A program made the translations under genes and the position numbers. DNA of 64,000 nucleotides from positions 7,877 to 71,876 of the forward strand of contig CAYFVP010000126.1 in the NCBI GenBank assembly GCA_964346655.1. Reading direction: 5' to 3'. The stretch is from an uncultured Thermoplasmatales archaeon (GTDB lineage: Archaea > Thermoplasmatota > E2 > DHVEG-1). The notes beneath the pieces are model-generated. The model did not search any database and had not been told where the DNA came from. It saw nothing but the letters and a program-made list of their open reading frames with translations. Below, in pieces: positions 1 through 64,000 of this stretch; positions within the stretch are counted from its first letter, which is position 1, and every line of letters starts with the position of its first letter.

Positions 1-79
1 TGGGAGTGTAGAATATAATAAAAATCTACCGATAAAAAAAAATATTAATGTAAACCATCAAGGAAGTATCAGTTCCTCG

Positions 80-1384
80 ATGGCTTTAGGATTTGATAAT
101 ATGACTATCAAACCCCGAGTAATAGGTAATATCGAAAATGGTTATAAATGTTATTCACAAAAACAACTTTTAACACATCTTGAAGTATCAAGTTGGCTTA
201 ATACAGTTAGTAAATCATCTCAAAAATATTATATTCGTGCAATAGAACTTTTTTGTAATTGGTGTGGAAAAAACCCATCACAACTTATTCTTGATAGAGA
301 TAAAGAAGTCAAAAGTGATAACCCTATTGAACGGAATAATACCCGTGATATGATTATAGAGTTCCGTAAACAACTTGAAAAAATGGGATATGCACCAAAA
401 AGTATCAATGTTATGGATGGTGCAATAAGAAGTTTTTACAGTTGTAATCTTGGTAAAATGGGAATGATAAACATACGGAATTATGCAGATGGAAAAGTAT
501 CTCTTTCAAAAGATTTAATACCAACACTTGAAGAATTAAAAAAGATGCTTGATACGGTCGATATTGAAGAAAAATTCCGTATTATATTTATTGCTCAAAC
601 AGGAATGAGAGTATCTGATGCTGTTAAACTCAAATATGGTGATATAAAAAGGGAACTTGAACAAAATAATAATCCAATTGCTATACGATTTTTACCTGTT
701 AAAGATCGTGATGTTATCGGTGAACGAATAACATTCTTAGGTAGTGATGGTATAGATATACTTAAACAATACCTTAATTATCGTAAGAAACGTGGTGAAA
801 TTCTTATTGATAATAGTCCATTATTTGCAAGTAGAACACGTAAACGTGGAATATATCAACCGATTACAGAACGTAATTTTAATGAAACAGTTAGAAAAGC
901 AGGAAAACGAATAGGACTTGTAAATAAAGATATAAAGTATGGTAGAATAAGAGTTCATTGTCTTAGGAAATTTTTTATCACACAACTAACAAATCATGGA
1001 GTAGAAGATAAAATAATCAACTTTCTAACATGTCATAAAATAAGTGATGTGGATAGTGTTTATTGGAATAGAAGAATAGACTCTTTACGTGAAATCTATA
1101 ATGATAGACAACAATATCTTAATCCTATTAATGGTGATAAGAAACATTATAACCTTGAAGAAATAAAAGATATTCAAAATAAGATACAGGATATGGATAA
1201 CCAAATACCCAGTATTGACCAAATTAAAGAACTAATAATTGAAGTATTAAATAAAAAACTAGAGGAAATTAAACCTAAAATCGAAAGTATAATTGTTGAC
1301 AATGAAAAAGATATAATCAAATATAGCAAAATGGGTTATAGTTGTGTTCCTATTGGAAAAAACAAATGGCTAATGAAAAACTAA
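80..1384 (+). CDS. Tyrosine recombinase / phage-type integrase (XerC/D-like core with ~100 aa acidic coiled-coil C-terminal extension)
   Basis: 434 aa; core-binding-like N-terminus; catalytic-type residues in order R (GMRVSDAVKL), H-x-x-R (RVHCLRKFF), Y (DSVYWNRR); at window edge so att/tRNA target not visible. Confidence 0.8.
   Translation: MALGFDNMTIKPRVIGNIENGYKCYSQKQLLTHLEVSSWLNTVSKSSQKYYIRAIELFCNWCGKNPSQLILDRDKEVKSDNPIERNNTRDMIIEFRKQLEKMGYAPKSINVMDGAIRSFYSCNLGKMGMINIRNYADGKVSLSKDLIPTLEELKKMLDTVDIEEKFRIIFIAQTGMRVSDAVKLKYGDIKRELEQNNNPIAIRFLPVKDRDVIGERITFLGSDGIDILKQYLNYRKKRGEILIDNSPLFASRTRKRGIYQPITERNFNETVRKAGKRIGLVNKDIKYGRIRVHCLRKFFITQLTNHGVEDKIINFLTCHKISDVDSVYWNRRIDSLREIYNDRQQYLNPINGDKKHYNLEEIKDIQNKIQDMDNQIPSIDQIKELIIEVLNKKLEEIKPKIESIIVDNEKDIIKYSKMGYSCVPIGKNKWLMKN
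80..1384 (+). mobile_element. Integrase marker of a probable integrated element (cargo boundary not determinable from the window)
   Basis: integrase followed by convergent/divergent uncharacterised small genes (1444-3585) before the housekeeping metabolic operons begin at ~6 kb. Confidence 0.4.
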
Positions 1385-1443
1385 CTTTGAAATTCCTCAA
1401 GTTTAATTTTGACATCATTTCTAAAAAACTCTAAAAAAATAAT

Positions 1444-2265
1444 TCAAGTCGGAAACAAAAAAAATTCTTCTCCTATTTCGTCCTCCCAATTAAATTGAAG
1501 TAAATCATTTTTACATTTTGGACAAATATCGTTTTTAGCTTGTTTTTTATTAATCCATATAGCACATTCAATATTATTACATAGATAATCAGCTTCGGCT
1601 ATTTTATCTTCATGAAAACCCTTTTTATTAACTCTATCAATTTCACACATTGGTTTTGGCAAAGACCTCACACAGATGCGGTCGACATAATTTTCATTAT
1701 ATTCATCCAAAACTGTTAATAAAAACCTTATTATTAATTCATTTAATTCCTCTAAACTGCTGTAATTATAATGATACAACTGGTCTGTTCTTGGTAATAA
1801 TTCTAATAATTTACCTATTAAAACATCAGAAGCCCCTAATACAATTTTCCCATTTTTTTTTACTTCTTCTTCAAAAACTCCATAAATTAAGTTTTTTATT
1901 AATTGATAATTAACAAATTTTGGATTTTTATTTACCAATATATCAAGTAAATAATCAAGTTCAGAATGTGAGCCTTTCCCAGCCCCTTTTACTGAAAAAA
2001 TCCATATACCAGTATCCTGTGACTCAATAAAATATTGACATTTCAATGAATTATTGATGCGAGAATTGTTAGTTTTATTTAATTTTTTGGGAAAATGAAA
2101 ATCCTCTACAATAAATGTGCTACCAAATCCACTTTTCCTAATATATTTTTTAATATCTTTTCTCAATTGAAATTCATTTTTAGGATGTGATGAACCAAAA
2201 ACTACTATTTCTAACATTTGTTTATCGGAATCATTAAGTATGATTGACATGTTTATAGTGAACAT
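1444..2265 (-). CDS. Hypothetical protein: N-terminal Rossmannoid LOG/SLOG- or TIR-like domain (weak motif match) + C-terminal zinc ribbon
   Basis: 273 aa; N-term 'EIVVFGSSHP' and 'KGAGKGSHSELDYLL' resemble LOG/SLOG 'VFGGS' and 'PGGxGTxEE' motifs; C-term 'CNNIECAIW...CPKCKND' 4-Cys ribbon. Confidence 0.4.
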   Translation of the reverse strand: MFTINMSIILNDSDKQMLEIVVFGSSHPKNEFQLRKDIKKYIRKSGFGSTFIVEDFHFPKKLNKTNNSRINNSLKCQYFIESQDTGIWIFSVKGAGKGSHSELDYLLDILVNKNPKFVNYQLIKNLIYGVFEEEVKKNGKIVLGASDVLIGKLLELLPRTDQLYHYNYSSLEELNELIIRFLLTVLDEYNENYVDRICVRSLPKPMCEIDRVNKKGFHEDKIAEADYLCNNIECAIWINKKQAKNDICPKCKNDLLQFNWEDEIGEEFFLFPT

Positions 2266-2368
2266 ATAAAAGATACATTTAGATATTTAGGTTGAATTTA
2301 TTAAAACAGGTTGAAAATAACAAACCTTATAAAGGATAAAAACAATATATATATGTTACGGAGGATAA

Positions 2369-2920
2369 ATGCCAAAAAATCTCGATGAACAGGCTATGGT
2401 AGCTAAAGCATTTGCTACACTATCTGATATAACTTCAAGAATTATAGTAAATAAATTAGAGAATGACAATTTGTCTTTTACAGAATTGCAAAAATCAACC
2501 AGATTAGATAAAAATTCGTTATATTATAAAATAAAGAAATTAATTAAATCAGGAATTATTGTCAATTATTATCAGAAAAGAGAAGACACATCTGAATATT
2601 CTTTTTATAAAATAACTTCGTTTGGAAAAAAAATATTGGATCAACTTGATATTTCAGTTGTGAAAAAAAGACCTATTGTAACAACGGATAAAAAATCTGA
2701 ATTTTATAATTTTAAAGAAGATATAAATGAATTATATAGATTTCTTCCAGTTTCTTTTGACTCCTATATAAAAATGAATATTAAACGAGCTAGCATTTGC
2801 GATGAAATTGAAAATAAGAGAAAAATAAAATTATTAAAAGATATTAGATTTTTTGAAGATAATTGGTATGAGGTTAATAAATTCAAGACGGAATACAGAA
2901 AGAAAATGGAAACAATATGA
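2369..2920 (+). CDS. ArsR/winged-helix family transcriptional regulator
   Basis: 183 aa; N-terminal wHTH-like segment 'LSDITSRIIVNKLENDNLSFTELQKSTRLDKNSLYYKIKKLIKSGII'; preceded by TATA-like 'atatatata' and SD 'ggagga'. Confidence 0.6.
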   Translation: MPKNLDEQAMVAKAFATLSDITSRIIVNKLENDNLSFTELQKSTRLDKNSLYYKIKKLIKSGIIVNYYQKREDTSEYSFYKITSFGKKILDQLDISVVKKRPIVTTDKKSEFYNFKEDINELYRFLPVSFDSYIKMNIKRASICDEIENKRKIKLLKDIRFFEDNWYEVNKFKTEYRKKMETI

Positions 2921-3585
2921 AAATAGAAAATTTTGAATCAGACCTTTCTTCAATTTCATATGAGATATTTGAGTCAACTATCCCAGTAACATATATTGTT
3001 AATTATCTCGAAAAAAACAAAAATTTTGCTGGAAAACCCGAAATTAGTGTAGAAGAAAATATAAAAATAGTAAGATATAAAGATGCCATTATTACAATTA
3101 ATGAAGATTCTTTTGAAATACCTCTACTGCATTTATCTGAGTATAATATTTCAGTTGCCGTTGATAAAGCCTCATCTAAAGATGCAAAAATGATTTGTGA
3201 TACTATTCTTAGTCAAATTCCTAAACCAATTTATAATAAACTAAAAATTAAAGAATATTATAGAACTACAGTTCGTGTTAAAACTAATTTTAGAATATCA
3301 AATTTAATCAAAGATGATTACATAGATAAATTCAACGAGATAAAAAAAACCTTTCCAAAATTTGAAAAAACTGAAAGAGACTTACAAATACCTGGACTGC
3401 ATTTAAGAATTACACCTGTTATTAAAGGCGATTATGCCTCACGAGTAGTAAAAGGATTAGAACCAATGGTAAGCTATGCGTTAGATTTCCATTTTGCATC
3501 ATCAACTGACTATGAAAATAATATTTTAACAGTTACGGCAGACCTTGAAGATACTAAAATTAAACAAATCCTCCAACAAATATAA
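2917..3585 (+). CDS. Hypothetical protein (no recognisable motif), translationally coupled to upstream HTH gene
   Basis: 222 aa ORF; ATGA start/stop overlap with 2369-2920. Confidence 0.45.
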   Translation: MKIENFESDLSSISYEIFESTIPVTYIVNYLEKNKNFAGKPEISVEENIKIVRYKDAIITINEDSFEIPLLHLSEYNISVAVDKASSKDAKMICDTILSQIPKPIYNKLKIKEYYRTTVRVKTNFRISNLIKDDYIDKFNEIKKTFPKFEKTERDLQIPGLHLRITPVIKGDYASRVVKGLEPMVSYALDFHFASSTDYENNILTVTADLEDTKIKQILQQI

Positions 3586-3774
3586 GAAAAAATTTATTTT
3601 GAACTGCTGAACCTTGTAATTCCATTCCTTCTTTCCAACCGTATTTTTTAATATAAGTATAGAAGCTATAATACTAGCTCTGACATATTAAAATTGCCAT
3701 ACTCACATTAAATAGAAATAAAACATAGGCAAAATGTGATGTTTAACGTCCATTTAATTTATTAAAAATTTTTA

Positions 3775-5745
3775 TTAATTAAGTTCAACACTATTTATCT
3801 CACTTAGATCTGCAAGGCTGTTCATTTTTACCATTTTACTAGAAATTGTGTAAAGAGTATCTTCGATGTATAACGAACGAGAAATAAAAGAAGAAGAATC
3901 TCGCCAGTGCCACCAATATTCATCTTTTTGTTTGTCATCCTCACTAACATGTGTGATCCTATCTCTGTATTCGAAACCATTTAAATTTAACCTAATAACA
4001 AAAGCACCTTGGAAGGTAAACTCTCCATATATACTATCAGGAATGATATCGTATTGGTTTTTTATTTCTTCACTTATTTCATAGAGGCTCACAGGTATTA
4101 CAAGTAGTTCTTTTTCTTTATCAAACAAAAATGCCTTATGATCATGTAATGCTGGGCTATCTGTTCCTCTGTCACCAATTATTATTTTATCTACTTCTTT
4201 TGGGTTTTCAAAATTACTTACATCAAAAAGAGCAATCTTTATTCCCTGATACCAAGCAAAGTTCCCATAGCTTGATTCAACTGTTTCTTTTCCAATACCA
4301 ATAATATGATTCTCATCATATGGATGTAAATAATCTGAGTAACCTGGTATTTTCAGATAACCCATAATTTTTGGATTATAAGGATCTGACAAATCGATTG
4401 TAAAAAATGGATCGATTTTTTTAAAGGTAACAAGATAAGCCTTGTCGCCCATAAATCTGGAAGAGTAGATTTGTTCCCCTTCTGCAATACCTTCTATTGA
4501 AGATATGCGATCAAGGTTTTCGTCAAAAATAAAAATATTATTTTGAGATGGATTTTCATCATCCCAAACATAACCAATGGTTGTTGCTATTCTAAAAAAA
4601 TTGTTGTGTTCATCCATTGAGAACTGATTCAAAATGTGACCAGGAACCTCATTTTTATCTAAATAATTTATCTCTCCATTTTTAACTTGAATTTTATGAA
4701 TTGCTGTGGTTTCCTCAGGTGGTCTATATATCAATCCATCCGATTGAATTGTATCATAATTATAACTTGTATAAACAAGATAAATGTTGTTTTTTGACAT
4801 GTACATATTTTGTGATACACCAATCAAAAAACTTTTTTCATTAACTGTCAATCCATCAAGATTAATTGAAATCACATGCGTCATTGTATCAACAGCTTCA
4901 GGTGAATCAATATAATAGATTTGATCATATGGAATTTTACTTGTATCATTGTCAATTTTTATTTCAGGGATATTTAATGTGTAATTTCCATCATGATATC
5001 TAAAAATATAATATGAATATTCTGATGAAACAACATAGATGTAATTGCCAATCATTCTAGAGTCAAAGTATGTTCCATCGATTTCAATATTTTTTACAAG
5101 GTCTGGATTTTCTTTATCAGATGTATCATAAATTTTTATTGCTGAGGATGAAACCTCCCATGTAACCTTTTCAGTTACAACCTCTTCTGATATTACATCG
5201 GTTTCAATATACCCATTGTACAATATTGGATAATTATATGAACTTCCAAACACAATCAAATAATTATCATTAATAAAGAACTCATTAATGTATACATCAT
5301 TATCAATAATTATTTTAGAAAGAATTGTGGCATTTTTTGCAGGATTTGCTTTTAATATATACAGGGTTTGATCTGCTAAAACATATAGATATATCCCATC
5401 TGTTTTAACAATATCTGGTTCATCAACACCCTCGACTTGAACATTTGTTGTCGAATAATCTGTAGAACCATCATCTGAAGATTTGGAATTTGAACTATCA
5501 GACTCGGCCATAGGTAGAGCTATTCTGTTACCTGATAAGAATCCATATTGATAATTTCCTGTACCATAGGTTTCATAATTTGTTTTTAAAAAATTTGATA
5601 ATTCATCATATGATGAAAAGGTTTTAACTTGATATGAATATTCATCATTTAGATTATTTATTAATACATATGCTCCAAAAATAATTCCAATTACTAAAAT
5701 AGTTAATACAAAAAGACCCTTGAATTTAATATTATTTTTTCCCAT
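3775..5745 (-). CDS. Secreted/membrane-anchored protein with C-terminal beta-propeller (COG4880-like archaeal/Bacillus secreted propeller family)
   Basis: 656 aa; N-terminal signal anchor 'LFVLTILVIGIIFGAYVL'; long Tyr/Asp/Gly-rich propeller-like C-terminal region. Confidence 0.55.
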   Translation of the reverse strand: MGKNNIKFKGLFVLTILVIGIIFGAYVLINNLNDEYSYQVKTFSSYDELSNFLKTNYETYGTGNYQYGFLSGNRIALPMAESDSSNSKSSDDGSTDYSTTNVQVEGVDEPDIVKTDGIYLYVLADQTLYILKANPAKNATILSKIIIDNDVYINEFFINDNYLIVFGSSYNYPILYNGYIETDVISEEVVTEKVTWEVSSSAIKIYDTSDKENPDLVKNIEIDGTYFDSRMIGNYIYVVSSEYSYYIFRYHDGNYTLNIPEIKIDNDTSKIPYDQIYYIDSPEAVDTMTHVISINLDGLTVNEKSFLIGVSQNMYMSKNNIYLVYTSYNYDTIQSDGLIYRPPEETTAIHKIQVKNGEINYLDKNEVPGHILNQFSMDEHNNFFRIATTIGYVWDDENPSQNNIFIFDENLDRISSIEGIAEGEQIYSSRFMGDKAYLVTFKKIDPFFTIDLSDPYNPKIMGYLKIPGYSDYLHPYDENHIIGIGKETVESSYGNFAWYQGIKIALFDVSNFENPKEVDKIIIGDRGTDSPALHDHKAFLFDKEKELLVIPVSLYEISEEIKNQYDIIPDSIYGEFTFQGAFVIRLNLNGFEYRDRITHVSEDDKQKDEYWWHWRDSSSFISRSLYIEDTLYTISSKMVKMNSLADLSEINSVELN

Positions 5746-6062
5746 AATTACACCTTCGTTTTTTATTTTAGCTACTAGTTATTATATTTAAAGTTTAAAT
5801 AGTATATCAAAACGTAGGGGAAAAACCTTACAAATTTTTCTACTGACTTCATATTTTAGCAATATCTACAATAAAAAAATAAAAAATTATTTTCATGTTA
5901 AACATTCTAAATTACTCTTTATTTTTTATCATTTATATTTTAAATATGATTGTAAAACCTATTTTATTAGATTATTATAACTAAATATTTCTTTCTAATA
6001 ATCCAATATCTAAAAATAGATAGTAATTACTATAATCCTTTATAAATTGAAACAATGATGAT

Positions 6063-7688
6063 TCAAATAATGACTGGTTCCTCGAATTTTCCAAAGATCT
6101 CCTTAAGTACCATTGTTATTTCACCTACTGTTGAATAGGCTCTTACACAATCGATAATATAGGGCATCAGATTCTCATTTGTTTGTGCCATAGTACGAAG
6201 TTTTTCTAGGCTTTTCGAAACCTCTTTATTATTTCTAGTTTCCTTTACTTGATTGAGCATCTTTATTTGTTGCTTAACTAGAGAAGGATCATACTCATGA
6301 ATCTCAATGGTTCTATCTTCCTCTTCTACAGTATGATACTTGTTCACACCAACCTTTACTAATTCACCAGATTGAATCATTTTCTCGTAGAGATAGGCCT
6401 GCCTAGAAACTTCTCTTTGAATTTCTCCTTTAGAAATTGCAGACACTATACCTCCACGTTTTTCTATCTTATTCATACAATCCACAATTTTTTCTTCTAG
6501 TTGATCAGTTAATGCTTCAACATAGTATGATCCACCTAAAGGGTCAGCAGTATCACATAATCCCATTTCTTCTATTAAAATCTGCATAGTACGTAATGAA
6601 ATAATTGCAGCTTTTTCAGAGGGAATTGTATATGCTTCGTCATATGAACATAATGCCATTGTTTGTGTGCCACTAAGTGCAGAAATAAGTGCATAATAAG
6701 CACCGCGCACAATATTATTTTCTGGTTGCTCAATTGTAAGTCCCCCACCACCTCCACCAGCAATCATCTTCATCATCATTGCTTTAGGATCTGTAGCAGC
6801 AAATTCATTTTTCACTATCTTTGCCCAGAGTCTTCTTGCTGCTCTGAATTTGGCTATTTGTTCAAAAAAATTACCATGTATATCAAAATTAAAGGAGATT
6901 CGAGGTATGAAATCGTTTGCATCAATTCCACGGGCAAGTACATGCTGAATATAGGCTTTAGCAATAGAAAAGGCGTATGCAATCTCTTGAACAGGATTTG
7001 CACCAGACTCACGAATATGATACCCGCAGACGCTCACAGGATAATACTTAGGTATATTTCTTGCACAATACTCAATGGTGTCAGTTATCAATCTAAGCGA
7101 AGGCTCTACTGGGAAGATCCAAGTTCCTCGTCCGATATACTCTTTGAGTATATCGTTTTGGGCAGTGCCCCTTATTTTATCAGGGCTAAGACCCTGTTTT
7201 TCAGCAACAACAATATACATTGCCAATAGTATTGCTGCAGTTGAGTTTATAGTTAGAGAAGTACTTATTTTATCCAACGGTATACCCTTAAAAGCATACT
7301 CCATATCCTTTAAAGTATCAACAGCCATTCCAACCCTACCGACTTCTCCTTCAGCGAGTACATCATCAGAATCTAGTCCCATCTGGGTGGGTAGATCAAA
7401 TGCAACATTTAGACCTGTTTGTCCATGTTCTATTAAATATTTGAATCGCTTGTTGGTTTCTCTGGCTGTAGCAAAACCAGAATACTGTCGCATGGTCCAA
7501 GGTCGGGTGCGATACATATATGGATGAATGCCTCTTGTATATGGATATTTTCCAGGATCCTTAATGTCCTTTTCATAATCAAGGCCTTTGACATCCTCTG
7601 GTGAATAAACAGGTTTGACTATTATTCCTGACTCAAGAACTACTTCTTTTTCCTTTTGTTGGGTGTCTTTCATAATCTTGCCCCACAT
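6063..7688 (-). CDS. Methylmalonyl-CoA mutase family, large (catalytic, N-terminal TIM-barrel) subunit; substrate specificity (methylmalonyl/isobutyryl/ethylmalonyl-CoA) not resolvable
   Basis: 541 aa; 'YPYTRGIHPYMYRTRPWTMRQYSGFATARETNKRFKYLIEHGQTGLNVAFDLPTQ' matches MCM family N-terminus; true start probably the internal Met at ~7673. Confidence 0.9.
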   Translation of the reverse strand: MWGKIMKDTQQKEKEVVLESGIIVKPVYSPEDVKGLDYEKDIKDPGKYPYTRGIHPYMYRTRPWTMRQYSGFATARETNKRFKYLIEHGQTGLNVAFDLPTQMGLDSDDVLAEGEVGRVGMAVDTLKDMEYAFKGIPLDKISTSLTINSTAAILLAMYIVVAEKQGLSPDKIRGTAQNDILKEYIGRGTWIFPVEPSLRLITDTIEYCARNIPKYYPVSVCGYHIRESGANPVQEIAYAFSIAKAYIQHVLARGIDANDFIPRISFNFDIHGNFFEQIAKFRAARRLWAKIVKNEFAATDPKAMMMKMIAGGGGGGLTIEQPENNIVRGAYYALISALSGTQTMALCSYDEAYTIPSEKAAIISLRTMQILIEEMGLCDTADPLGGSYYVEALTDQLEEKIVDCMNKIEKRGGIVSAISKGEIQREVSRQAYLYEKMIQSGELVKVGVNKYHTVEEEDRTIEIHEYDPSLVKQQIKMLNQVKETRNNKEVSKSLEKLRTMAQTNENLMPYIIDCVRAYSTVGEITMVLKEIFGKFEEPVII

Positions 7689-8097
7689 TTATTTTAATAA
7701 AATCTATAATATCAGAAAACTTAGAGCCTGTTGGAAATACACCTTTTACACCTAAAGTCTGAAGGCCATCAATATCCCGTCTTGGGATATTGCCGCCTAC
7801 AATAATTAAAATATCGTTCATAGCTATTTCCTTCAAGTGTTTCATTAACTTCTCAGTTATTGGATAATGCGCACCAGAAAGAATACTTAATCCAATAACA
7901 TTAACATCCTCTTGAATAGCTGTTTCAATAATTTGTTCGATAGTCTGATGCAGACCTGTATAAATAACCTCCATACCTGCATCACGTAATAGCTGAGCAA
8001 TAATCTTTACACCACGATCATGCCCATCCAAACCAGGCTTTGCAATTAAAATCCTTATTTTTTTTTCTGGCAATGCAAGTCCTCCACATCTAATCAA
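7633..8097 (-). CDS. B12-binding small subunit of methylmalonyl-CoA mutase family
   Basis: 154 aa; 'KIRILIAKPGLDGHDRGVKIIAQLLRDAGMEVIYTG' classic cobalamin-binding DxHxxG motif region. Confidence 0.85.
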   Translation of the reverse strand: MIRCGGLALPEKKIRILIAKPGLDGHDRGVKIIAQLLRDAGMEVIYTGLHQTIEQIIETAIQEDVNVIGLSILSGAHYPITEKLMKHLKEIAMNDILIIVGGNIPRRDIDGLQTLGVKGVFPTGSKFSDIIDFIKINVGQDYERHPTKGKRSSS

Positions 8098-8837
8098 ATA
8101 CCAACGCTAATGCCACCATCAACAAATATTACTTGTCCAGTGATATAACTTGATTCCTCACTTGCCAAAAAGACATGAATGTTGGCAATCTCTTTAGGCT
8201 CTGCAAACCTACCAAGTGGAATTTTTTTCTTAATCATTTGTGCAATTTCAGGAGGCATCTTTGCTGTCATTGGTGTATTTGTAGCCCCGGGAGACACGCA
8301 ATTAACGGTAATATTATATCGAGCACCTTCCAGTGCCAACGTTTTAGTAAGACCTATTACACCCGCTTTAGAAGCAGAATAATTTGCCTGCCCAATATTT
8401 CCAAGTGCCCCAATTGATGCGGTGTTAATTATCCTTCCAGATTTTTGCTCTGACATTGGACCAAGTGCAGCTTGAGCACACAAAAATGTTCCTTTAAGAT
8501 TGATATTAATAACTTTGTCCCATTGCTCTTCAGTCATTTTTTTAGCAAAAGAATCTCTATTGACACCTGCATTGTTTACAAGGATATCAAGTCTACCAAA
8601 TTGCTTTAATATTTGCTTTATCATATCTTCTACCTCACGTTTCTTGCAAATATCAGCGATGCAAACCAAAGCCTCATAACCTTTTGCCTTTACCTTTTTA
8701 GCTACATTATTTGCATTATCTACATTGACATCATTGATTACTACTTTTGCACCTTCTTCTGAAAATCTTAAAACTGTTGCCTCACCTATTCCGCTTCCTC
8801 CCCCAGTTATCAAAGCAACCTTATTTTTTAATCTCAT
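8094..8837 (-). CDS. fabG: Short-chain dehydrogenase/reductase (3-oxoacyl-ACP/CoA reductase, FabG-like)
   Basis: 247 aa; 'ALITGGGSGIGEA' cofactor motif, 'NNAG', 'YSASKAG' catalytic motif. Confidence 0.85.
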   Translation of the reverse strand: MRLKNKVALITGGGSGIGEATVLRFSEEGAKVVINDVNVDNANNVAKKVKAKGYEALVCIADICKKREVEDMIKQILKQFGRLDILVNNAGVNRDSFAKKMTEEQWDKVININLKGTFLCAQAALGPMSEQKSGRIINTASIGALGNIGQANYSASKAGVIGLTKTLALEGARYNITVNCVSPGATNTPMTAKMPPEIAQMIKKKIPLGRFAEPKEIANIHVFLASEESSYITGQVIFVDGGISVGI

Positions 8838-8876
8838 ACTTATTTCCCCCTATTTTATTACTTTTTATTATATGTT

Positions 8877-9326
8877 TTATCTACGCAACATCACCACCCA
8901 TTGTCCATCAACAATAGGTTGGTCATTTTGATTATACACAATAGTATTGAAAGTAACTATACCCCTATCATCCTTGCTTGTCTCCTTTTTATCTAAAACC
9001 TTGAGGACTAGATGTATTGTGTCCCCAAACTTTGCAACACCTTTATAATTTATTATCATACTTAATAGTGCAATTGTAGTTCCTTCAAAGATGCCTAGCT
9101 GATTAGCCAGACCAGTAGCAATACTCACACACAACATGCCATGAGCTACCCTACCCTTAAATGGGGTTGATTTTCCAAATTTTTCATCTGTATGAAGAGG
9201 ATTGAAATCACCAGATAATCCAGCAAAGTTAACAACATCTGCTTCTGTAATAGTCCTAGAAGCTGTTGTGAATTCATCACTTACCTTGAACTCATTAAAG
9301 GTTTTACCTTTAAATTTATATACCAT
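8877..9326 (-). CDS. MaoC-like (R)-specific enoyl-CoA hydratase / hot-dog fold dehydratase
   Basis: 149 aa; 'FAGLSGDFNPLHTDEKF...RVAHGMLC' hot-dog MaoC signature. Confidence 0.8.
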   Translation of the reverse strand: MVYKFKGKTFNEFKVSDEFTTASRTITEADVVNFAGLSGDFNPLHTDEKFGKSTPFKGRVAHGMLCVSIATGLANQLGIFEGTTIALLSMIINYKGVAKFGDTIHLVLKVLDKKETSKDDRGIVTFNTIVYNQNDQPIVDGQWVVMLRR

Positions 9327-9366
9327 GCTTTTTACCTCCCAGTTATCGCAATAAAATATAACTAAT

Positions 9367-10503
9367 TTATCTCATCTCCCTTCCAATTATGAGCTGTAAA
9401 ATCTCAGATGTCCCACCACCATACAATAAAAATCTAGCATCACGAAAGAAACGTTGCATAGGAAATTCTTCTGCTATTCCATAAGCTCCATATATTCGGG
9501 TCCCTTCGTCAACAACACTGTTTGCCATTTCAGAGGCAAACAATTTCGCCATAGATGCCTCTTTCATACATGACTTTTTTTGATCTATAAGCCACGCAGC
9601 ATAATAGACCAATAAACGTGCAGCTTCAAGCTCTGTTGCCATTTTCCCCAATTTCATTCTTATAGCCTGAAATTTTCCAATAGGTCGTCCAAACTGTTTA
9701 CGTTCCTGCGAATATTTTATACATGCGTCAAGTGCTCCTCGGGCAAGTCCGATACTTAATGCACCAGTCATAACCCTTATCTCTGCAAGAATCTCCTGGA
9801 GCTGCGGGTAACCTTCTCCATCTTTTCCCAACATATTGTTTAAAGGTATTTTACACTCCTCAAATGCAATCTCGGCTATTGATCCGCCTTGGACAGATAT
9901 CTTATCAATTTTTTTACCTATTGAAAAACCTGGAGTCCCTTTTTCTACCAAAAAGAAATTTACACCTTTTAAGCCTTTACTTTTATCAGTATAGGCAAGA
10001 ACCGTAAAAAAGTCGGCTACAGGAGCATTAGTGATCCATGTTTTAGTTCCATTTAAAATATAACTATCTTTTTCCTTTTTCGCGGCAGTTTGTATTGCTT
10101 CAAGGTCTGTTCCAGCACCAGGTTCTGTTAATGCAAAAGCTGCAATCTTATCACCTCTTATTGCAGGAATTAAAAGCTGTTGCTTGTGGTCTTTGTTTCC
10201 GAATCTGTAGATAAAATTTGTACCCATAAGCGATTGCATAGCAGTAAGCATGGCAAGACTCAACCATCCTCGAGCAAGTTCCTCACATAAAATACAAAAC
10301 ATTACTGTGTTTGTATCTGTACCACCATATTTGGCTGGATAGCGAAGACCAAAATAACCAAGTTCTCCTGCTCTTTTAAATAATGAAGATGGAAACTCAC
10401 CCTTTTTTTCAAGTTCATCTACAAATGGTATTACTTCTTTTTCTATAAAAGCCGCAACTGTTTTTCGAAATAATTCCTCCTCCCCAGTTAGCGAAAAATC
10501 CAT
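9367..10503 (-). CDS. Acyl-CoA dehydrogenase
   Basis: 378 aa; ACAD family layout throughout, 'ALTEPGAGTDL', C-terminal 'YGGGTSEI'. Confidence 0.9.
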   Translation of the reverse strand: MDFSLTGEEELFRKTVAAFIEKEVIPFVDELEKKGEFPSSLFKRAGELGYFGLRYPAKYGGTDTNTVMFCILCEELARGWLSLAMLTAMQSLMGTNFIYRFGNKDHKQQLLIPAIRGDKIAAFALTEPGAGTDLEAIQTAAKKEKDSYILNGTKTWITNAPVADFFTVLAYTDKSKGLKGVNFFLVEKGTPGFSIGKKIDKISVQGGSIAEIAFEECKIPLNNMLGKDGEGYPQLQEILAEIRVMTGALSIGLARGALDACIKYSQERKQFGRPIGKFQAIRMKLGKMATELEAARLLVYYAAWLIDQKKSCMKEASMAKLFASEMANSVVDEGTRIYGAYGIAEEFPMQRFFRDARFLLYGGGTSEILQLIIGREMR

Positions 10504-10719
10504 ATTTAAATCTCCTACAGTTTAATACCTTATAGCCCTATGATTCCCTCTGGAGGTCGTTAAATGTCTTTCGATATATAAGCCTTCCTCCATTTCGACT
10601 TTATAGAGAATATAAAACTCTTTGGCTAGAATATTTCTATAGGGAAAAAAGAAAGATAAATAGATATACCCTTATAATATTTAGAGATAAAAAAAACTTG
10701 GTTTTGGGGAGATTATATC
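10504..10719. promoter_or_regulatory. Divergent intergenic promoter region between acyl-CoA operon (-) and hydantoinase operon (+)
   Basis: 216 nt AT-rich spacer with TATA-like 'cccttataatattt' ~45 nt upstream of 10720 ATG. Confidence 0.3.
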
Positions 10720-12816
10720 ATGAAAATTGGCATCGACGTCGGTGGAACTTTTACAGATTTCCTGTTAATAGATCGTGAAAAATCTGAGATATATAAGGTT
10801 CTATCTACGCCAGTTGATCCCTCAGTAGGATTAATGAACGGATTAAACGAGATGGCACGAGCTAGAAATCTCTCCTTGGATGAGTTTATAAAGGGCGTGG
10901 AAACAATCGTTCATGGAACTACAGTAACTACCAATGCGGTATTGACTTACAATGGTGCAAAAACTGGGTTGTTGACAACAAAGGGCTTAAGGGATGCACT
11001 TGAGATGAGACGAGGGATAAGAGAAGAGCAATATAACAATAAGTTTACTAATGTAAAGCCACTTGTCTCAAGACACCTGAGGTGTCCTATAGAAGAGCGT
11101 TTGGATTACAAAGGGGATGTTATTACACCAATCAAAGAATCTGACATCTCTGATGCAATTAAGCAATTCAAAAAGGAGAATGTTGAGGCTATTGCAATCT
11201 GCTTCATGAATTCATTTGCAAATAAAAGTCATGAAGAAATTGCAGCCAAAAAAATAAAAGCAGAATTTCCTAAGACCTATCTCACAGTTTCAAGCAAACT
11301 CTTACCTTCAATTAGGTTCTATGATCGTATAAGCACAACAGTATTGAACTCCTATGTTGGGCCTATTTTAAGGAATTATTTATTATCTTTAACCTCAAAA
11401 CTGAAAGAAGCGGGTTTTAAGGGTGTATTGCTTATAATGCAGTCCAATGGTGGCGTCATCTCACCTGAAATAGCAAAAAATAGTGCAGCATCAACGCTTT
11501 TATCAGGTCCTGCTGGTGGGCCAATAGCAGGGATTGCATATACTTCTATTCAAGGATACAACGATTGTATCACTATCGACATGGGAGGTACGAGCTTTGA
11601 TGCTGCGTTGATTAAGGATAAAACCCCTCTGGTAACAACTGAAGGTGAGATCAATCGCTTTCGGTTAGCTCTACCTATGCTAGGAATAGTAACAATCGGT
11701 GCTGGAGGAGGTAGCATAGGTTGGATTGATGAAGGAGAGCTATTGCGCATGGGTCCACAAAGCGCCGGTGCAAAACCTGGGCCTGCATGCTATGATCTTG
11801 GAGGAAAGCTACCAACCTGTACTGATGCAGATCTCATTCTTGGCTATTTGGACAAGGACTTCTTTGCAGGAGGAAAGATACCGCTGAACTACAAGAATGC
11901 CGAACAAGCAATAAAAATACATATTGCAGAGAAATTGAATCTAGATGTCGTAGAAGCTGCTGCTGGAATGTATCAAGTTATAAATGTCAATATGGCCTCA
12001 GGCGTAAGAGGAGTATCACTCAAGAGAGGTTATGACCCAAGAGAATTTCCTTTAGTAATTGCAGGTGGTGCTGGACCAGTGCATGCATGCATGATTGCTT
12101 TGGAACTTGAGATACCTTTGATGATCATTCCAAGGGAAAGCTCCATTTTCTGTGCTGCAGGGATGCTGATGTCTGACCTGAAACATAGTTTTGTCAGAAC
12201 TTATGCCACAAAAATCAATGAGATTGACTCAAAAACCTTCTCATCTCTCTTTAATGAAATGGTATTGGAAGGAATAGAGCTGTTAAGAACTGAGAACATT
12301 CCTAAAGAGAAAATTGAGTTTAATTATTCCTTAGATATGAGGTATGTTAAACAATATCACGAGGTAAATGTTATTATCACGAGAAAGGAAGCAGAGCAAG
12401 CAAATATAGAGTCGATAGCTGCAAAATTCCATCCAGAGCACAATCGATTATATGGATATTCTTTAGAAGAAGAAGGAACCTCAATCGAACTAATCAATAT
12501 GAGATTGACATGTATCGGAAAAACAGATAAACCGCGTTTCGCATATGAAAAAAATCATTGGGAAGATGCATCAGAGGCATTGAAAGGTAAGAGGAAGGTC
12601 TATTTACCAGATAAAAGAGATTTTGAGGTAATTAATGTATATGATGGATCAAAACTCAGATGTGGAAACAAGGTTATTGGTCCCGGAATTATCGAACAAG
12701 TCAATACCACTACCTTCGTCAGCCCTGATTACAATGTTGTATGTGATAGATACGGAAGCTACACTATGTATCTGAAAGCCAGGGAAAAAGAATTTATTCG
12801 GAGGATAAATAGATGA
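10720..12816 (+). CDS. Hydantoinase A / N-methylhydantoinase A / acetone-carboxylase beta family (HyuA)
   Basis: 698 aa; N-term 'MKIGIDVGGTFTDFLLID' ATPase (ASKHA) motif typical of HyuA. Confidence 0.85.
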   Translation: MKIGIDVGGTFTDFLLIDREKSEIYKVLSTPVDPSVGLMNGLNEMARARNLSLDEFIKGVETIVHGTTVTTNAVLTYNGAKTGLLTTKGLRDALEMRRGIREEQYNNKFTNVKPLVSRHLRCPIEERLDYKGDVITPIKESDISDAIKQFKKENVEAIAICFMNSFANKSHEEIAAKKIKAEFPKTYLTVSSKLLPSIRFYDRISTTVLNSYVGPILRNYLLSLTSKLKEAGFKGVLLIMQSNGGVISPEIAKNSAASTLLSGPAGGPIAGIAYTSIQGYNDCITIDMGGTSFDAALIKDKTPLVTTEGEINRFRLALPMLGIVTIGAGGGSIGWIDEGELLRMGPQSAGAKPGPACYDLGGKLPTCTDADLILGYLDKDFFAGGKIPLNYKNAEQAIKIHIAEKLNLDVVEAAAGMYQVINVNMASGVRGVSLKRGYDPREFPLVIAGGAGPVHACMIALELEIPLMIIPRESSIFCAAGMLMSDLKHSFVRTYATKINEIDSKTFSSLFNEMVLEGIELLRTENIPKEKIEFNYSLDMRYVKQYHEVNVIITRKEAEQANIESIAAKFHPEHNRLYGYSLEEEGTSIELINMRLTCIGKTDKPRFAYEKNHWEDASEALKGKRKVYLPDKRDFEVINVYDGSKLRCGNKVIGPGIIEQVNTTTFVSPDYNVVCDRYGSYTMYLKAREKEFIRRINR

Positions 12817-14552
12817 AGGAAGAGAAAATCGATAAAATATTGGCTTCTGTATATCAGCGTAGGTTCAAATCCATTACAGAAGAGATGAGCATTGCTCTGA
12901 CAAAAACAACTCGTTCACCAATACTCTGCGAAGCAAAAGATTTTGTTACAGGTCTCTACGATGCTAGAGGAAAAATGCTTGAACAAACTGAAAACCTACC
13001 AATTCTGTCCTTTTCTTTAGGTCCAGTATGTGAATACATTGTCAAATACTTTGGCAAAGAAATCTATCCCGGAGACATCATATTCCACAACGATGTATTT
13101 TCTATGGGCAATCAAAACAATGATGTCGCTGTGTACAAACCCATATTTTACAATAATAAATTGATTGCATGGTCTGCTTGTAAGGGTCATCAAGCCGATA
13201 TTGGTGGAGCAGTTGCTGGAGGATACAATCCTAATGCTACAGAAGTGTGGCAGGAAGCATTAAGAATACCACCTATAAAGGTTTACGAGAAAGGCAAATT
13301 GAGAAAGGACGTGTGGGATCTAATATTTGCAAACATCAGGTTTGATATTGTAGCAGAGGATATGCGGGCAGAGATTGGAAGTTGTGTAGTAGGTGAAAGA
13401 GGGATTTTAAAACTAGTTGAAAAATACGGTAGAAAAAATTTTGAAATGCATAAAAATTATCTCTTCGACTCTACAAATAAGATGATGAAGGCAGAGATAA
13501 GAACAATCCCAAACGGTACATATAAAGGTGAAGCTACCGTCTATTATGACGGAAAAACACCTGGTTCAAAGTATAAGATTAGGGTAAAAATTATTGTAAA
13601 AGATGAAGATATCACATTCGATTATTCTGAAACAGATTCTCAAACAACTGGCTTTGTAAATGGCACGTATACATCTAGTGCATCAGCCACAATATTAACC
13701 TTTCTGCAGATGGTCAACCCTGATATACCTCACAACGATGGTATGATAAGGCCTATAAAAATCATCATACCAGAGGGTACAATCCTCAACGCAAAATATC
13801 CTGCAGCAACCACATTTGGAAACCATCTTTGTCCACCAAATGCTGATGCAATAATAAGGGCTCTATCTAAGGCTATACCTGAGAGAGTTACAGCAGGTTG
13901 GAATCAACTACTGTGCTATCTCACAACAGGATATGATACAAGGAAAAAGGATAAGTACGTTGACATTGGTTTCTTAGGTCTTAAAGGTGGTTCTGGTGGT
14001 ACACACGGTGTAGATGGTTATGACCATATAGGTATGATCGATGCCTCTGGAGGAGTACTTGACCAGGATTATGAGATGTTCGAACAACAAACACCTCATT
14101 TACTGTTAAAACACGAATATTGGACTGATTCTGCAGGCGCCGGGCAATGGAGAGGAGGTCTTGGAATTGAAACCAAGTTTAAGATTGGTGGAGAAAATAC
14201 AAAGATTGTAGTCTTCGGAGATGGGGACATAGAACCCAGTTTCGGTCTTTTCAAAGGTAAAAATGGGACTTTAAACAAAATTGTTCTTACGTTTCCAGAT
14301 GGTAGATTCTATAAAACTTCAAGCAAAGATCTCATTGAAGATGTACCTGCAGGTACCATTTTATTTCAACAAGCTGGGGGTGGGGGAGGATATGGAGATC
14401 CATACCTCCGACCCATAGAAAAAGTTCAAGAAGAAGTAAGAAACGGAATAGTCTCAGTAGAAAAATCTAAAAGTGATTATGGTATTGCCATCGACCCAGA
14501 TACATATAAAATTGATTATAATAAAACAAATAGCTTAAGGGGGAAAACTTGA
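12813..14552 (+). CDS. Hydantoinase B / oxoprolinase family (HyuB)
   Basis: 579 aa; family-typical N-terminus 'ILASVYQRRFKSITEEMSIALTKTTRSPILCEAKDFVTGL'; ATGA coupling to HyuA. Confidence 0.85.
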   Translation: MKEEKIDKILASVYQRRFKSITEEMSIALTKTTRSPILCEAKDFVTGLYDARGKMLEQTENLPILSFSLGPVCEYIVKYFGKEIYPGDIIFHNDVFSMGNQNNDVAVYKPIFYNNKLIAWSACKGHQADIGGAVAGGYNPNATEVWQEALRIPPIKVYEKGKLRKDVWDLIFANIRFDIVAEDMRAEIGSCVVGERGILKLVEKYGRKNFEMHKNYLFDSTNKMMKAEIRTIPNGTYKGEATVYYDGKTPGSKYKIRVKIIVKDEDITFDYSETDSQTTGFVNGTYTSSASATILTFLQMVNPDIPHNDGMIRPIKIIIPEGTILNAKYPAATTFGNHLCPPNADAIIRALSKAIPERVTAGWNQLLCYLTTGYDTRKKDKYVDIGFLGLKGGSGGTHGVDGYDHIGMIDASGGVLDQDYEMFEQQTPHLLLKHEYWTDSAGAGQWRGGLGIETKFKIGGENTKIVVFGDGDIEPSFGLFKGKNGTLNKIVLTFPDGRFYKTSSKDLIEDVPAGTILFQQAGGGGGYGDPYLRPIEKVQEEVRNGIVSVEKSKSDYGIAIDPDTYKIDYNKTNSLRGKT

Positions 14553-16534
14553 TGAGTCGTAACTCTAAGTGGGATTATAGCAAACTTCCAGGTGGAAAAA
14601 AGTATTCGAATTTATTCAAACCCATTAAAATCGGCAAATTCACTGTACCAAATCGTATAAAATATGCGGCAACTGAAGATAATCTAAACGCTCGTGATGG
14701 TTTTGTTACCGATGCCGGTGTGGAGTACCTGCGACTGCGTGCACGTGGTGTAGTAGGTGGGATTTGTACAATGCAGGGTGTCTACATGGACCCCGGAAGA
14801 TTTGGCCAAGGTTATGTTGGTCAAGCAGCAGCCTGGGATGATAAGTTTATACCTGGTCTAAAACGTCTTGCTGATGTTATACACGATGAGGGGGCTGTAT
14901 CTAATTATCAATTAATGCATTGTGGTCGGGTCGGCGGTGTAGAAACACCAGTATGCGTAGGCCCATCAAAAATCCCACAGCGACTTCGAGTGTTTCGACC
15001 TGTTAAAGAAATGACAAAGAACGACATAAAGAAGTGTATCCAAGAGCATACTGATGCTGCACGGCGCGGTATAGAAGCAGGTTTTCAGATGATGGAAATC
15101 TCTGGAATTGTGGGTTATTTAATATCTAATTTTCTCTCTTCCTATACAAATCGTAGAACCGATGATTATGGTGGTGATATAGAGGGAAGATGCACGTTTA
15201 TGGTAGAAACTATTCATGCGGTGCGAGAGGCTATTGGACCTGATATCCCACTTATTATTAGACTCTGTGCTGAAGAATTATTAAATGATGTTGGTGGAAA
15301 TACTCCAGAAGAGAGTATGGTTACATACAAAAAAGCTGAGGAAGCAGGTATCGATTGTTTAAGTGTCACACAAGGCTGGCAGGAATCTATTATACCAGTA
15401 ATTTCACGTGATATTCCTCAGGGCTCATGGCTATATAATGCAAAACGTGCAAAAGAAACAGTCAAAATACCCATATCTATGGCTTACAGGTTATTTACTC
15501 CTGATATACCTGATAAGGCAATTGCTGATGGAATTTTAGATATTTGGGAGATGTGCCGACCAATGATTGCTGATCCATTAATGCCAAAGAAGGTATTAGA
15601 GGGCCGTGAACAGGAGATACGACCATGTGTAGCATGCAACATGTGTTTGGCCCGTTTGTTTCGGGATGCACCCATGACTTGCTATGTTAACCCAGTATGT
15701 GCACACGAAGCTGATCCAGATTGGCAAGTTACTCCTACAACAATGCAAAAAAATGTGATGATTGTGGGTAGCGGTCCAGCAGGGCTTGAATGTGCCTATA
15801 TTGCAGCCCAGCGTGGCCATGAGGTACATGTTTACGATTCTACTAAAACATTAGGTGGTCAGATAATACCTGCGTCAAAGGCACCATATGGTGATGACGA
15901 GCTATATGGAATGATAGATTATCATAAGACAATGTGTAAAAAAGCAGGTGTAAATTTTCATTTAGGAACAATCGTTACACCTGAATTGATAGATGAAGAA
16001 TTTCCAGATGTTGTGGTTTTAGCTGCAGGTTCTGAGTTTATTAAAGGTGATGCCCCAGGTTTTGATAGACCTAATGTAATATGTGCAACCGATGTTTTGG
16101 AAGATAAAGCAAAAGTTGGTAACAAGGTCGTTGTTTGGGGTGGTAAAAAACCAGGTATAGGTGTAGCATTATTTCTTGCAGAACGTGGTAAAAAGGTAAC
16201 TTTAATCAGCAGGGAACGCAAGGTTGGAAAAGATGTAAATCCATCTTATATCTGGAGATACATTAAAAAATTAAACGATAAACGCGTTACAACATACAAA
16301 GAATGCGATCTTGATGAGATTACTGATACAGGAGTTATTGTAAAGAATCACTATGGTACAAAGATCCCCGTTCAAGCAGATACTGTTATTTATGCTGAGC
16401 GTAAGCCCAGACAAGAGTTAAAAGACGTTGTAAAAGAACTTAATATCGAACTTCATATAATTGGCGATGCTTTAGTCCCACGTGCATTATCTAACGCGCT
16501 ACACGATGGCTATCGTACCGGAATACGGTTATAA
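14549..16534 (+). CDS. Old-yellow-enzyme-type NADH:flavin oxidoreductase fused to FAD/NAD(P) domain (2,4-dienoyl-CoA reductase / enoate reductase-like)
   Basis: 661 aa; OYE TIM-barrel N-terminal ~380 aa; C-terminal 'MIVGSGPAGLECAYIAAQRGHEVHVYD' dinucleotide-binding motif. Confidence 0.85.
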   Translation: MMSRNSKWDYSKLPGGKKYSNLFKPIKIGKFTVPNRIKYAATEDNLNARDGFVTDAGVEYLRLRARGVVGGICTMQGVYMDPGRFGQGYVGQAAAWDDKFIPGLKRLADVIHDEGAVSNYQLMHCGRVGGVETPVCVGPSKIPQRLRVFRPVKEMTKNDIKKCIQEHTDAARRGIEAGFQMMEISGIVGYLISNFLSSYTNRRTDDYGGDIEGRCTFMVETIHAVREAIGPDIPLIIRLCAEELLNDVGGNTPEESMVTYKKAEEAGIDCLSVTQGWQESIIPVISRDIPQGSWLYNAKRAKETVKIPISMAYRLFTPDIPDKAIADGILDIWEMCRPMIADPLMPKKVLEGREQEIRPCVACNMCLARLFRDAPMTCYVNPVCAHEADPDWQVTPTTMQKNVMIVGSGPAGLECAYIAAQRGHEVHVYDSTKTLGGQIIPASKAPYGDDELYGMIDYHKTMCKKAGVNFHLGTIVTPELIDEEFPDVVVLAAGSEFIKGDAPGFDRPNVICATDVLEDKAKVGNKVVVWGGKKPGIGVALFLAERGKKVTLISRERKVGKDVNPSYIWRYIKKLNDKRVTTYKECDLDEITDTGVIVKNHYGTKIPVQADTVIYAERKPRQELKDVVKELNIELHIIGDALVPRALSNALHDGYRTGIRL

Positions 16535-16548
16535 AGGAGGTTATATTT

Positions 16549-17127
16549 ATGCAAGTTGACCCTGAAAAAGAAATTAGAAAACTCATGAAAAAGTTTGAAA
16601 CCTTACAGAATATTAACAGAGCTACATGGTATGAATGGCGCCAGGCCGCAATTGAATGCGCCCAACCAAAGTTCAAACCATTAGATTTAGTACTTAAGGC
16701 ATGGGAAATAGTTGGTCATGATACTGCAAAGGCATATTTCCATATGCTTGATGTTTCAAAACCAACATTTCTTGAAGATATTGCTAAATGTATTGTAATG
16801 AGTTCTGCTATGATGGGTGAAACAGCAAAGGTAATAAAGGGTGAAAATGAAAACGAGTTTTTTGTCCAATGGGATCGTTGTCCATGGCCTGAATTTGCTC
16901 GAAGGTACAATGCACCCATGGAGGAGGATGTATTGGGATGTGACAAATGGTTCCAGACAGTGATTGAGGATATCAACCAACTCTTTAATACTAAAGTTAA
17001 GCTAGAAACTCAAAAAGCGATCCCGCGTGGCGATGGATGTTGTATCAGACGGTTAACTATTGAACCAACCGATAGCATGATTAAACACAAGGGAGCAAAA
17101 CAGGTATTAGGAGATATTGATTTATAG
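16549..17127 (+). CDS. Hypothetical Cys-rich protein in the hydantoinase operon
   Basis: 192 aa; SD 'aaggagg' upstream; conserved-looking Cys/His ('CPWP', 'GCDKW', 'GCCIRR'). Confidence 0.4.
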   Translation: MQVDPEKEIRKLMKKFETLQNINRATWYEWRQAAIECAQPKFKPLDLVLKAWEIVGHDTAKAYFHMLDVSKPTFLEDIAKCIVMSSAMMGETAKVIKGENENEFFVQWDRCPWPEFARRYNAPMEEDVLGCDKWFQTVIEDINQLFNTKVKLETQKAIPRGDGCCIRRLTIEPTDSMIKHKGAKQVLGDIDL

Positions 17128-17129
17128 GA

Positions 17130-17339
17130 GTGTATAAAATGGTAGTAGAAATTGATGAAAAGGCCTGTAAGCTTTGCGGTGGATATAACGAGCCATTATG
17201 TGTTGATAAATGCCCGGATTCTGCAATAAATTTACGTGGGAATCGTATTGAGGTAACAGAATTTCTTTGCGAGGATTGTAATGAATGTGGTTTCATATGT
17301 CCTGATAAAGCAATAAAGATAAAGGTAGTGACATTCTGA
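17130..17339 (+). CDS. Small 2x[4Fe-4S] ferredoxin
   Basis: 69 aa; 'CKLCGGYNEPLCVDKCP' and 'CEDCNECGFICP' cluster motifs. Confidence 0.7.
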   Translation: MYKMVVEIDEKACKLCGGYNEPLCVDKCPDSAINLRGNRIEVTEFLCEDCNECGFICPDKAIKIKVVTF

Positions 17340-17358
17340 TATTCCTTAATAGATAGAT

Positions 17359-18474
17359 TTATGGCCCTTCACATAAAGCAGCAACTTCAGATAAATCATA
17401 TATTTTTATAGGGATTTTATTTTTTAAGGCAGTGCGCCTAAAATTTAGATAGCATGAGGGACAACATGTTACTAAGCCTTCGACTCCGAGAGGTAATATG
17501 TCTCTTGTAAGCATTGTATTTGCAATATTCATAGCCATTTTATAATCTAATGATAAGATGCCTCCTCCACCTCCACAGCATCTAGAAAACTCTCTTATAT
17601 GTTGCATTTCTGCAAAATTAAGGCCCTCAATAGACTTGAGAACCTTGCGTGGAGCATCATAGACCTTTGAGTGTCTACCCAGTGAACATGGATCATGATA
17701 TGTAAGAGAAATTGATTTCTTAAGCTTAAATCCATTATTCATTTTTTTGCTTAATATCTGGGATATATGAAGTATTTCAATATCGGTAAAATTAACATCT
17801 AGTATATCTGGGTAAAGCCTCGTGAAGGCATTATAACAACCTGAGCATGAGGTTACTAATCTCTTAATGTTTGCTTCATTCAACACATTACGTACTTTAA
17901 CTGCAATAGCCCTTGCCTCATCAAATAAACCCAAACTGATCAAAGGTTCACCGCAACACGGTTCGCTGTTTAATATTTTGTAATCCAAATCTAATTTTTT
18001 TAATACCTCTCCAGCGGCATCTGCAAGATTAGGTGCCATAATTGATGGAGTACATCCTACCCAATAAAGTAAATCAACATCTGAAGATTGTTGGTTATCA
18101 CCCAATTTCTCATTGATCCAAGTTTCTTTGGTTCTTGTCCGTGATTGGTAAGGGCTTCCAAATTTTTTAATAGCTTTGCTAAGAGTATGAACATTTTCTG
18201 GTGCAGCTGCGTTTTTTAGAGCTAAGGTTCGTAGAGCCATAACCAATTTTGGAATCTCAAGCCCTTCAATACAAAGTTCTCTACACCGATAGCATTGTGT
18301 ACACAACCATGGATATTTGCTTAAGAAATCTTTATCTTCATATAAATCCAGTTGGAGGTGTCTAACTACCTTTCGAATATTGAAATCACTTGCTTCTATG
18401 CTTGGACAGGATGCAGTACAAGTGCCACATTGTTCACATGCCCTAATGATATCCTTGAACTCTTCAGTAATCAT
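17359..18474 (-). CDS. HdrD-like protein (two [4Fe-4S] motifs + two CCG domains; heterodisulfide reductase D / GlpC / GlcF family)
   Basis: 371 aa; 'CEQCGTCTASCP', 'CTQCYRCRELC', 'EPCCGEP', 'SRCCGGGGG'. Confidence 0.75.
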   Translation of the reverse strand: MITEEFKDIIRACEQCGTCTASCPSIEASDFNIRKVVRHLQLDLYEDKDFLSKYPWLCTQCYRCRELCIEGLEIPKLVMALRTLALKNAAAPENVHTLSKAIKKFGSPYQSRTRTKETWINEKLGDNQQSSDVDLLYWVGCTPSIMAPNLADAAGEVLKKLDLDYKILNSEPCCGEPLISLGLFDEARAIAVKVRNVLNEANIKRLVTSCSGCYNAFTRLYPDILDVNFTDIEILHISQILSKKMNNGFKLKKSISLTYHDPCSLGRHSKVYDAPRKVLKSIEGLNFAEMQHIREFSRCCGGGGGILSLDYKMAMNIANTMLTRDILPLGVEGLVTCCPSCYLNFRRTALKNKIPIKIYDLSEVAALCEGP

Positions 18475-18476
18475 TC

Positions 18477-20558
18477 TTATCTTCCTATTTTGAGCTCTTC
18501 AACCATATTCTTTACAGTAGTAACAAATTTTGGACCATCTGCTGCTGAAAGCCACACATCCCAAATTTTACTTGTATCTATATTTTTTTTGCTCAAATTC
18601 TTCTTCAAACGTTCAAGTCTATCCCTACACCTGTAGTTTCCGGTAATATAATGGCATGTGGGAAATTCGCAGCCAGCTACCAACACACCCGCGACATTAA
18701 GGTTAAGTGCTCTTTCAATAAATGCAGCATCTACACGTCCAGCACACATTACTCTAATTATCTGTATATTTGTGGGATACTCAAATCTACTCACACCAGC
18801 GATATCAACTGCCCCAAGTGCACACCAGTGACAACAAAATGCTATGATTTTTTTATCAGGTAAACTCTCCAATGCTGCATCCACTTGCGCAAGTATTTGT
18901 TCATCGGTATAATGAATGATATTTATCGCATCTTTCGGACACTCTGCAGCACAAGTTCCACAACCTTTACATAATGCTTTGATAACATTTGGAGCCTGTT
19001 TCTTATCGACAAACTCGATAGCCCCATATGCACAAGTTTTTACACAGAGACCACATGAATTGCATAATTTTTTATTGATATCTGCAACTATTCCTTCGGC
19101 TTCAACATACCCTTTTTTCATCGGGATTCCTGCCCTCATTGCAGCTCCTAAAGATTCTTCGATGGTTTCCTTTATACTCTTGGGATTGCGGGCGCAGCCA
19201 CACAGATATATCCCATCCGAAGCAAAGTCAAGAGGCCTTAACTTGATATGGGCCTCCTGGAAGAATCTATCAGGACTTGCAGAGATCTTAAGTAATCCTT
19301 TAAGTTTCTCAACAGTTGAATCCCCTTGAAAACCAGTAGTTAACACAATCAGATCTGGGTTGATTTTAAACTCTTTATCAATTAAAATATCATGTGATTT
19401 TAATGTAAGTTTCTCATTTTTTTCATTTCCTATAACTTCCACTTGTTTATCATCAGGGTATCTAATAAGTTTGATATCGTATTTCCTGATCGCCTCTTTG
19501 AAATAGTTAACATTTTCTCCCCCAATATTTATATCTCTATAAAAAATATACACTTTTGTATCCTTATTTAGCTCTTTTATTGTCACAGCGTTTTTAATAG
19601 CTGCAAGACATCCAATGTTACAACATCCACGTTCCTCATTCCTAGAATTTACACAGTTAATTATAGCTACATTTTTGACTTTACCAAGAGTTTTTGACCT
19701 TAATTTTTCCTCAAGTTGTAATTGAGTAATAACATTAGGGTATTTTCCATACCCAATTAATCCAATAGGTTCTATTTCATTCATCCCAGTTGCAGCTATT
19801 ATTGTTGAAATTTCAAGCTCCTTTAAAGTTTTATTATCTTTTGATTTTCCGTTGTTTACCAATTTGACCTTATAATTTCCAATATATCCTTCTACATCAT
19901 CAAGCTCTGTATTAGTATGCACTTTAATATTGTCATGTTGAGTTATTTTATTAATATGGGCATCAACAATATCTTTGGCATCTTTATCAAAGGGGGCCAG
20001 GGTATCTAAGTTATTCAAAATTCCACCAAGCTTGCCTGTTTTTTCGATTAGTTCTACCTTAAATCCTTGATCTGCAACTGCCATAGCAGCGGTCATGCCT
20101 GCTAGACCGCCACCAATAATTAAACAATTTTTTCCGACTGAAATCCGAATATCTTCAGCAGGCTCAAGAAGAATAGCCTTTGCTACACCCATTTTTATAA
20201 GATTCTTTGCCTTCTCGGTTGCAAGCTTAGGATTATTTTTATGCACCCAGGAGCTTTGTTCTCTGATACTCACAAATTCTAATAAATACTGGTTCAAACC
20301 TGCTTCTTTAAGTGTTGATTTAAAGGTTGGTTCATGAGTTCGGGGTGTACAACAAGCTACAACAATTCTATTGAGTTTATGCTCTGCAATAATTTCTTTA
20401 ATTTTTGACAAGAAATCTACTGAGCATATCCATTTCCCTTCTTCAGCAATAGCTACGCCATCAAGGCGGCTAGCATACTTTACAACATCGGTGACATTTA
20501 CCACCCCTCCAATATTTGTTCCACAATGACATACAAAAACACCCACTCTTACCTTCAT
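18477..20558 (-). CDS. HdrA-like flavoprotein with C-terminally fused MvhD domain
   Basis: 693 aa; HdrA N-terminal-domain motif 'VGVFVCHCGTNIGG'; 'LIIGGGLAGMTAAMA' FAD motif; ferredoxin 'CNSCGLCVKTCAYG...CKGCGTCAAECP'; MvhD signature 'IIAFCCHWCALGAVDIAGVSRFEYPTNIQIIRVMCAGRVD'. Confidence 0.85.
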   Translation of the reverse strand: MKVRVGVFVCHCGTNIGGVVNVTDVVKYASRLDGVAIAEEGKWICSVDFLSKIKEIIAEHKLNRIVVACCTPRTHEPTFKSTLKEAGLNQYLLEFVSIREQSSWVHKNNPKLATEKAKNLIKMGVAKAILLEPAEDIRISVGKNCLIIGGGLAGMTAAMAVADQGFKVELIEKTGKLGGILNNLDTLAPFDKDAKDIVDAHINKITQHDNIKVHTNTELDDVEGYIGNYKVKLVNNGKSKDNKTLKELEISTIIAATGMNEIEPIGLIGYGKYPNVITQLQLEEKLRSKTLGKVKNVAIINCVNSRNEERGCCNIGCLAAIKNAVTIKELNKDTKVYIFYRDINIGGENVNYFKEAIRKYDIKLIRYPDDKQVEVIGNEKNEKLTLKSHDILIDKEFKINPDLIVLTTGFQGDSTVEKLKGLLKISASPDRFFQEAHIKLRPLDFASDGIYLCGCARNPKSIKETIEESLGAAMRAGIPMKKGYVEAEGIVADINKKLCNSCGLCVKTCAYGAIEFVDKKQAPNVIKALCKGCGTCAAECPKDAINIIHYTDEQILAQVDAALESLPDKKIIAFCCHWCALGAVDIAGVSRFEYPTNIQIIRVMCAGRVDAAFIERALNLNVAGVLVAGCEFPTCHYITGNYRCRDRLERLKKNLSKKNIDTSKIWDVWLSAADGPKFVTTVKNMVEELKIGR

Positions 20559-20559
20559 C

Positions 20560-21921
20560 TTAACTCCTCTGCAATGCTGCTTTCATGCTTGCTCCAATTG
20601 CTTGACTAACAGACTCAGAAATATCTAGTGGTCCTGTTGCACCTCCACAAACATATATCCTTCTTACATTTGTTTCAAATGGTGCATTTACTGGATCTTT
20701 CCCCTTAATAAACCCATACTCATCAAGCTCAACATTTAATATCTTGGATAATCTTTTATTGTATTTACAAGGAATTAGGCCTGCAGAGAGAACAAGGAGG
20801 TCAATTTCTAAATCTTTAACTTCACCTTTGTCTATATCTTCAAACCTTATCGTTAAATTCTTGGTTTCAGGAGACTCGAATACATCGGAAGGCTTACCCT
20901 TTATATAGCTAACACCTAGGCTCTTAGCTCTTCTATAAAACTTGTAAAAACCCTTTCCATAGGTCTGTAAATGATTATGGAAAACGTAGGCTTTCACATT
21001 GGATTCATGCTCCATAGTTACAATGGTCTGCTTTGTTGCAATCATGCAACAAACCTTTGAGCAGTAAGGTATAGGCCCAGGGGTGCTTACCCTTTTCTCA
21101 CGACCAACGCACTGCACCCATGCAATCCTTTTAGCATGAGCTCCATCTGATGGTCTAACTATTTCCCCTTGTGTTGGTCCGCCTGCGTTCATCAATCTTT
21201 CAAATTGAAGGTTTGTAATTACATTATCATAGATGCCATAACCATATAGACCATGGGGTGGCTCAAATGATTCAATACCAGAAGCTACAATTATGCTATT
21301 AACTTCAAGATCATACATCTCTTCCCTCTGCCAGAGCATTATAGCATCGCCACCTTCCTCCTTACATGCCTTGACGCATAGAGCTATTGGGCACTCACGA
21401 CATTGTATACAGTCAATAATACATCCGCCCACACATGCACCATCATCCTTCATTTTACCATAACGACAGTCAGGGTGAATAAGATAATAATTTGGCACAG
21501 CCTGAGGGAATGGAATATAGATTAACTTTCTAAGTCCACCGATCTTATTATCGATCTCATCGGGAACGCTGACAGGACATGCTTCGGTACATTTCCCACA
21601 GCCTTTACATTTCTCTTCGTCAATAAAACGAGGCTTTTTCACTATTCTAACCTTAAAAATACCAGCATTATCATTTACTCTTCGAATTTCGCAATTTGTC
21701 AATAAATGTATATTTGGATTTTTTTGAATATCATACATTTTTGGAGCTTCTATACAAATTGAACAATCGTTTGTTGGAAATGTTTTATCAAGTCTAGCCA
21801 TAAGTCCACCGATCGTAGGGAAATTATCAACCAAGTATACTCTAAAGTCATAATCAGCTAAATTCAACGCTGCTTCGATTCCGGCAATACCTCCCCCAAT
21901 TATTAAAACGGATTTAGACAT
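20560..21921 (-). CDS. Second HdrA-family FAD/Fe-S flavoprotein (lacks the N-terminal HdrA domain)
   Basis: 453 aa; 'VLIIGGGIAGIEAALNLAD', 'TFPTNDCSICI', 'CKGCGKCTEACP', C-terminal 'YVCGGATGP'. Confidence 0.8.
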   Translation of the reverse strand: MSKSVLIIGGGIAGIEAALNLADYDFRVYLVDNFPTIGGLMARLDKTFPTNDCSICIEAPKMYDIQKNPNIHLLTNCEIRRVNDNAGIFKVRIVKKPRFIDEEKCKGCGKCTEACPVSVPDEIDNKIGGLRKLIYIPFPQAVPNYYLIHPDCRYGKMKDDGACVGGCIIDCIQCRECPIALCVKACKEEGGDAIMLWQREEMYDLEVNSIIVASGIESFEPPHGLYGYGIYDNVITNLQFERLMNAGGPTQGEIVRPSDGAHAKRIAWVQCVGREKRVSTPGPIPYCSKVCCMIATKQTIVTMEHESNVKAYVFHNHLQTYGKGFYKFYRRAKSLGVSYIKGKPSDVFESPETKNLTIRFEDIDKGEVKDLEIDLLVLSAGLIPCKYNKRLSKILNVELDEYGFIKGKDPVNAPFETNVRRIYVCGGATGPLDISESVSQAIGASMKAALQRS

Positions 21922-21975
21922 TTTTAAACCTTTTTAACTGTTATAGGATAATAGTTAACATTTTGAGTTATAAAC

Positions 21976-23154
21976 CTAAATAATACCTTTCTTTTTTAGG
22001 TCGACTTCATCATATCCAAGGATACTGTAAATCTCTTTATTATGTTCACCGAATCTTGGAGGAAAGCATAAATCTGGCCTTTCTATTGGCTTTACTGGTG
22101 GAGGAGCAAGAATCACTTCCAGATTGGTTTTAGGATCTTTAGTGTATAGCAACTTTGAGCTAAGATAAGAATCCTCTAACACATCTTTAATCGTATTGAC
22201 CTCAGAAACAGGTATTTTTGCTTTCTTAAACATTTTAAGAATTTCTGATTTATGCTTTTTACTCGTTACAGAATTTATATCATCATTCAATTGATCACCA
22301 TGAGCTATTCTATCATTGTTTGTAAAATATTCTGATTTATTTAAAAATTCAAAATCTGGGAATTCTATCATACTTTTCCATTGAGCATCATTACCAACAG
22401 CAATTGAAATATAACCTTCCATAGTCTTATACACCCCAACTGGTGAAAAGTTAGGGTGGAAATTGCCGGTTTTTGGTATATTTATTCCTAGACTAACTAA
22501 TGGTATTTGTAGAGTTAAAAGAGACATGGCACAATCAAGCATTGAGATGTCGATTCTTTTACCCTTTCCGGTCTTTTCTCGGAGATATAAAGCCTTCATA
22601 ATCTCACTATAAGCTTGGTTACCCGCCTCAATATCAACAATAGAAACACCAAACCTTAATGGTGGTGTGTTTGGTTCTCCATTTACGTCCATAATCCCAG
22701 AATAGGCTTGAATCATAGGATCATAAGCAGGTTCAGATCGTTCAGGTCCAAAACCTGAAATTTCAACCCAAATTATATCACTTTTAATAGAGCTTATCTT
22801 TTCATAATCAATCCCTAATCTTTTGTAGTTTTCAGGTTTTTGACTGCATGCAAATATATCTACATCTAATTTATCAATAAGCTCACAAAGGATTTCTTGA
22901 CCTTTGGGGGTACCAAGATTTAAAGATATCCCTTTTTTACCTGCATTTACAGACATAAAATATGCATTCATACCTTCTTCGTCTATTACCTTTTTACCAA
23001 CCAAGCGGTTAGGATCACCCCATAATGATTCTATTCTGATTACATCTGCTCCTTCCACTGCTAATCTCCAAGTGCAATAAGGTAAAGCTGCTGCCTGCTC
23101 AACACTTAATACCCTTACATCTTTTAAAAAACTATTCGAATCTAATGTCATCAT
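21976..23154 (-). CDS. Family III CoA-transferase (CaiB/BaiF/Frc family)
   Basis: 392 aa; N-terminal 'VRVLSVEQAAALPYCTWRLAVEGADVIRIE' characteristic of family III. Confidence 0.85.
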   Translation of the reverse strand: MMTLDSNSFLKDVRVLSVEQAAALPYCTWRLAVEGADVIRIESLWGDPNRLVGKKVIDEEGMNAYFMSVNAGKKGISLNLGTPKGQEILCELIDKLDVDIFACSQKPENYKRLGIDYEKISSIKSDIIWVEISGFGPERSEPAYDPMIQAYSGIMDVNGEPNTPPLRFGVSIVDIEAGNQAYSEIMKALYLREKTGKGKRIDISMLDCAMSLLTLQIPLVSLGINIPKTGNFHPNFSPVGVYKTMEGYISIAVGNDAQWKSMIEFPDFEFLNKSEYFTNNDRIAHGDQLNDDINSVTSKKHKSEILKMFKKAKIPVSEVNTIKDVLEDSYLSSKLLYTKDPKTNLEVILAPPPVKPIERPDLCFPPRFGEHNKEIYSILGYDEVDLKKKGII

Positions 23155-23420
23155 CCACCTCCAGCTATATGAGAAATCAGAATCTCATCACCGGGATTTA
23201 GAATGTATGATGTTTCTTTTACTTCGGAGTTGACTGTGATTAAAGCACTCCTATGACCTAAATCTTCTCCGACGGCTTTCTTAAATTTCCTACCATATTT
23301 TAAATAAAGCATATCCATCAAATCTTGAAGAGTCATACCTTCGTTTATGGGAAATACTTCCTTTCTTTTCTGAGTTATCTGTGAAAAAACCATAAGATAC
23401 TTAACAGTAACATGTGTCAT
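23151..23420 (-). CDS. MoaD/ThiS-like ubiquitin-fold protein (C-terminal GG)
   Basis: 89 aa ending '...ISHIAGGG'; MoaD-like genes accompany AOR genes in described aor operons. Confidence 0.55.
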   Translation of the reverse strand: MTHVTVKYLMVFSQITQKRKEVFPINEGMTLQDLMDMLYLKYGRKFKKAVGEDLGHRSALITVNSEVKETSYILNPGDEILISHIAGGG

Positions 23421-23644
23421 TTCTTTCGCCTGCCAGAATTTTGAGTTTTCAAAATGGCTTTTCTAACAAAAGAAAAAGAGCATTTACCTCGGCTTATTTG
23501 CAAACCCGCGCATTTATAACAAATACCTCTATTAAAATCAAAGTGATCTCTGCATGTTGGTTTTTTACATTTATTACAGATATAAGCTCTTACGCCTGTA
23601 TGTGACAAATCAATTCTTCTTTTGCATGAACTGCATCTTGGCAT
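23417..23644 (-). CDS. Small zinc-finger protein (AN1-like Cys/His spacing)
   Basis: 75 aa; 'CSSCKRRID...CNKCKKPTCRDHFDFNRGICYKCAG'. Confidence 0.45.
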   Translation of the reverse strand: MPRCSSCKRRIDLSHTGVRAYICNKCKKPTCRDHFDFNRGICYKCAGLQISRGKCSFSFVRKAILKTQNSGRRKK

Positions 23645-23659
23645 GGAAATACCTATATT

Positions 23660-25639
23660 TTATTTTACTAGTTCTTTTTTATTCAAATTATCTAATACAT
23701 CCAACATATCCAACTTAATAAGCTCACTTCTTTTAATAAGGCCAGTTTTTATATCCCATCCCCTGCTGTTATAATATTCATCAAGCATCTTTTCCAATTG
23801 TTTCTGTGCAAAGATTTGACCCTTTCCAGGACCCTTTGGAAGGGGTTCTGAAAACTTTTTGGGAAGGCTATCGTCCTTCCTCCGTATACCAAACCTGGTA
23901 TTCAAAGCTCTTTCAATGTTTACGATTCTATGTCCAATATGTAATAATTTATTATAATCTATTTTCATACCTGTTGCTGCGCTAATCCAATCATGATATT
24001 TTATGGAATTTATCTCCTCTTTTTTATGTAATTTTCCTAATAGCTCTGGAATAGGATACTGAGCATAATATGAAGCATGCATAAATCTACAACTCCCTAT
24101 TGAATCGGTAATTGCAGCTAAATTTTCATGCCATAGAACCATGTTAACCTTTCCGTCATAACTCATAAGATCACATGCTCCTTCAGATCCAAACAATTCT
24201 TTACCGATTTCTGGAGGCATCTTAATCATCTCAAAAACAACATGCGTTCTAAGATGATCTGAACCACGACTAGAAATAGCATAAGTGAAGCCAAAGCCTT
24301 TTGCAACTCTTGGATCACAGGCTATCGTATCCAAACCCTTAATTGATGTTGTGTAATCAACTGCATTTTTTCCTATCTTTAATGCAGCTTTATAGGATCC
24401 AAGAGCTCCAAGAGCACCCAATTTATCCTGTTTATTTGCAATCCTATGTACCATCTCCACCATTGCATCAGCGTTACCAAACCTTAAATCTAATTTATCA
24501 ACATCTTCTATTATCCCTTCCTCTATAAGTTCCATAAACGTTGCTATTGTGTTTCCGCATGATATACAGTCCATACCATAGTCATTTGATAGTGCATAGG
24601 CATGAAAAACAGCTTCTAAATCTGAAATACCGCATTTGGAACCTAAAGCAGCAATACCTTCATATTCTATGTTTCCTCTTGTTCCAGCATATTTTCCTGA
24701 TTCGATTCGTCCAAATCTTTTGCACCTATTTGGGCATGACATACAGGCACGTCCTCCAGGTATTGGACTCGAACGCGTAGAGTATTTGTCTCGGAATTCT
24801 TCACCTGATATTGAGTCGGCTCCTTCAAAGGTGCTCTCTCTAAAATTTCTAGTCGGAAGCCATCCTTGTGCATTACCCCAATTAACACATATTGGTGTTC
24901 CAAGTGCCTGATGCTCTCCAGCAAGAAAACCAGGATCATTTAATATTCCTAACCACCCATCTTGCACAATTTCTAAATATCTTTCAGGATCTGCAACTTT
25001 AAGTTCACCTGAACCACTAACTGTAATAGCTTTTAGATTCTTTGAAGCCATTACTGTACCTGTTCCAGTTCGACCTGCAGCATCCCACAAATTAAATATT
25101 ATTGAACAGAAAAGCACACCGTTTTCTGCAGCAGGTCCGATAGCAGCAACTTTCGTATCATATCCTCTTTGTTCCTCCTGAAGGGCCAAGGTTGTTTCAA
25201 AAATTCCTTCTCCCCATAAATGATTTGCATCTTTAAGCTCAATATGTTTATCCTCTATGCATAAAAAAACTGGTTTTGGGGCTCTGCCCTTGATAATAAT
25301 ATTATCATAACCGGCATATTTGAGTTCAGAACCCCAGTCTGAACCAACATTTGAGTTTCCATAGATGTCTGTTAATGGTGATTTTGTCGCTACATTTACA
25401 CGACCCGTAGTTGGACCCAATAGGCCAGTAATTGGTCCAGTGGAAATGCATAAAACATTATCACCATGTAAAGGGTTTATATTTGGTTTAACCTCATCAA
25501 AAAGAATCTTTGCATCAGCACCTCGTCCACCTAAATATTTCTCGATCCGCTGTTTAGACTGTGTTTCTTTTATTATTTTACCTCTTGTTAAGTCAACCCT
25601 CAATGTCTTACCTGCATAACCACAATAGTCGAAAGTCAC
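23660..25639 (-). CDS. Tungsten-type aldehyde:ferredoxin oxidoreductase (AOR family)
   Basis: 659 aa; AOR N-terminal 'YAGKTLRVDLTRGKI...EKYLGGRGADAKILFDEV' and family-wide similarity. Confidence 0.9.
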   Translation of the reverse strand: MTFDYCGYAGKTLRVDLTRGKIIKETQSKQRIEKYLGGRGADAKILFDEVKPNINPLHGDNVLCISTGPITGLLGPTTGRVNVATKSPLTDIYGNSNVGSDWGSELKYAGYDNIIIKGRAPKPVFLCIEDKHIELKDANHLWGEGIFETTLALQEEQRGYDTKVAAIGPAAENGVLFCSIIFNLWDAAGRTGTGTVMASKNLKAITVSGSGELKVADPERYLEIVQDGWLGILNDPGFLAGEHQALGTPICVNWGNAQGWLPTRNFRESTFEGADSISGEEFRDKYSTRSSPIPGGRACMSCPNRCKRFGRIESGKYAGTRGNIEYEGIAALGSKCGISDLEAVFHAYALSNDYGMDCISCGNTIATFMELIEEGIIEDVDKLDLRFGNADAMVEMVHRIANKQDKLGALGALGSYKAALKIGKNAVDYTTSIKGLDTIACDPRVAKGFGFTYAISSRGSDHLRTHVVFEMIKMPPEIGKELFGSEGACDLMSYDGKVNMVLWHENLAAITDSIGSCRFMHASYYAQYPIPELLGKLHKKEEINSIKYHDWISAATGMKIDYNKLLHIGHRIVNIERALNTRFGIRRKDDSLPKKFSEPLPKGPGKGQIFAQKQLEKMLDEYYNSRGWDIKTGLIKRSELIKLDMLDVLDNLNKKELVK

Positions 25640-26178
25640 TTTTTATTTCCTCCTACAGTGGCGATAGAACGAGTTGATTTAGGGAGGTTCAATAAAAAGT
25701 GTTGGATTCTATTTGCACTTTTACGCCTTGAAAAATCTTCAATTTCTTGGTGATACTCAATTCCACCAGTTACACACCATTTTACACATTCCGGTGCTCC
25801 ATCGCATAAATCGCATTTATAGAATATCTGACGATTTTCATTATAATGGATGGCGCCAAAGGGACAGATTACCATACATTGTTTACATCCGATACAAAAA
25901 TCTGGGTTGAGTATTATCGCGTTAGTTTCACTGTTCCTTCTTAACGCTCTTGTTGGACATGCAGTGATACAAGGGGCATGTTCACATTGTTCACACCCAA
26001 TAGGGATATCAAGTCCTTCTTCATCAATACGAACTATTTTGATCCTTGATTTCGATGGGGCAAAAACACCTTCCTTATGAAAGCTGCAAGCCAATTCACA
26101 AGCTCTACAACCAGTGCAATTCTCATAGTTGAAAATAAGTTTTCCCATTGTTAAATTCAACCGCCCCATGGTAACCAT
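25636..26178 (-). CDS. Polyferredoxin (AorA-like, ~4 [4Fe-4S]) electron-transfer subunit
   Basis: 180 aa; four CxxCxxCxxxCP-type motifs. Confidence 0.8.
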   Translation of the reverse strand: MVTMGRLNLTMGKLIFNYENCTGCRACELACSFHKEGVFAPSKSRIKIVRIDEEGLDIPIGCEQCEHAPCITACPTRALRRNSETNAIILNPDFCIGCKQCMVICPFGAIHYNENRQIFYKCDLCDGAPECVKWCVTGGIEYHQEIEDFSRRKSANRIQHFLLNLPKSTRSIATVGGNKK

Positions 26179-26412
26179 GAGATATTGTAAAACTCATTTA
26201 TGCTGGAAGGGTTATTTAATGATATCGTATGGATAGAATTAGTCTGTGTAAATCCATTACTTTGTCAGCATTAATACTACAATGTGAAATTTTTGACTCA
26301 ATAAATCTTCAAAGGAGTCATTTTCATAATTTCAAGATAAAAGGACCAATCATATCTGTATATTAACAAATACAAATTATTTTTATATGAATAATAGCAT
26401 TAGAAAGATCAT
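26179..26412. promoter_or_regulatory. Divergent promoter region (AOR operon leftwards, flavoprotein gene rightwards)
   Basis: AT-rich; 'tttttatatg' TATA-like ~30 nt upstream of the 26413 ATG, no SD (possible leaderless start). Confidence 0.3.
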
Positions 26413-27663
26413 ATGAATGTTCTGGTTCTAGGTGCAGGTGGAGCAGGGATAAGTGCAGTTCAAGCAATAAGAAAGGTGAATAGTAAGATAAAAATAAATT
26501 TGGTATCAAAAGAAGAATGCATGCCATATTCACTCTGTGGACTGCCCGATTTTTTATCTGGAAAAATCTCAATAAAAGTTCTAAACCGTTTAGATGCTGA
26601 TTTCTTAGTTAATAATGAAATCAATTTAATATCTGGGAGAGAGGCTATAAAAGTGGATACTACAAGGAAAATTGTACATTTTAAGAGTAATTTTACAAAC
26701 GAAGAAAATGAGATGCTTGAATTCGACAAACTCTTGATTGCTGTTGGTTCAAAACCAATTGTTCCCTCTATTTTCGGATTAAATAAAAAACAAGTATACA
26801 TTGTTTCGAATTTGGAAAGCTGTAAAAGTATTATAAAAGGATTAAAAAAAGCTACAAAAATTGCAGTTATTGGTGGTGGATTCATAGGTATTGAATGTGC
26901 TCAGGCTCTGAAACAAAGGAAAAAGGAAGTCTTTGTTATCGAAAGTCTTGATCGTATTCTTGCAAATATATTTGATAAGGAGATATCAACTGTCGCCCAA
27001 GAGATGCTAGAGAGGCTAGGTATTAATTTTATTCTGGGAAATCAGGTCAGGGGAATAATTGGGAATAACGTAGTTAAGGGCCTTGAACTTACAAATGGAA
27101 CAATAGATTGTAATATGGTACTCTTGACTGTTGGTGTTAGACCAAATATAGATATTGTTAAAGATACAACAATTAGATTTAACCAGGGTATAATTGTAAA
27201 TGAATTCATGGAATCAAACGTTAAAGATATCTTTGCTGCTGGCGATGTCGCTGAATCCTTTGATTGTATTTTTGGAGAACCTGGTTTAAAAGCAACGTGG
27301 TCAAATGCTGTAGAACAAGGATATGTGGCAGGACTGAATATTGCTGGGAAAAGGTGTAAATATCTTGGTTTTCAGTCATACAATGTCATCCATATCGATG
27401 ATGTACCATTCTTAAGCATGGGCAATGTAACCAATTTGCCTAAAAACTGTTCAGAATTGATGTCGAAAAGTATAGACTCTACACGAAAAGTGTTTATTCA
27501 AAATGATAGAATTTTGGGTATTGAGTTCTATGGTGATCTGACAAACTCTGGACTTCTATTTTCTCTAATAAATAAGGGATCCGATATAAAACGATATAAT
27601 AAGAAGATCCTCTCAAACTACTTTCAATACCGTTGGAATAAAAATGTGAAGATAAAAATGTGA
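26413..27663 (+). CDS. FAD-dependent pyridine nucleotide-disulfide oxidoreductase (NADH oxidase / CoA-disulfide reductase family)
   Basis: 416 aa; 'VLVLGAGGAGISA' and 'IAVIGGGFIGIECA' dinucleotide motifs; single Cys in 'PYSLCGLP' like Nox/CoADR Cys42. Confidence 0.8.
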   Translation: MNVLVLGAGGAGISAVQAIRKVNSKIKINLVSKEECMPYSLCGLPDFLSGKISIKVLNRLDADFLVNNEINLISGREAIKVDTTRKIVHFKSNFTNEENEMLEFDKLLIAVGSKPIVPSIFGLNKKQVYIVSNLESCKSIIKGLKKATKIAVIGGGFIGIECAQALKQRKKEVFVIESLDRILANIFDKEISTVAQEMLERLGINFILGNQVRGIIGNNVVKGLELTNGTIDCNMVLLTVGVRPNIDIVKDTTIRFNQGIIVNEFMESNVKDIFAAGDVAESFDCIFGEPGLKATWSNAVEQGYVAGLNIAGKRCKYLGFQSYNVIHIDDVPFLSMGNVTNLPKNCSELMSKSIDSTRKVFIQNDRILGIEFYGDLTNSGLLFSLINKGSDIKRYNKKILSNYFQYRWNKNVKIKM

Positions 27664-27686
27664 TGAATTATAAGAGGAGTTTTGCC

Positions 27687-38503: not shown

Positions 38504-39277
38504 TTAATTAGGTTTTCCATTGCCTTGTCCTTTGCCTTTGTTTTTCAAATTATCAACTGATAAATGAGCGTTTATTTTTTTCTTAATATTTTCTTTTTTT
38601 ATTTCAGTAAAAATTTCAAATTTCCTTTCTTTATTCATCTGGTTTATAGTCTTACTAATTCTAATTTTTACCTCAGCAAGTGTAACATTTCCATTTAAAT
38701 AATCATTAACAAAAGAGTTGTTTACCTCTCCAATAATACCATATAATTTATATAACTGATTTCTGTTGAATTGTTTAATTTTGTTTCTTATTATTTTACT
38801 ATAGTTTATTAACTCTTGACTTACCATTTCTCTGATTCTTTCTTTAATTTCTCTTAATTTTTCGCCGGTTAATATTTCTTTAATTAATTCCCTAAATTGC
38901 GATGTTAAATTTTTTGCTTCACCCTTAAATTCAACAAATAATTGAACCGATTCATTAGAACTTGTATTTACTTCTTTAACATCTTCTAGTAAATTTTTCA
39001 TTTCAAAAAGTATCGATTCTAAAGTGCTTATGTTATATTCAAGACCCTTTAATACTTCAACAGCCATTTCTCCTTTTAATATGTTTTTAATTATTGCTTT
39101 TTGAAGTTGCAATAATCTTATTTCAGCTCCTAATGAATTATTCATTATTTCTATTTCTTGTTCTGTTTCATTATCTATATCTGGATTTTCATTTTCACCA
39201 GCTTCATCTGCATATGCTAATGATGAAATTGAAATAATTATCACCAGCATAATTATTAGATTTGATATTTTTTTCAT
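38504..39277 (-). CDS. Secreted coiled-coil protein
   Basis: 257 aa; signal peptide; heptad-rich; C-term 'KGKGQGNGKPN'. Confidence 0.4.
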   Translation of the reverse strand: MKKISNLIIMLVIIISISSLAYADEAGENENPDIDNETEQEIEIMNNSLGAEIRLLQLQKAIIKNILKGEMAVEVLKGLEYNISTLESILFEMKNLLEDVKEVNTSSNESVQLFVEFKGEAKNLTSQFRELIKEILTGEKLREIKERIREMVSQELINYSKIIRNKIKQFNRNQLYKLYGIIGEVNNSFVNDYLNGNVTLAEVKIRISKTINQMNKERKFEIFTEIKKENIKKKINAHLSVDNLKNKGKGQGNGKPN

Positions 39278-39382
39278 ATTATCAACACCTTTTCAATTTT
39301 TTGACCTTAGTAATCTATTCAGTGAAACAACTTATTAATTTTCACCGGAAAAGGCGGAACAAACCGGAACAAATACTAAAAA

Positions 39383-40144
39383 TTATAGTTTTTTAATTCT
39401 TATTAAATTGGACATACCAATTTGTTCTTTTTCAATTAATCCTCTGAGCTCTAAACCTCGAATATTTCTGGACACAGCAGCTTTTGGAATATTTAATTCC
39501 TTTTGGATTTCAGTCTGTGTTAAAGGGATATTTTTATCAATTAACAAATTCATAATTTCTTTTTGTCGATTGTTTAGACCCTTAAAACTGTTAATATTTG
39601 CTTTTGGTATCCTATCTTTTATTTTTTCTTTAATAATGAGCCAAACCAAAATAATGATTAAAACTATTATAGATATTAATAAAATAATAAATACTAAATC
39701 AAACTCCATTAATTGATTATCTGTTAATTTTTCTGTTTGATATTGAACTATTATAGAAAAAGATTCATTTTCACCAAATCCCTTAACCATTAAACTACCT
39801 TTTTCTTCTTCAATGCTAATAAAACCTGAAGATTTTATGTAATTTATTGATGATTCTTTTGGTAAAGTTAATTCATAAATAAATTCAGAAAAAACTCCTT
39901 CTTTTGTTATATTTAATAGCCAATAGCTTTGTTTTTTTGATGTATAAATTTCTGTATCTTTTATTAATAAATCTAGATGATTAGTAATACCGTCAATTGT
40001 TATAAAACCAGAAGAGTCTACATCTATTTTTATATCTGCATAATATTTTTCTGCTGATATTGAAGGTATACAAATTATTGTCGATAAAATTAATAACGAA
40101 TATAAGAAAAAGATTTTTTTTGAAATAATTGATAATCCCATCAA
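39383..40144 (-). CDS. Single-pass membrane transcriptional regulator: extracytoplasmic N-domain, TM, C-terminal winged HTH
   Basis: 253 aa; TM 'LVFIILLISIIVLIIILVWLII'; C-term 'LNNRQKEIMNLLIDKNIPLTQTEIQKELNIPKAAVSRNIRGLELRGLIEKE'. Confidence 0.55.
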   Translation of the reverse strand: MMGLSIISKKIFFLYSLLILSTIICIPSISAEKYYADIKIDVDSSGFITIDGITNHLDLLIKDTEIYTSKKQSYWLLNITKEGVFSEFIYELTLPKESSINYIKSSGFISIEEEKGSLMVKGFGENESFSIIVQYQTEKLTDNQLMEFDLVFIILLISIIVLIIILVWLIIKEKIKDRIPKANINSFKGLNNRQKEIMNLLIDKNIPLTQTEIQKELNIPKAAVSRNIRGLELRGLIEKEQIGMSNLIRIKKL

Positions 40145-40372
40145 GATTCTTATAGATATCCAAATATAATAAATTAACTTTTAGTTTATTTTGTTAAGAA
40201 TATTTTGTAAAATTATTAAAGACCATATAGTTTTTTTAAAAAATGATCTATCTGTTAATAATTGAAATATAGTTTATCATTTCTTATTTGAAAAAAACCT
40301 ATTGTTATTCCCCCCAAAATGCTTATATAGATATTTAAACTACAAGCTCAAAATATCTGGGGGAAATATTGA

Positions 40373-40810
40373 ATGGAAAATATTAAGGAAGAAATTATTT
40401 ATTATCTATCAAAGAGAAAGTTTATAACAATTGCAACAACAACAAAAAAAGGTGAACCATTAACTCATACAGTGGCATATGTAAACAAAGGACCTACTGT
40501 TTATTTTTCTACTAGCAAACAAACACGAAAAGCAAAAAACATTACCAAAAATTCAAATGTTGCCTACTCAGTATATGACGCAGTAGAACATCTCGATGAA
40601 ATAAGGTCACTTCAGATGGAAGGCATTGCAACATTTGTTTCAAATAAAAACGAGTCAGAAAAAGCTTTGAAAATGTTAAAACAAAAATTTCCTTCCATGG
40701 CAAATTTTCAAATAGATTCAGATAATATAATTGTAAAAATAACTCCAAAAACCTGCTATTTTAGCGATTATACTAAGAGATTTGGATATAGAGACAAAAT
40801 AGATTTTTAA
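40373..40810 (+). CDS. Pyridoxamine-5'-phosphate-oxidase-like FMN-binding split-barrel protein
   Basis: 145 aa; 'ITIATTTKKGEPLTHTVAYV...VYFSTSKQTRKAKNI'. Confidence 0.65.
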   Translation: MENIKEEIIYYLSKRKFITIATTTKKGEPLTHTVAYVNKGPTVYFSTSKQTRKAKNITKNSNVAYSVYDAVEHLDEIRSLQMEGIATFVSNKNESEKALKMLKQKFPSMANFQIDSDNIIVKITPKTCYFSDYTKRFGYRDKIDF

Positions 40811-40853
40811 AAAATTTTTATTTAGTCTTTGGATTTGATTATTTACAAATTTT

Positions 40854-43652
40854 TTAAATCCGGAAATTTAGTATGATTTTAAGAATTAAATTAATCCTAT
40901 GATATGATTGAAATAACGATGTTAATAAAGAATTATATAAATATTTAGTTCTAGGAATAGTTACTTCCAGAGTTCCCCAATCACTTTCATATGTATAAGG
41001 ATCATGGGCTTTGGCTTTAATTATATATTTATCTTTTTCCTCCCATATATGATATGCTATAACCTCTGTTCCAGATGGAAAAACGTCAGTTTTATCAATT
41101 GTTCCATCTCCCCAATCAATGGTATAAAATAAATCATGGTTGTCCTCATCTGTTGAAACAAATGTATATTTATACATAATACCAGGTTTACCCTCACTAG
41201 AACCTTTTATTACAGGTGTACTTGGAGGATTACTTGGGTAACCATAGGGTTTCATAAATGGATATTTATCTTCACTTGAGCCTCCAGGGACATAGTACGG
41301 AGTATCACCTATCCCATCTTCATTAGAATCTGTTCCTATGTAATCATCCCAATAATTACCACCAGATGAATAATCATTATCCCATTGATTAGGATTACCT
41401 GTATCATATGCATTCTGATTGTTACGCATGAAATTATTATGATAAATTAAATTGTTATTTGAAGAACCACTTATTTTTAAACCTATATTATTATCAGTTA
41501 TATCAATATCACTAATAATATTAAAATCTGAATTAATCTCTATCCCTGAACCAAACTCGTCATCTCCGCTATTTCGAATAATAAAATTACTAACTCTTAC
41601 ACCTTCAGATAAAACAGTTAATACATTACCATTTCCCAAGCCATCTATTACAGGTTTTTTTTCACTTTCTCCAATAAGAACTATGGATTTATCGATTATT
41701 ATATCTATATCAGGAGTGTCAGCAGAATATTCTCCTTCATAAACAATAACATTTCCAGGACTCCCAACTACATCTATTGCATCTTGAATACTGTCAAAAT
41801 GATCAAATTTCCAACCAGGAGTAGAAGAGTTAAAATCGTCATCAACAAAAACATCAGTTGGATTCAAATTTTCAATAGCATCCAAGTCAAATCCAGGATT
41901 TGGTTCAGTAGCACTACCACTACCATCATCTTTTATTTTTATAAAACGAGCACTATCAACTCTTATATCTTCAAGATCAAAATTTGTAGTTCCAGACCCA
42001 GTTCCAAGTTCTGTCCATGATCCATCCCAATTATTTGATACATATACAATATAACCATCTGAAGTTGCATCTCCCTCATAAACAGTAAAATCATCCCCTT
42101 TACAATTAAAAATCCTACCAACTTCACCCATATCTAAGACAATTGTTCCTCCAACACCTAAAGATGCAAACTCATTATCTGGAGGACCAAGAGCAGATAT
42201 TGCTTCTGTAGGATTATTCTGAAAATTATTTGGATAATTATAAGGATCATAAAAATTTACCCAAGTAACCTGTTCTGCATAACGACTTCCTCCACGTGTC
42301 ATTTCAATATTAAGGACTGATGGCCCTGATCCAGAAATAGTTACTTGATGCTCTTGCTCTTCATAACCGTTTGCTCTAATTATAACATTGTATGTTCCAG
42401 GTAAAAGAGGTTTATGATAATCACCTATTTTTGGATCGGTAAAACAAGGCCAATATGCTTCCTCAACCCAAATAGTTGCTGCAATAGGTAGGCCTGTTTC
42501 AGAGTCAGTGATAATTCCAGTAAGACCCATATCTGCTGCTTCAATAATATCTAACATACCATCTCTATTTTTATTCCAAACATAAGGAATATTTGAATTT
42601 TCAGTTTCAATGGTCCAGTCAATATCGCCTCTGCACCCATAGCTGAAATCGTTGGTGTCGCCTCGAGTTTGATACCAATCATATCCTTCAATTACCACAT
42701 AATCATTATAGGTTCCGTATTGGTTAGAAAGATGAACAACAACATCATTGTCTGCAACAGGTTCTCCTTTATAATTCCAAATATAGTTAATGTATTTAGC
42801 CGTAGTATGATAAGATAAAGAAAACACAAAATTATTATCAAGTGCATGTTCTCTAATTGCCTGAGTTTCAGGTTGAGAGAAAGGGCTAGGACTACCGCCA
42901 GCTCCACCCCATAAATATCCATAGTCTCTGTTTAGATCAACATAATTTGCATTACTCCTTCTTAAAACCTCTCTACCATCAGGATTGACCATGGGAATAA
43001 TCCAAGTTTCACGGTTATCAACAAGATTTTTTATTCTTGAATTGCTATCATAGTTTTCCACCATGTGCCATGCAAGAAGTAATGGCAATTCAACAGACAT
43101 TATTTCATTTCCATGATGGCATCCACAAATTCTTACCTCTGGTTCATTTTCTTCTATTTCTGGATTATCAGTGATTTTAAGACCCCAAATTGTTCTATCT
43201 TGAACACTACTACCTAAATCATAAAGAACCGCAATATCTGGATAGGTATTAGCGATATCTTGTAATTCAATAGTCAATTCAGAATATTTATGAAATTCTT
43301 CTAGTAATAAAGGATTTTCTTTCCAATCCATCATTTCAGCATAATCTTTAAATAAAATTATCGGATTCAAATTTTCTTTCTCAAGCCAAATTATATCATC
43401 ATTGGTTGCAAAAATTTTGACGTAATTATCATCTCTATCTATTATTGTAATACCATGATTAATTATTTTTCCTAAAGCAAAAGAATCAGACAATTCAACT
43501 TTAACAATAGCAGGATTTATGAAAATAAATGATTTATTATCAGTTTTATTAAAATTATTTTCTAAACCACTTGCAAAAGAAGCCGTTATCAAAAAAATTA
43601 TCAAAATAATTAATAAAAACTTATTGTTAATTCCAGAAGTTAATTTTTTCAT
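40854..43652 (-). CDS. Secreted M14-type zinc carboxypeptidase fused to right-handed beta-helix domain and C-terminal PKD-like module
   Basis: 932 aa; 'ICGCHHGNEIMS' HxxE zinc motif; 'NIGLKISGSSNNNLIYHNNFMRNN' beta-helix repeats; C-term 'YTIDWGDGT'. Confidence 0.6.
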   Translation of the reverse strand: MKKLTSGINNKFLLIILIIFLITASFASGLENNFNKTDNKSFIFINPAIVKVELSDSFALGKIINHGITIIDRDDNYVKIFATNDDIIWLEKENLNPIILFKDYAEMMDWKENPLLLEEFHKYSELTIELQDIANTYPDIAVLYDLGSSVQDRTIWGLKITDNPEIEENEPEVRICGCHHGNEIMSVELPLLLAWHMVENYDSNSRIKNLVDNRETWIIPMVNPDGREVLRRSNANYVDLNRDYGYLWGGAGGSPSPFSQPETQAIREHALDNNFVFSLSYHTTAKYINYIWNYKGEPVADNDVVVHLSNQYGTYNDYVVIEGYDWYQTRGDTNDFSYGCRGDIDWTIETENSNIPYVWNKNRDGMLDIIEAADMGLTGIITDSETGLPIAATIWVEEAYWPCFTDPKIGDYHKPLLPGTYNVIIRANGYEEQEHQVTISGSGPSVLNIEMTRGGSRYAEQVTWVNFYDPYNYPNNFQNNPTEAISALGPPDNEFASLGVGGTIVLDMGEVGRIFNCKGDDFTVYEGDATSDGYIVYVSNNWDGSWTELGTGSGTTNFDLEDIRVDSARFIKIKDDGSGSATEPNPGFDLDAIENLNPTDVFVDDDFNSSTPGWKFDHFDSIQDAIDVVGSPGNVIVYEGEYSADTPDIDIIIDKSIVLIGESEKKPVIDGLGNGNVLTVLSEGVRVSNFIIRNSGDDEFGSGIEINSDFNIISDIDITDNNIGLKISGSSNNNLIYHNNFMRNNQNAYDTGNPNQWDNDYSSGGNYWDDYIGTDSNEDGIGDTPYYVPGGSSEDKYPFMKPYGYPSNPPSTPVIKGSSEGKPGIMYKYTFVSTDEDNHDLFYTIDWGDGTIDKTDVFPSGTEVIAYHIWEEKDKYIIKAKAHDPYTYESDWGTLEVTIPRTKYLYNSLLTSLFQSYHRINLILKIILNFRI

Positions 43653-43750
43653 ATTACTCCCCTATTTTACTTAATATATAATATATTTATAATATAAAAA
43701 GGCTATTTCTTAATTTGAAATTTTAATTAAATAAAAAGGAATATGTTAAT

Positions 43751-45952
43751 TTATGATTGAAAGTGAAATATTATTTTAAATATTTCAGATATTTGAATTT
43801 GTTTTAATAGGAATTGAATGATTGCTTTATTATGTCTGATCTTGACTCTTGGAATAGTTACTTTTAATGTTCCCCAATCACTTTGTTCTCCATGACTATC
43901 CTCTGCTTGAGCTCTAATAGTAAAAGATCCTTCTTTTGTCCAGTTGTGCGAAGCATTAGCTTTTGATCCTGATGGAAAAACCCCTATTGCCTCTTCAATT
44001 CCATCTCCCCAGTCTATGTTATATGATAGATAATCGTTATCTATATCATTTGATACAAATGTATATTCATACTTAATACCTGGTTTTCCCTTATCAGGTC
44101 CATCAATTTCAGGTGTGCTTGGGGGATTGTTTATTTCAAAAATCTGAGCCCAAGTTGAATCACGAATAATTATCTCCTCTTGATCTATAACAGTTAAAAT
44201 AACAGTAAAGTTACCTTCGTTATCATAAGTATGTAATGGATTTTGTTCATTAGATGTTTCACCATCTCCAAAATCCCAAAGAAAATCATATGGTTCAGCA
44301 CCATTTTCTGCCGAACCTATGAATTGTATAGGATTACTAATAAAGCCTTGGTAAGGTCCATTTGCATCTACATTATAACCAATGATAGTAAAATCCGAAT
44401 CTGAAATTGCTATTGCACTCTCAGATGAGGTTGTAGCAATAATTTTAATTCTACAATTATCAGTTCCTCCTGCATCAACCAACCATTGATAACAGCCATT
44501 ATTAGGTAAATTATTAGCAATAGTCCTCCAGGAACCAGATTCACCATTTGTAGATACTTGGATTTCTATTGCCGAGTCATCTTGTGAAGGCGGAATTGCA
44601 GATAACCATCGAATATTACGAATAGATCCACTTCTAAATGTTTCTCCTCCATGAGGACTCGATATAAGAGCTGTTAGTTCAGTTGGTTCAAGCCATGGGG
44701 AAAAAGCCCTCAACACATTTTGATACGAAGGCCAACTACCCTGCTCCCCTTGTATAACAATGTCCTCGCGACCATCATGATCAAAATCACCATCAACAAC
44801 AAATGCAGAATAATAACCAGGTGAGGACATTGTAAATGTAGCATCTGATTCCCAATTACCATTTCCATCACCTAAATATACGGTACCAATAGGCGCATTA
44901 TATGCAATAATATCAAGAAAACCGTCTCCATCAATATCACCAAATTGTGGATAATAGGAACCACTATCAGGTAAACCATCTGATGCAGATACCCATTTGT
45001 CAGTTTGTTTATCAAACTTATAACATTTAACTCCTGAGGATCCTGGACCAAAAACTAAATCATCACAACCATCATTATTCATGTCTCCACAATCAATCCC
45101 ATTATAATTTCCACCTGGAAGACCTTCTTGATTCATTGTAAAATCAAAAGTGCCATCTCCAATAAAGACATAAGTTCCCCAACGAGTTCCAACAAAATCG
45201 GGATAACCATCGGAATTAAAATCACCTACCTCAAGGTTTTTGTAAACATTTCCATCTGTTAATGACCATTTATGACTCCATGTGCCATCTCCATGATTTT
45301 CATAACAATGATATCCATTGCAACAACCAAATGACATAGAAATGATATCAAGAAGACCATTACAATCAAAATCAGCCAGATCAGTTGAAAACATGCCCCA
45401 GGTTTCACCACCAGTACCAAGTCCTTCAGCCCATCCAATCCAATTAGATGTTGTTCCATCTCCTAATGCCGCACCTATTAATGTGTCACCAAAGCCTGGT
45501 TCTCCCCAATTATGATGTATGCCCCAGACTACATCAAGATAGCCATCTAGGTTAAGATCTCCGGCTTCAATACCGCCATAACCAAAATCACCAACTTGAA
45601 TAACAGACCAAATGCTATCTCCATCACCAAGCCATACCATAATTCCATGTTGAGCACTATTAACATAAGGTGATCCATGATCACCAACACATATAATATC
45701 TAAATGTCCGTCATTATTGATATCAGCAAGTTCTAATTCAGTACCCCCTCCCTCTTTTTCAGGTGTATCAAGTCCTGTTGATTTAGGTATTAAAGTCACA
45801 AGGTTGATAGATTTAATAAAATTATTCACCTCAAAATTTTTTTGTTGTGAAACGCTACTGAAACCATTTAAAGATAAAGTTGAGAGAAAAAACATTATAG
45901 TTAATATTATAATAATGTATTTTTTTATATTATTATTTTTCATGTTATACAC
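43751..45952 (-). CDS. Secreted FG-GAP/VCBS (integrin-alpha-like) repeat protein with C-terminal PKD-like module
   Basis: 733 aa; >=7 'DxNxDGxxD' repeats (DINNDGHLDI, LNLDGYLDV, DFNSDGYPDF, DMNNDGCDDL, DIDGDGFLDI, DFDHDGREDI); C-term 'YNIDWGDGI'. Confidence 0.7.
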   Translation of the reverse strand: MYNMKNNNIKKYIIIILTIMFFLSTLSLNGFSSVSQQKNFEVNNFIKSINLVTLIPKSTGLDTPEKEGGGTELELADINNDGHLDIICVGDHGSPYVNSAQHGIMVWLGDGDSIWSVIQVGDFGYGGIEAGDLNLDGYLDVVWGIHHNWGEPGFGDTLIGAALGDGTTSNWIGWAEGLGTGGETWGMFSTDLADFDCNGLLDIISMSFGCCNGYHCYENHGDGTWSHKWSLTDGNVYKNLEVGDFNSDGYPDFVGTRWGTYVFIGDGTFDFTMNQEGLPGGNYNGIDCGDMNNDGCDDLVFGPGSSGVKCYKFDKQTDKWVSASDGLPDSGSYYPQFGDIDGDGFLDIIAYNAPIGTVYLGDGNGNWESDATFTMSSPGYYSAFVVDGDFDHDGREDIVIQGEQGSWPSYQNVLRAFSPWLEPTELTALISSPHGGETFRSGSIRNIRWLSAIPPSQDDSAIEIQVSTNGESGSWRTIANNLPNNGCYQWLVDAGGTDNCRIKIIATTSSESAIAISDSDFTIIGYNVDANGPYQGFISNPIQFIGSAENGAEPYDFLWDFGDGETSNEQNPLHTYDNEGNFTVILTVIDQEEIIIRDSTWAQIFEINNPPSTPEIDGPDKGKPGIKYEYTFVSNDIDNDYLSYNIDWGDGIEEAIGVFPSGSKANASHNWTKEGSFTIRAQAEDSHGEQSDWGTLKVTIPRVKIRHNKAIIQFLLKQIQISEIFKIIFHFQS

Positions 45953-46151
45953 CTTCCTGATACTAAAATAAATGTTTAGTATGTATATAAATATTATTTT
46001 CTAAATTTATTAAATATTATATTTTCCCAAATGGGATAATTTAAGATAAGTAGAAAATATTAAATTTATAAAACTGTTATATTTTTTTGGGGGATTAAAA
46101 ATAACGAGAAAAATTACGTTTATTAAATGCTCTATTTTTACAATATCTTTA

Positions 46152-49100
46152 TTGCTATTTAGTGCTTGTGTCATTCCAGGTATTAATAGCAATATTAATA
46201 TAAATTATATTCAAGAAAGTAAACTTGAAATCATTAATAATCTTGGTATAAAGATAAACCAGATTCCAAATAACATTGGAGATATCAATTCATGGCCAAT
46301 GTTTCATCATGACCTTGAAAATACTGGATATTCGAACTCTATTGCACCTGATGCTGATGTTCTTAAATGGAGTTTTAGTTTAGGAAATAGCGTATCTTCT
46401 CCTGTTGTTACAAATGACAAGGTTTATGTTGGGGAATCAATGGGAAAGATGTATTGTTTAGATGCAGAATCTGGTAATGAAATTTGGAGTTATATATCAG
46501 ATAGTGGTATATATTTTTCTGCACCAGCAATTTATGACGGGAAGGTTTACATCCAAACAGCTGACGAGTTTATATGCTTAGATGCCAACACTGGTGATTT
46601 TATTTGGAGTTATTCACCATGTGGGGGATGGTCTTCTCCTGCTGTTATTGAAGGAAAGGTCTATTTTGGATCTGATAATAATAATGTATATTGTTTAAAT
46701 GCATACACCGGTGATAAAATATGGAATTATCAAACAGGCGGTAAAGTAAAATCCTCTCCAGCAGTTGTAAATGGAAAAGTATTCATCGGCTCAGATGATA
46801 ATTATGTCTATTGTTTAAATGCAAATTCCGGTAGCAAAATATGGAGTTTTCTAACAGGAAATTTAGTTGAATCCTCACCTGCTGTTGTCAATGGAAAAGT
46901 CTACATTGGTTCAGCTGATGCATATATGTATTGTATAGATGCTGAAACTGGTGATGAAATATGGAGCTATGCTCCGTGTTGTGTAAAGATCTCATCTCCT
47001 GCAATTGCCTATGGAAAGGTCTATGCTGGAACTACCTGTGAGGCTTCTGTGTATTGTTTAAACGCAGAGACAGGTGAGAAATTATGGCGTTTTCAAACAG
47101 GTGGTCATGTATGGTCTGCACCTGCGGTTGCTGATGGTAAGGTGTATGTAGGTTCATTAGATTCTAAAATATATTGTTTATTTGCAGAAACTGGTATTGA
47201 GATATGGAACTATCAGACAGGGGGAAATGTCATTACTTCTCCTGCAATTGCTGATGAAAAACTTTACATTAGTTCAAATAATGGAAAGATATATTGTTTT
47301 ACTAGTGAAAACCAACCTCCCGTTCCTCTTTTTGATTGGGAACCAGAATACCCAGAACCAGGCGAAATAGTAACCTTTGATGCATCAGACAGCTTCGACA
47401 CAGATGGCACAATTGTTTTATATGAATGGGATTGGGATAACGATGGAGCCTATGATGAAAGTCATACAACCTCCACAGCAACACATGTATGGTATGAAGT
47501 ATCTTTATATCCAGTTACCTTAAGAGTTACAGATGATGATGGTGCAACTGACACAAAAACAAAAATTGTCTTTGTTGGAATTATGCCTCCAGTTGCAGAT
47601 TTTACATGGACACCTGAAATACCTGAGCCTGATGAAACAGTAACCTTTGATGCATCAGACAGTTATGACGCAGATGGCACAATTGTTTTATATGAATGGG
47701 ATTGGGATAATGACGGAACCTATGATGAATCATATATTATCCCTACTGCAGAACATTCATGGCCAGAGGAAGGTAGCTATACAGTCAAACTAAGAGTTAC
47801 TGATGATGATGATTTAACCGATACATGTAAAAAAGTTATACATATAGGTGTTATCCCTCCAATTGCTGATTTTTCATGGTCGCCTCAGGTTCCACAATCT
47901 GGAAAGGTAGTAACCTTTGATGCTTCAGGTAGCTATGATCTAGATGGATTCATAGAACTATATGAATGGGACTGGGATAATGACGGAACATACGATGAAT
48001 CAAGTACTGTTCATATAACTCAACATACATGGTTTGAAACAGGTAACTATCCGGTAACATTAAAAGTAACGGATAATAGTAATGCATACGATACAGTAAC
48101 AAACATTATTCATGTAATAAACCGAGCCCCAATTGGAGATTTTAAATGGACACCAGCATACCCATTACCAGGCGAGATCGTAATTTTTGATGCATCAGGT
48201 AGCTATGATCCTGATGGTGTTATTGTCTTATATGAATGGGATTGGGATAATGATGGAACATTTGATGAATCTTCTACCACTCCGGTAGCAACTCGTAGTT
48301 GGGAGGAGAAAGGAAGTTATTACATTACCTTAAGAGTTACAGATAATAATGAAAAGATTGATAGAGTTACAAGAACAGTTAAGGTATCTGGAGAGATAAT
48401 AACTGAAGCTAACTGGGGAGATAGTAATTTTTCTGGTGATCCAGCAGGTTCGTTTTTGACATATAAATTACAAAAATGGCATGGCTATGAATCTTCAAAT
48501 AACAAGGCATGGTCGCAAGTTGATCTTAATGTTTGGTTTCCCAAATTTAGAAAAAATGTTTTTAATAAAATGGATAACACAGATCCTTTTCCAAAAATAC
48601 GATCAATAAATCTACCAATAATTCAAAAATTTACAAATTTCTTTTTAAAAATAATATCAAAACCAATTCAAAGGAGTAATCAAAATGTACATACCCTGAA
48701 ATTTGAAGAGAATGTAAAACTTAATAAAGCTGGAAGACAAGGTCTTTCATGGGCAAGTGTAGGGATAACATATACTCCTTCAAATACTGGAGATACACAA
48801 ATTACATTGAAAGGAAAATTGAAAGGTAAATTTACCACAGATATAATAACTGGATCAAAAGTCGATAACTGGGTTACGGCTAGCCTACATGTAGTAGAAA
48901 AAGATAGTTACATTCCAGAGGAAAATGAAGGAGAAAGCTGCGAACTCTTTTATTATAATTTTACATCAAATAAAAAAACTATTGATGTTGCATTAAATAA
49001 AGGATTTATTGTAAGTCTATCAGAGGGGAAAGAATATCTTATTTACCTAAAATTAAAAACATATGCATCTCTTTCACCAAAACGTCCAATATTAGATGGA

Positions 49101-64000: not shown

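Follow-up and report, generated by a model that had tools for sequence, protein, structure and literature searches.

The DNA analyzed here is a window of 64,000 nucleotides, a slice of an 88-kb contig that continues beyond the window edge. We confirmed the five open reading frames reported for its left end, at 80–1,384 (plus strand), 1,444–2,265 (minus), 2,369–2,920 (plus), 2,917–3,585 (plus) and 3,775–5,745 (minus). The initial annotation had read the layout of the entire block from 80 to 5,745 as typical of a small integrated element or defense islet. We used a leftward extension identical to the window (L023) to find the left flank, and we identified two att sites that bracket an integrative element of about 4.4 kb (∼620 nt ahead of the window start plus window positions 1–3,774). 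The host is a Thermoplasmatales-like archaeon, and the element resides in its chromosome. Between attL and attR we find the genes for a 55-aa protein, a tyrosine integrase, a 273-aa protein (gene A), a 183-aa winged-helix protein (gene B), and a 222-aa protein (gene C). A small, integrase-led element is thus present, but it does not span the block as one unit, as the att repeats leave the fifth gene, a β-propeller, outside. The element is of an ordinary kind; its sole cargo is a rare, portable, and uncharacterized cassette of three genes. We regard the presence, the limits, and the composite makeup of the element as shown; taken as a whole, with the integration events and the cassette function proposed below, we hold this explanation with moderate confidence.

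The integrase gene (1–1,384, plus strand) occupies a frame that is open from the window edge (to window base 2). An ATG at position 80 yields the annotated protein of 434 aa, whereas the gene is called with 520 aa in the full contig, starting 258 nt upstream of that ATG, and the shorter length is therefore a lower bound. Most family members start at a methionine that corresponds to window position 101 (MTIKP). The assignment as a tyrosine integrase holds: the protein matches Pfam PF00589 (Phage_integrase; E 2e-13, 50.7 bits, cut-off 27.1) and a PHROG integrase (E 2e-22), and the catalytic residues Arg263, Lys294, His379, Arg382, His405, and Tyr414 (numbered for the 520-aa form; subtract 86 for the 434-aa reading frame) show little or no variation among 13 homologues. 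The archaeal family is large, with more than 180 homologues, and in the two loci inspected its members adjoin unrelated accessory genes. The integrase is not a XerA orthologue (NF040815; 72.8 bits compared with a cut-off of 220), nor is it an SSV-type enzyme with attP inside the gene, which is split on integration, since its 520-aa reading frame is intact and neither att site falls within it. The 55-aa ORF is a small, conserved, divergent partner of the integrase; it is RHH-like by pattern only and shares 82% sequence identity with an ORF at the same position in locus L018.

The left site, attL, maps to positions 9,559–9,588 of L023 (window −620 to −591, i.e. 591–620 nt left of the window) and reads AACGTCCGTTT-AATTTATT-AAATGGACGTT. 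Its partner attR (3,745–3,774, plus strand) reads AACGTCCATTT-AATTTATT-AAAAATTTTTA; the repeat reaches 3,778, across the propeller stop codon (3,775–3,777), at which the repeat identity ends. A direct repeat had been predicted to recur between 3.6 and 6.0 kb, where attR is indeed found. Among direct repeats in L001 the att pair ranks first (48 nt, 81% identity, spacing 4,366), and its score of 26.5 compares with 15.6 ± 1.5 for the null model and was matched in none of 200 simulations. The core occurs once in the 64-kb window (0.02 expected), and L023 contains two plus-strand copies of the site (0 expected). A rare GC-rich heptamer, AACGTCC, is present four times in 21.5 kb, every time at one of the two att sites (0.6 expected). 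The inner (right) arm of attL, when reverse-complemented, exactly equals the inner (left) arm of attR, and the reconstructed attP (AACGTCCATTT-AATTTATT-AAATGGACGTT) consequently has perfectly symmetric arms in an 11-8-11 layout. The reconstructed attB reads AACGTCCGTTT-AATTTATT-AAAAATTTTTA. We infer that the integrase, together with its small divergent partner, recombined the element-borne attP with a chromosomal attB. This attB would have occupied the short gap that separates two convergent surface/secreted-protein genes, in contact with the β-propeller stop codon, and recombination would have produced attL as B-O-P′ and attR as P-O-B′.

Both flanks are chromosomal, and no tRNA is involved at the integration site. 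The acyl-CoA genes on the right begin at 6,063, in agreement with their annotated position after the block, but an enoyl-CoA hydratase gene is found on the left flank as well. The propeller gene (3,775–5,745, minus strand) encodes a secreted or membrane-anchored protein of 656 aa with an N-terminal membrane anchor, and its annotation as a COG4880-type propeller is correct (Beta_propel, PF09826; E 9.3e-161, profile positions 1–494 of 495). It is not cargo, however: the gene lies beyond attR, whose repeat covers its stop codon, and is therefore a host gene outside the element. The element genes are missing beside and downstream of its orthologue in another Thermoplasmatales metagenome-assembled genome (L002; 74% identity), but the L002 flank is not syntenic. 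The GC content of 0.265 is low but falls inside the range of ordinary genes in the same window (0.23–0.41), and composition is thus weak evidence that does not single out the element.

Comparison with other loci reveals that the element is a mosaic of an integration module and a self-contained 2.2-kb cassette. In DNA comparisons, the integration module has homology in L018 alone (window −520 to −324 and −70 to 1,387), and the cassette in L012 and L015 alone (about 1,462–3,640, with its end at about 3,637–3,640). A discrete segment of 2.2 kb is 86% identical between L012 and L015, whose flanks are unrelated. Overall, the three genes recur in five further metagenomic contexts that lack an integrase, as a 2.2-kb unit with sharp borders. 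The cassette is kept in L012–L017 while its neighbors differ, and these include IS transposases, a type IIG restriction-modification gene, DUF4062, and NOV_C. Where the cassette homology ends on the right, a small AbrB/MazE-like ORF survives in truncated form (3,560–3,640, minus strand). In L015 and L016 this position is occupied by an intact 55-aa ORF (…IPPRDIEQLGWKEGMELQG…; MazE_antitoxin, E 0.072), of which the window copy retains only GWKEGMELQGS…, behind an in-frame stop.

Gene A (1,444–2,265, minus strand) encodes a 273-aa protein with an N-terminal α/β domain, in which Gly24, Gly98, and Glu102 are invariant, and a C-terminal Cys4 zinc ribbon (Cys229, Cys234, Cys248, and Cys251). Only four close homologues were located in 5.8 billion proteins; a profile search added two members that are full-length but distant, as well as standalone N-domain proteins (about 146–199 aa). 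The initial annotation as a SLOG/TIR-like zinc-ribbon protein is right about the zinc ribbon, but the window protein has no significant match to SLOG or to deoxyribosyltransferase/TIR-type profiles. Its relatives show sub-threshold matches to Nuc_deoxyrib_tr (PF05014; 5 of 22 members, best E 0.0035), to TIR_2 and DUF4062 (one of 22 each), and to ThsB in PADLOC (one of 22, E 0.016). The best PDB profile match is the deoxyribosyltransferase 4hx9 (E 0.33), with the alignment falling on the G..EL.Y catalytic-Glu motif, and an AF2 model was unusable (pLDDT 41.6). These sequence matches tentatively suggest that the N-domain may be deoxyribosyltransferase/TIR-like. Gene A diverges from genes B and C across an intergenic region (2,266–2,368) that presumably carries promoter and operator and in which we detected no significant secondary structure; the divergent arrangement is kept in all six loci.

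Gene B (2,369–2,920, plus strand) codes for 183 aa, with a winged-helix DNA-binding domain at approximately residues 20–95 followed by an uncharacterized C-terminal part of ∼90 aa. It was described as an ArsR-type regulator coupled to a 222-aa gene. The winged helix and the coupling are confirmed, but the window copy is a generic winged-helix protein, with weak Pfam matches to HTH_24, PadR, HTH_20, and HTH_5 (ArsR/SmtB, PF01022; E 0.048, 14 bits compared with a cut-off of 22). Orthologues in L013 and L017 have HTH_5 on record, and L013 also HTH_20. PDB matches are to Lrp/AsnC, MarR, and PadR regulators, and the only PADLOC match is to the winged-helix part of Csa3 in Csa3/CARF proteins (E 3e-8). 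The stop codon of gene B overlaps the start codon of gene C in an ATGA (2,917–2,920), indicating translational coupling. Gene C (2,917–3,585, plus strand; 222 aa) has a TBP-like, pseudo-dimeric double-domain fold with two β-α-β4-α repeats, and it contains the conserved motif G160xHxRIxPxxxGxYAxxVxKGxxP183. TBP is the best match in three structural searches, with 7–12% identity in the structural alignments and TM-scores of only about 0.4. Gene C has no Pfam match to the TATA-binding protein family (PF00352), and its fold is common to many unrelated functions (including BamC, KA1, SirA, glycosylase N-domains, and Rep_trans).

Several observations could be accommodated by a locus devoid of any discrete mobile element, with a stranded or domesticated recombinase, 30-bp repeats that stem from local duplication of a terminator or regulatory motif lying between convergent genes, and five genes that are variable “dark matter” of the chromosome. 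The att repeat is imperfect, AT-rich, and located at gene 3′ ends, GC is not distinctive, the cassette occurs elsewhere without the integrase, and no empty attB site was recovered. Further points weigh against the element as proposed: 11-8-11 palindromes as such are frequent in DNA of this AT-richness, we recovered no circular junction, cluster variants and conserved synteny with relatives are absent, and we found no analogous att site near related integrases. In a sister assembly the right arm of attL is B′-like (AAATGTTTTTA), which a simple attL/attR model does not predict. We nevertheless consider this alternative highly unlikely, because the motif is confined, across both the 64 kb and the 21.5 kb, to the two positions on either side of integrase and cassette, the GC-rich heptamer clusters there, and the arm symmetry fits B-O-P′ and P-O-B′. 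In addition, the integrase has retained all catalytic residues and a conserved partner ORF, and the homology break-points coincide with the module borders.

With regard to the cassette, we slightly favor a conflict or addiction module over a split replication initiator, at low confidence. The product of gene B would autoregulate the divergent promoters, that of gene A may be a nucleotide- or NAD-directed effector of the N-glycosidase type acting through the invariant Glu102, and that of gene C could be its partner, as a sensor, inhibitor, or DNA binder. The N-domain motif, the weak Nuc_deoxyrib_tr/TIR matches, the TBP-like gene C, and the defense-type and IS neighbors are hints in this direction. 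The term defense islet used initially is unproven: the gene A and gene C proteins have no match among the PADLOC-DB 2.0 models, and support comes only from neighbors of the other copies, an association based on about six loci. An integrative plasmid, in which genes B and C represent a split and permuted rolling-circle initiator of the Rep-Arvir/Rep_trans type, appears unlikely to us. There, gene C would nick an origin recognized by gene B, with Tyr173 (in GxYAxxVxKG) as candidate nucleophile and Glu4, Glu113/Glu153, and Asp198/Glu200 as candidate acidic ligands, chosen from conservation only (the Rep-Arvir reference residues are Tyr191, Asp46, Asp142, and Glu214 of RepDE). Rep-Arvir combines a catalytic domain of TBP-like fold with a MarR-like winged helix, is unrecognizable by sequence, and was discovered through structural matches to giant-virus TBPs, an Inoviridae protein, and RepDE (4CWC) (PMC13107129). 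Gene C returns the same pattern of matches, it is translationally coupled to gene B, its invariant Tyr, Lys, and acidic residues occur in a plausible order, and an integrase plus a replication initiator in 4.4 kb would make a coherent minimal integrative plasmid. Of the Rep-Arvir hallmarks, however, the TBP-like fold is present, but profile similarity, a fused winged helix, and a conserved downstream hairpin are not. Gene C matches neither DUF7845 (PF25227) nor Rep_trans (PF02486) at E ≤ 10 and could not be assigned to the latter by profile similarity or by motif III (YxxK); hhalign returned nothing with pT181 RepC and a probability of 0.05% with PAV1 ORF528. The protein has 222 aa compared with ∼300 aa for DUF7845, and the winged helix is a separate upstream protein rather than fused to the catalytic domain, so that domain order is reversed and the likeness is a functional analogy only. 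We found no significant or conserved hairpin downstream of gene C (fold z-score 0.24) or in the A-B spacer, and the conserved 55 nt downstream of gene C, considered as a hairpin origin, correspond to a small ORF; in Rep-Arvir, the downstream hairpin is not conserved outside Halobacteria (PMC13107129). We found no relatives in plasmid and viral collections, and no contig that carries the cassette is known to be circular.

The structural matches to TBP could also be read as a transcription-takeover or regulatory module that redirects or silences host transcription, with gene C as a TBP mimic or decoy binding DNA or TFB, gene B as a winged-helix regulator, and gene A as a zinc-ribbon factor. Archaeal basal transcription factors also contain zinc-ribbon and winged-helix domains, the types found in genes A and B. 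We regard this possibility as the least probable of those considered, given the low identity and TM-scores of the TBP alignments, the missing Pfam TBP match, the many functions served by the fold, and the fact that gene A is unlike TFB or TFE throughout.

The favored conflict-module reading relates gene A to the nucleoside 2-deoxyribosyltransferase/TIR/DUF4062 group of Rossmannoid conflict effectors, with which it shares a predicted β-α-β arrangement and a D…G-x-x-x-E-L motif with an invariant Glu, and which its relatives match weakly (PF05014, TIR_2, DUF4062, and ThsB). It differs from them in that no curated threshold is reached, in its fusion to a C-terminal zinc ribbon, and in its pairing with winged-helix and TBP-fold proteins, a combination for which we found no PADLOC model and no example in full-text literature searches. 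Genes B and C resemble Rep-Arvir (DUF7845)/Rep_trans in the TBP-like double-domain fold, winged-helix function, and structural-match pattern (PMC13107129), and in their location on an integrase-encoding mobile element of archaea; they differ in lacking sequence or profile similarity and a conserved downstream hairpin, in the separate upstream winged helix, in the shorter protein, and in a tyrosine that is a candidate only. As for integration, the element shares with archaeal elements that have non-split, pNOB8-type-like integrases the full R-K-H-R-H-Y set, short direct repeats, an integrase left intact after integration, and small variable cargo. Unlike these, it targets the spacer of two convergent protein genes rather than a tRNA gene, its integrase ends in a conserved domain of ∼90 aa and may be extended by 86 aa at the N terminus, and it is very small (about 4.4 kb), with no recognizable replication gene. 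Finally, the att sites resemble Xer/dif and Cre/lox sites in their 11-8-11 architecture of inverted arms around an asymmetric, AT-rich spacer, and archaeal XerA is the best NCBIfam match of the integrase. In contrast to those systems, the enzyme is no XerA orthologue, the recombinase gene lies between the two sites, which are directly oriented with a spacing of 4.4 kb, and attR has a degenerate outer arm, as would be expected of an attB half-site.

The left edge of the window lies inside an integrated element of ∼4.4 kb, the left ∼620 nt of which were recovered from other assemblies of the same population. Look-up of the 520-aa integrase returned L023, part of an 88-kb contig (JABAOF010008259.1, assembly GCA_012974965.1) that is identical to the window across 11,384 nt, with L023 position 10180 corresponding to window position 1. 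L023 runs on past the left edge of the window, and this edge is therefore a slicing artefact and not a contig end. Exact look-up of the propeller protein identified a second sequence, L001 (contig JABAOC010003755.1), with 99.95% identity to the window. The two assemblies of this population (GCA_012974965.1 and GCA_012975005.1) share 99.9% identity across 13.4 kb. The window has an intact short-chain dehydrogenase gene (8094-8837, 247 aa), which in the sister assembly L024 appears as two calls of 176 and 56 aa, consistent with a 7-nt indel separating the two assemblies.

The initial annotation had proposed a small integrated element and predicted an att direct repeat. Within the window alone nothing convincing was found, because the left site lies outside it. 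In the extended sequence (an N-base run marking a scaffold gap at L023 1094-1125, between two left-flank Laminin_G genes, was masked for repeat statistics) the top direct repeat measures 48 nt, with 81% identity and a spacing of 4,366 nt. Its score of 26.5 compares with 15.6 ± 1.5 in Markov simulations and was matched or beaten in 0 of 200. The 22-nt core of the repeat occurs once in the 64-kb window (0.02 expected) and in two plus-strand copies in L023 (0 expected), and all four copies of the heptamer AACGTCC in L023 (0.6 expected) are located at attL or attR.

Base-level comparison resolves attL, some 600 nt left of the window (L023 9559-9588), into a left arm AACGTCCGTTT, a center AATTTATT and a right arm AAATGGACGTT, and attR, the predicted repeat, at window 3745-3774, into AACGTCCATTT, AATTTATT and AAAAATTTTTA. 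The left arm of attR is the exact reverse complement of the right arm of attL; 11-8-11 palindromes per se are frequent in such AT-rich DNA. Under an arm model in which attL is B-O-P' and attR is P-O-B', the reconstructed attP would have 11-nt arms perfectly symmetric about an 8-nt AT spacer, and the reconstructed attB would combine one good with one degenerate arm. The predicted junctions read …CATTACGATAAACGTCCGTTTAATTTATTAAAAATTTTTATTAATTAAGTTCAAC… for attB and …GTGATGTTTAACGTCCATTTAATTTATTAAATGGACGTTTAACGTCCCATTTG… for the attP circle. The right arm of attL differs between assemblies (AAATGGACGTT in L023 versus AAATGTTTTTA in L001 and L024); the sister-assembly form is B'-like, resembling the host-side arm of attR, which the arm model does not predict. 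A cluster look-up for an empty site or strain variants gave singletons only.

Repeat identity stops at the stop codon of the propeller gene (3775-3777). The target of the element is a non-tRNA site at the 3' end of a gene. A tRNA target was rejected, as the window, L001 and L023 contain no tRNA. The propeller ORF (3775-5745, minus strand) encodes a full-length Beta_propel protein (PF09826, 656 aa) with an N-terminal membrane anchor and lies outside the att sites, which enclose, in order, a 55-aa ORF, the integrase, and genes A, B and C (273, 183 and 222 aa, respectively). All five ORFs of the initial annotation were recovered with unchanged coordinates and its central idea is supported, but the propeller, which it had counted as cargo, must come out of the element. 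Directly left of attL we find a gene for a 191-aa membrane protein (L023 8924-9499, window -1256 to -681) whose metal-binding motifs (CxxC…CCPxC) are TRASH-like and whose tail is PGF-CTERM-like; this gene and the propeller gene are convergent across the reconstructed attB. The left flank, which further encodes two Laminin_G proteins, an enoyl-CoA hydratase, a peptidase C25, a cupin and a GyrI-like protein, is chromosomal, and the hydratase places acyl-CoA metabolism genes on both sides of the block. A propeller orthologue in another Thermoplasmatales MAG (74% identity) is followed by unrelated genes, with no element genes, no attB-like core downstream and no conserved synteny.

GC content is lower up to about 6 kb of the window. 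Per-gene values in the block (0.24-0.29) fall inside the range of 0.23-0.41 that ordinary genes cover farther into the window, and composition is therefore weak evidence; we did not take GC content as a sign of foreign origin, other window genes being equally low. Genes with a GC of 0.23-0.27 are also present at 37579-40144, 54494-55828 and 62387-63559, so that low GC is not specific to the element. Three of the proteins encoded there are without Pfam match; the others are a GNAT acetyltransferase, an NTP-transferase and a protein with a MarR-type wHTH at its C-terminus. These stretches might be further variable regions.

The tyrosine integrase of the initial annotation (ORF 80-1384) is confirmed by a Pfam match (Phage_integrase, E 2e-13), but the length of 434 aa given there is probably too short. 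The frame is open as far as the window edge, the gene call is 520 aa, and the five closest homologues are likewise open across the additional 86 residues and conserve them in part; the start of most family members, MTIKP, corresponds to a Met at window 101. Neither the 434-aa integrase nor the 541-aa mutase is on record by exact look-up, because the gene calls use other starts. The family is large (>180 members in archaeal MAGs), and no curated family model that we scanned identifies it as an equivalog; the top NCBIfam match of the integrase, archaeal XerA, is far under cut-off. A C-terminal domain following the catalytic tyrosine (…IV..E..II.YS..GY.C.P.G..KWLMK; residues ∼340-434 in the 434-aa ORF, window ∼1100-1384) is conserved across the whole family and is without Pfam annotation. 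The 55-aa ORF shares 82% identity with an ORF at the equivalent divergent position in L018, which carries an integrase 75% identical to ours. Its putative RHH character is a matter of sequence pattern only (hhalign E 0.068, not significant; no PDB match).

Comparison with related loci reveals a mosaic. Homology to L018 is confined to the 55-aa ORF and the integrase gene and ends at the integrase stop codon, and homology to L012 and L015, two loci carrying genes A, B and C, is restricted to window about 1462-3640. Adjoining the closest relative of our integrase, L018 has an MmeI-type IIG restriction-modification gene (3725-6598), and L019 (integrase 64% identical) has unknown genes and AbiEii next to housekeeping genes. 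A search for att-like sites of these two integrases returned a weak 17-mer resemblance in L018 only and no AACGTCC heptamers. In all recovered loci (L012-L017) A is divergent from B-C, none of the cassette copies adjoins an integrase, and the neighbors vary. They comprise a type IV pilus locus, IS transposases, DUF4062 and NOV_C and, beside a distant copy, an MmeI-type IIG restriction-modification gene (L017 6008-8707). L012 and L015 have a discrete 2.2-kb segment in common (86% identity) between unrelated flanks. In L015 (2287-2454) and L016 (822-989), C faces a small convergent AbrB/MazE-like ORF, and a truncated remnant of it (3560-3640) is located exactly at the end of cassette homology in the window. 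We conclude that this is a small archaeal integrative element with uncharacterised but clearly modular cargo.

B (2369-2920) overlaps C (2917-3585) by ATGA and is a generic wHTH protein. A and C have no match in Pfam, NCBIfam, PHROG or PADLOC; A has just four close homologues among 5.8 billion proteins, and C is a member of six clusters. The A model is unusable (pLDDT 41.6). Profile searching across 1.84 billion representatives yielded 20 relatives, mostly standalone N-domain proteins (P0135-P0150, 146-199 aa) that share the invariant G…G-x-x-x-E motif (Gly-24, Gly-98 and Glu-102 over 22 sequences), and a metagenome scan gave a single weak partial match (L020). Sub-threshold matches are to Nuc_deoxyrib_tr (five members), TIR_2 (one) and DUF4062 (one). 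The family profile has no significant match among PDB sequences, the best being a deoxyribosyltransferase (E 0.33) aligned on its catalytic-Glu motif, and hhalign found nothing between the family and a DUF4062 protein of L015. The A C-terminus has four invariant cysteines in a zinc-ribbon pattern. The C model is good (pLDDT 81.9, pTM 0.76) and consists of two β-α-β4-α repeats; Foldseek returns giant-virus TBPs from BFVD and a TBP as the top PDB match (E 6e-4, TM about 0.41-0.48).

It is possible, if rather unlikely, that A, B and C form an undescribed archaeal system, either a conflict/addiction module or rolling-circle initiators of a split, permuted Rep-Arvir/Rep_trans branch. As a conflict module, a deoxyribosyltransferase/TIR-like zinc-ribbon effector would be controlled by the wHTH protein and its TBP-fold partner; the defence label for the cargo is conjecture. 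By definition, Rep-Arvir initiators combine a TBP-fold catalytic domain with a wHTH domain, and the family was discovered through the same pattern of structural matches as seen for C (2026, PMC13107129). However, an initiator role is unsupported beyond this shared fold: C does not match Pfam DUF7845 or Rep_trans (the controls PAV1 ORF528, E 2.6e-55, and pT181 RepC were recognized), hhalign tests were negative, no conserved or significant hairpin was found, and plasmid and viral collections, viral contigs included, contain no relatives of C. We keep the initiator reading despite these sequence tests because the Rep-Arvir family is structurally defined.

Little is known about the mobile elements of uncultured Thermoplasmatota-like archaea. 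The present case offers a minimal, cleanly delimited element with a reconstructable 30-bp lox/dif-like attP/attB pair for a large integrase family, and a rare, portable three-gene cassette with a TBP-fold protein as cargo; integrase and att sites could be put to use as a compact tool for site-specific recombination. Should the cassette have neither a defence nor an initiator role, this would be an ordinary small integrated element; either role would add a new archaeal system. If C and B do represent a split relative of the Rep-Arvir initiators, the element would be the smallest integrase-plus-Rep archaeal integrative plasmid.

Follow-up and report, generated by a model that had tools for sequence, protein, structure and literature searches.

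The window, by which we mean the whole 64-kb stretch of archaeal DNA analysed here, opens with a tyrosine integrase gene. This is followed by a 273-aa open reading frame on the opposite strand and, diverging from it, by two genes encoding a winged-HTH (wHTH) protein and a 222-aa protein (Table 1). The initial annotation had described this arrangement, an integrase adjoining the gene of interest and a divergent pair of an HTH gene and an unprofiled one, and it stands: the 273-aa frame lies at the coordinates and on the strand given there, the neighbour is an integrase by profile (PF00589), and the wHTH gene and the 222-aa frame were both found. We refer to the 273-aa protein as the predicted effector. 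Its other possible start is Met6, which was used in a 268-aa gene call (P0001).

Table 1. Coordinates of the features at the locus (window positions unless marked L006, the longer contig described in the text)
Feature	Position	Strand	Remarks
Left copy of 48-nt direct repeat	L006 1414-1461		635 nt before the window start
Tyrosine recombinase/integrase	1..1384	plus	5' end cut by the window start; ORF listed within the window, 80-1384
Predicted effector ORF, 273 aa	1444..2265	minus	ATG start; NDT/TIR-like predicted N-glycosidase domain plus C-terminal zinc ribbon
Cys-rich zinc-ribbon-like module, about residues 198-262	1480..1674	minus	Alignment and model (pLDDT 82-95)
NDT-like alpha/beta domain, about residues 1-195	1681..2265	minus	Motif I 'VVFGSSHP' (G24); motif II 'GAGKGSHSELDYL' (G98, E102)
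Divergent-promoter intergenic region, 103 nt	2266..2368	unstranded	TATA-like palindrome (CCTTATAAAGG) and two TTCAACCT repeats
ArsR/SmtB-like winged-HTH protein, 183 aa	2369..2920	plus	C-terminal ~90 aa variable; homologues beside every member examined
222-aa partner protein	2917..3585	plus	Start overlaps the HTH stop (ATGA)
Right copy of 48-nt imperfect direct repeat	3731..3778 (L006 5780-5827)	plus	Core AACGTCCATTTAATTTATTAAA at 3745-3766

Two strings in the effector, 'VVFGSS' (residues 21-26) and 'GAGKGSHSELDYLL' (residues 94-107), had been singled out earlier as possible signatures of a nucleotide-processing domain. Both are present, and they are more than chance resemblances: G24, G98, E102 and L103 are invariant among 14-17 family members at identities down to 22%. 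D84 and P59 are nearly invariant. Glu102, whose codon occupies positions 1960-1962, sits in the 'SELDYLL' part of motif II. The C-terminal ribbon proposed for this protein is likewise found as a Cys-rich, ribbon-like module, although its first cysteine pair is spaced CxxxxC rather than CxxxC (C229-x4-C234 ... C248-x2-C251) and is accompanied by a further conserved cysteine, C207. All seven ribbon-bearing members keep C207, C229, C248 and C251, most keep C234, and the module is missing from the 154-199-aa relatives. No zinc finger matched the 273-aa protein significantly in a Pfam scan (best Ogr_Delta, E=0.21). The protein as a whole had zero significant matches in Pfam, NCBIfam, PADLOC and PHROG, and a PDB sequence search with it alone returned no usable match.

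The family to which this effector belongs is new and very rare. A word-indexed search of 5.8 billion clusters returned four relatives at 57-100% identity, the homologues lying at 57-80%, and 11 were returned when 1.84 billion representatives were searched exhaustively with HMMER. Three of these 11 are full-length and carry the zinc ribbon; they are 56%, 37% and 29% identical to the effector, the most distant being MCK4456345.1 from a Thermoplasmata archaeon. The remaining eight are short, comprising seven proteins of 120-199 aa that hold the N-terminal domain only and one 72-aa fragment. A profile search contributed five more short forms, one of them annotated as from a Promethearchaeota archaeon, and a metagenome scan added one weak fragment. 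No relatives were found in 185,579 GTDB species-representative genomes or in IMG/VR viral contigs, and none of the cassette loci stems from a viral-contig collection.

To place the effector structurally, we used an AlphaFold2 model built on 14 sequences (pLDDT 88, pTM 0.87). In the model, residues ~18-192 form an alpha/beta domain of five strands, into which a beta-hairpin is inserted at 127-143, and residues ~198-260 form a second, small Cys-rich beta module. The N-terminal ~195 aa are confidently predicted to form a three-layer alpha/beta domain of the flavodoxin/Rossmann-like kind. Its highest-scoring structural neighbour was the CMP hydrolase MilB (10.2), followed by an NDT (7m5h, 9.9), the TIR domain of TIRAP (9.8), Rcl/DNPH1 (9.5) and further NDTs (9.1-9.3), with TIR-STING, TIR-SAVED and Cat1 at 8.7-9.2. 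Named matches in a Foldseek search of viral models were mostly nucleoside 2-deoxyribosyltransferases. Still, the fold alone is not decisive because CheY-like receivers (9.0-9.4) score near the NDTs.

Sequence comparisons point in the same direction, at scores that stay below every curated threshold. The family PF05014 (Nuc_deoxyrib_tr) matched 4 of 17 members at 12-18 bits (E 0.0035-0.18), under its Pfam gathering threshold of 28.8 bits, and did not match the 273-aa protein itself in the Pfam scan. When a profile of seven short relatives was compared with the PDB, the best match was the L. leichmannii NDT (E=0.027), with 'tGvglELdyvl' lying over 'TGLGMELGYAL' and the invariant Glu on the NDT nucleophile E98. 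Aligning 17 family domains with seven NDTs by hhalign gave the same Glu register over 101 columns (E=5.8e-4, probability 29%); six of these NDTs were fetched from Lactobacillus-group phages and the seventh was validated by a 69% tblastn match. PDB searches with a 14-sequence profile or a broader 17-domain profile gave no usable match. On the TIR side, P0009 alone among the family members matched TIR_2 (E=0.021), its 15.7 bits falling short of the 28-bit cut-off, and no significant profile match to a TIR domain (PF13676/PF01582) was found in the family. One member had a sub-threshold match to DUF4062.

We conclude from the model and these sub-threshold links that the N-terminal domain is likely a divergent member of the NDT/TIR N-glycosidase superfamily. 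By Pfam's own criterion, the effector is outside PF05014, which comprises NDT/PTD, DNPH1/Rcl and MilB/BlsM. The modelled domain has the NDT-type alpha/beta fold, and both hmmsearch and hhalign place E102 at the nucleophile Glu of G-x-G-x-E-L-G-Y; the two groups also share a Gly-rich loop followed by 'E-L-x-[YH]' and an aromatic-Gly motif after strand 1. Unlike PF05014, however, the effector carries a C-terminal zinc ribbon, a 'VEDFHFP' loop and the long beta-hairpin insert, and comes with a fixed wHTH regulator and a partner gene. The conserved Glu of motif II is probably the catalytic residue, and the effector would then cleave or transfer an N-glycosidic bond.

A single position may hint at the substrate that such an enzyme would prefer. 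The 2'-deoxy specificity of NDT and DNPH1 is imposed by a Tyr that follows strand 1 and forms a hydrogen bond with the Glu, whereas NADase TIRs have Phe or Ala there (PMC11204291). The residue before G24 is Tyr in most short forms and Phe23 in the ribbon-bearing subfamily, so that the window's subfamily has no obvious Tyr at this point. The hhalign register near strand 1 is off by two positions, which makes the equivalence of Phe23 and the NDT Tyr uncertain; if it does apply, Phe23 would hint at ribo-substrates such as NAD+ or CMP-type nucleotides.

The initial annotation had assigned this domain to a LOG/SLOG-like Rossmannoid fold and had proposed structure prediction as the check. The Rossmann-like three-layer fold is borne out by the model, but LOG/SLOG was rejected as the closest family. 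No LOG/SLOG family, including Lysine_decarbox (PF03641), appeared in Pfam scans of the 273-aa protein (E up to 1) or of the 17 members, and the nearest structures were MilB, NDT and DNPH1 and then TIR domains, with the LOG-like 3bq9 lower at 8.7. The motif resemblance is also loose. Although 'GAGKGSHSE' recalls the Gly-rich loop and Glu of 'PGGxGTxxE', it matches the Gly/Glu spacing of the LOG motif only loosely, and 'VVFGSSHP' has one conserved Gly where LOG proteins have GGGxxGxMG. The domain would still belong to the broad N-glycosidase assemblage that the earlier assignment had in mind, on its NDT/TIR side.

Linkage of the effector to its neighbours is strict. Wherever upstream sequence is available, in nine distinct loci, the effector faces a homologous ArsR-like winged-HTH gene, a pairing that persists at identities as low as 22-29% and in both Thermoplasmata and Promethearchaeota. 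All of these loci but one have a third gene behind the HTH gene, and it is of two types: a protein of 222-241 aa where the effector has a zinc ribbon, and an unrelated protein of ~140 aa where it does not. The two types are not detectably homologous by hhalign (probability 0.4%). The conserved core is thus the effector with its divergent HTH gene, accompanied by an exchangeable third gene of a type that depends on whether the ribbon is present.

The individual loci follow this pattern. In the close zinc-ribbon forms (the window, L001/L002, L003 and L004/L005), the effector diverges from an HTH gene of 180-186 aa and a 222-aa partner. The Thermoplasmata form at 29% identity (L028-L030) has a longer HTH protein of 250 aa, 35% identical over the wHTH, and a partner of 235-241 aa that is homologous to the 222-aa protein (hhalign probability 96%, E=2.7e-9). 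Measured against the window trio, its identities are 29% for the effector, 35% for the HTH protein and 20% for the partner. The upstream ORF of the 37%-identity form (L027) is partial and is homologous to the HTH protein. The ribbon-less relatives that face a homologous HTH gene are 154-172 aa long; in L007-L009, L013 and L015 the HTH protein has 169-176 aa and is followed by a partner of 136-141 aa, and L031 has the HTH gene only (116 aa). A check of co-occurrence across genomes, which the initial annotation had proposed, therefore turned out positive, with the trio found together wherever the ribbon form was found (four distinct close loci and the 29%-identity Thermoplasmata locus). Because partner type tracks ribbon presence, there is indirect evidence that partner and ribbon work together. 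The cassette is compact, at two to three genes and 2.1 kb, and its modules have mosaic identities: a comparison of L003 with L004 gives 97% identity for the partner, 92% for the HTH protein and 78% for the effector, which points to recombination between modules.

The 222-aa partner matched no family in Pfam, NCBIfam, PHROG or PADLOC and lacks an HExxH motif; its N-terminal half is predicted to adopt a TBP-like/helix-grip fold in a low-confidence model (pLDDT 60). The wHTH protein, which we predict to be the repressor of the cassette, had sub-threshold Pfam matches to HTH_24, PadR and HTH_20, and a PADLOC match to the wHTH part of Csa3/CARF models only (E=3e-8). It also weakly matches ORF80 proteins (E=6e-4) and phage PHROGs named 'replication initiation O-like' (E=3e-5), in both cases over the generic wHTH only.

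By contrast with the coding regions, the region between the divergent genes is highly conserved. It is 92-95% identical between the window and L003 and L004, compared with 75-84% for the three coding regions. The TTCAACCT repeats lie at 2289-2296 and 2308-2315 on the minus strand, 19 nt apart; these are the only two copies in all 64 kb, and the spaced pair recurs in L003, L004, L005 and L006. They are a candidate operator of the HTH protein. In the ribbon-less systems, the intergenic region instead holds a conserved perfect palindrome, GGTCAAT-N4-ATTGACC. Repeats and palindromes of this kind are the operators expected of a dimeric wHTH repressor acting on both promoters, and their conservation suggests autoregulation of the cassette.

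The effector trio appears to travel as the cargo of a small integrative element. We could follow the locus beyond the window in contig L006 (NCBI JABAOC010003755.1, assembly GCA_012975005.1), which is identical to the window DNA and reaches 2049 nt further upstream (window position equals L006 position minus 2049). There, the full integrase has 520 aa (L006 1871-3433). Its portion within the window matches PF00589 (E=2.3e-13) and Phage_integr_3, and the full-length protein matches XerA_Arch (E=1e-19) and the phrog_1 integrase (E=7e-22); PADLOC had no match for the integrase or for P0012. It is preceded by a gene for a 55-aa RHH protein (CopG/ParD-like; ParD-like E=1e-6). The two 48-nt direct repeats are 81% identical at a spacing of 4366 and bracket exactly the RHH, integrase, effector, HTH and partner genes, a 4.4-kb block. 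Their score of 25 is the best of any direct repeat in 9 kb, compared with 15.2 +/- 1.4 (maximum 19) in dinucleotide-preserving shuffles, 0 of 60 of which reached it, and the repeat core AACGTCCATTTAATTTATTAAA is unique in the window. With an integrase and flanking direct repeats, the block has the makings of a mobile element, and the repeats are candidates for its attL and attR.

Scans for tRNA genes and Rfam families found nothing in the window or in L006, hence no tRNA target. The neighbouring beta-propeller gene has its best match, at 74% identity, in a 'Thermoplasmatales archaeon' MAG; in this nearest genome the 4.4-kb block is absent downstream of the orthologous gene, and synteny is broken with no exact empty site. 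An argument from a low-GC island was dropped because the DNA upstream of the left repeat is equally AT-rich, and ORFs of ~55 aa near other trios were rejected as RHH homologues on comparison. The cassette occupies a different location in every genome. As the initial annotation had anticipated, its homologues often have mobile or defence-type genes as neighbours (integrase, DDE transposases, SIR2-TPR, NOV_C and DUF4062), and T2SSE/T2SSF ATPase genes also lie beside cassette copies. Beyond the block, the window reads as ordinary archaeal chromosome, with genes for methylmalonyl-CoA mutase, acyl-CoA dehydrogenase, hydantoinases, Hdr/Mvh-like proteins, aldehyde ferredoxin oxidoreductase, Elp3, and C25, C10 and M14 peptidases.

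From the fold, the gene linkage and the conserved operator-like repeats, we infer with about even odds (roughly 50%) that the 273-aa protein is the effector of a self-regulated conflict cassette, serving either as an anti-virus or abortive-infection system or as an addiction module of a mobile element. Glu102 would cleave the N-glycosidic bond of a nucleotide, whether NAD(P)+, an NMP or a dNMP, and the harm to cell or virus would come either from loss of an essential metabolite or from a cleavage product that causes arrest. The wHTH protein would bind the repeat or palindrome operators and repress both promoters, and with them the effector. The partner, translationally coupled to the HTH protein, would probably contact the ribbon as a neutraliser or as a sensor of the trigger. 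The whole cassette would move as cargo of the 4.4-kb element, together with the RHH protein and the tyrosine integrase and with the 48-nt repeats at its ends.

Known defence systems offer partial parallels. In the BrxR/CapW and CapH-CapP defence operons, a repressor, sometimes with a co-transcribed protein, is divergent from the effector across a conserved intergenic operator, a layout like the one seen here. However, the HTH protein of our cassette is ArsR-like, and the cassette has neither a WYL domain nor a peptidase partner, the partner being free of HExxH. A precedent for the enzyme is Retron-Eco1 (Ec86), whose NDT-like N-glycosidase effector hydrolyses NAD(P)+ in phage defence and forms the toxic arm of a multi-gene module, kept inactive by its partners (PMC12673091). 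That an NDT-like glycosidase serves there as the effector of a defence system supports the conflict-cassette reading. Unlike Retron-Eco1, the cassette has no reverse transcriptase or msDNA, is found in archaeal hosts, and appears to be controlled transcriptionally, by the HTH protein and its operator, with a protein partner. It also differs from TIR NADase effectors (Thoeris ThsB, TIR-STING, TIR-SAVED and Cat1) in that the 273-aa protein has no TIR Pfam match and no STING, SAVED or CARF sensor or signal-generating enzyme is linked to it.

Several observations count against a conflict cassette. Only a few 'defence-like' genes of varied kinds flank the cassettes, every sequence link to NDT and TIR proteins lies below curated thresholds, and no PADLOC defence-system model matches the effector or the partner, in agreement with the initial annotation, which had found no named system here. 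The low hhalign probability of 29%, the empty PDB search with the broader profile, the low-confidence partner model and the absence of loci from viral-contig collections weigh on the same side. The layout is also atypical of type II toxin-antitoxin systems, because the HTH-partner operon runs divergently from the effector gene, which is not co-transcribed with a neutraliser.

An enzyme of nucleotide metabolism or detoxification could account for some of the same features. Such a protein, of the NDT/DNPH1/MilB type, would salvage or remove unusual (modified) nucleotides under ArsR-type induction and be ordinary cargo. The nearest structures, MilB, NDT and DNPH1, are all metabolic, a divergent ArsR/MarR-type regulator is the standard layout of inducible metabolic genes, and no defence model was matched. 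However, the family is rare and patchy (11 in 1.84 billion, 0 in 185,579 species-representative genomes) and sits at a new location in each genome beside an integrase or insertion sequences. Metabolic NDTs also lack both a zinc ribbon and an obligatory third partner swapped along with it, and the modules here show mosaic exchange. We therefore regard a metabolic role as unlikely.

Two further explanations shift the emphasis from enzyme activity to the element or to signalling. Apart from its integrase and RHH gene, the 4.4-kb element in the window carries essentially nothing but the trio, and the HTH protein weakly matches ORF80 and O-like PHROGs, as it might if it were an ORF80- or Rep-binding-type protein in a module that maintains, replicates or regulates a small integrative plasmid-like element, with the other two proteins serving propagation. 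Yet these matches extend over the generic wHTH only, and primase, polymerase, helicase and Rep domains are absent from all three proteins. The trio also occurs with no adjacent integrase, for example on a 67.5-kb Thermoplasmata contig and a 14-kb contig, and the ribbon-less versions adjoin chromosomal genes, all of which makes this role distinctly improbable. We consider it very unlikely that the alpha/beta domain is instead a non-catalytic SLOG/TIR-like nucleotide sensor, binding a signal that the ribbon and HTH protein relay to transcription. Its sole invariant acidic residue coincides with the NDT catalytic Glu, and no SLOG, LOG or CARF ligand-binding match was obtained, the PADLOC Csa3/CARF match being confined to the wHTH part of the HTH protein. 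Moreover, no cyclase or other signal-generating gene is linked in any locus.

Returning to the conflict cassette, its most specific form can be put forward only tentatively. It would be an undescribed archaeal immune or abortive-infection system common to Thermoplasmata and Promethearchaeota (Asgard), in which an N-glycosidase of the NDT/TIR superfamily, silenced by a dedicated wHTH repressor at the very highly conserved operator, is licensed or neutralised by an exchangeable partner docking on the ribbon, destroys NAD(P)+ or nucleotides on infection, and spreads by mini-integrative elements. Should the protein prove to be no more than a salvage enzyme, it would represent just a new and very rare NDT subfamily. 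If the immune or addiction role is correct, an archaeal module under transcription-factor control would join the few such systems whose nucleotide glycosidases are of the NDT type instead of the TIR or SIR2 type, and this effector class would reach into Thermoplasmata and Asgard archaea, two groups with a poorly charted defence repertoire. The co-variation of ribbon and partner, together with an intergenic region better conserved than the genes it separates, provides falsifiable handles on regulation.

Among the zinc-ribbon trios, the intergenic region between the effector gene and the divergent winged-HTH gene was the most conserved part, with 92-95% identity between the window and two loci carrying close trios (L003 and L004), compared to 75-84% for the three flanking coding sequences. 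Divergence was also mosaic among the cassette modules. Because L003 and L004 share 97% identity in the partner gene but only 78% in the effector gene, these sequence comparisons suggest recombination inside the cassette.

Within the intergenic region, a TATA-like box (TTTTATAT) lies on the minus strand ~26 nt upstream of the effector Met6 codon, and at this spacing the effector mRNA may be leaderless, starting at Met6. The same start is used in the 268-aa gene call P0001. By contrast, the ribbon-less relatives carry a candidate operator unlike that of the ribbon form, a perfect palindrome (GGTCAAT-N4-ATTGACC) near the HTH start, which is kept in both L007 and L013 although the rest of their intergenic flanks diverges.

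Coordinates of the features discussed
Feature	Sequence	Position	Details
Intergenic region	window; L003; L004	2266-2368; 2030-2141; 3666-3777	compared regions
TATA-like box and effector Met6 codon	window	2248-2281	minus strand
Candidate palindromic operator	L007; L013	1240-1260; 5165-5185	near HTH start
692-aa protein gene	L007	1997-4075	Zn_ribbon_3, E=8e-4
SIR2_2 + TPR protein gene	L010	883-3612	909 aa
DUF4062 and NOV_C genes flanking trio	L004	177-887 and 4798-5157
Genes after effector gene	L003	3188-7385
Integrase gene	window; L006	1-1384; 1871-3433	truncated by window start
434-aa ORF	window	80-1384	3' part of integrase
Secreted beta-propeller protein	window	3775-5745	656 aa; PF09826, E=9e-161
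Secreted peptidase/surface-protein cluster	window	27687-30068, 34884-36209, 40854-43652

Downstream of the ribbon-less effector, three contigs encode on the same strand a 692-aa protein whose sole family match is a C-terminal zinc ribbon, which might provide the ribbon function in trans. In a Promethearchaeota MAG, a SIR2_2 + TPR protein matching SIR2, TPR and candidate-system models in PADLOC is encoded two genes downstream of a ribbon-less family member, with a 72-aa YgjP-like fragment in between.

The zinc-ribbon trio of L004 is flanked by a DUF4062 protein, a small NOV_C-domain protein and a DDE_Tnp_1 transposase. DUF4062 is an NDT/TIR-related domain family, and these flanks have the appearance of a small conflict-type gene island. 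On one contig, L003, the genes after the effector gene encode an unknown protein of 493 aa, a T2SSE/PilB-type ATPase and a T2SSF membrane protein, and together they may form a module by which a mobile element makes pili or transfers DNA.

On L006, the identical contig reaching further upstream, the full integrase is 520 aa, with its start codon 178 nt before the window start. Also upstream of the window are a 55-aa ParD/CopG-like RHH gene and the left one of the two direct-repeat copies. At the other end of the element, the beta-propeller gene ends within the right repeat copy. The repeat takes in the stop codon, so the element may have inserted at the 3' terminus of the beta-propeller gene. 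Elsewhere in the window, genes for large secreted peptidases (C25 gingipain-like, C10 streptopain-like and M14 carboxypeptidase) cluster with those for surface proteins with PKD/FG-GAP/PQQ repeats, consistent with a heterotrophic archaeon that degrades protein.

Follow-up and report, generated by a model that had tools for sequence, protein, structure and literature searches.

A composite run of aldehyde oxidoreductase and Hdr genes in an uncultured Thermoplasmatales archaeon

A run of eight minus-strand genes (17359–26178) was analysed in a 64,000-nucleotide stretch of DNA from an uncultured Thermoplasmatales archaeon (the window). Judged from sequence, the run is composite and consists of two units, each conserved separately: a tungsten-type aldehyde:ferredoxin oxidoreductase (AOR) with its partners, and a triad of Hdr-type genes. 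The reading we favour, with some reserve, is that the run is a lineage-specific join in which the triad mainly serves an adjoining old-yellow-enzyme (OYE)/ferredoxin set and the AOR is a non-obligate neighbour feeding the ferredoxin-level pool. A dedicated aldehyde-Hdr machine is possible, yet it is not the best-supported reading.

The gene run and its AOR unit

An ORF check bore out the coordinates, tight spacing and overlaps given in the initial annotation. The junctions are, in order, -4, 15, -4, -4, 54, 1 and 2 nt, with the overlap motif GTGA at the first and ATGA at the third and fourth. The annotated gene identities, including the HdrA-MvhD fusion and HdrD, agree with the domain matches, and neither a hydrogenase nor a formate dehydrogenase was found among the large window ORFs scanned (roughly ≥120 aa). 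Since the whole arrangement is syntenic in two other assemblies (loci L001 and L006; 79–93% amino-acid identity), it is real and no chance run of ORFs. The two units are separated by an AT-rich spacer of 54 nt (21922–21975, minus strand) containing TTTATAA, which could be an archaeal TATA box, a tentative assignment in a region of 37% GC. Scans for bacterial-type promoters and terminators gave chance levels (38 found where 35.9 were expected and 5 where 5.1 were expected, respectively), and the spacer showed no terminator-like site. Because the genes are co-directional, with only this 54-nt gap and no terminator-like site in it, co-transcription of the AOR/CoA-transferase and Hdr genes is likely in the window lineage.

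The first unit is predicted to encode a polyferredoxin (25636–26178; 180 aa), the AOR (23660–25639; 659 aa), a Cys/His-rich protein (23417–23644; 75 aa), a MoaD-like protein (23151–23420; 89 aa) and a family III CoA-transferase (21976–23154; 392 aa). The polyferredoxin (Pfam match Fer4_11) carries four Cys motifs of the [4Fe-4S] type and is assigned to the four-cluster AorA/WorS type; among solved structures it is closest to AorA (8c0z_C, 4.7e-36) and WorS (9mqx_E, 2.5e-33), with BamC (4z3w_E) at only 9.5e-13. The AOR matches AFOR_N and AFOR_C and scores 389 bits against 9mqx_D and 376 bits against 1aor, whereas its match to BamB (4z3w) reaches 206 bits and is confined to the N-terminal part; we assign it as a tungsten-type enzyme (WorL/AorB). 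All four cluster ligands (C299, C302, C306, C517) are kept, as are the residues corresponding to T243, E313 and H448, but Cys occupies the Tyr427 position. Its subclade, which shares two conserved insertions, is sharply bounded and mainly archaeal, with homologues of 54–90% identity followed by a drop to ≤45%.

The 75-aa protein, which has no Pfam or NCBIfam match, contains eight Cys/His in the pattern C-x2-C ... C-x2-C-x4-C-x2-H ... C-x2-C and is a putative zinc-binding accessory specific to the AOR subclade; in 13 of the 16 loci of the subclade, the gene after the AOR encodes a homologue (39–87% identity). The MoaD-like protein, present in 13/16 loci, matches ThiS (1.4e-6) and moaD_arch (TIGR01687, 2e-11), ends in GG and is probably the sulfur carrier, equivalent to AorD/WorX, for maturation of the W cofactor; in the A. 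aromaticum aor operon, aorD and aorE are MoaD-like genes (PMC6365974). The CoA-transferase (CoA_transf_3, 7e-83) has as its nearest NCBIfam models the succinate-glutarate and succinyl-CoA:mesaconate CoA-transferases, neither of which reaches its cut-off. Such a gene accompanies the AOR in 10 of the 16 loci, and at L171 a family I enzyme stands in for family III. The polyferredoxin adjoins the AOR in all but one of the loci (15/16). Variable neighbours of the subclade include OYE and, as company of the whole unit elsewhere, acyl-CoA mutase, acyl-CoA dehydrogenase (ACAD), IorAB-like genes and an aminotransferase; mutase and ACAD adjoin it in Archaeoglobus, Ferroglobus, Nezhaarchaeales, Hecatellales and Nitrososphaerota loci. 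Polyferredoxin, AOR and MoaD-like protein together correspond to the known AorAB(D)/WorSL type, for which an Hdr partner is not needed; operons of the AorAB(C)D type function without Hdr.

The Hdr triad and class II benzoyl-CoA reductase

The second unit is assigned as a short HdrA (20560–21921; 453 aa), an HdrA-MvhD fusion (18477–20558; 693 aa) and HdrD (17359–18474; 371 aa). The short HdrA consists of the thioredoxin-reductase-like FAD core of HdrA with an inserted ferredoxin domain. It matches residues 143–563 of HdrA (9sfi_A, 384 bits), and its CCMIATKQ aligns to CCMFALKN of HdrA, the flavin-adjacent Lys being kept. HdrA-MvhD has an N-terminal FeS domain, the FAD core, a C-terminal ferredoxin domain and a [2Fe-2S] MvhD domain (FlpD match at residues 571–690, 6e-40); it scores 453 bits against HdrA (5odc_A), 119 bits against MvhD and 684 bits against the HdrA2 model, the last below the cut-off of 1100. 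HdrD (CCG match 2e-25, plus Fer4_8) combines an HdrC-like 2x[4Fe-4S] domain with two complete CCG motifs; among NCBIfam models it scores highest with TfrB (176 bits, below cut-off).

The triad has the architecture of BamE/F/D from class II benzoyl-CoA reductase (BCRII), an enzyme that has been purified and structurally solved and that joins a W enzyme of the AOR family and an FeS subunit to HdrD-, HdrA- and MvhD-like subunits, in the gene order bamBCDEF. In a genuine reference bamBCDEF locus (BamB 1088 bits to 4z3w_A), BamE proves to be two fused halves, one resembling the short HdrA and the other HdrA. The short HdrA corresponds to the N-terminal half of BamE (46% identity to residues 36–448 in locus L116), HdrA-MvhD to the C-terminal half of BamE plus BamF (43% identity to BamE residues 469–1029), and HdrD to BamD (32% identity to that of L116, full length). 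Unit 2 is accordingly described as a candidate heteromeric HdrA module in the style of BamDEF/QmoAB.

A cryo-EM preprint on BCRII places the bifurcating FAD in the N-terminal half of BamE, electron entry at BamF/MvhD and a high-potential exit at BamD, with ETF bound at the BamD clusters. The suggestion that HdrA acts as the flavin-based bifurcation unit is reasonable, given that the short HdrA keeps the flavin Lys and the triad reproduces BamE/F/D. The short HdrA would carry the FAD expected to bifurcate, HdrA-MvhD would provide the N- and C-terminal FeS domains and a [2Fe-2S] adaptor, and HdrD would form the high-potential port through two non-cubane-type cluster sites. This port is not universal, since bacterial versions of the triad carry a GltD-like NAD(P)H module in place of HdrD. 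The W enzyme of the window differs from BamB in being an aldehyde-type AOR, and its polyferredoxin has four clusters where BamC has three. The arrangement had been called uncharacterised, which holds in part: BamBCDEF is a characterised precedent, but an aldehyde-type AOR with an Hdr module is not described in the literature. The novelty thus lies in the AOR in place of BamB beside a BamDEF-like module.

The OYE/ferredoxin set and linkage across genomes

On the plus strand, the gene for a 69-aa 2x[4Fe-4S] ferredoxin (17130–17339; Fer4_10 match, with the corresponding Cys motifs) lies tail-to-tail with hdrD, the two gene ends being 19 nt apart. It is preceded by genes for a 192-aa ATC_hydrolase-like protein (16549–17127, plus strand; PF14196, 1.7e-7) and an OYE flavoprotein (14549–16534, plus strand; FMN, [4Fe-4S] and FAD; Oxidored_FMN and Pyr_redox_2 matches). 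This set, adjoining HdrD, was left out of the initial annotation's model. The OYE resembles 2-naphthoyl-CoA reductase (NCR; 6qkg, 478 bits) more than 2,4-dienoyl-CoA reductase (1ps9, 279 bits) and has the motif C-x2-C-x2-C-x11-C. NCR depends on a low-potential ferredoxin or ferredoxin-like domain for its electrons, the natural donor being unknown (PMC6502838). For the window OYE a need for low-potential electrons is uncertain, because it shows no clear conservation at the position equivalent to Trp459, the residue that keeps NADPH from binding to NCR.

The run sits inside a catabolic island (6063–27663) of this Thermoplasmatota archaeon, with a GC content of 0.37 against 0.27–0.30 in the flanks and a GC3 of 0.27 against 0.18. 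Upstream of the OYE and on the same strand lies a HyuA/HyuB pair of the ATP-dependent hydantoinase/oxoprolinase family (10720–14552; Hydantoinase_A and Hydantoinase_B), whose nearest NCBIfam models are caprolactamase CapA (688 bits) and CapB (402 bits), both below cut-offs of 1000. The minus strand at 6063–10503 encodes, by family matches, an ACAD, a MaoC hydratase, an SDR and two subunits (B12-binding and large) of an enzyme of the methylmalonyl-CoA-mutase type. An integrase is found at 80–1384.

Across the 27 Hdr loci surveyed, the commonest neighbour of the triad is the NCR-like OYE, accompanied by a small protein and a 2x[4Fe-4S] ferredoxin (about 10–12 loci); the ferredoxin is present together with both the OYE and the Hdr pair in 12 of the 27. 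Orthologues of the HdrA/HdrA-MvhD pair (52–86% identity) occur with OYE, ATC_hydrolase-like protein and ferredoxin in L001, L003, L005, L006, L088–L094, L102, L103 and L174/L175. The ATC_hydrolase-like gene always follows the OYE, lying between it and the ferredoxin in L003, L005, L088–L094, L102, L103 and L174. The OYE-Hdr adjacency recurs across phyla, in archaea, Planctomycetes and Deltaproteobacteria. We conclude that the triad is most likely a flavin-based bifurcation hub for the OYE/ferredoxin set.

The AOR-Hdr link, in contrast, survived the neighbourhood survey as a co-location in L001, L006 and L003 and not as a conserved trait. The triad lies within 10 kb of the AOR in 3 of the 16 subclade loci, two of which (L001 and L006) are near-identical to the window, and 24/27 Hdr loci are without an AOR, although many Hdr loci are short contigs, where a missing AOR is weak evidence. 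Homologues of both units occur in overlapping taxa (Thermoplasmata, Methanomassiliicoccales, Nezhaarchaeales and Planctomycetes). Both are present and unlinked in two complete Thermoplasmata genomes, about 78 kb apart in CP070751 and about 400 kb apart in CP070739, and in the Nezhaarchaeales MAG JAWAOK01 (AOR on scaffold 9; Hdr pair, OYE and ferredoxin on scaffold 24). In a Planctomycetes MAG (L003), AOR, OYE and triad lie within 14 kb, independently of the window lineage, and show similar divergence (55–70% identity), as expected if the three cooperate; there the AOR shares its operon with the OYE, and this operon converges on a separate Hdr operon.

Possible roles of the run

The initial annotation proposed a bifurcating AOR-Hdr complex. 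Polyferredoxin-AOR and triad would then make up one dedicated complex analogous to the bifurcating WorABCSL, but of the Hdr type where WorABCSL is of the Bfu type. By flavin-based bifurcation or confurcation, it would link the oxidation of aldehydes, or the reduction of acids, to two further redox partners. The eight co-directional genes with their overlaps and single 54-nt gap are consistent with such a complex, as are the synteny in L001 and L006, the AOR near the triad in the Planctomycetes MAG, the taxonomic overlap and a gene content like that of BamBCDEF, whose W enzyme and FeS subunit dock on BamE. In WorABCSL of A. mobile, AorA/WorS filaments plug into the bifurcating module, a precedent that makes direct docking of the polyferredoxin on HdrA-MvhD physically plausible. 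However, the triad is absent within 10 kb in 13/16 AOR loci and the AOR from 24/27 Hdr loci, the commonest partner of the triad is the OYE set, three genomes carry the units unlinked, and the sole distant co-location (L003) is one of convergent, separate operons. Moreover, the aldehyde/acid couple lies at or below the ferredoxin potential, so ferredoxin can be reduced without bifurcation (PMC13328260), and an NAD(P)H module is neither fused nor co-operonic. We therefore regard a dedicated complex as unlikely.

It is improbable that the triad is instead mainly an ETF/ACAD-linked module, in which HdrD exchanges high-potential electrons with ETF/ACAD, as BamD does with ETF. The triad would then confurcate acyl-CoA oxidation with ferredoxin that the AOR or 2-oxoacid oxidoreductases have reduced or, in the other direction, let enoyl-CoA reduction drive ferredoxin reduction. 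The position of ETF at the BamD clusters in the BCRII preprint and the ACAD, hydratase and SDR of the island are compatible with this role, and in L099 a triad (HdrD 45% identical) is divergent from EtfB, an Fer4-EtfA fusion and an ACAD 53% identical to that of the window. Nevertheless, ORF scans and tblastn found no ETF genes in the window, ETF adjoins the triad in 1 of the 27 Hdr loci, and bacterial triads have the GltD-like module where the HdrD port would be.

A plus-strand gene divergent from the run (26413–27663) encodes a 416-aa FAD/NAD(P)H flavoprotein of the Nox/CoADR/PadH/AorC-like type, which had been suggested as a thiol/disulfide partner. It scores 209 bits against CoADR and 206 bits against PadH (both below cut-off), with E-values of 1e-43 for CoADR/Nox and 2.7e-34 for AorC (8c0z_E), and is PadH/AorC-like in length. 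The idea gains from the CoADR/Nox-type Cys kept in YSLCGLP, which AorC-like genes beside bacterial AORs lack, and loses from the conservation of the gene in close relatives only: identity exceeds 80% only in L001 and L006, and a 34% identical gene heads the AOR operon of L003. The broader proposal, that the triad is a thiol/disulfide reductase working with this flavoprotein or another thiol carrier, unrelated to AOR and OYE, and that the genes became neighbours incidentally as horizontal transfer assembled the island, would fit the two intact CCG motifs of HdrD, the raised GC and GC3 and the integrase, but we consider it highly improbable given the recurrence of OYE-Hdr adjacency across phyla and given that BamD, the closest characterised analogue, hands its electrons to ETF and does not act on a disulfide.

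We give very little credence to the AOR being a BamB-like reductase that acts on a CoA thioester from the CoA-transferase and is powered by the BamDEF-like module, making the locus a minimal class II aryl/acyl-CoA reductase: the BamBCDEF-parallel gene content, the CoA-transferase between the two halves, the change of Tyr427 to Cys and the two subclade insertions are outweighed by scores of 376–389 bits to genuine AORs and 206 to BamB (1088 for a true BamB), the retained Glu313 and His448 equivalents typical of aldehyde-oxidising members, four polyferredoxin clusters rather than three, the absence of BamGHI and the lack of the Hdr module in most subclade members.

In the lineage-specific join that we favour, the AOR would be no obligate subunit of the Hdr module. 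Aldehyde oxidation by the AOR would load a ferredoxin-level pool, made up of the polyferredoxin and the ferredoxin, on which the Hdr hub and the OYE would draw, and the main client of the triad would be the NCR-like OYE with its 69-aa ferredoxin. The CoA-transferase may activate the acid product for the nearby mutase, acyl-CoA dehydrogenase and beta-oxidation genes.

Gene run and tungsten enzyme

The eight minus-strand ORFs that the initial annotation had placed at 17359-26178 are all present in the ORF list, and its domain calls were borne out by Pfam and NCBIfam. Unit 1 encodes a polyferredoxin (Fer4_11), a tungsten-type aldehyde oxidoreductase (AOR; AFOR_N 6e-71, AFOR_C 3e-114), a 75-aa Cys-rich protein, a ThiS/MoaD-like protein with GG at its C-terminus and a CoA-transferase (CoA_transf_3). 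Unit 2, the Hdr triad, encodes a short HdrA (a 453-aa HdrA core), a 693-aa protein in which HdrA is joined to FlpD/MvhD (HdrA-MvhD), and an HdrD that carries Fer4_8 together with two complete CCG motifs (C...CCG...CxxC). The 75-aa protein had no family match in Pfam or NCBIfam; the pattern C-x2-C ... C-x2-C-x4-C-x2-H ... C-x2-C was read from its sequence. On the coding strand the polyferredoxin and AOR genes overlap by GTGA, 15 nt separate AOR from the 75-aa gene, and ATGA overlaps join the latter to the MoaD-like gene and this to the CoA-transferase gene. A gap of 54 nt leads to short HdrA, which is followed after 1 nt by HdrA-MvhD, and this after 2 nt by HdrD. A scan of 17000-26600 with bacterial-type promoter and terminator models was uninformative, since its counts equalled chance and the organism is an archaeon. 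The initial annotation had also held that hydrogenase and formate dehydrogenase genes are missing, and none was found among the window ORFs scanned (roughly at least 120 aa); the large ORFs of this set contained no ETF genes either. No tRNAs were found in the window, and there were no Rfam matches across its whole length.

The AOR belongs to the aldehyde-oxidising branch of its family (389 bits to the Acetomicrobium mobile aldehyde oxidoreductase, 376 bits to that of P. furiosus), with WorL (9mqx_D) as the best PDB match. Identity with BamB was ruled out: against 4z3w_A the AOR reached 206 bits, confined to the N-terminal part, versus 1088 bits for the true BamB of a metagenomic bam locus (L116). 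Identities among AOR homologues run from 90% to 54% and then fall to 45% or less, thus marking a sharply bounded subclade with members in Thermoplasmata, Methanomassiliicoccales, Nezhaarchaeales, Hecatellales, Archaeoglobi and some Planctomycetes. The [4Fe-4S] ligands C299, C302, C306 and C517 are invariant across the subclade and align with what we take to be C288, C291, C295 and C494 of the P. furiosus enzyme (PfAOR). Among the active-site residues Thr243, Glu313, Tyr427 and His448 in PfAOR numbering (PMC13328260), the equivalents of Thr243, Glu313 and His448 are kept, and Tyr427 is replaced by Cys (TIACDPR, AOR residue about 441), in the window as well as in the consensus of the subclade. 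The subclade also has GSDH where GGCH would be expected, and two conserved insertions (residues about 469-497 and 520-553) that are absent from solved AORs. These changes suggest an altered substrate specificity or a contact surface for a partner, which might be the 75-aa protein.

The polyferredoxin carries four cluster Cys motifs and is nearest to AorA/WorS (AorA 8c0z_C, 4.7e-36), with BamC much farther away. Together with the AOR and MoaD-like genes it reproduces the aorAB...D layout of Aromatoleum aromaticum, whose AorABC(DE) is a class III (N-type) WOR: in both, a single operon brings together genes for a four-cluster AorA-like protein, an AorB-like tungsten subunit and MoaD-like maturation proteins, and in the window a PadH/AorC-like FAD protein is encoded nearby. 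This last is a 416-aa FAD/NAD(P)H protein on the plus strand (26413-27663) that matches PadH/AorC over its full length (AorC 2.7e-34) and resembles them in its own length and C-terminus. In contrast to AorABC(DE), however, the flavoprotein is divergently encoded and retains the redox-active Cys of the CoADR/Nox type (YSLCGLP), which bacterial AorC-like genes beside AORs lack; it is absent at 13/16 AOR-subclade loci and is not conserved beyond close relatives. The window further differs in its Cys for Tyr427, in the extra 75-aa partner and in its archaeal host, N-type WORs having been reported from Bacteria only. WorABCSL of A. mobile, a class IV WOR, lies in the same aldehyde branch, and its WorL is the PDB entry nearest to the window AOR. 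It resembles the window in linking a WorSL unit to a flavin-based bifurcating module, a coupling that is putative in the window, but its module (WorABC) is of the Bfu/HydBC type rather than the Hdr type. No Bfu-type WorABC subunits were found among the window ORFs scanned.

The Hdr triad and class II benzoyl-CoA reductase

Aligned with methanogen HdrA, the short HdrA covers residues 143-563, comprising the FAD core and the inserted ferredoxin domain, and retains the flavin-adjacent Lys. HdrA-MvhD comprises an N-terminal FeS domain, an FAD core, a C-terminal ferredoxin domain and MvhD. The two proteins together have what we take to be the QmoA/QmoB layout, but the third gene encodes a soluble HdrD instead of a membrane QmoC (the qmoC model gave 35 bits, over the N-terminal ferredoxin part only), and there are no aprAB or sat genes in the window. 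HdrA-MvhD shares its HdrA-MvhD fusion with HdrA2B2C2 of Methanosarcina acetivorans, and HdrA2 is its best NCBIfam model, though at 684 bits it lies below the cut-off of 1100; moreover, a fused HdrD replaces the HdrB/HdrC pair. The HdrA FAD core with the conserved Lys and the CCG motifs for non-cubane clusters are likewise shared with HdrABC-MvhAGD, the heterodisulfide reductase that acts on CoM-S-S-CoB, whose [NiFe] hydrogenase partner MvhAG has no counterpart among the window ORFs scanned.

The triad also matches class II benzoyl-CoA reductase (BCRII). At L116, with the order BamB, BamC, BamD, BamE (1033 aa), BamF, the short HdrA is 46% identical to BamE residues 36-448, the HdrA part of HdrA-MvhD is 43% identical to BamE residues 469-1029, and HdrD is 32% identical to BamD. 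In BCRII, BamE is a fused HdrA dimer whose N-terminal unit carries the bifurcating FAD, BamF is the input adaptor, BamD is the high-potential exit to ETF, and the low-potential branch is a cluster chain to BamBC (2026 cryo-EM preprint). Because both halves of BamE as well as BamD have homologues here, and given this architecture, the Hdr triad is, judged by homology, a split version of BamDEF.

The window thus shares with BamBCDEFGHI of Geobacter metallireducens a tungsten-pterin enzyme of the AOR family, an FeS protein and a BamDEF module (an HdrD-like protein, two HdrA-like FAD units and an MvhD-like adaptor), as well as the order of tungsten enzyme, FeS protein and Hdr components. It differs in that the tungsten enzyme is of the aldehyde-oxidising AOR branch and not BamB, the polyferredoxin has four clusters rather than three, BamE is present as two genes with MvhD fused to the second, and CoA-transferase, MoaD-like and 75-aa genes are inserted. 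BamGHI, the HydABC/Nuo-like input module, was not found among the large window ORFs scanned, and in most related loci the Hdr part occurs without the tungsten enzyme. The initial annotation had called the gene arrangement uncharacterised. This no longer applies to the triad, as a split BamDEF of the known BCRII kind, but it stands for the combination: in a 2026 WOR classification Hdr-type subunits were assigned only to benzoyl-CoA reductase, and an aldehyde-type AOR with a BamDEF-like module would be new.

Gene neighbourhoods of the AOR, Hdr and OYE genes

For the AOR survey, an alignment of the subclade was scanned against one genome per species; for the Hdr survey, an HdrA-MvhD alignment was scanned against metagenomes. 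Each locus was scored by tblastn for all 19 proteins of the island (6063-27663), and single-homologue look-ups were added. Within 10 kb of the AOR at 16 subclade loci, the polyferredoxin was nearly constant (15/16), followed by the 75-aa and MoaD-like proteins (13/16 each), the family III CoA-transferase (10/16), an old-yellow-enzyme flavoprotein (OYE; 6/16), acyl-CoA mutase (6/16) and ACAD (5/16). Genes for an IorAB-like 2-oxoacid oxidoreductase, an aminotransferase and a carboxylate-reductase-like protein were further recurrent neighbours. The Hdr triad was present at only 3/16 loci (L001, an ENA contig; L006, a Thermoplasmatales MAG; and L003, a Planctomycetes MAG) and at 0/72 outgroup AOR loci. 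Conversely, at 27 loci with an orthologous HdrA-MvhD (at least 52% identity), short HdrA was found at 20, the ATC_hydrolase-like small protein with the 69-aa ferredoxin at 12, OYE at 10, HdrD at seven and AOR at three.

Three genomes have both units unlinked: they lie about 78 kb apart in CP070751 and about 400 kb apart in CP070739, and the Nezhaarchaeales MAG JAWAOK01 has its AOR cluster on scaffold 9 (L013) and its Hdr pair on scaffold 24 (L174), divergent from adjoining OYE, small-protein and ferredoxin genes. In L003 the Hdr operon faces a convergent AOR operon that itself includes the OYE set (AorC-like, polyferredoxin, AOR, OYE, small protein, ferredoxin, ThiS). In the window, only 19 nt lie between the end of hdrD and the ferredoxin-gene end of the plus-strand HyuAB, OYE, small protein, ferredoxin operon (OYE set, 14549-17339). 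From the locus counts, the unlinked genomes and L003 we derive that OYE-Hdr association is frequent and crosses phyla, AOR-OYE association occurs in about four lineages, and AOR-Hdr association in two, with OYE present in both. The initial annotation had proposed a neighbourhood survey as one check on its AOR-Hdr module; the two units do recur together at the three AOR loci, but they stand apart in the three genomes described. Placing the AOR and Hdr units in one apparent operon is lineage-specific, and both units are of known kinds. AOR-type genes were also seen near more remote Hdr triads but were treated as incidental: at L126 LolA/MMPL/DUF1302 transport genes lie in between, and at L143 the triads accompany a [NiFe] hydrogenase, with the AOR on the opposite strand; L158 was treated likewise.

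The OYE matches 2-naphthoyl-CoA reductase (NCR, a class III aryl-CoA reductase; 6qkg) over its full length with 478 bits, compared with 279 bits for E. coli dienoyl-CoA reductase, and shares the FMN, [4Fe-4S], FAD layout including the [4Fe-4S] Cys motif. Unlike in NCR, Trp459 of the NADPH-site block is not clearly conserved: the aligned position is not Trp but lies beside a gap, where the alignment is ambiguous, and Trp459 was therefore dropped as a marker of ferredoxin dependence. Electrons reach NCR by way of a low-potential ferredoxin or ferredoxin-like domain, and which donor serves it in nature is not known (PMC6502838). The window host also differs from naphthalene degraders, being a peptide- and acid-degrading archaeon. 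Many secreted or surface proteases and repeat proteins are encoded at 27687-49184 (peptidases C25 with PKD, C10, and M14 with NosD; FG-GAP/PKD and PQQ-propeller/PKD proteins), consistent with a peptide-degrading lifestyle. Full-text searches for Hdr together with OYE or dienoyl-CoA reductases turned up no description of an Hdr-OYE pairing; a PAH-degradation review that they retrieved does not contain it.

The third subunit of the Hdr unit varies. The bacterial order is TetR, OYE, small protein, ferredoxin, glyoxalase, short HdrA, HdrA-MvhD, and the HdrD position is taken by a 583-aa Fer4_8/Fer4_20/Pyr_redox_2 (GltD/NfnB-like) NAD(P)H module. This replacement was seen at L102 (4581-13948) and also at L005, L087, L089-L091, L095-L098 and L100. 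In two Thermoplasmata another HdrA and an MvhD-Fer4 protein precede the triad. L002 (5800-13155) and L166 (5541-13158), from Thermoplasmata and Methanomassiliicoccales genomes, have a five-gene cluster of long HdrA, MvhD-Fer4 fusion, short HdrA, HdrA-MvhD and HdrD, with neither OYE nor AOR nearby. On the archaeal-looking contig L099 (5488-13944) genes for EtfB, a Fer4-EtfA fusion and an ACAD (53% identity to the window ACAD) are divergent from the triad, an arrangement that fits the BamD-ETF contact reported for BCRII. To judge from the GltD-like, HdrA/MvhD-Fer4 and ETF variants, the two HdrA proteins are the constant core of a unit with exchangeable ports. On the metagenome contigs L143 (1779-17764) and L158 (3200-17954), the genes for short HdrA, HdrA-MvhD and HdrD-like proteins occur in tandem in two to three copies, and at L143 these are followed by the small and large subunits of a [NiFe] hydrogenase.

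The whole island is syntenic at 79-93% identity in L006 and L001; L006, an uncultured Thermoplasmatales MAG, is the closest public relative (90% AOR identity), and a search for the exact sequence of the window HdrA-MvhD gave no record. The island has a GC content of 0.37 and a mean GC3 of 0.27 (flanks 0.27-0.30 and 0.18), and a phage-type integrase is encoded near the left end of the window (80-1384). With the Planctomycetes MAG the island proteins share 55-70% identity, a similarity that suggests lateral transfer.

Proposed electron paths and possible substrates

We lean towards a composite reading in which the Hdr triad would be the bifurcation hub for the OYE/ferredoxin set, and the AOR would charge a ferredoxin-level pool. 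From homology, cofactor motifs and conservation we infer a flavin-based bifurcation or confurcation hub with three ports. The ferredoxin-level port would run from the inserted ferredoxin domain of short HdrA through the 69-aa ferredoxin to the OYE; the HdrD port would lead to a high-potential partner, with ETF/ACAD as the leading candidate and a disulfide as a possibility; MvhD would be the third. The AOR, with its own four-cluster wire, would oxidise aldehydes from amino-acid or acid catabolism, and the CoA-transferase would activate the acid product for the enzymes encoded at 6063-10503 (mutase, ACAD, hydratase, SDR).

A dedicated AOR-Hdr complex, in which HdrA would bifurcate or confurcate the electrons of aldehyde oxidation or acid reduction, was the proposal of the initial annotation, and the two units do form one apparent operon here. 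However, the aldehyde/acid couple by itself already lies at the potential of ferredoxin (PMC13328260), so that bifurcation is not needed for aldehyde oxidation as such. This weakens the rationale, and we regard a dedicated AOR-Hdr complex as unlikely. More doubtful still is that AOR/polyferredoxin, Hdr triad and NCR-like OYE/ferredoxin form one three-module system, an archaeal relative of BCRII with its tungsten enzyme shifted from low-potential output to electron input, such that aldehyde oxidation would feed the HdrA-type bifurcating core and drive both a difficult OYE reduction and a high-potential acceptor via HdrD. If true, it would be the first Hdr-type bifurcating WOR and a candidate for the natural electron-donor system of NCR-type reductases.

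The composite reading is not tied to a particular substrate. Two routes, one from lactam through amino acid, semialdehyde and dicarboxylate to glutaryl-CoA and the other an aromatic amino-acid route of the Stickland type, fit several weak NCBIfam matches and the IorAB and aminotransferase neighbours; neither was adopted, because all the supporting matches are below their cut-offs. The HyuA/HyuB pair 5' of the OYE (10720-14552) has caprolactamase CapAB as its closest models (688 and 402 bits, below cut-off), and an ATP-dependent ring opening of the lactam or oxoproline type may feed the pathway. In a Methanomassiliicoccales MAG (L171, 1-15025) one co-directional run begins with a BcrAD/BadFG-type activase, a ferredoxin, an 832-aa NuoG/GltD-like protein, OYE and the small protein, and continues through IorAB, aminotransferase, polyferredoxin, AOR, small proteins and ThiS to a family I CoA-transferase. 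This run points to a role of the AOR subclade in the metabolism of amino-acid-derived 2-oxoacids and aldehydes.

Hdr-type modules outside methanogens and sulfate reducers are poorly understood, and benzoyl-CoA reductase is the sole tungsten enzyme known to work with one. The BamDEF-like module emerges as a portable unit in which short HdrA and HdrA-MvhD are combined with an exchangeable third subunit (HdrD or a GltD-like NAD(P)H module), found in Thermoplasmatota, Nezhaarchaeales, Planctomycetes and Deltaproteobacteria. At about 10-12 of the 27 loci its neighbours are a small ferredoxin and an NCR-like OYE, a pairing that is a candidate route of low-potential electrons to such reductases. A further addition from the window is an archaeal AOR subclade in which one active-site residue is altered and which has its own dedicated Cys-rich small protein. 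Should the AOR prove to be wired to the Hdr hub, a new class would enter the WOR classification; otherwise the window still provides a map of an island for amino-acid and acyl-CoA fermentation.
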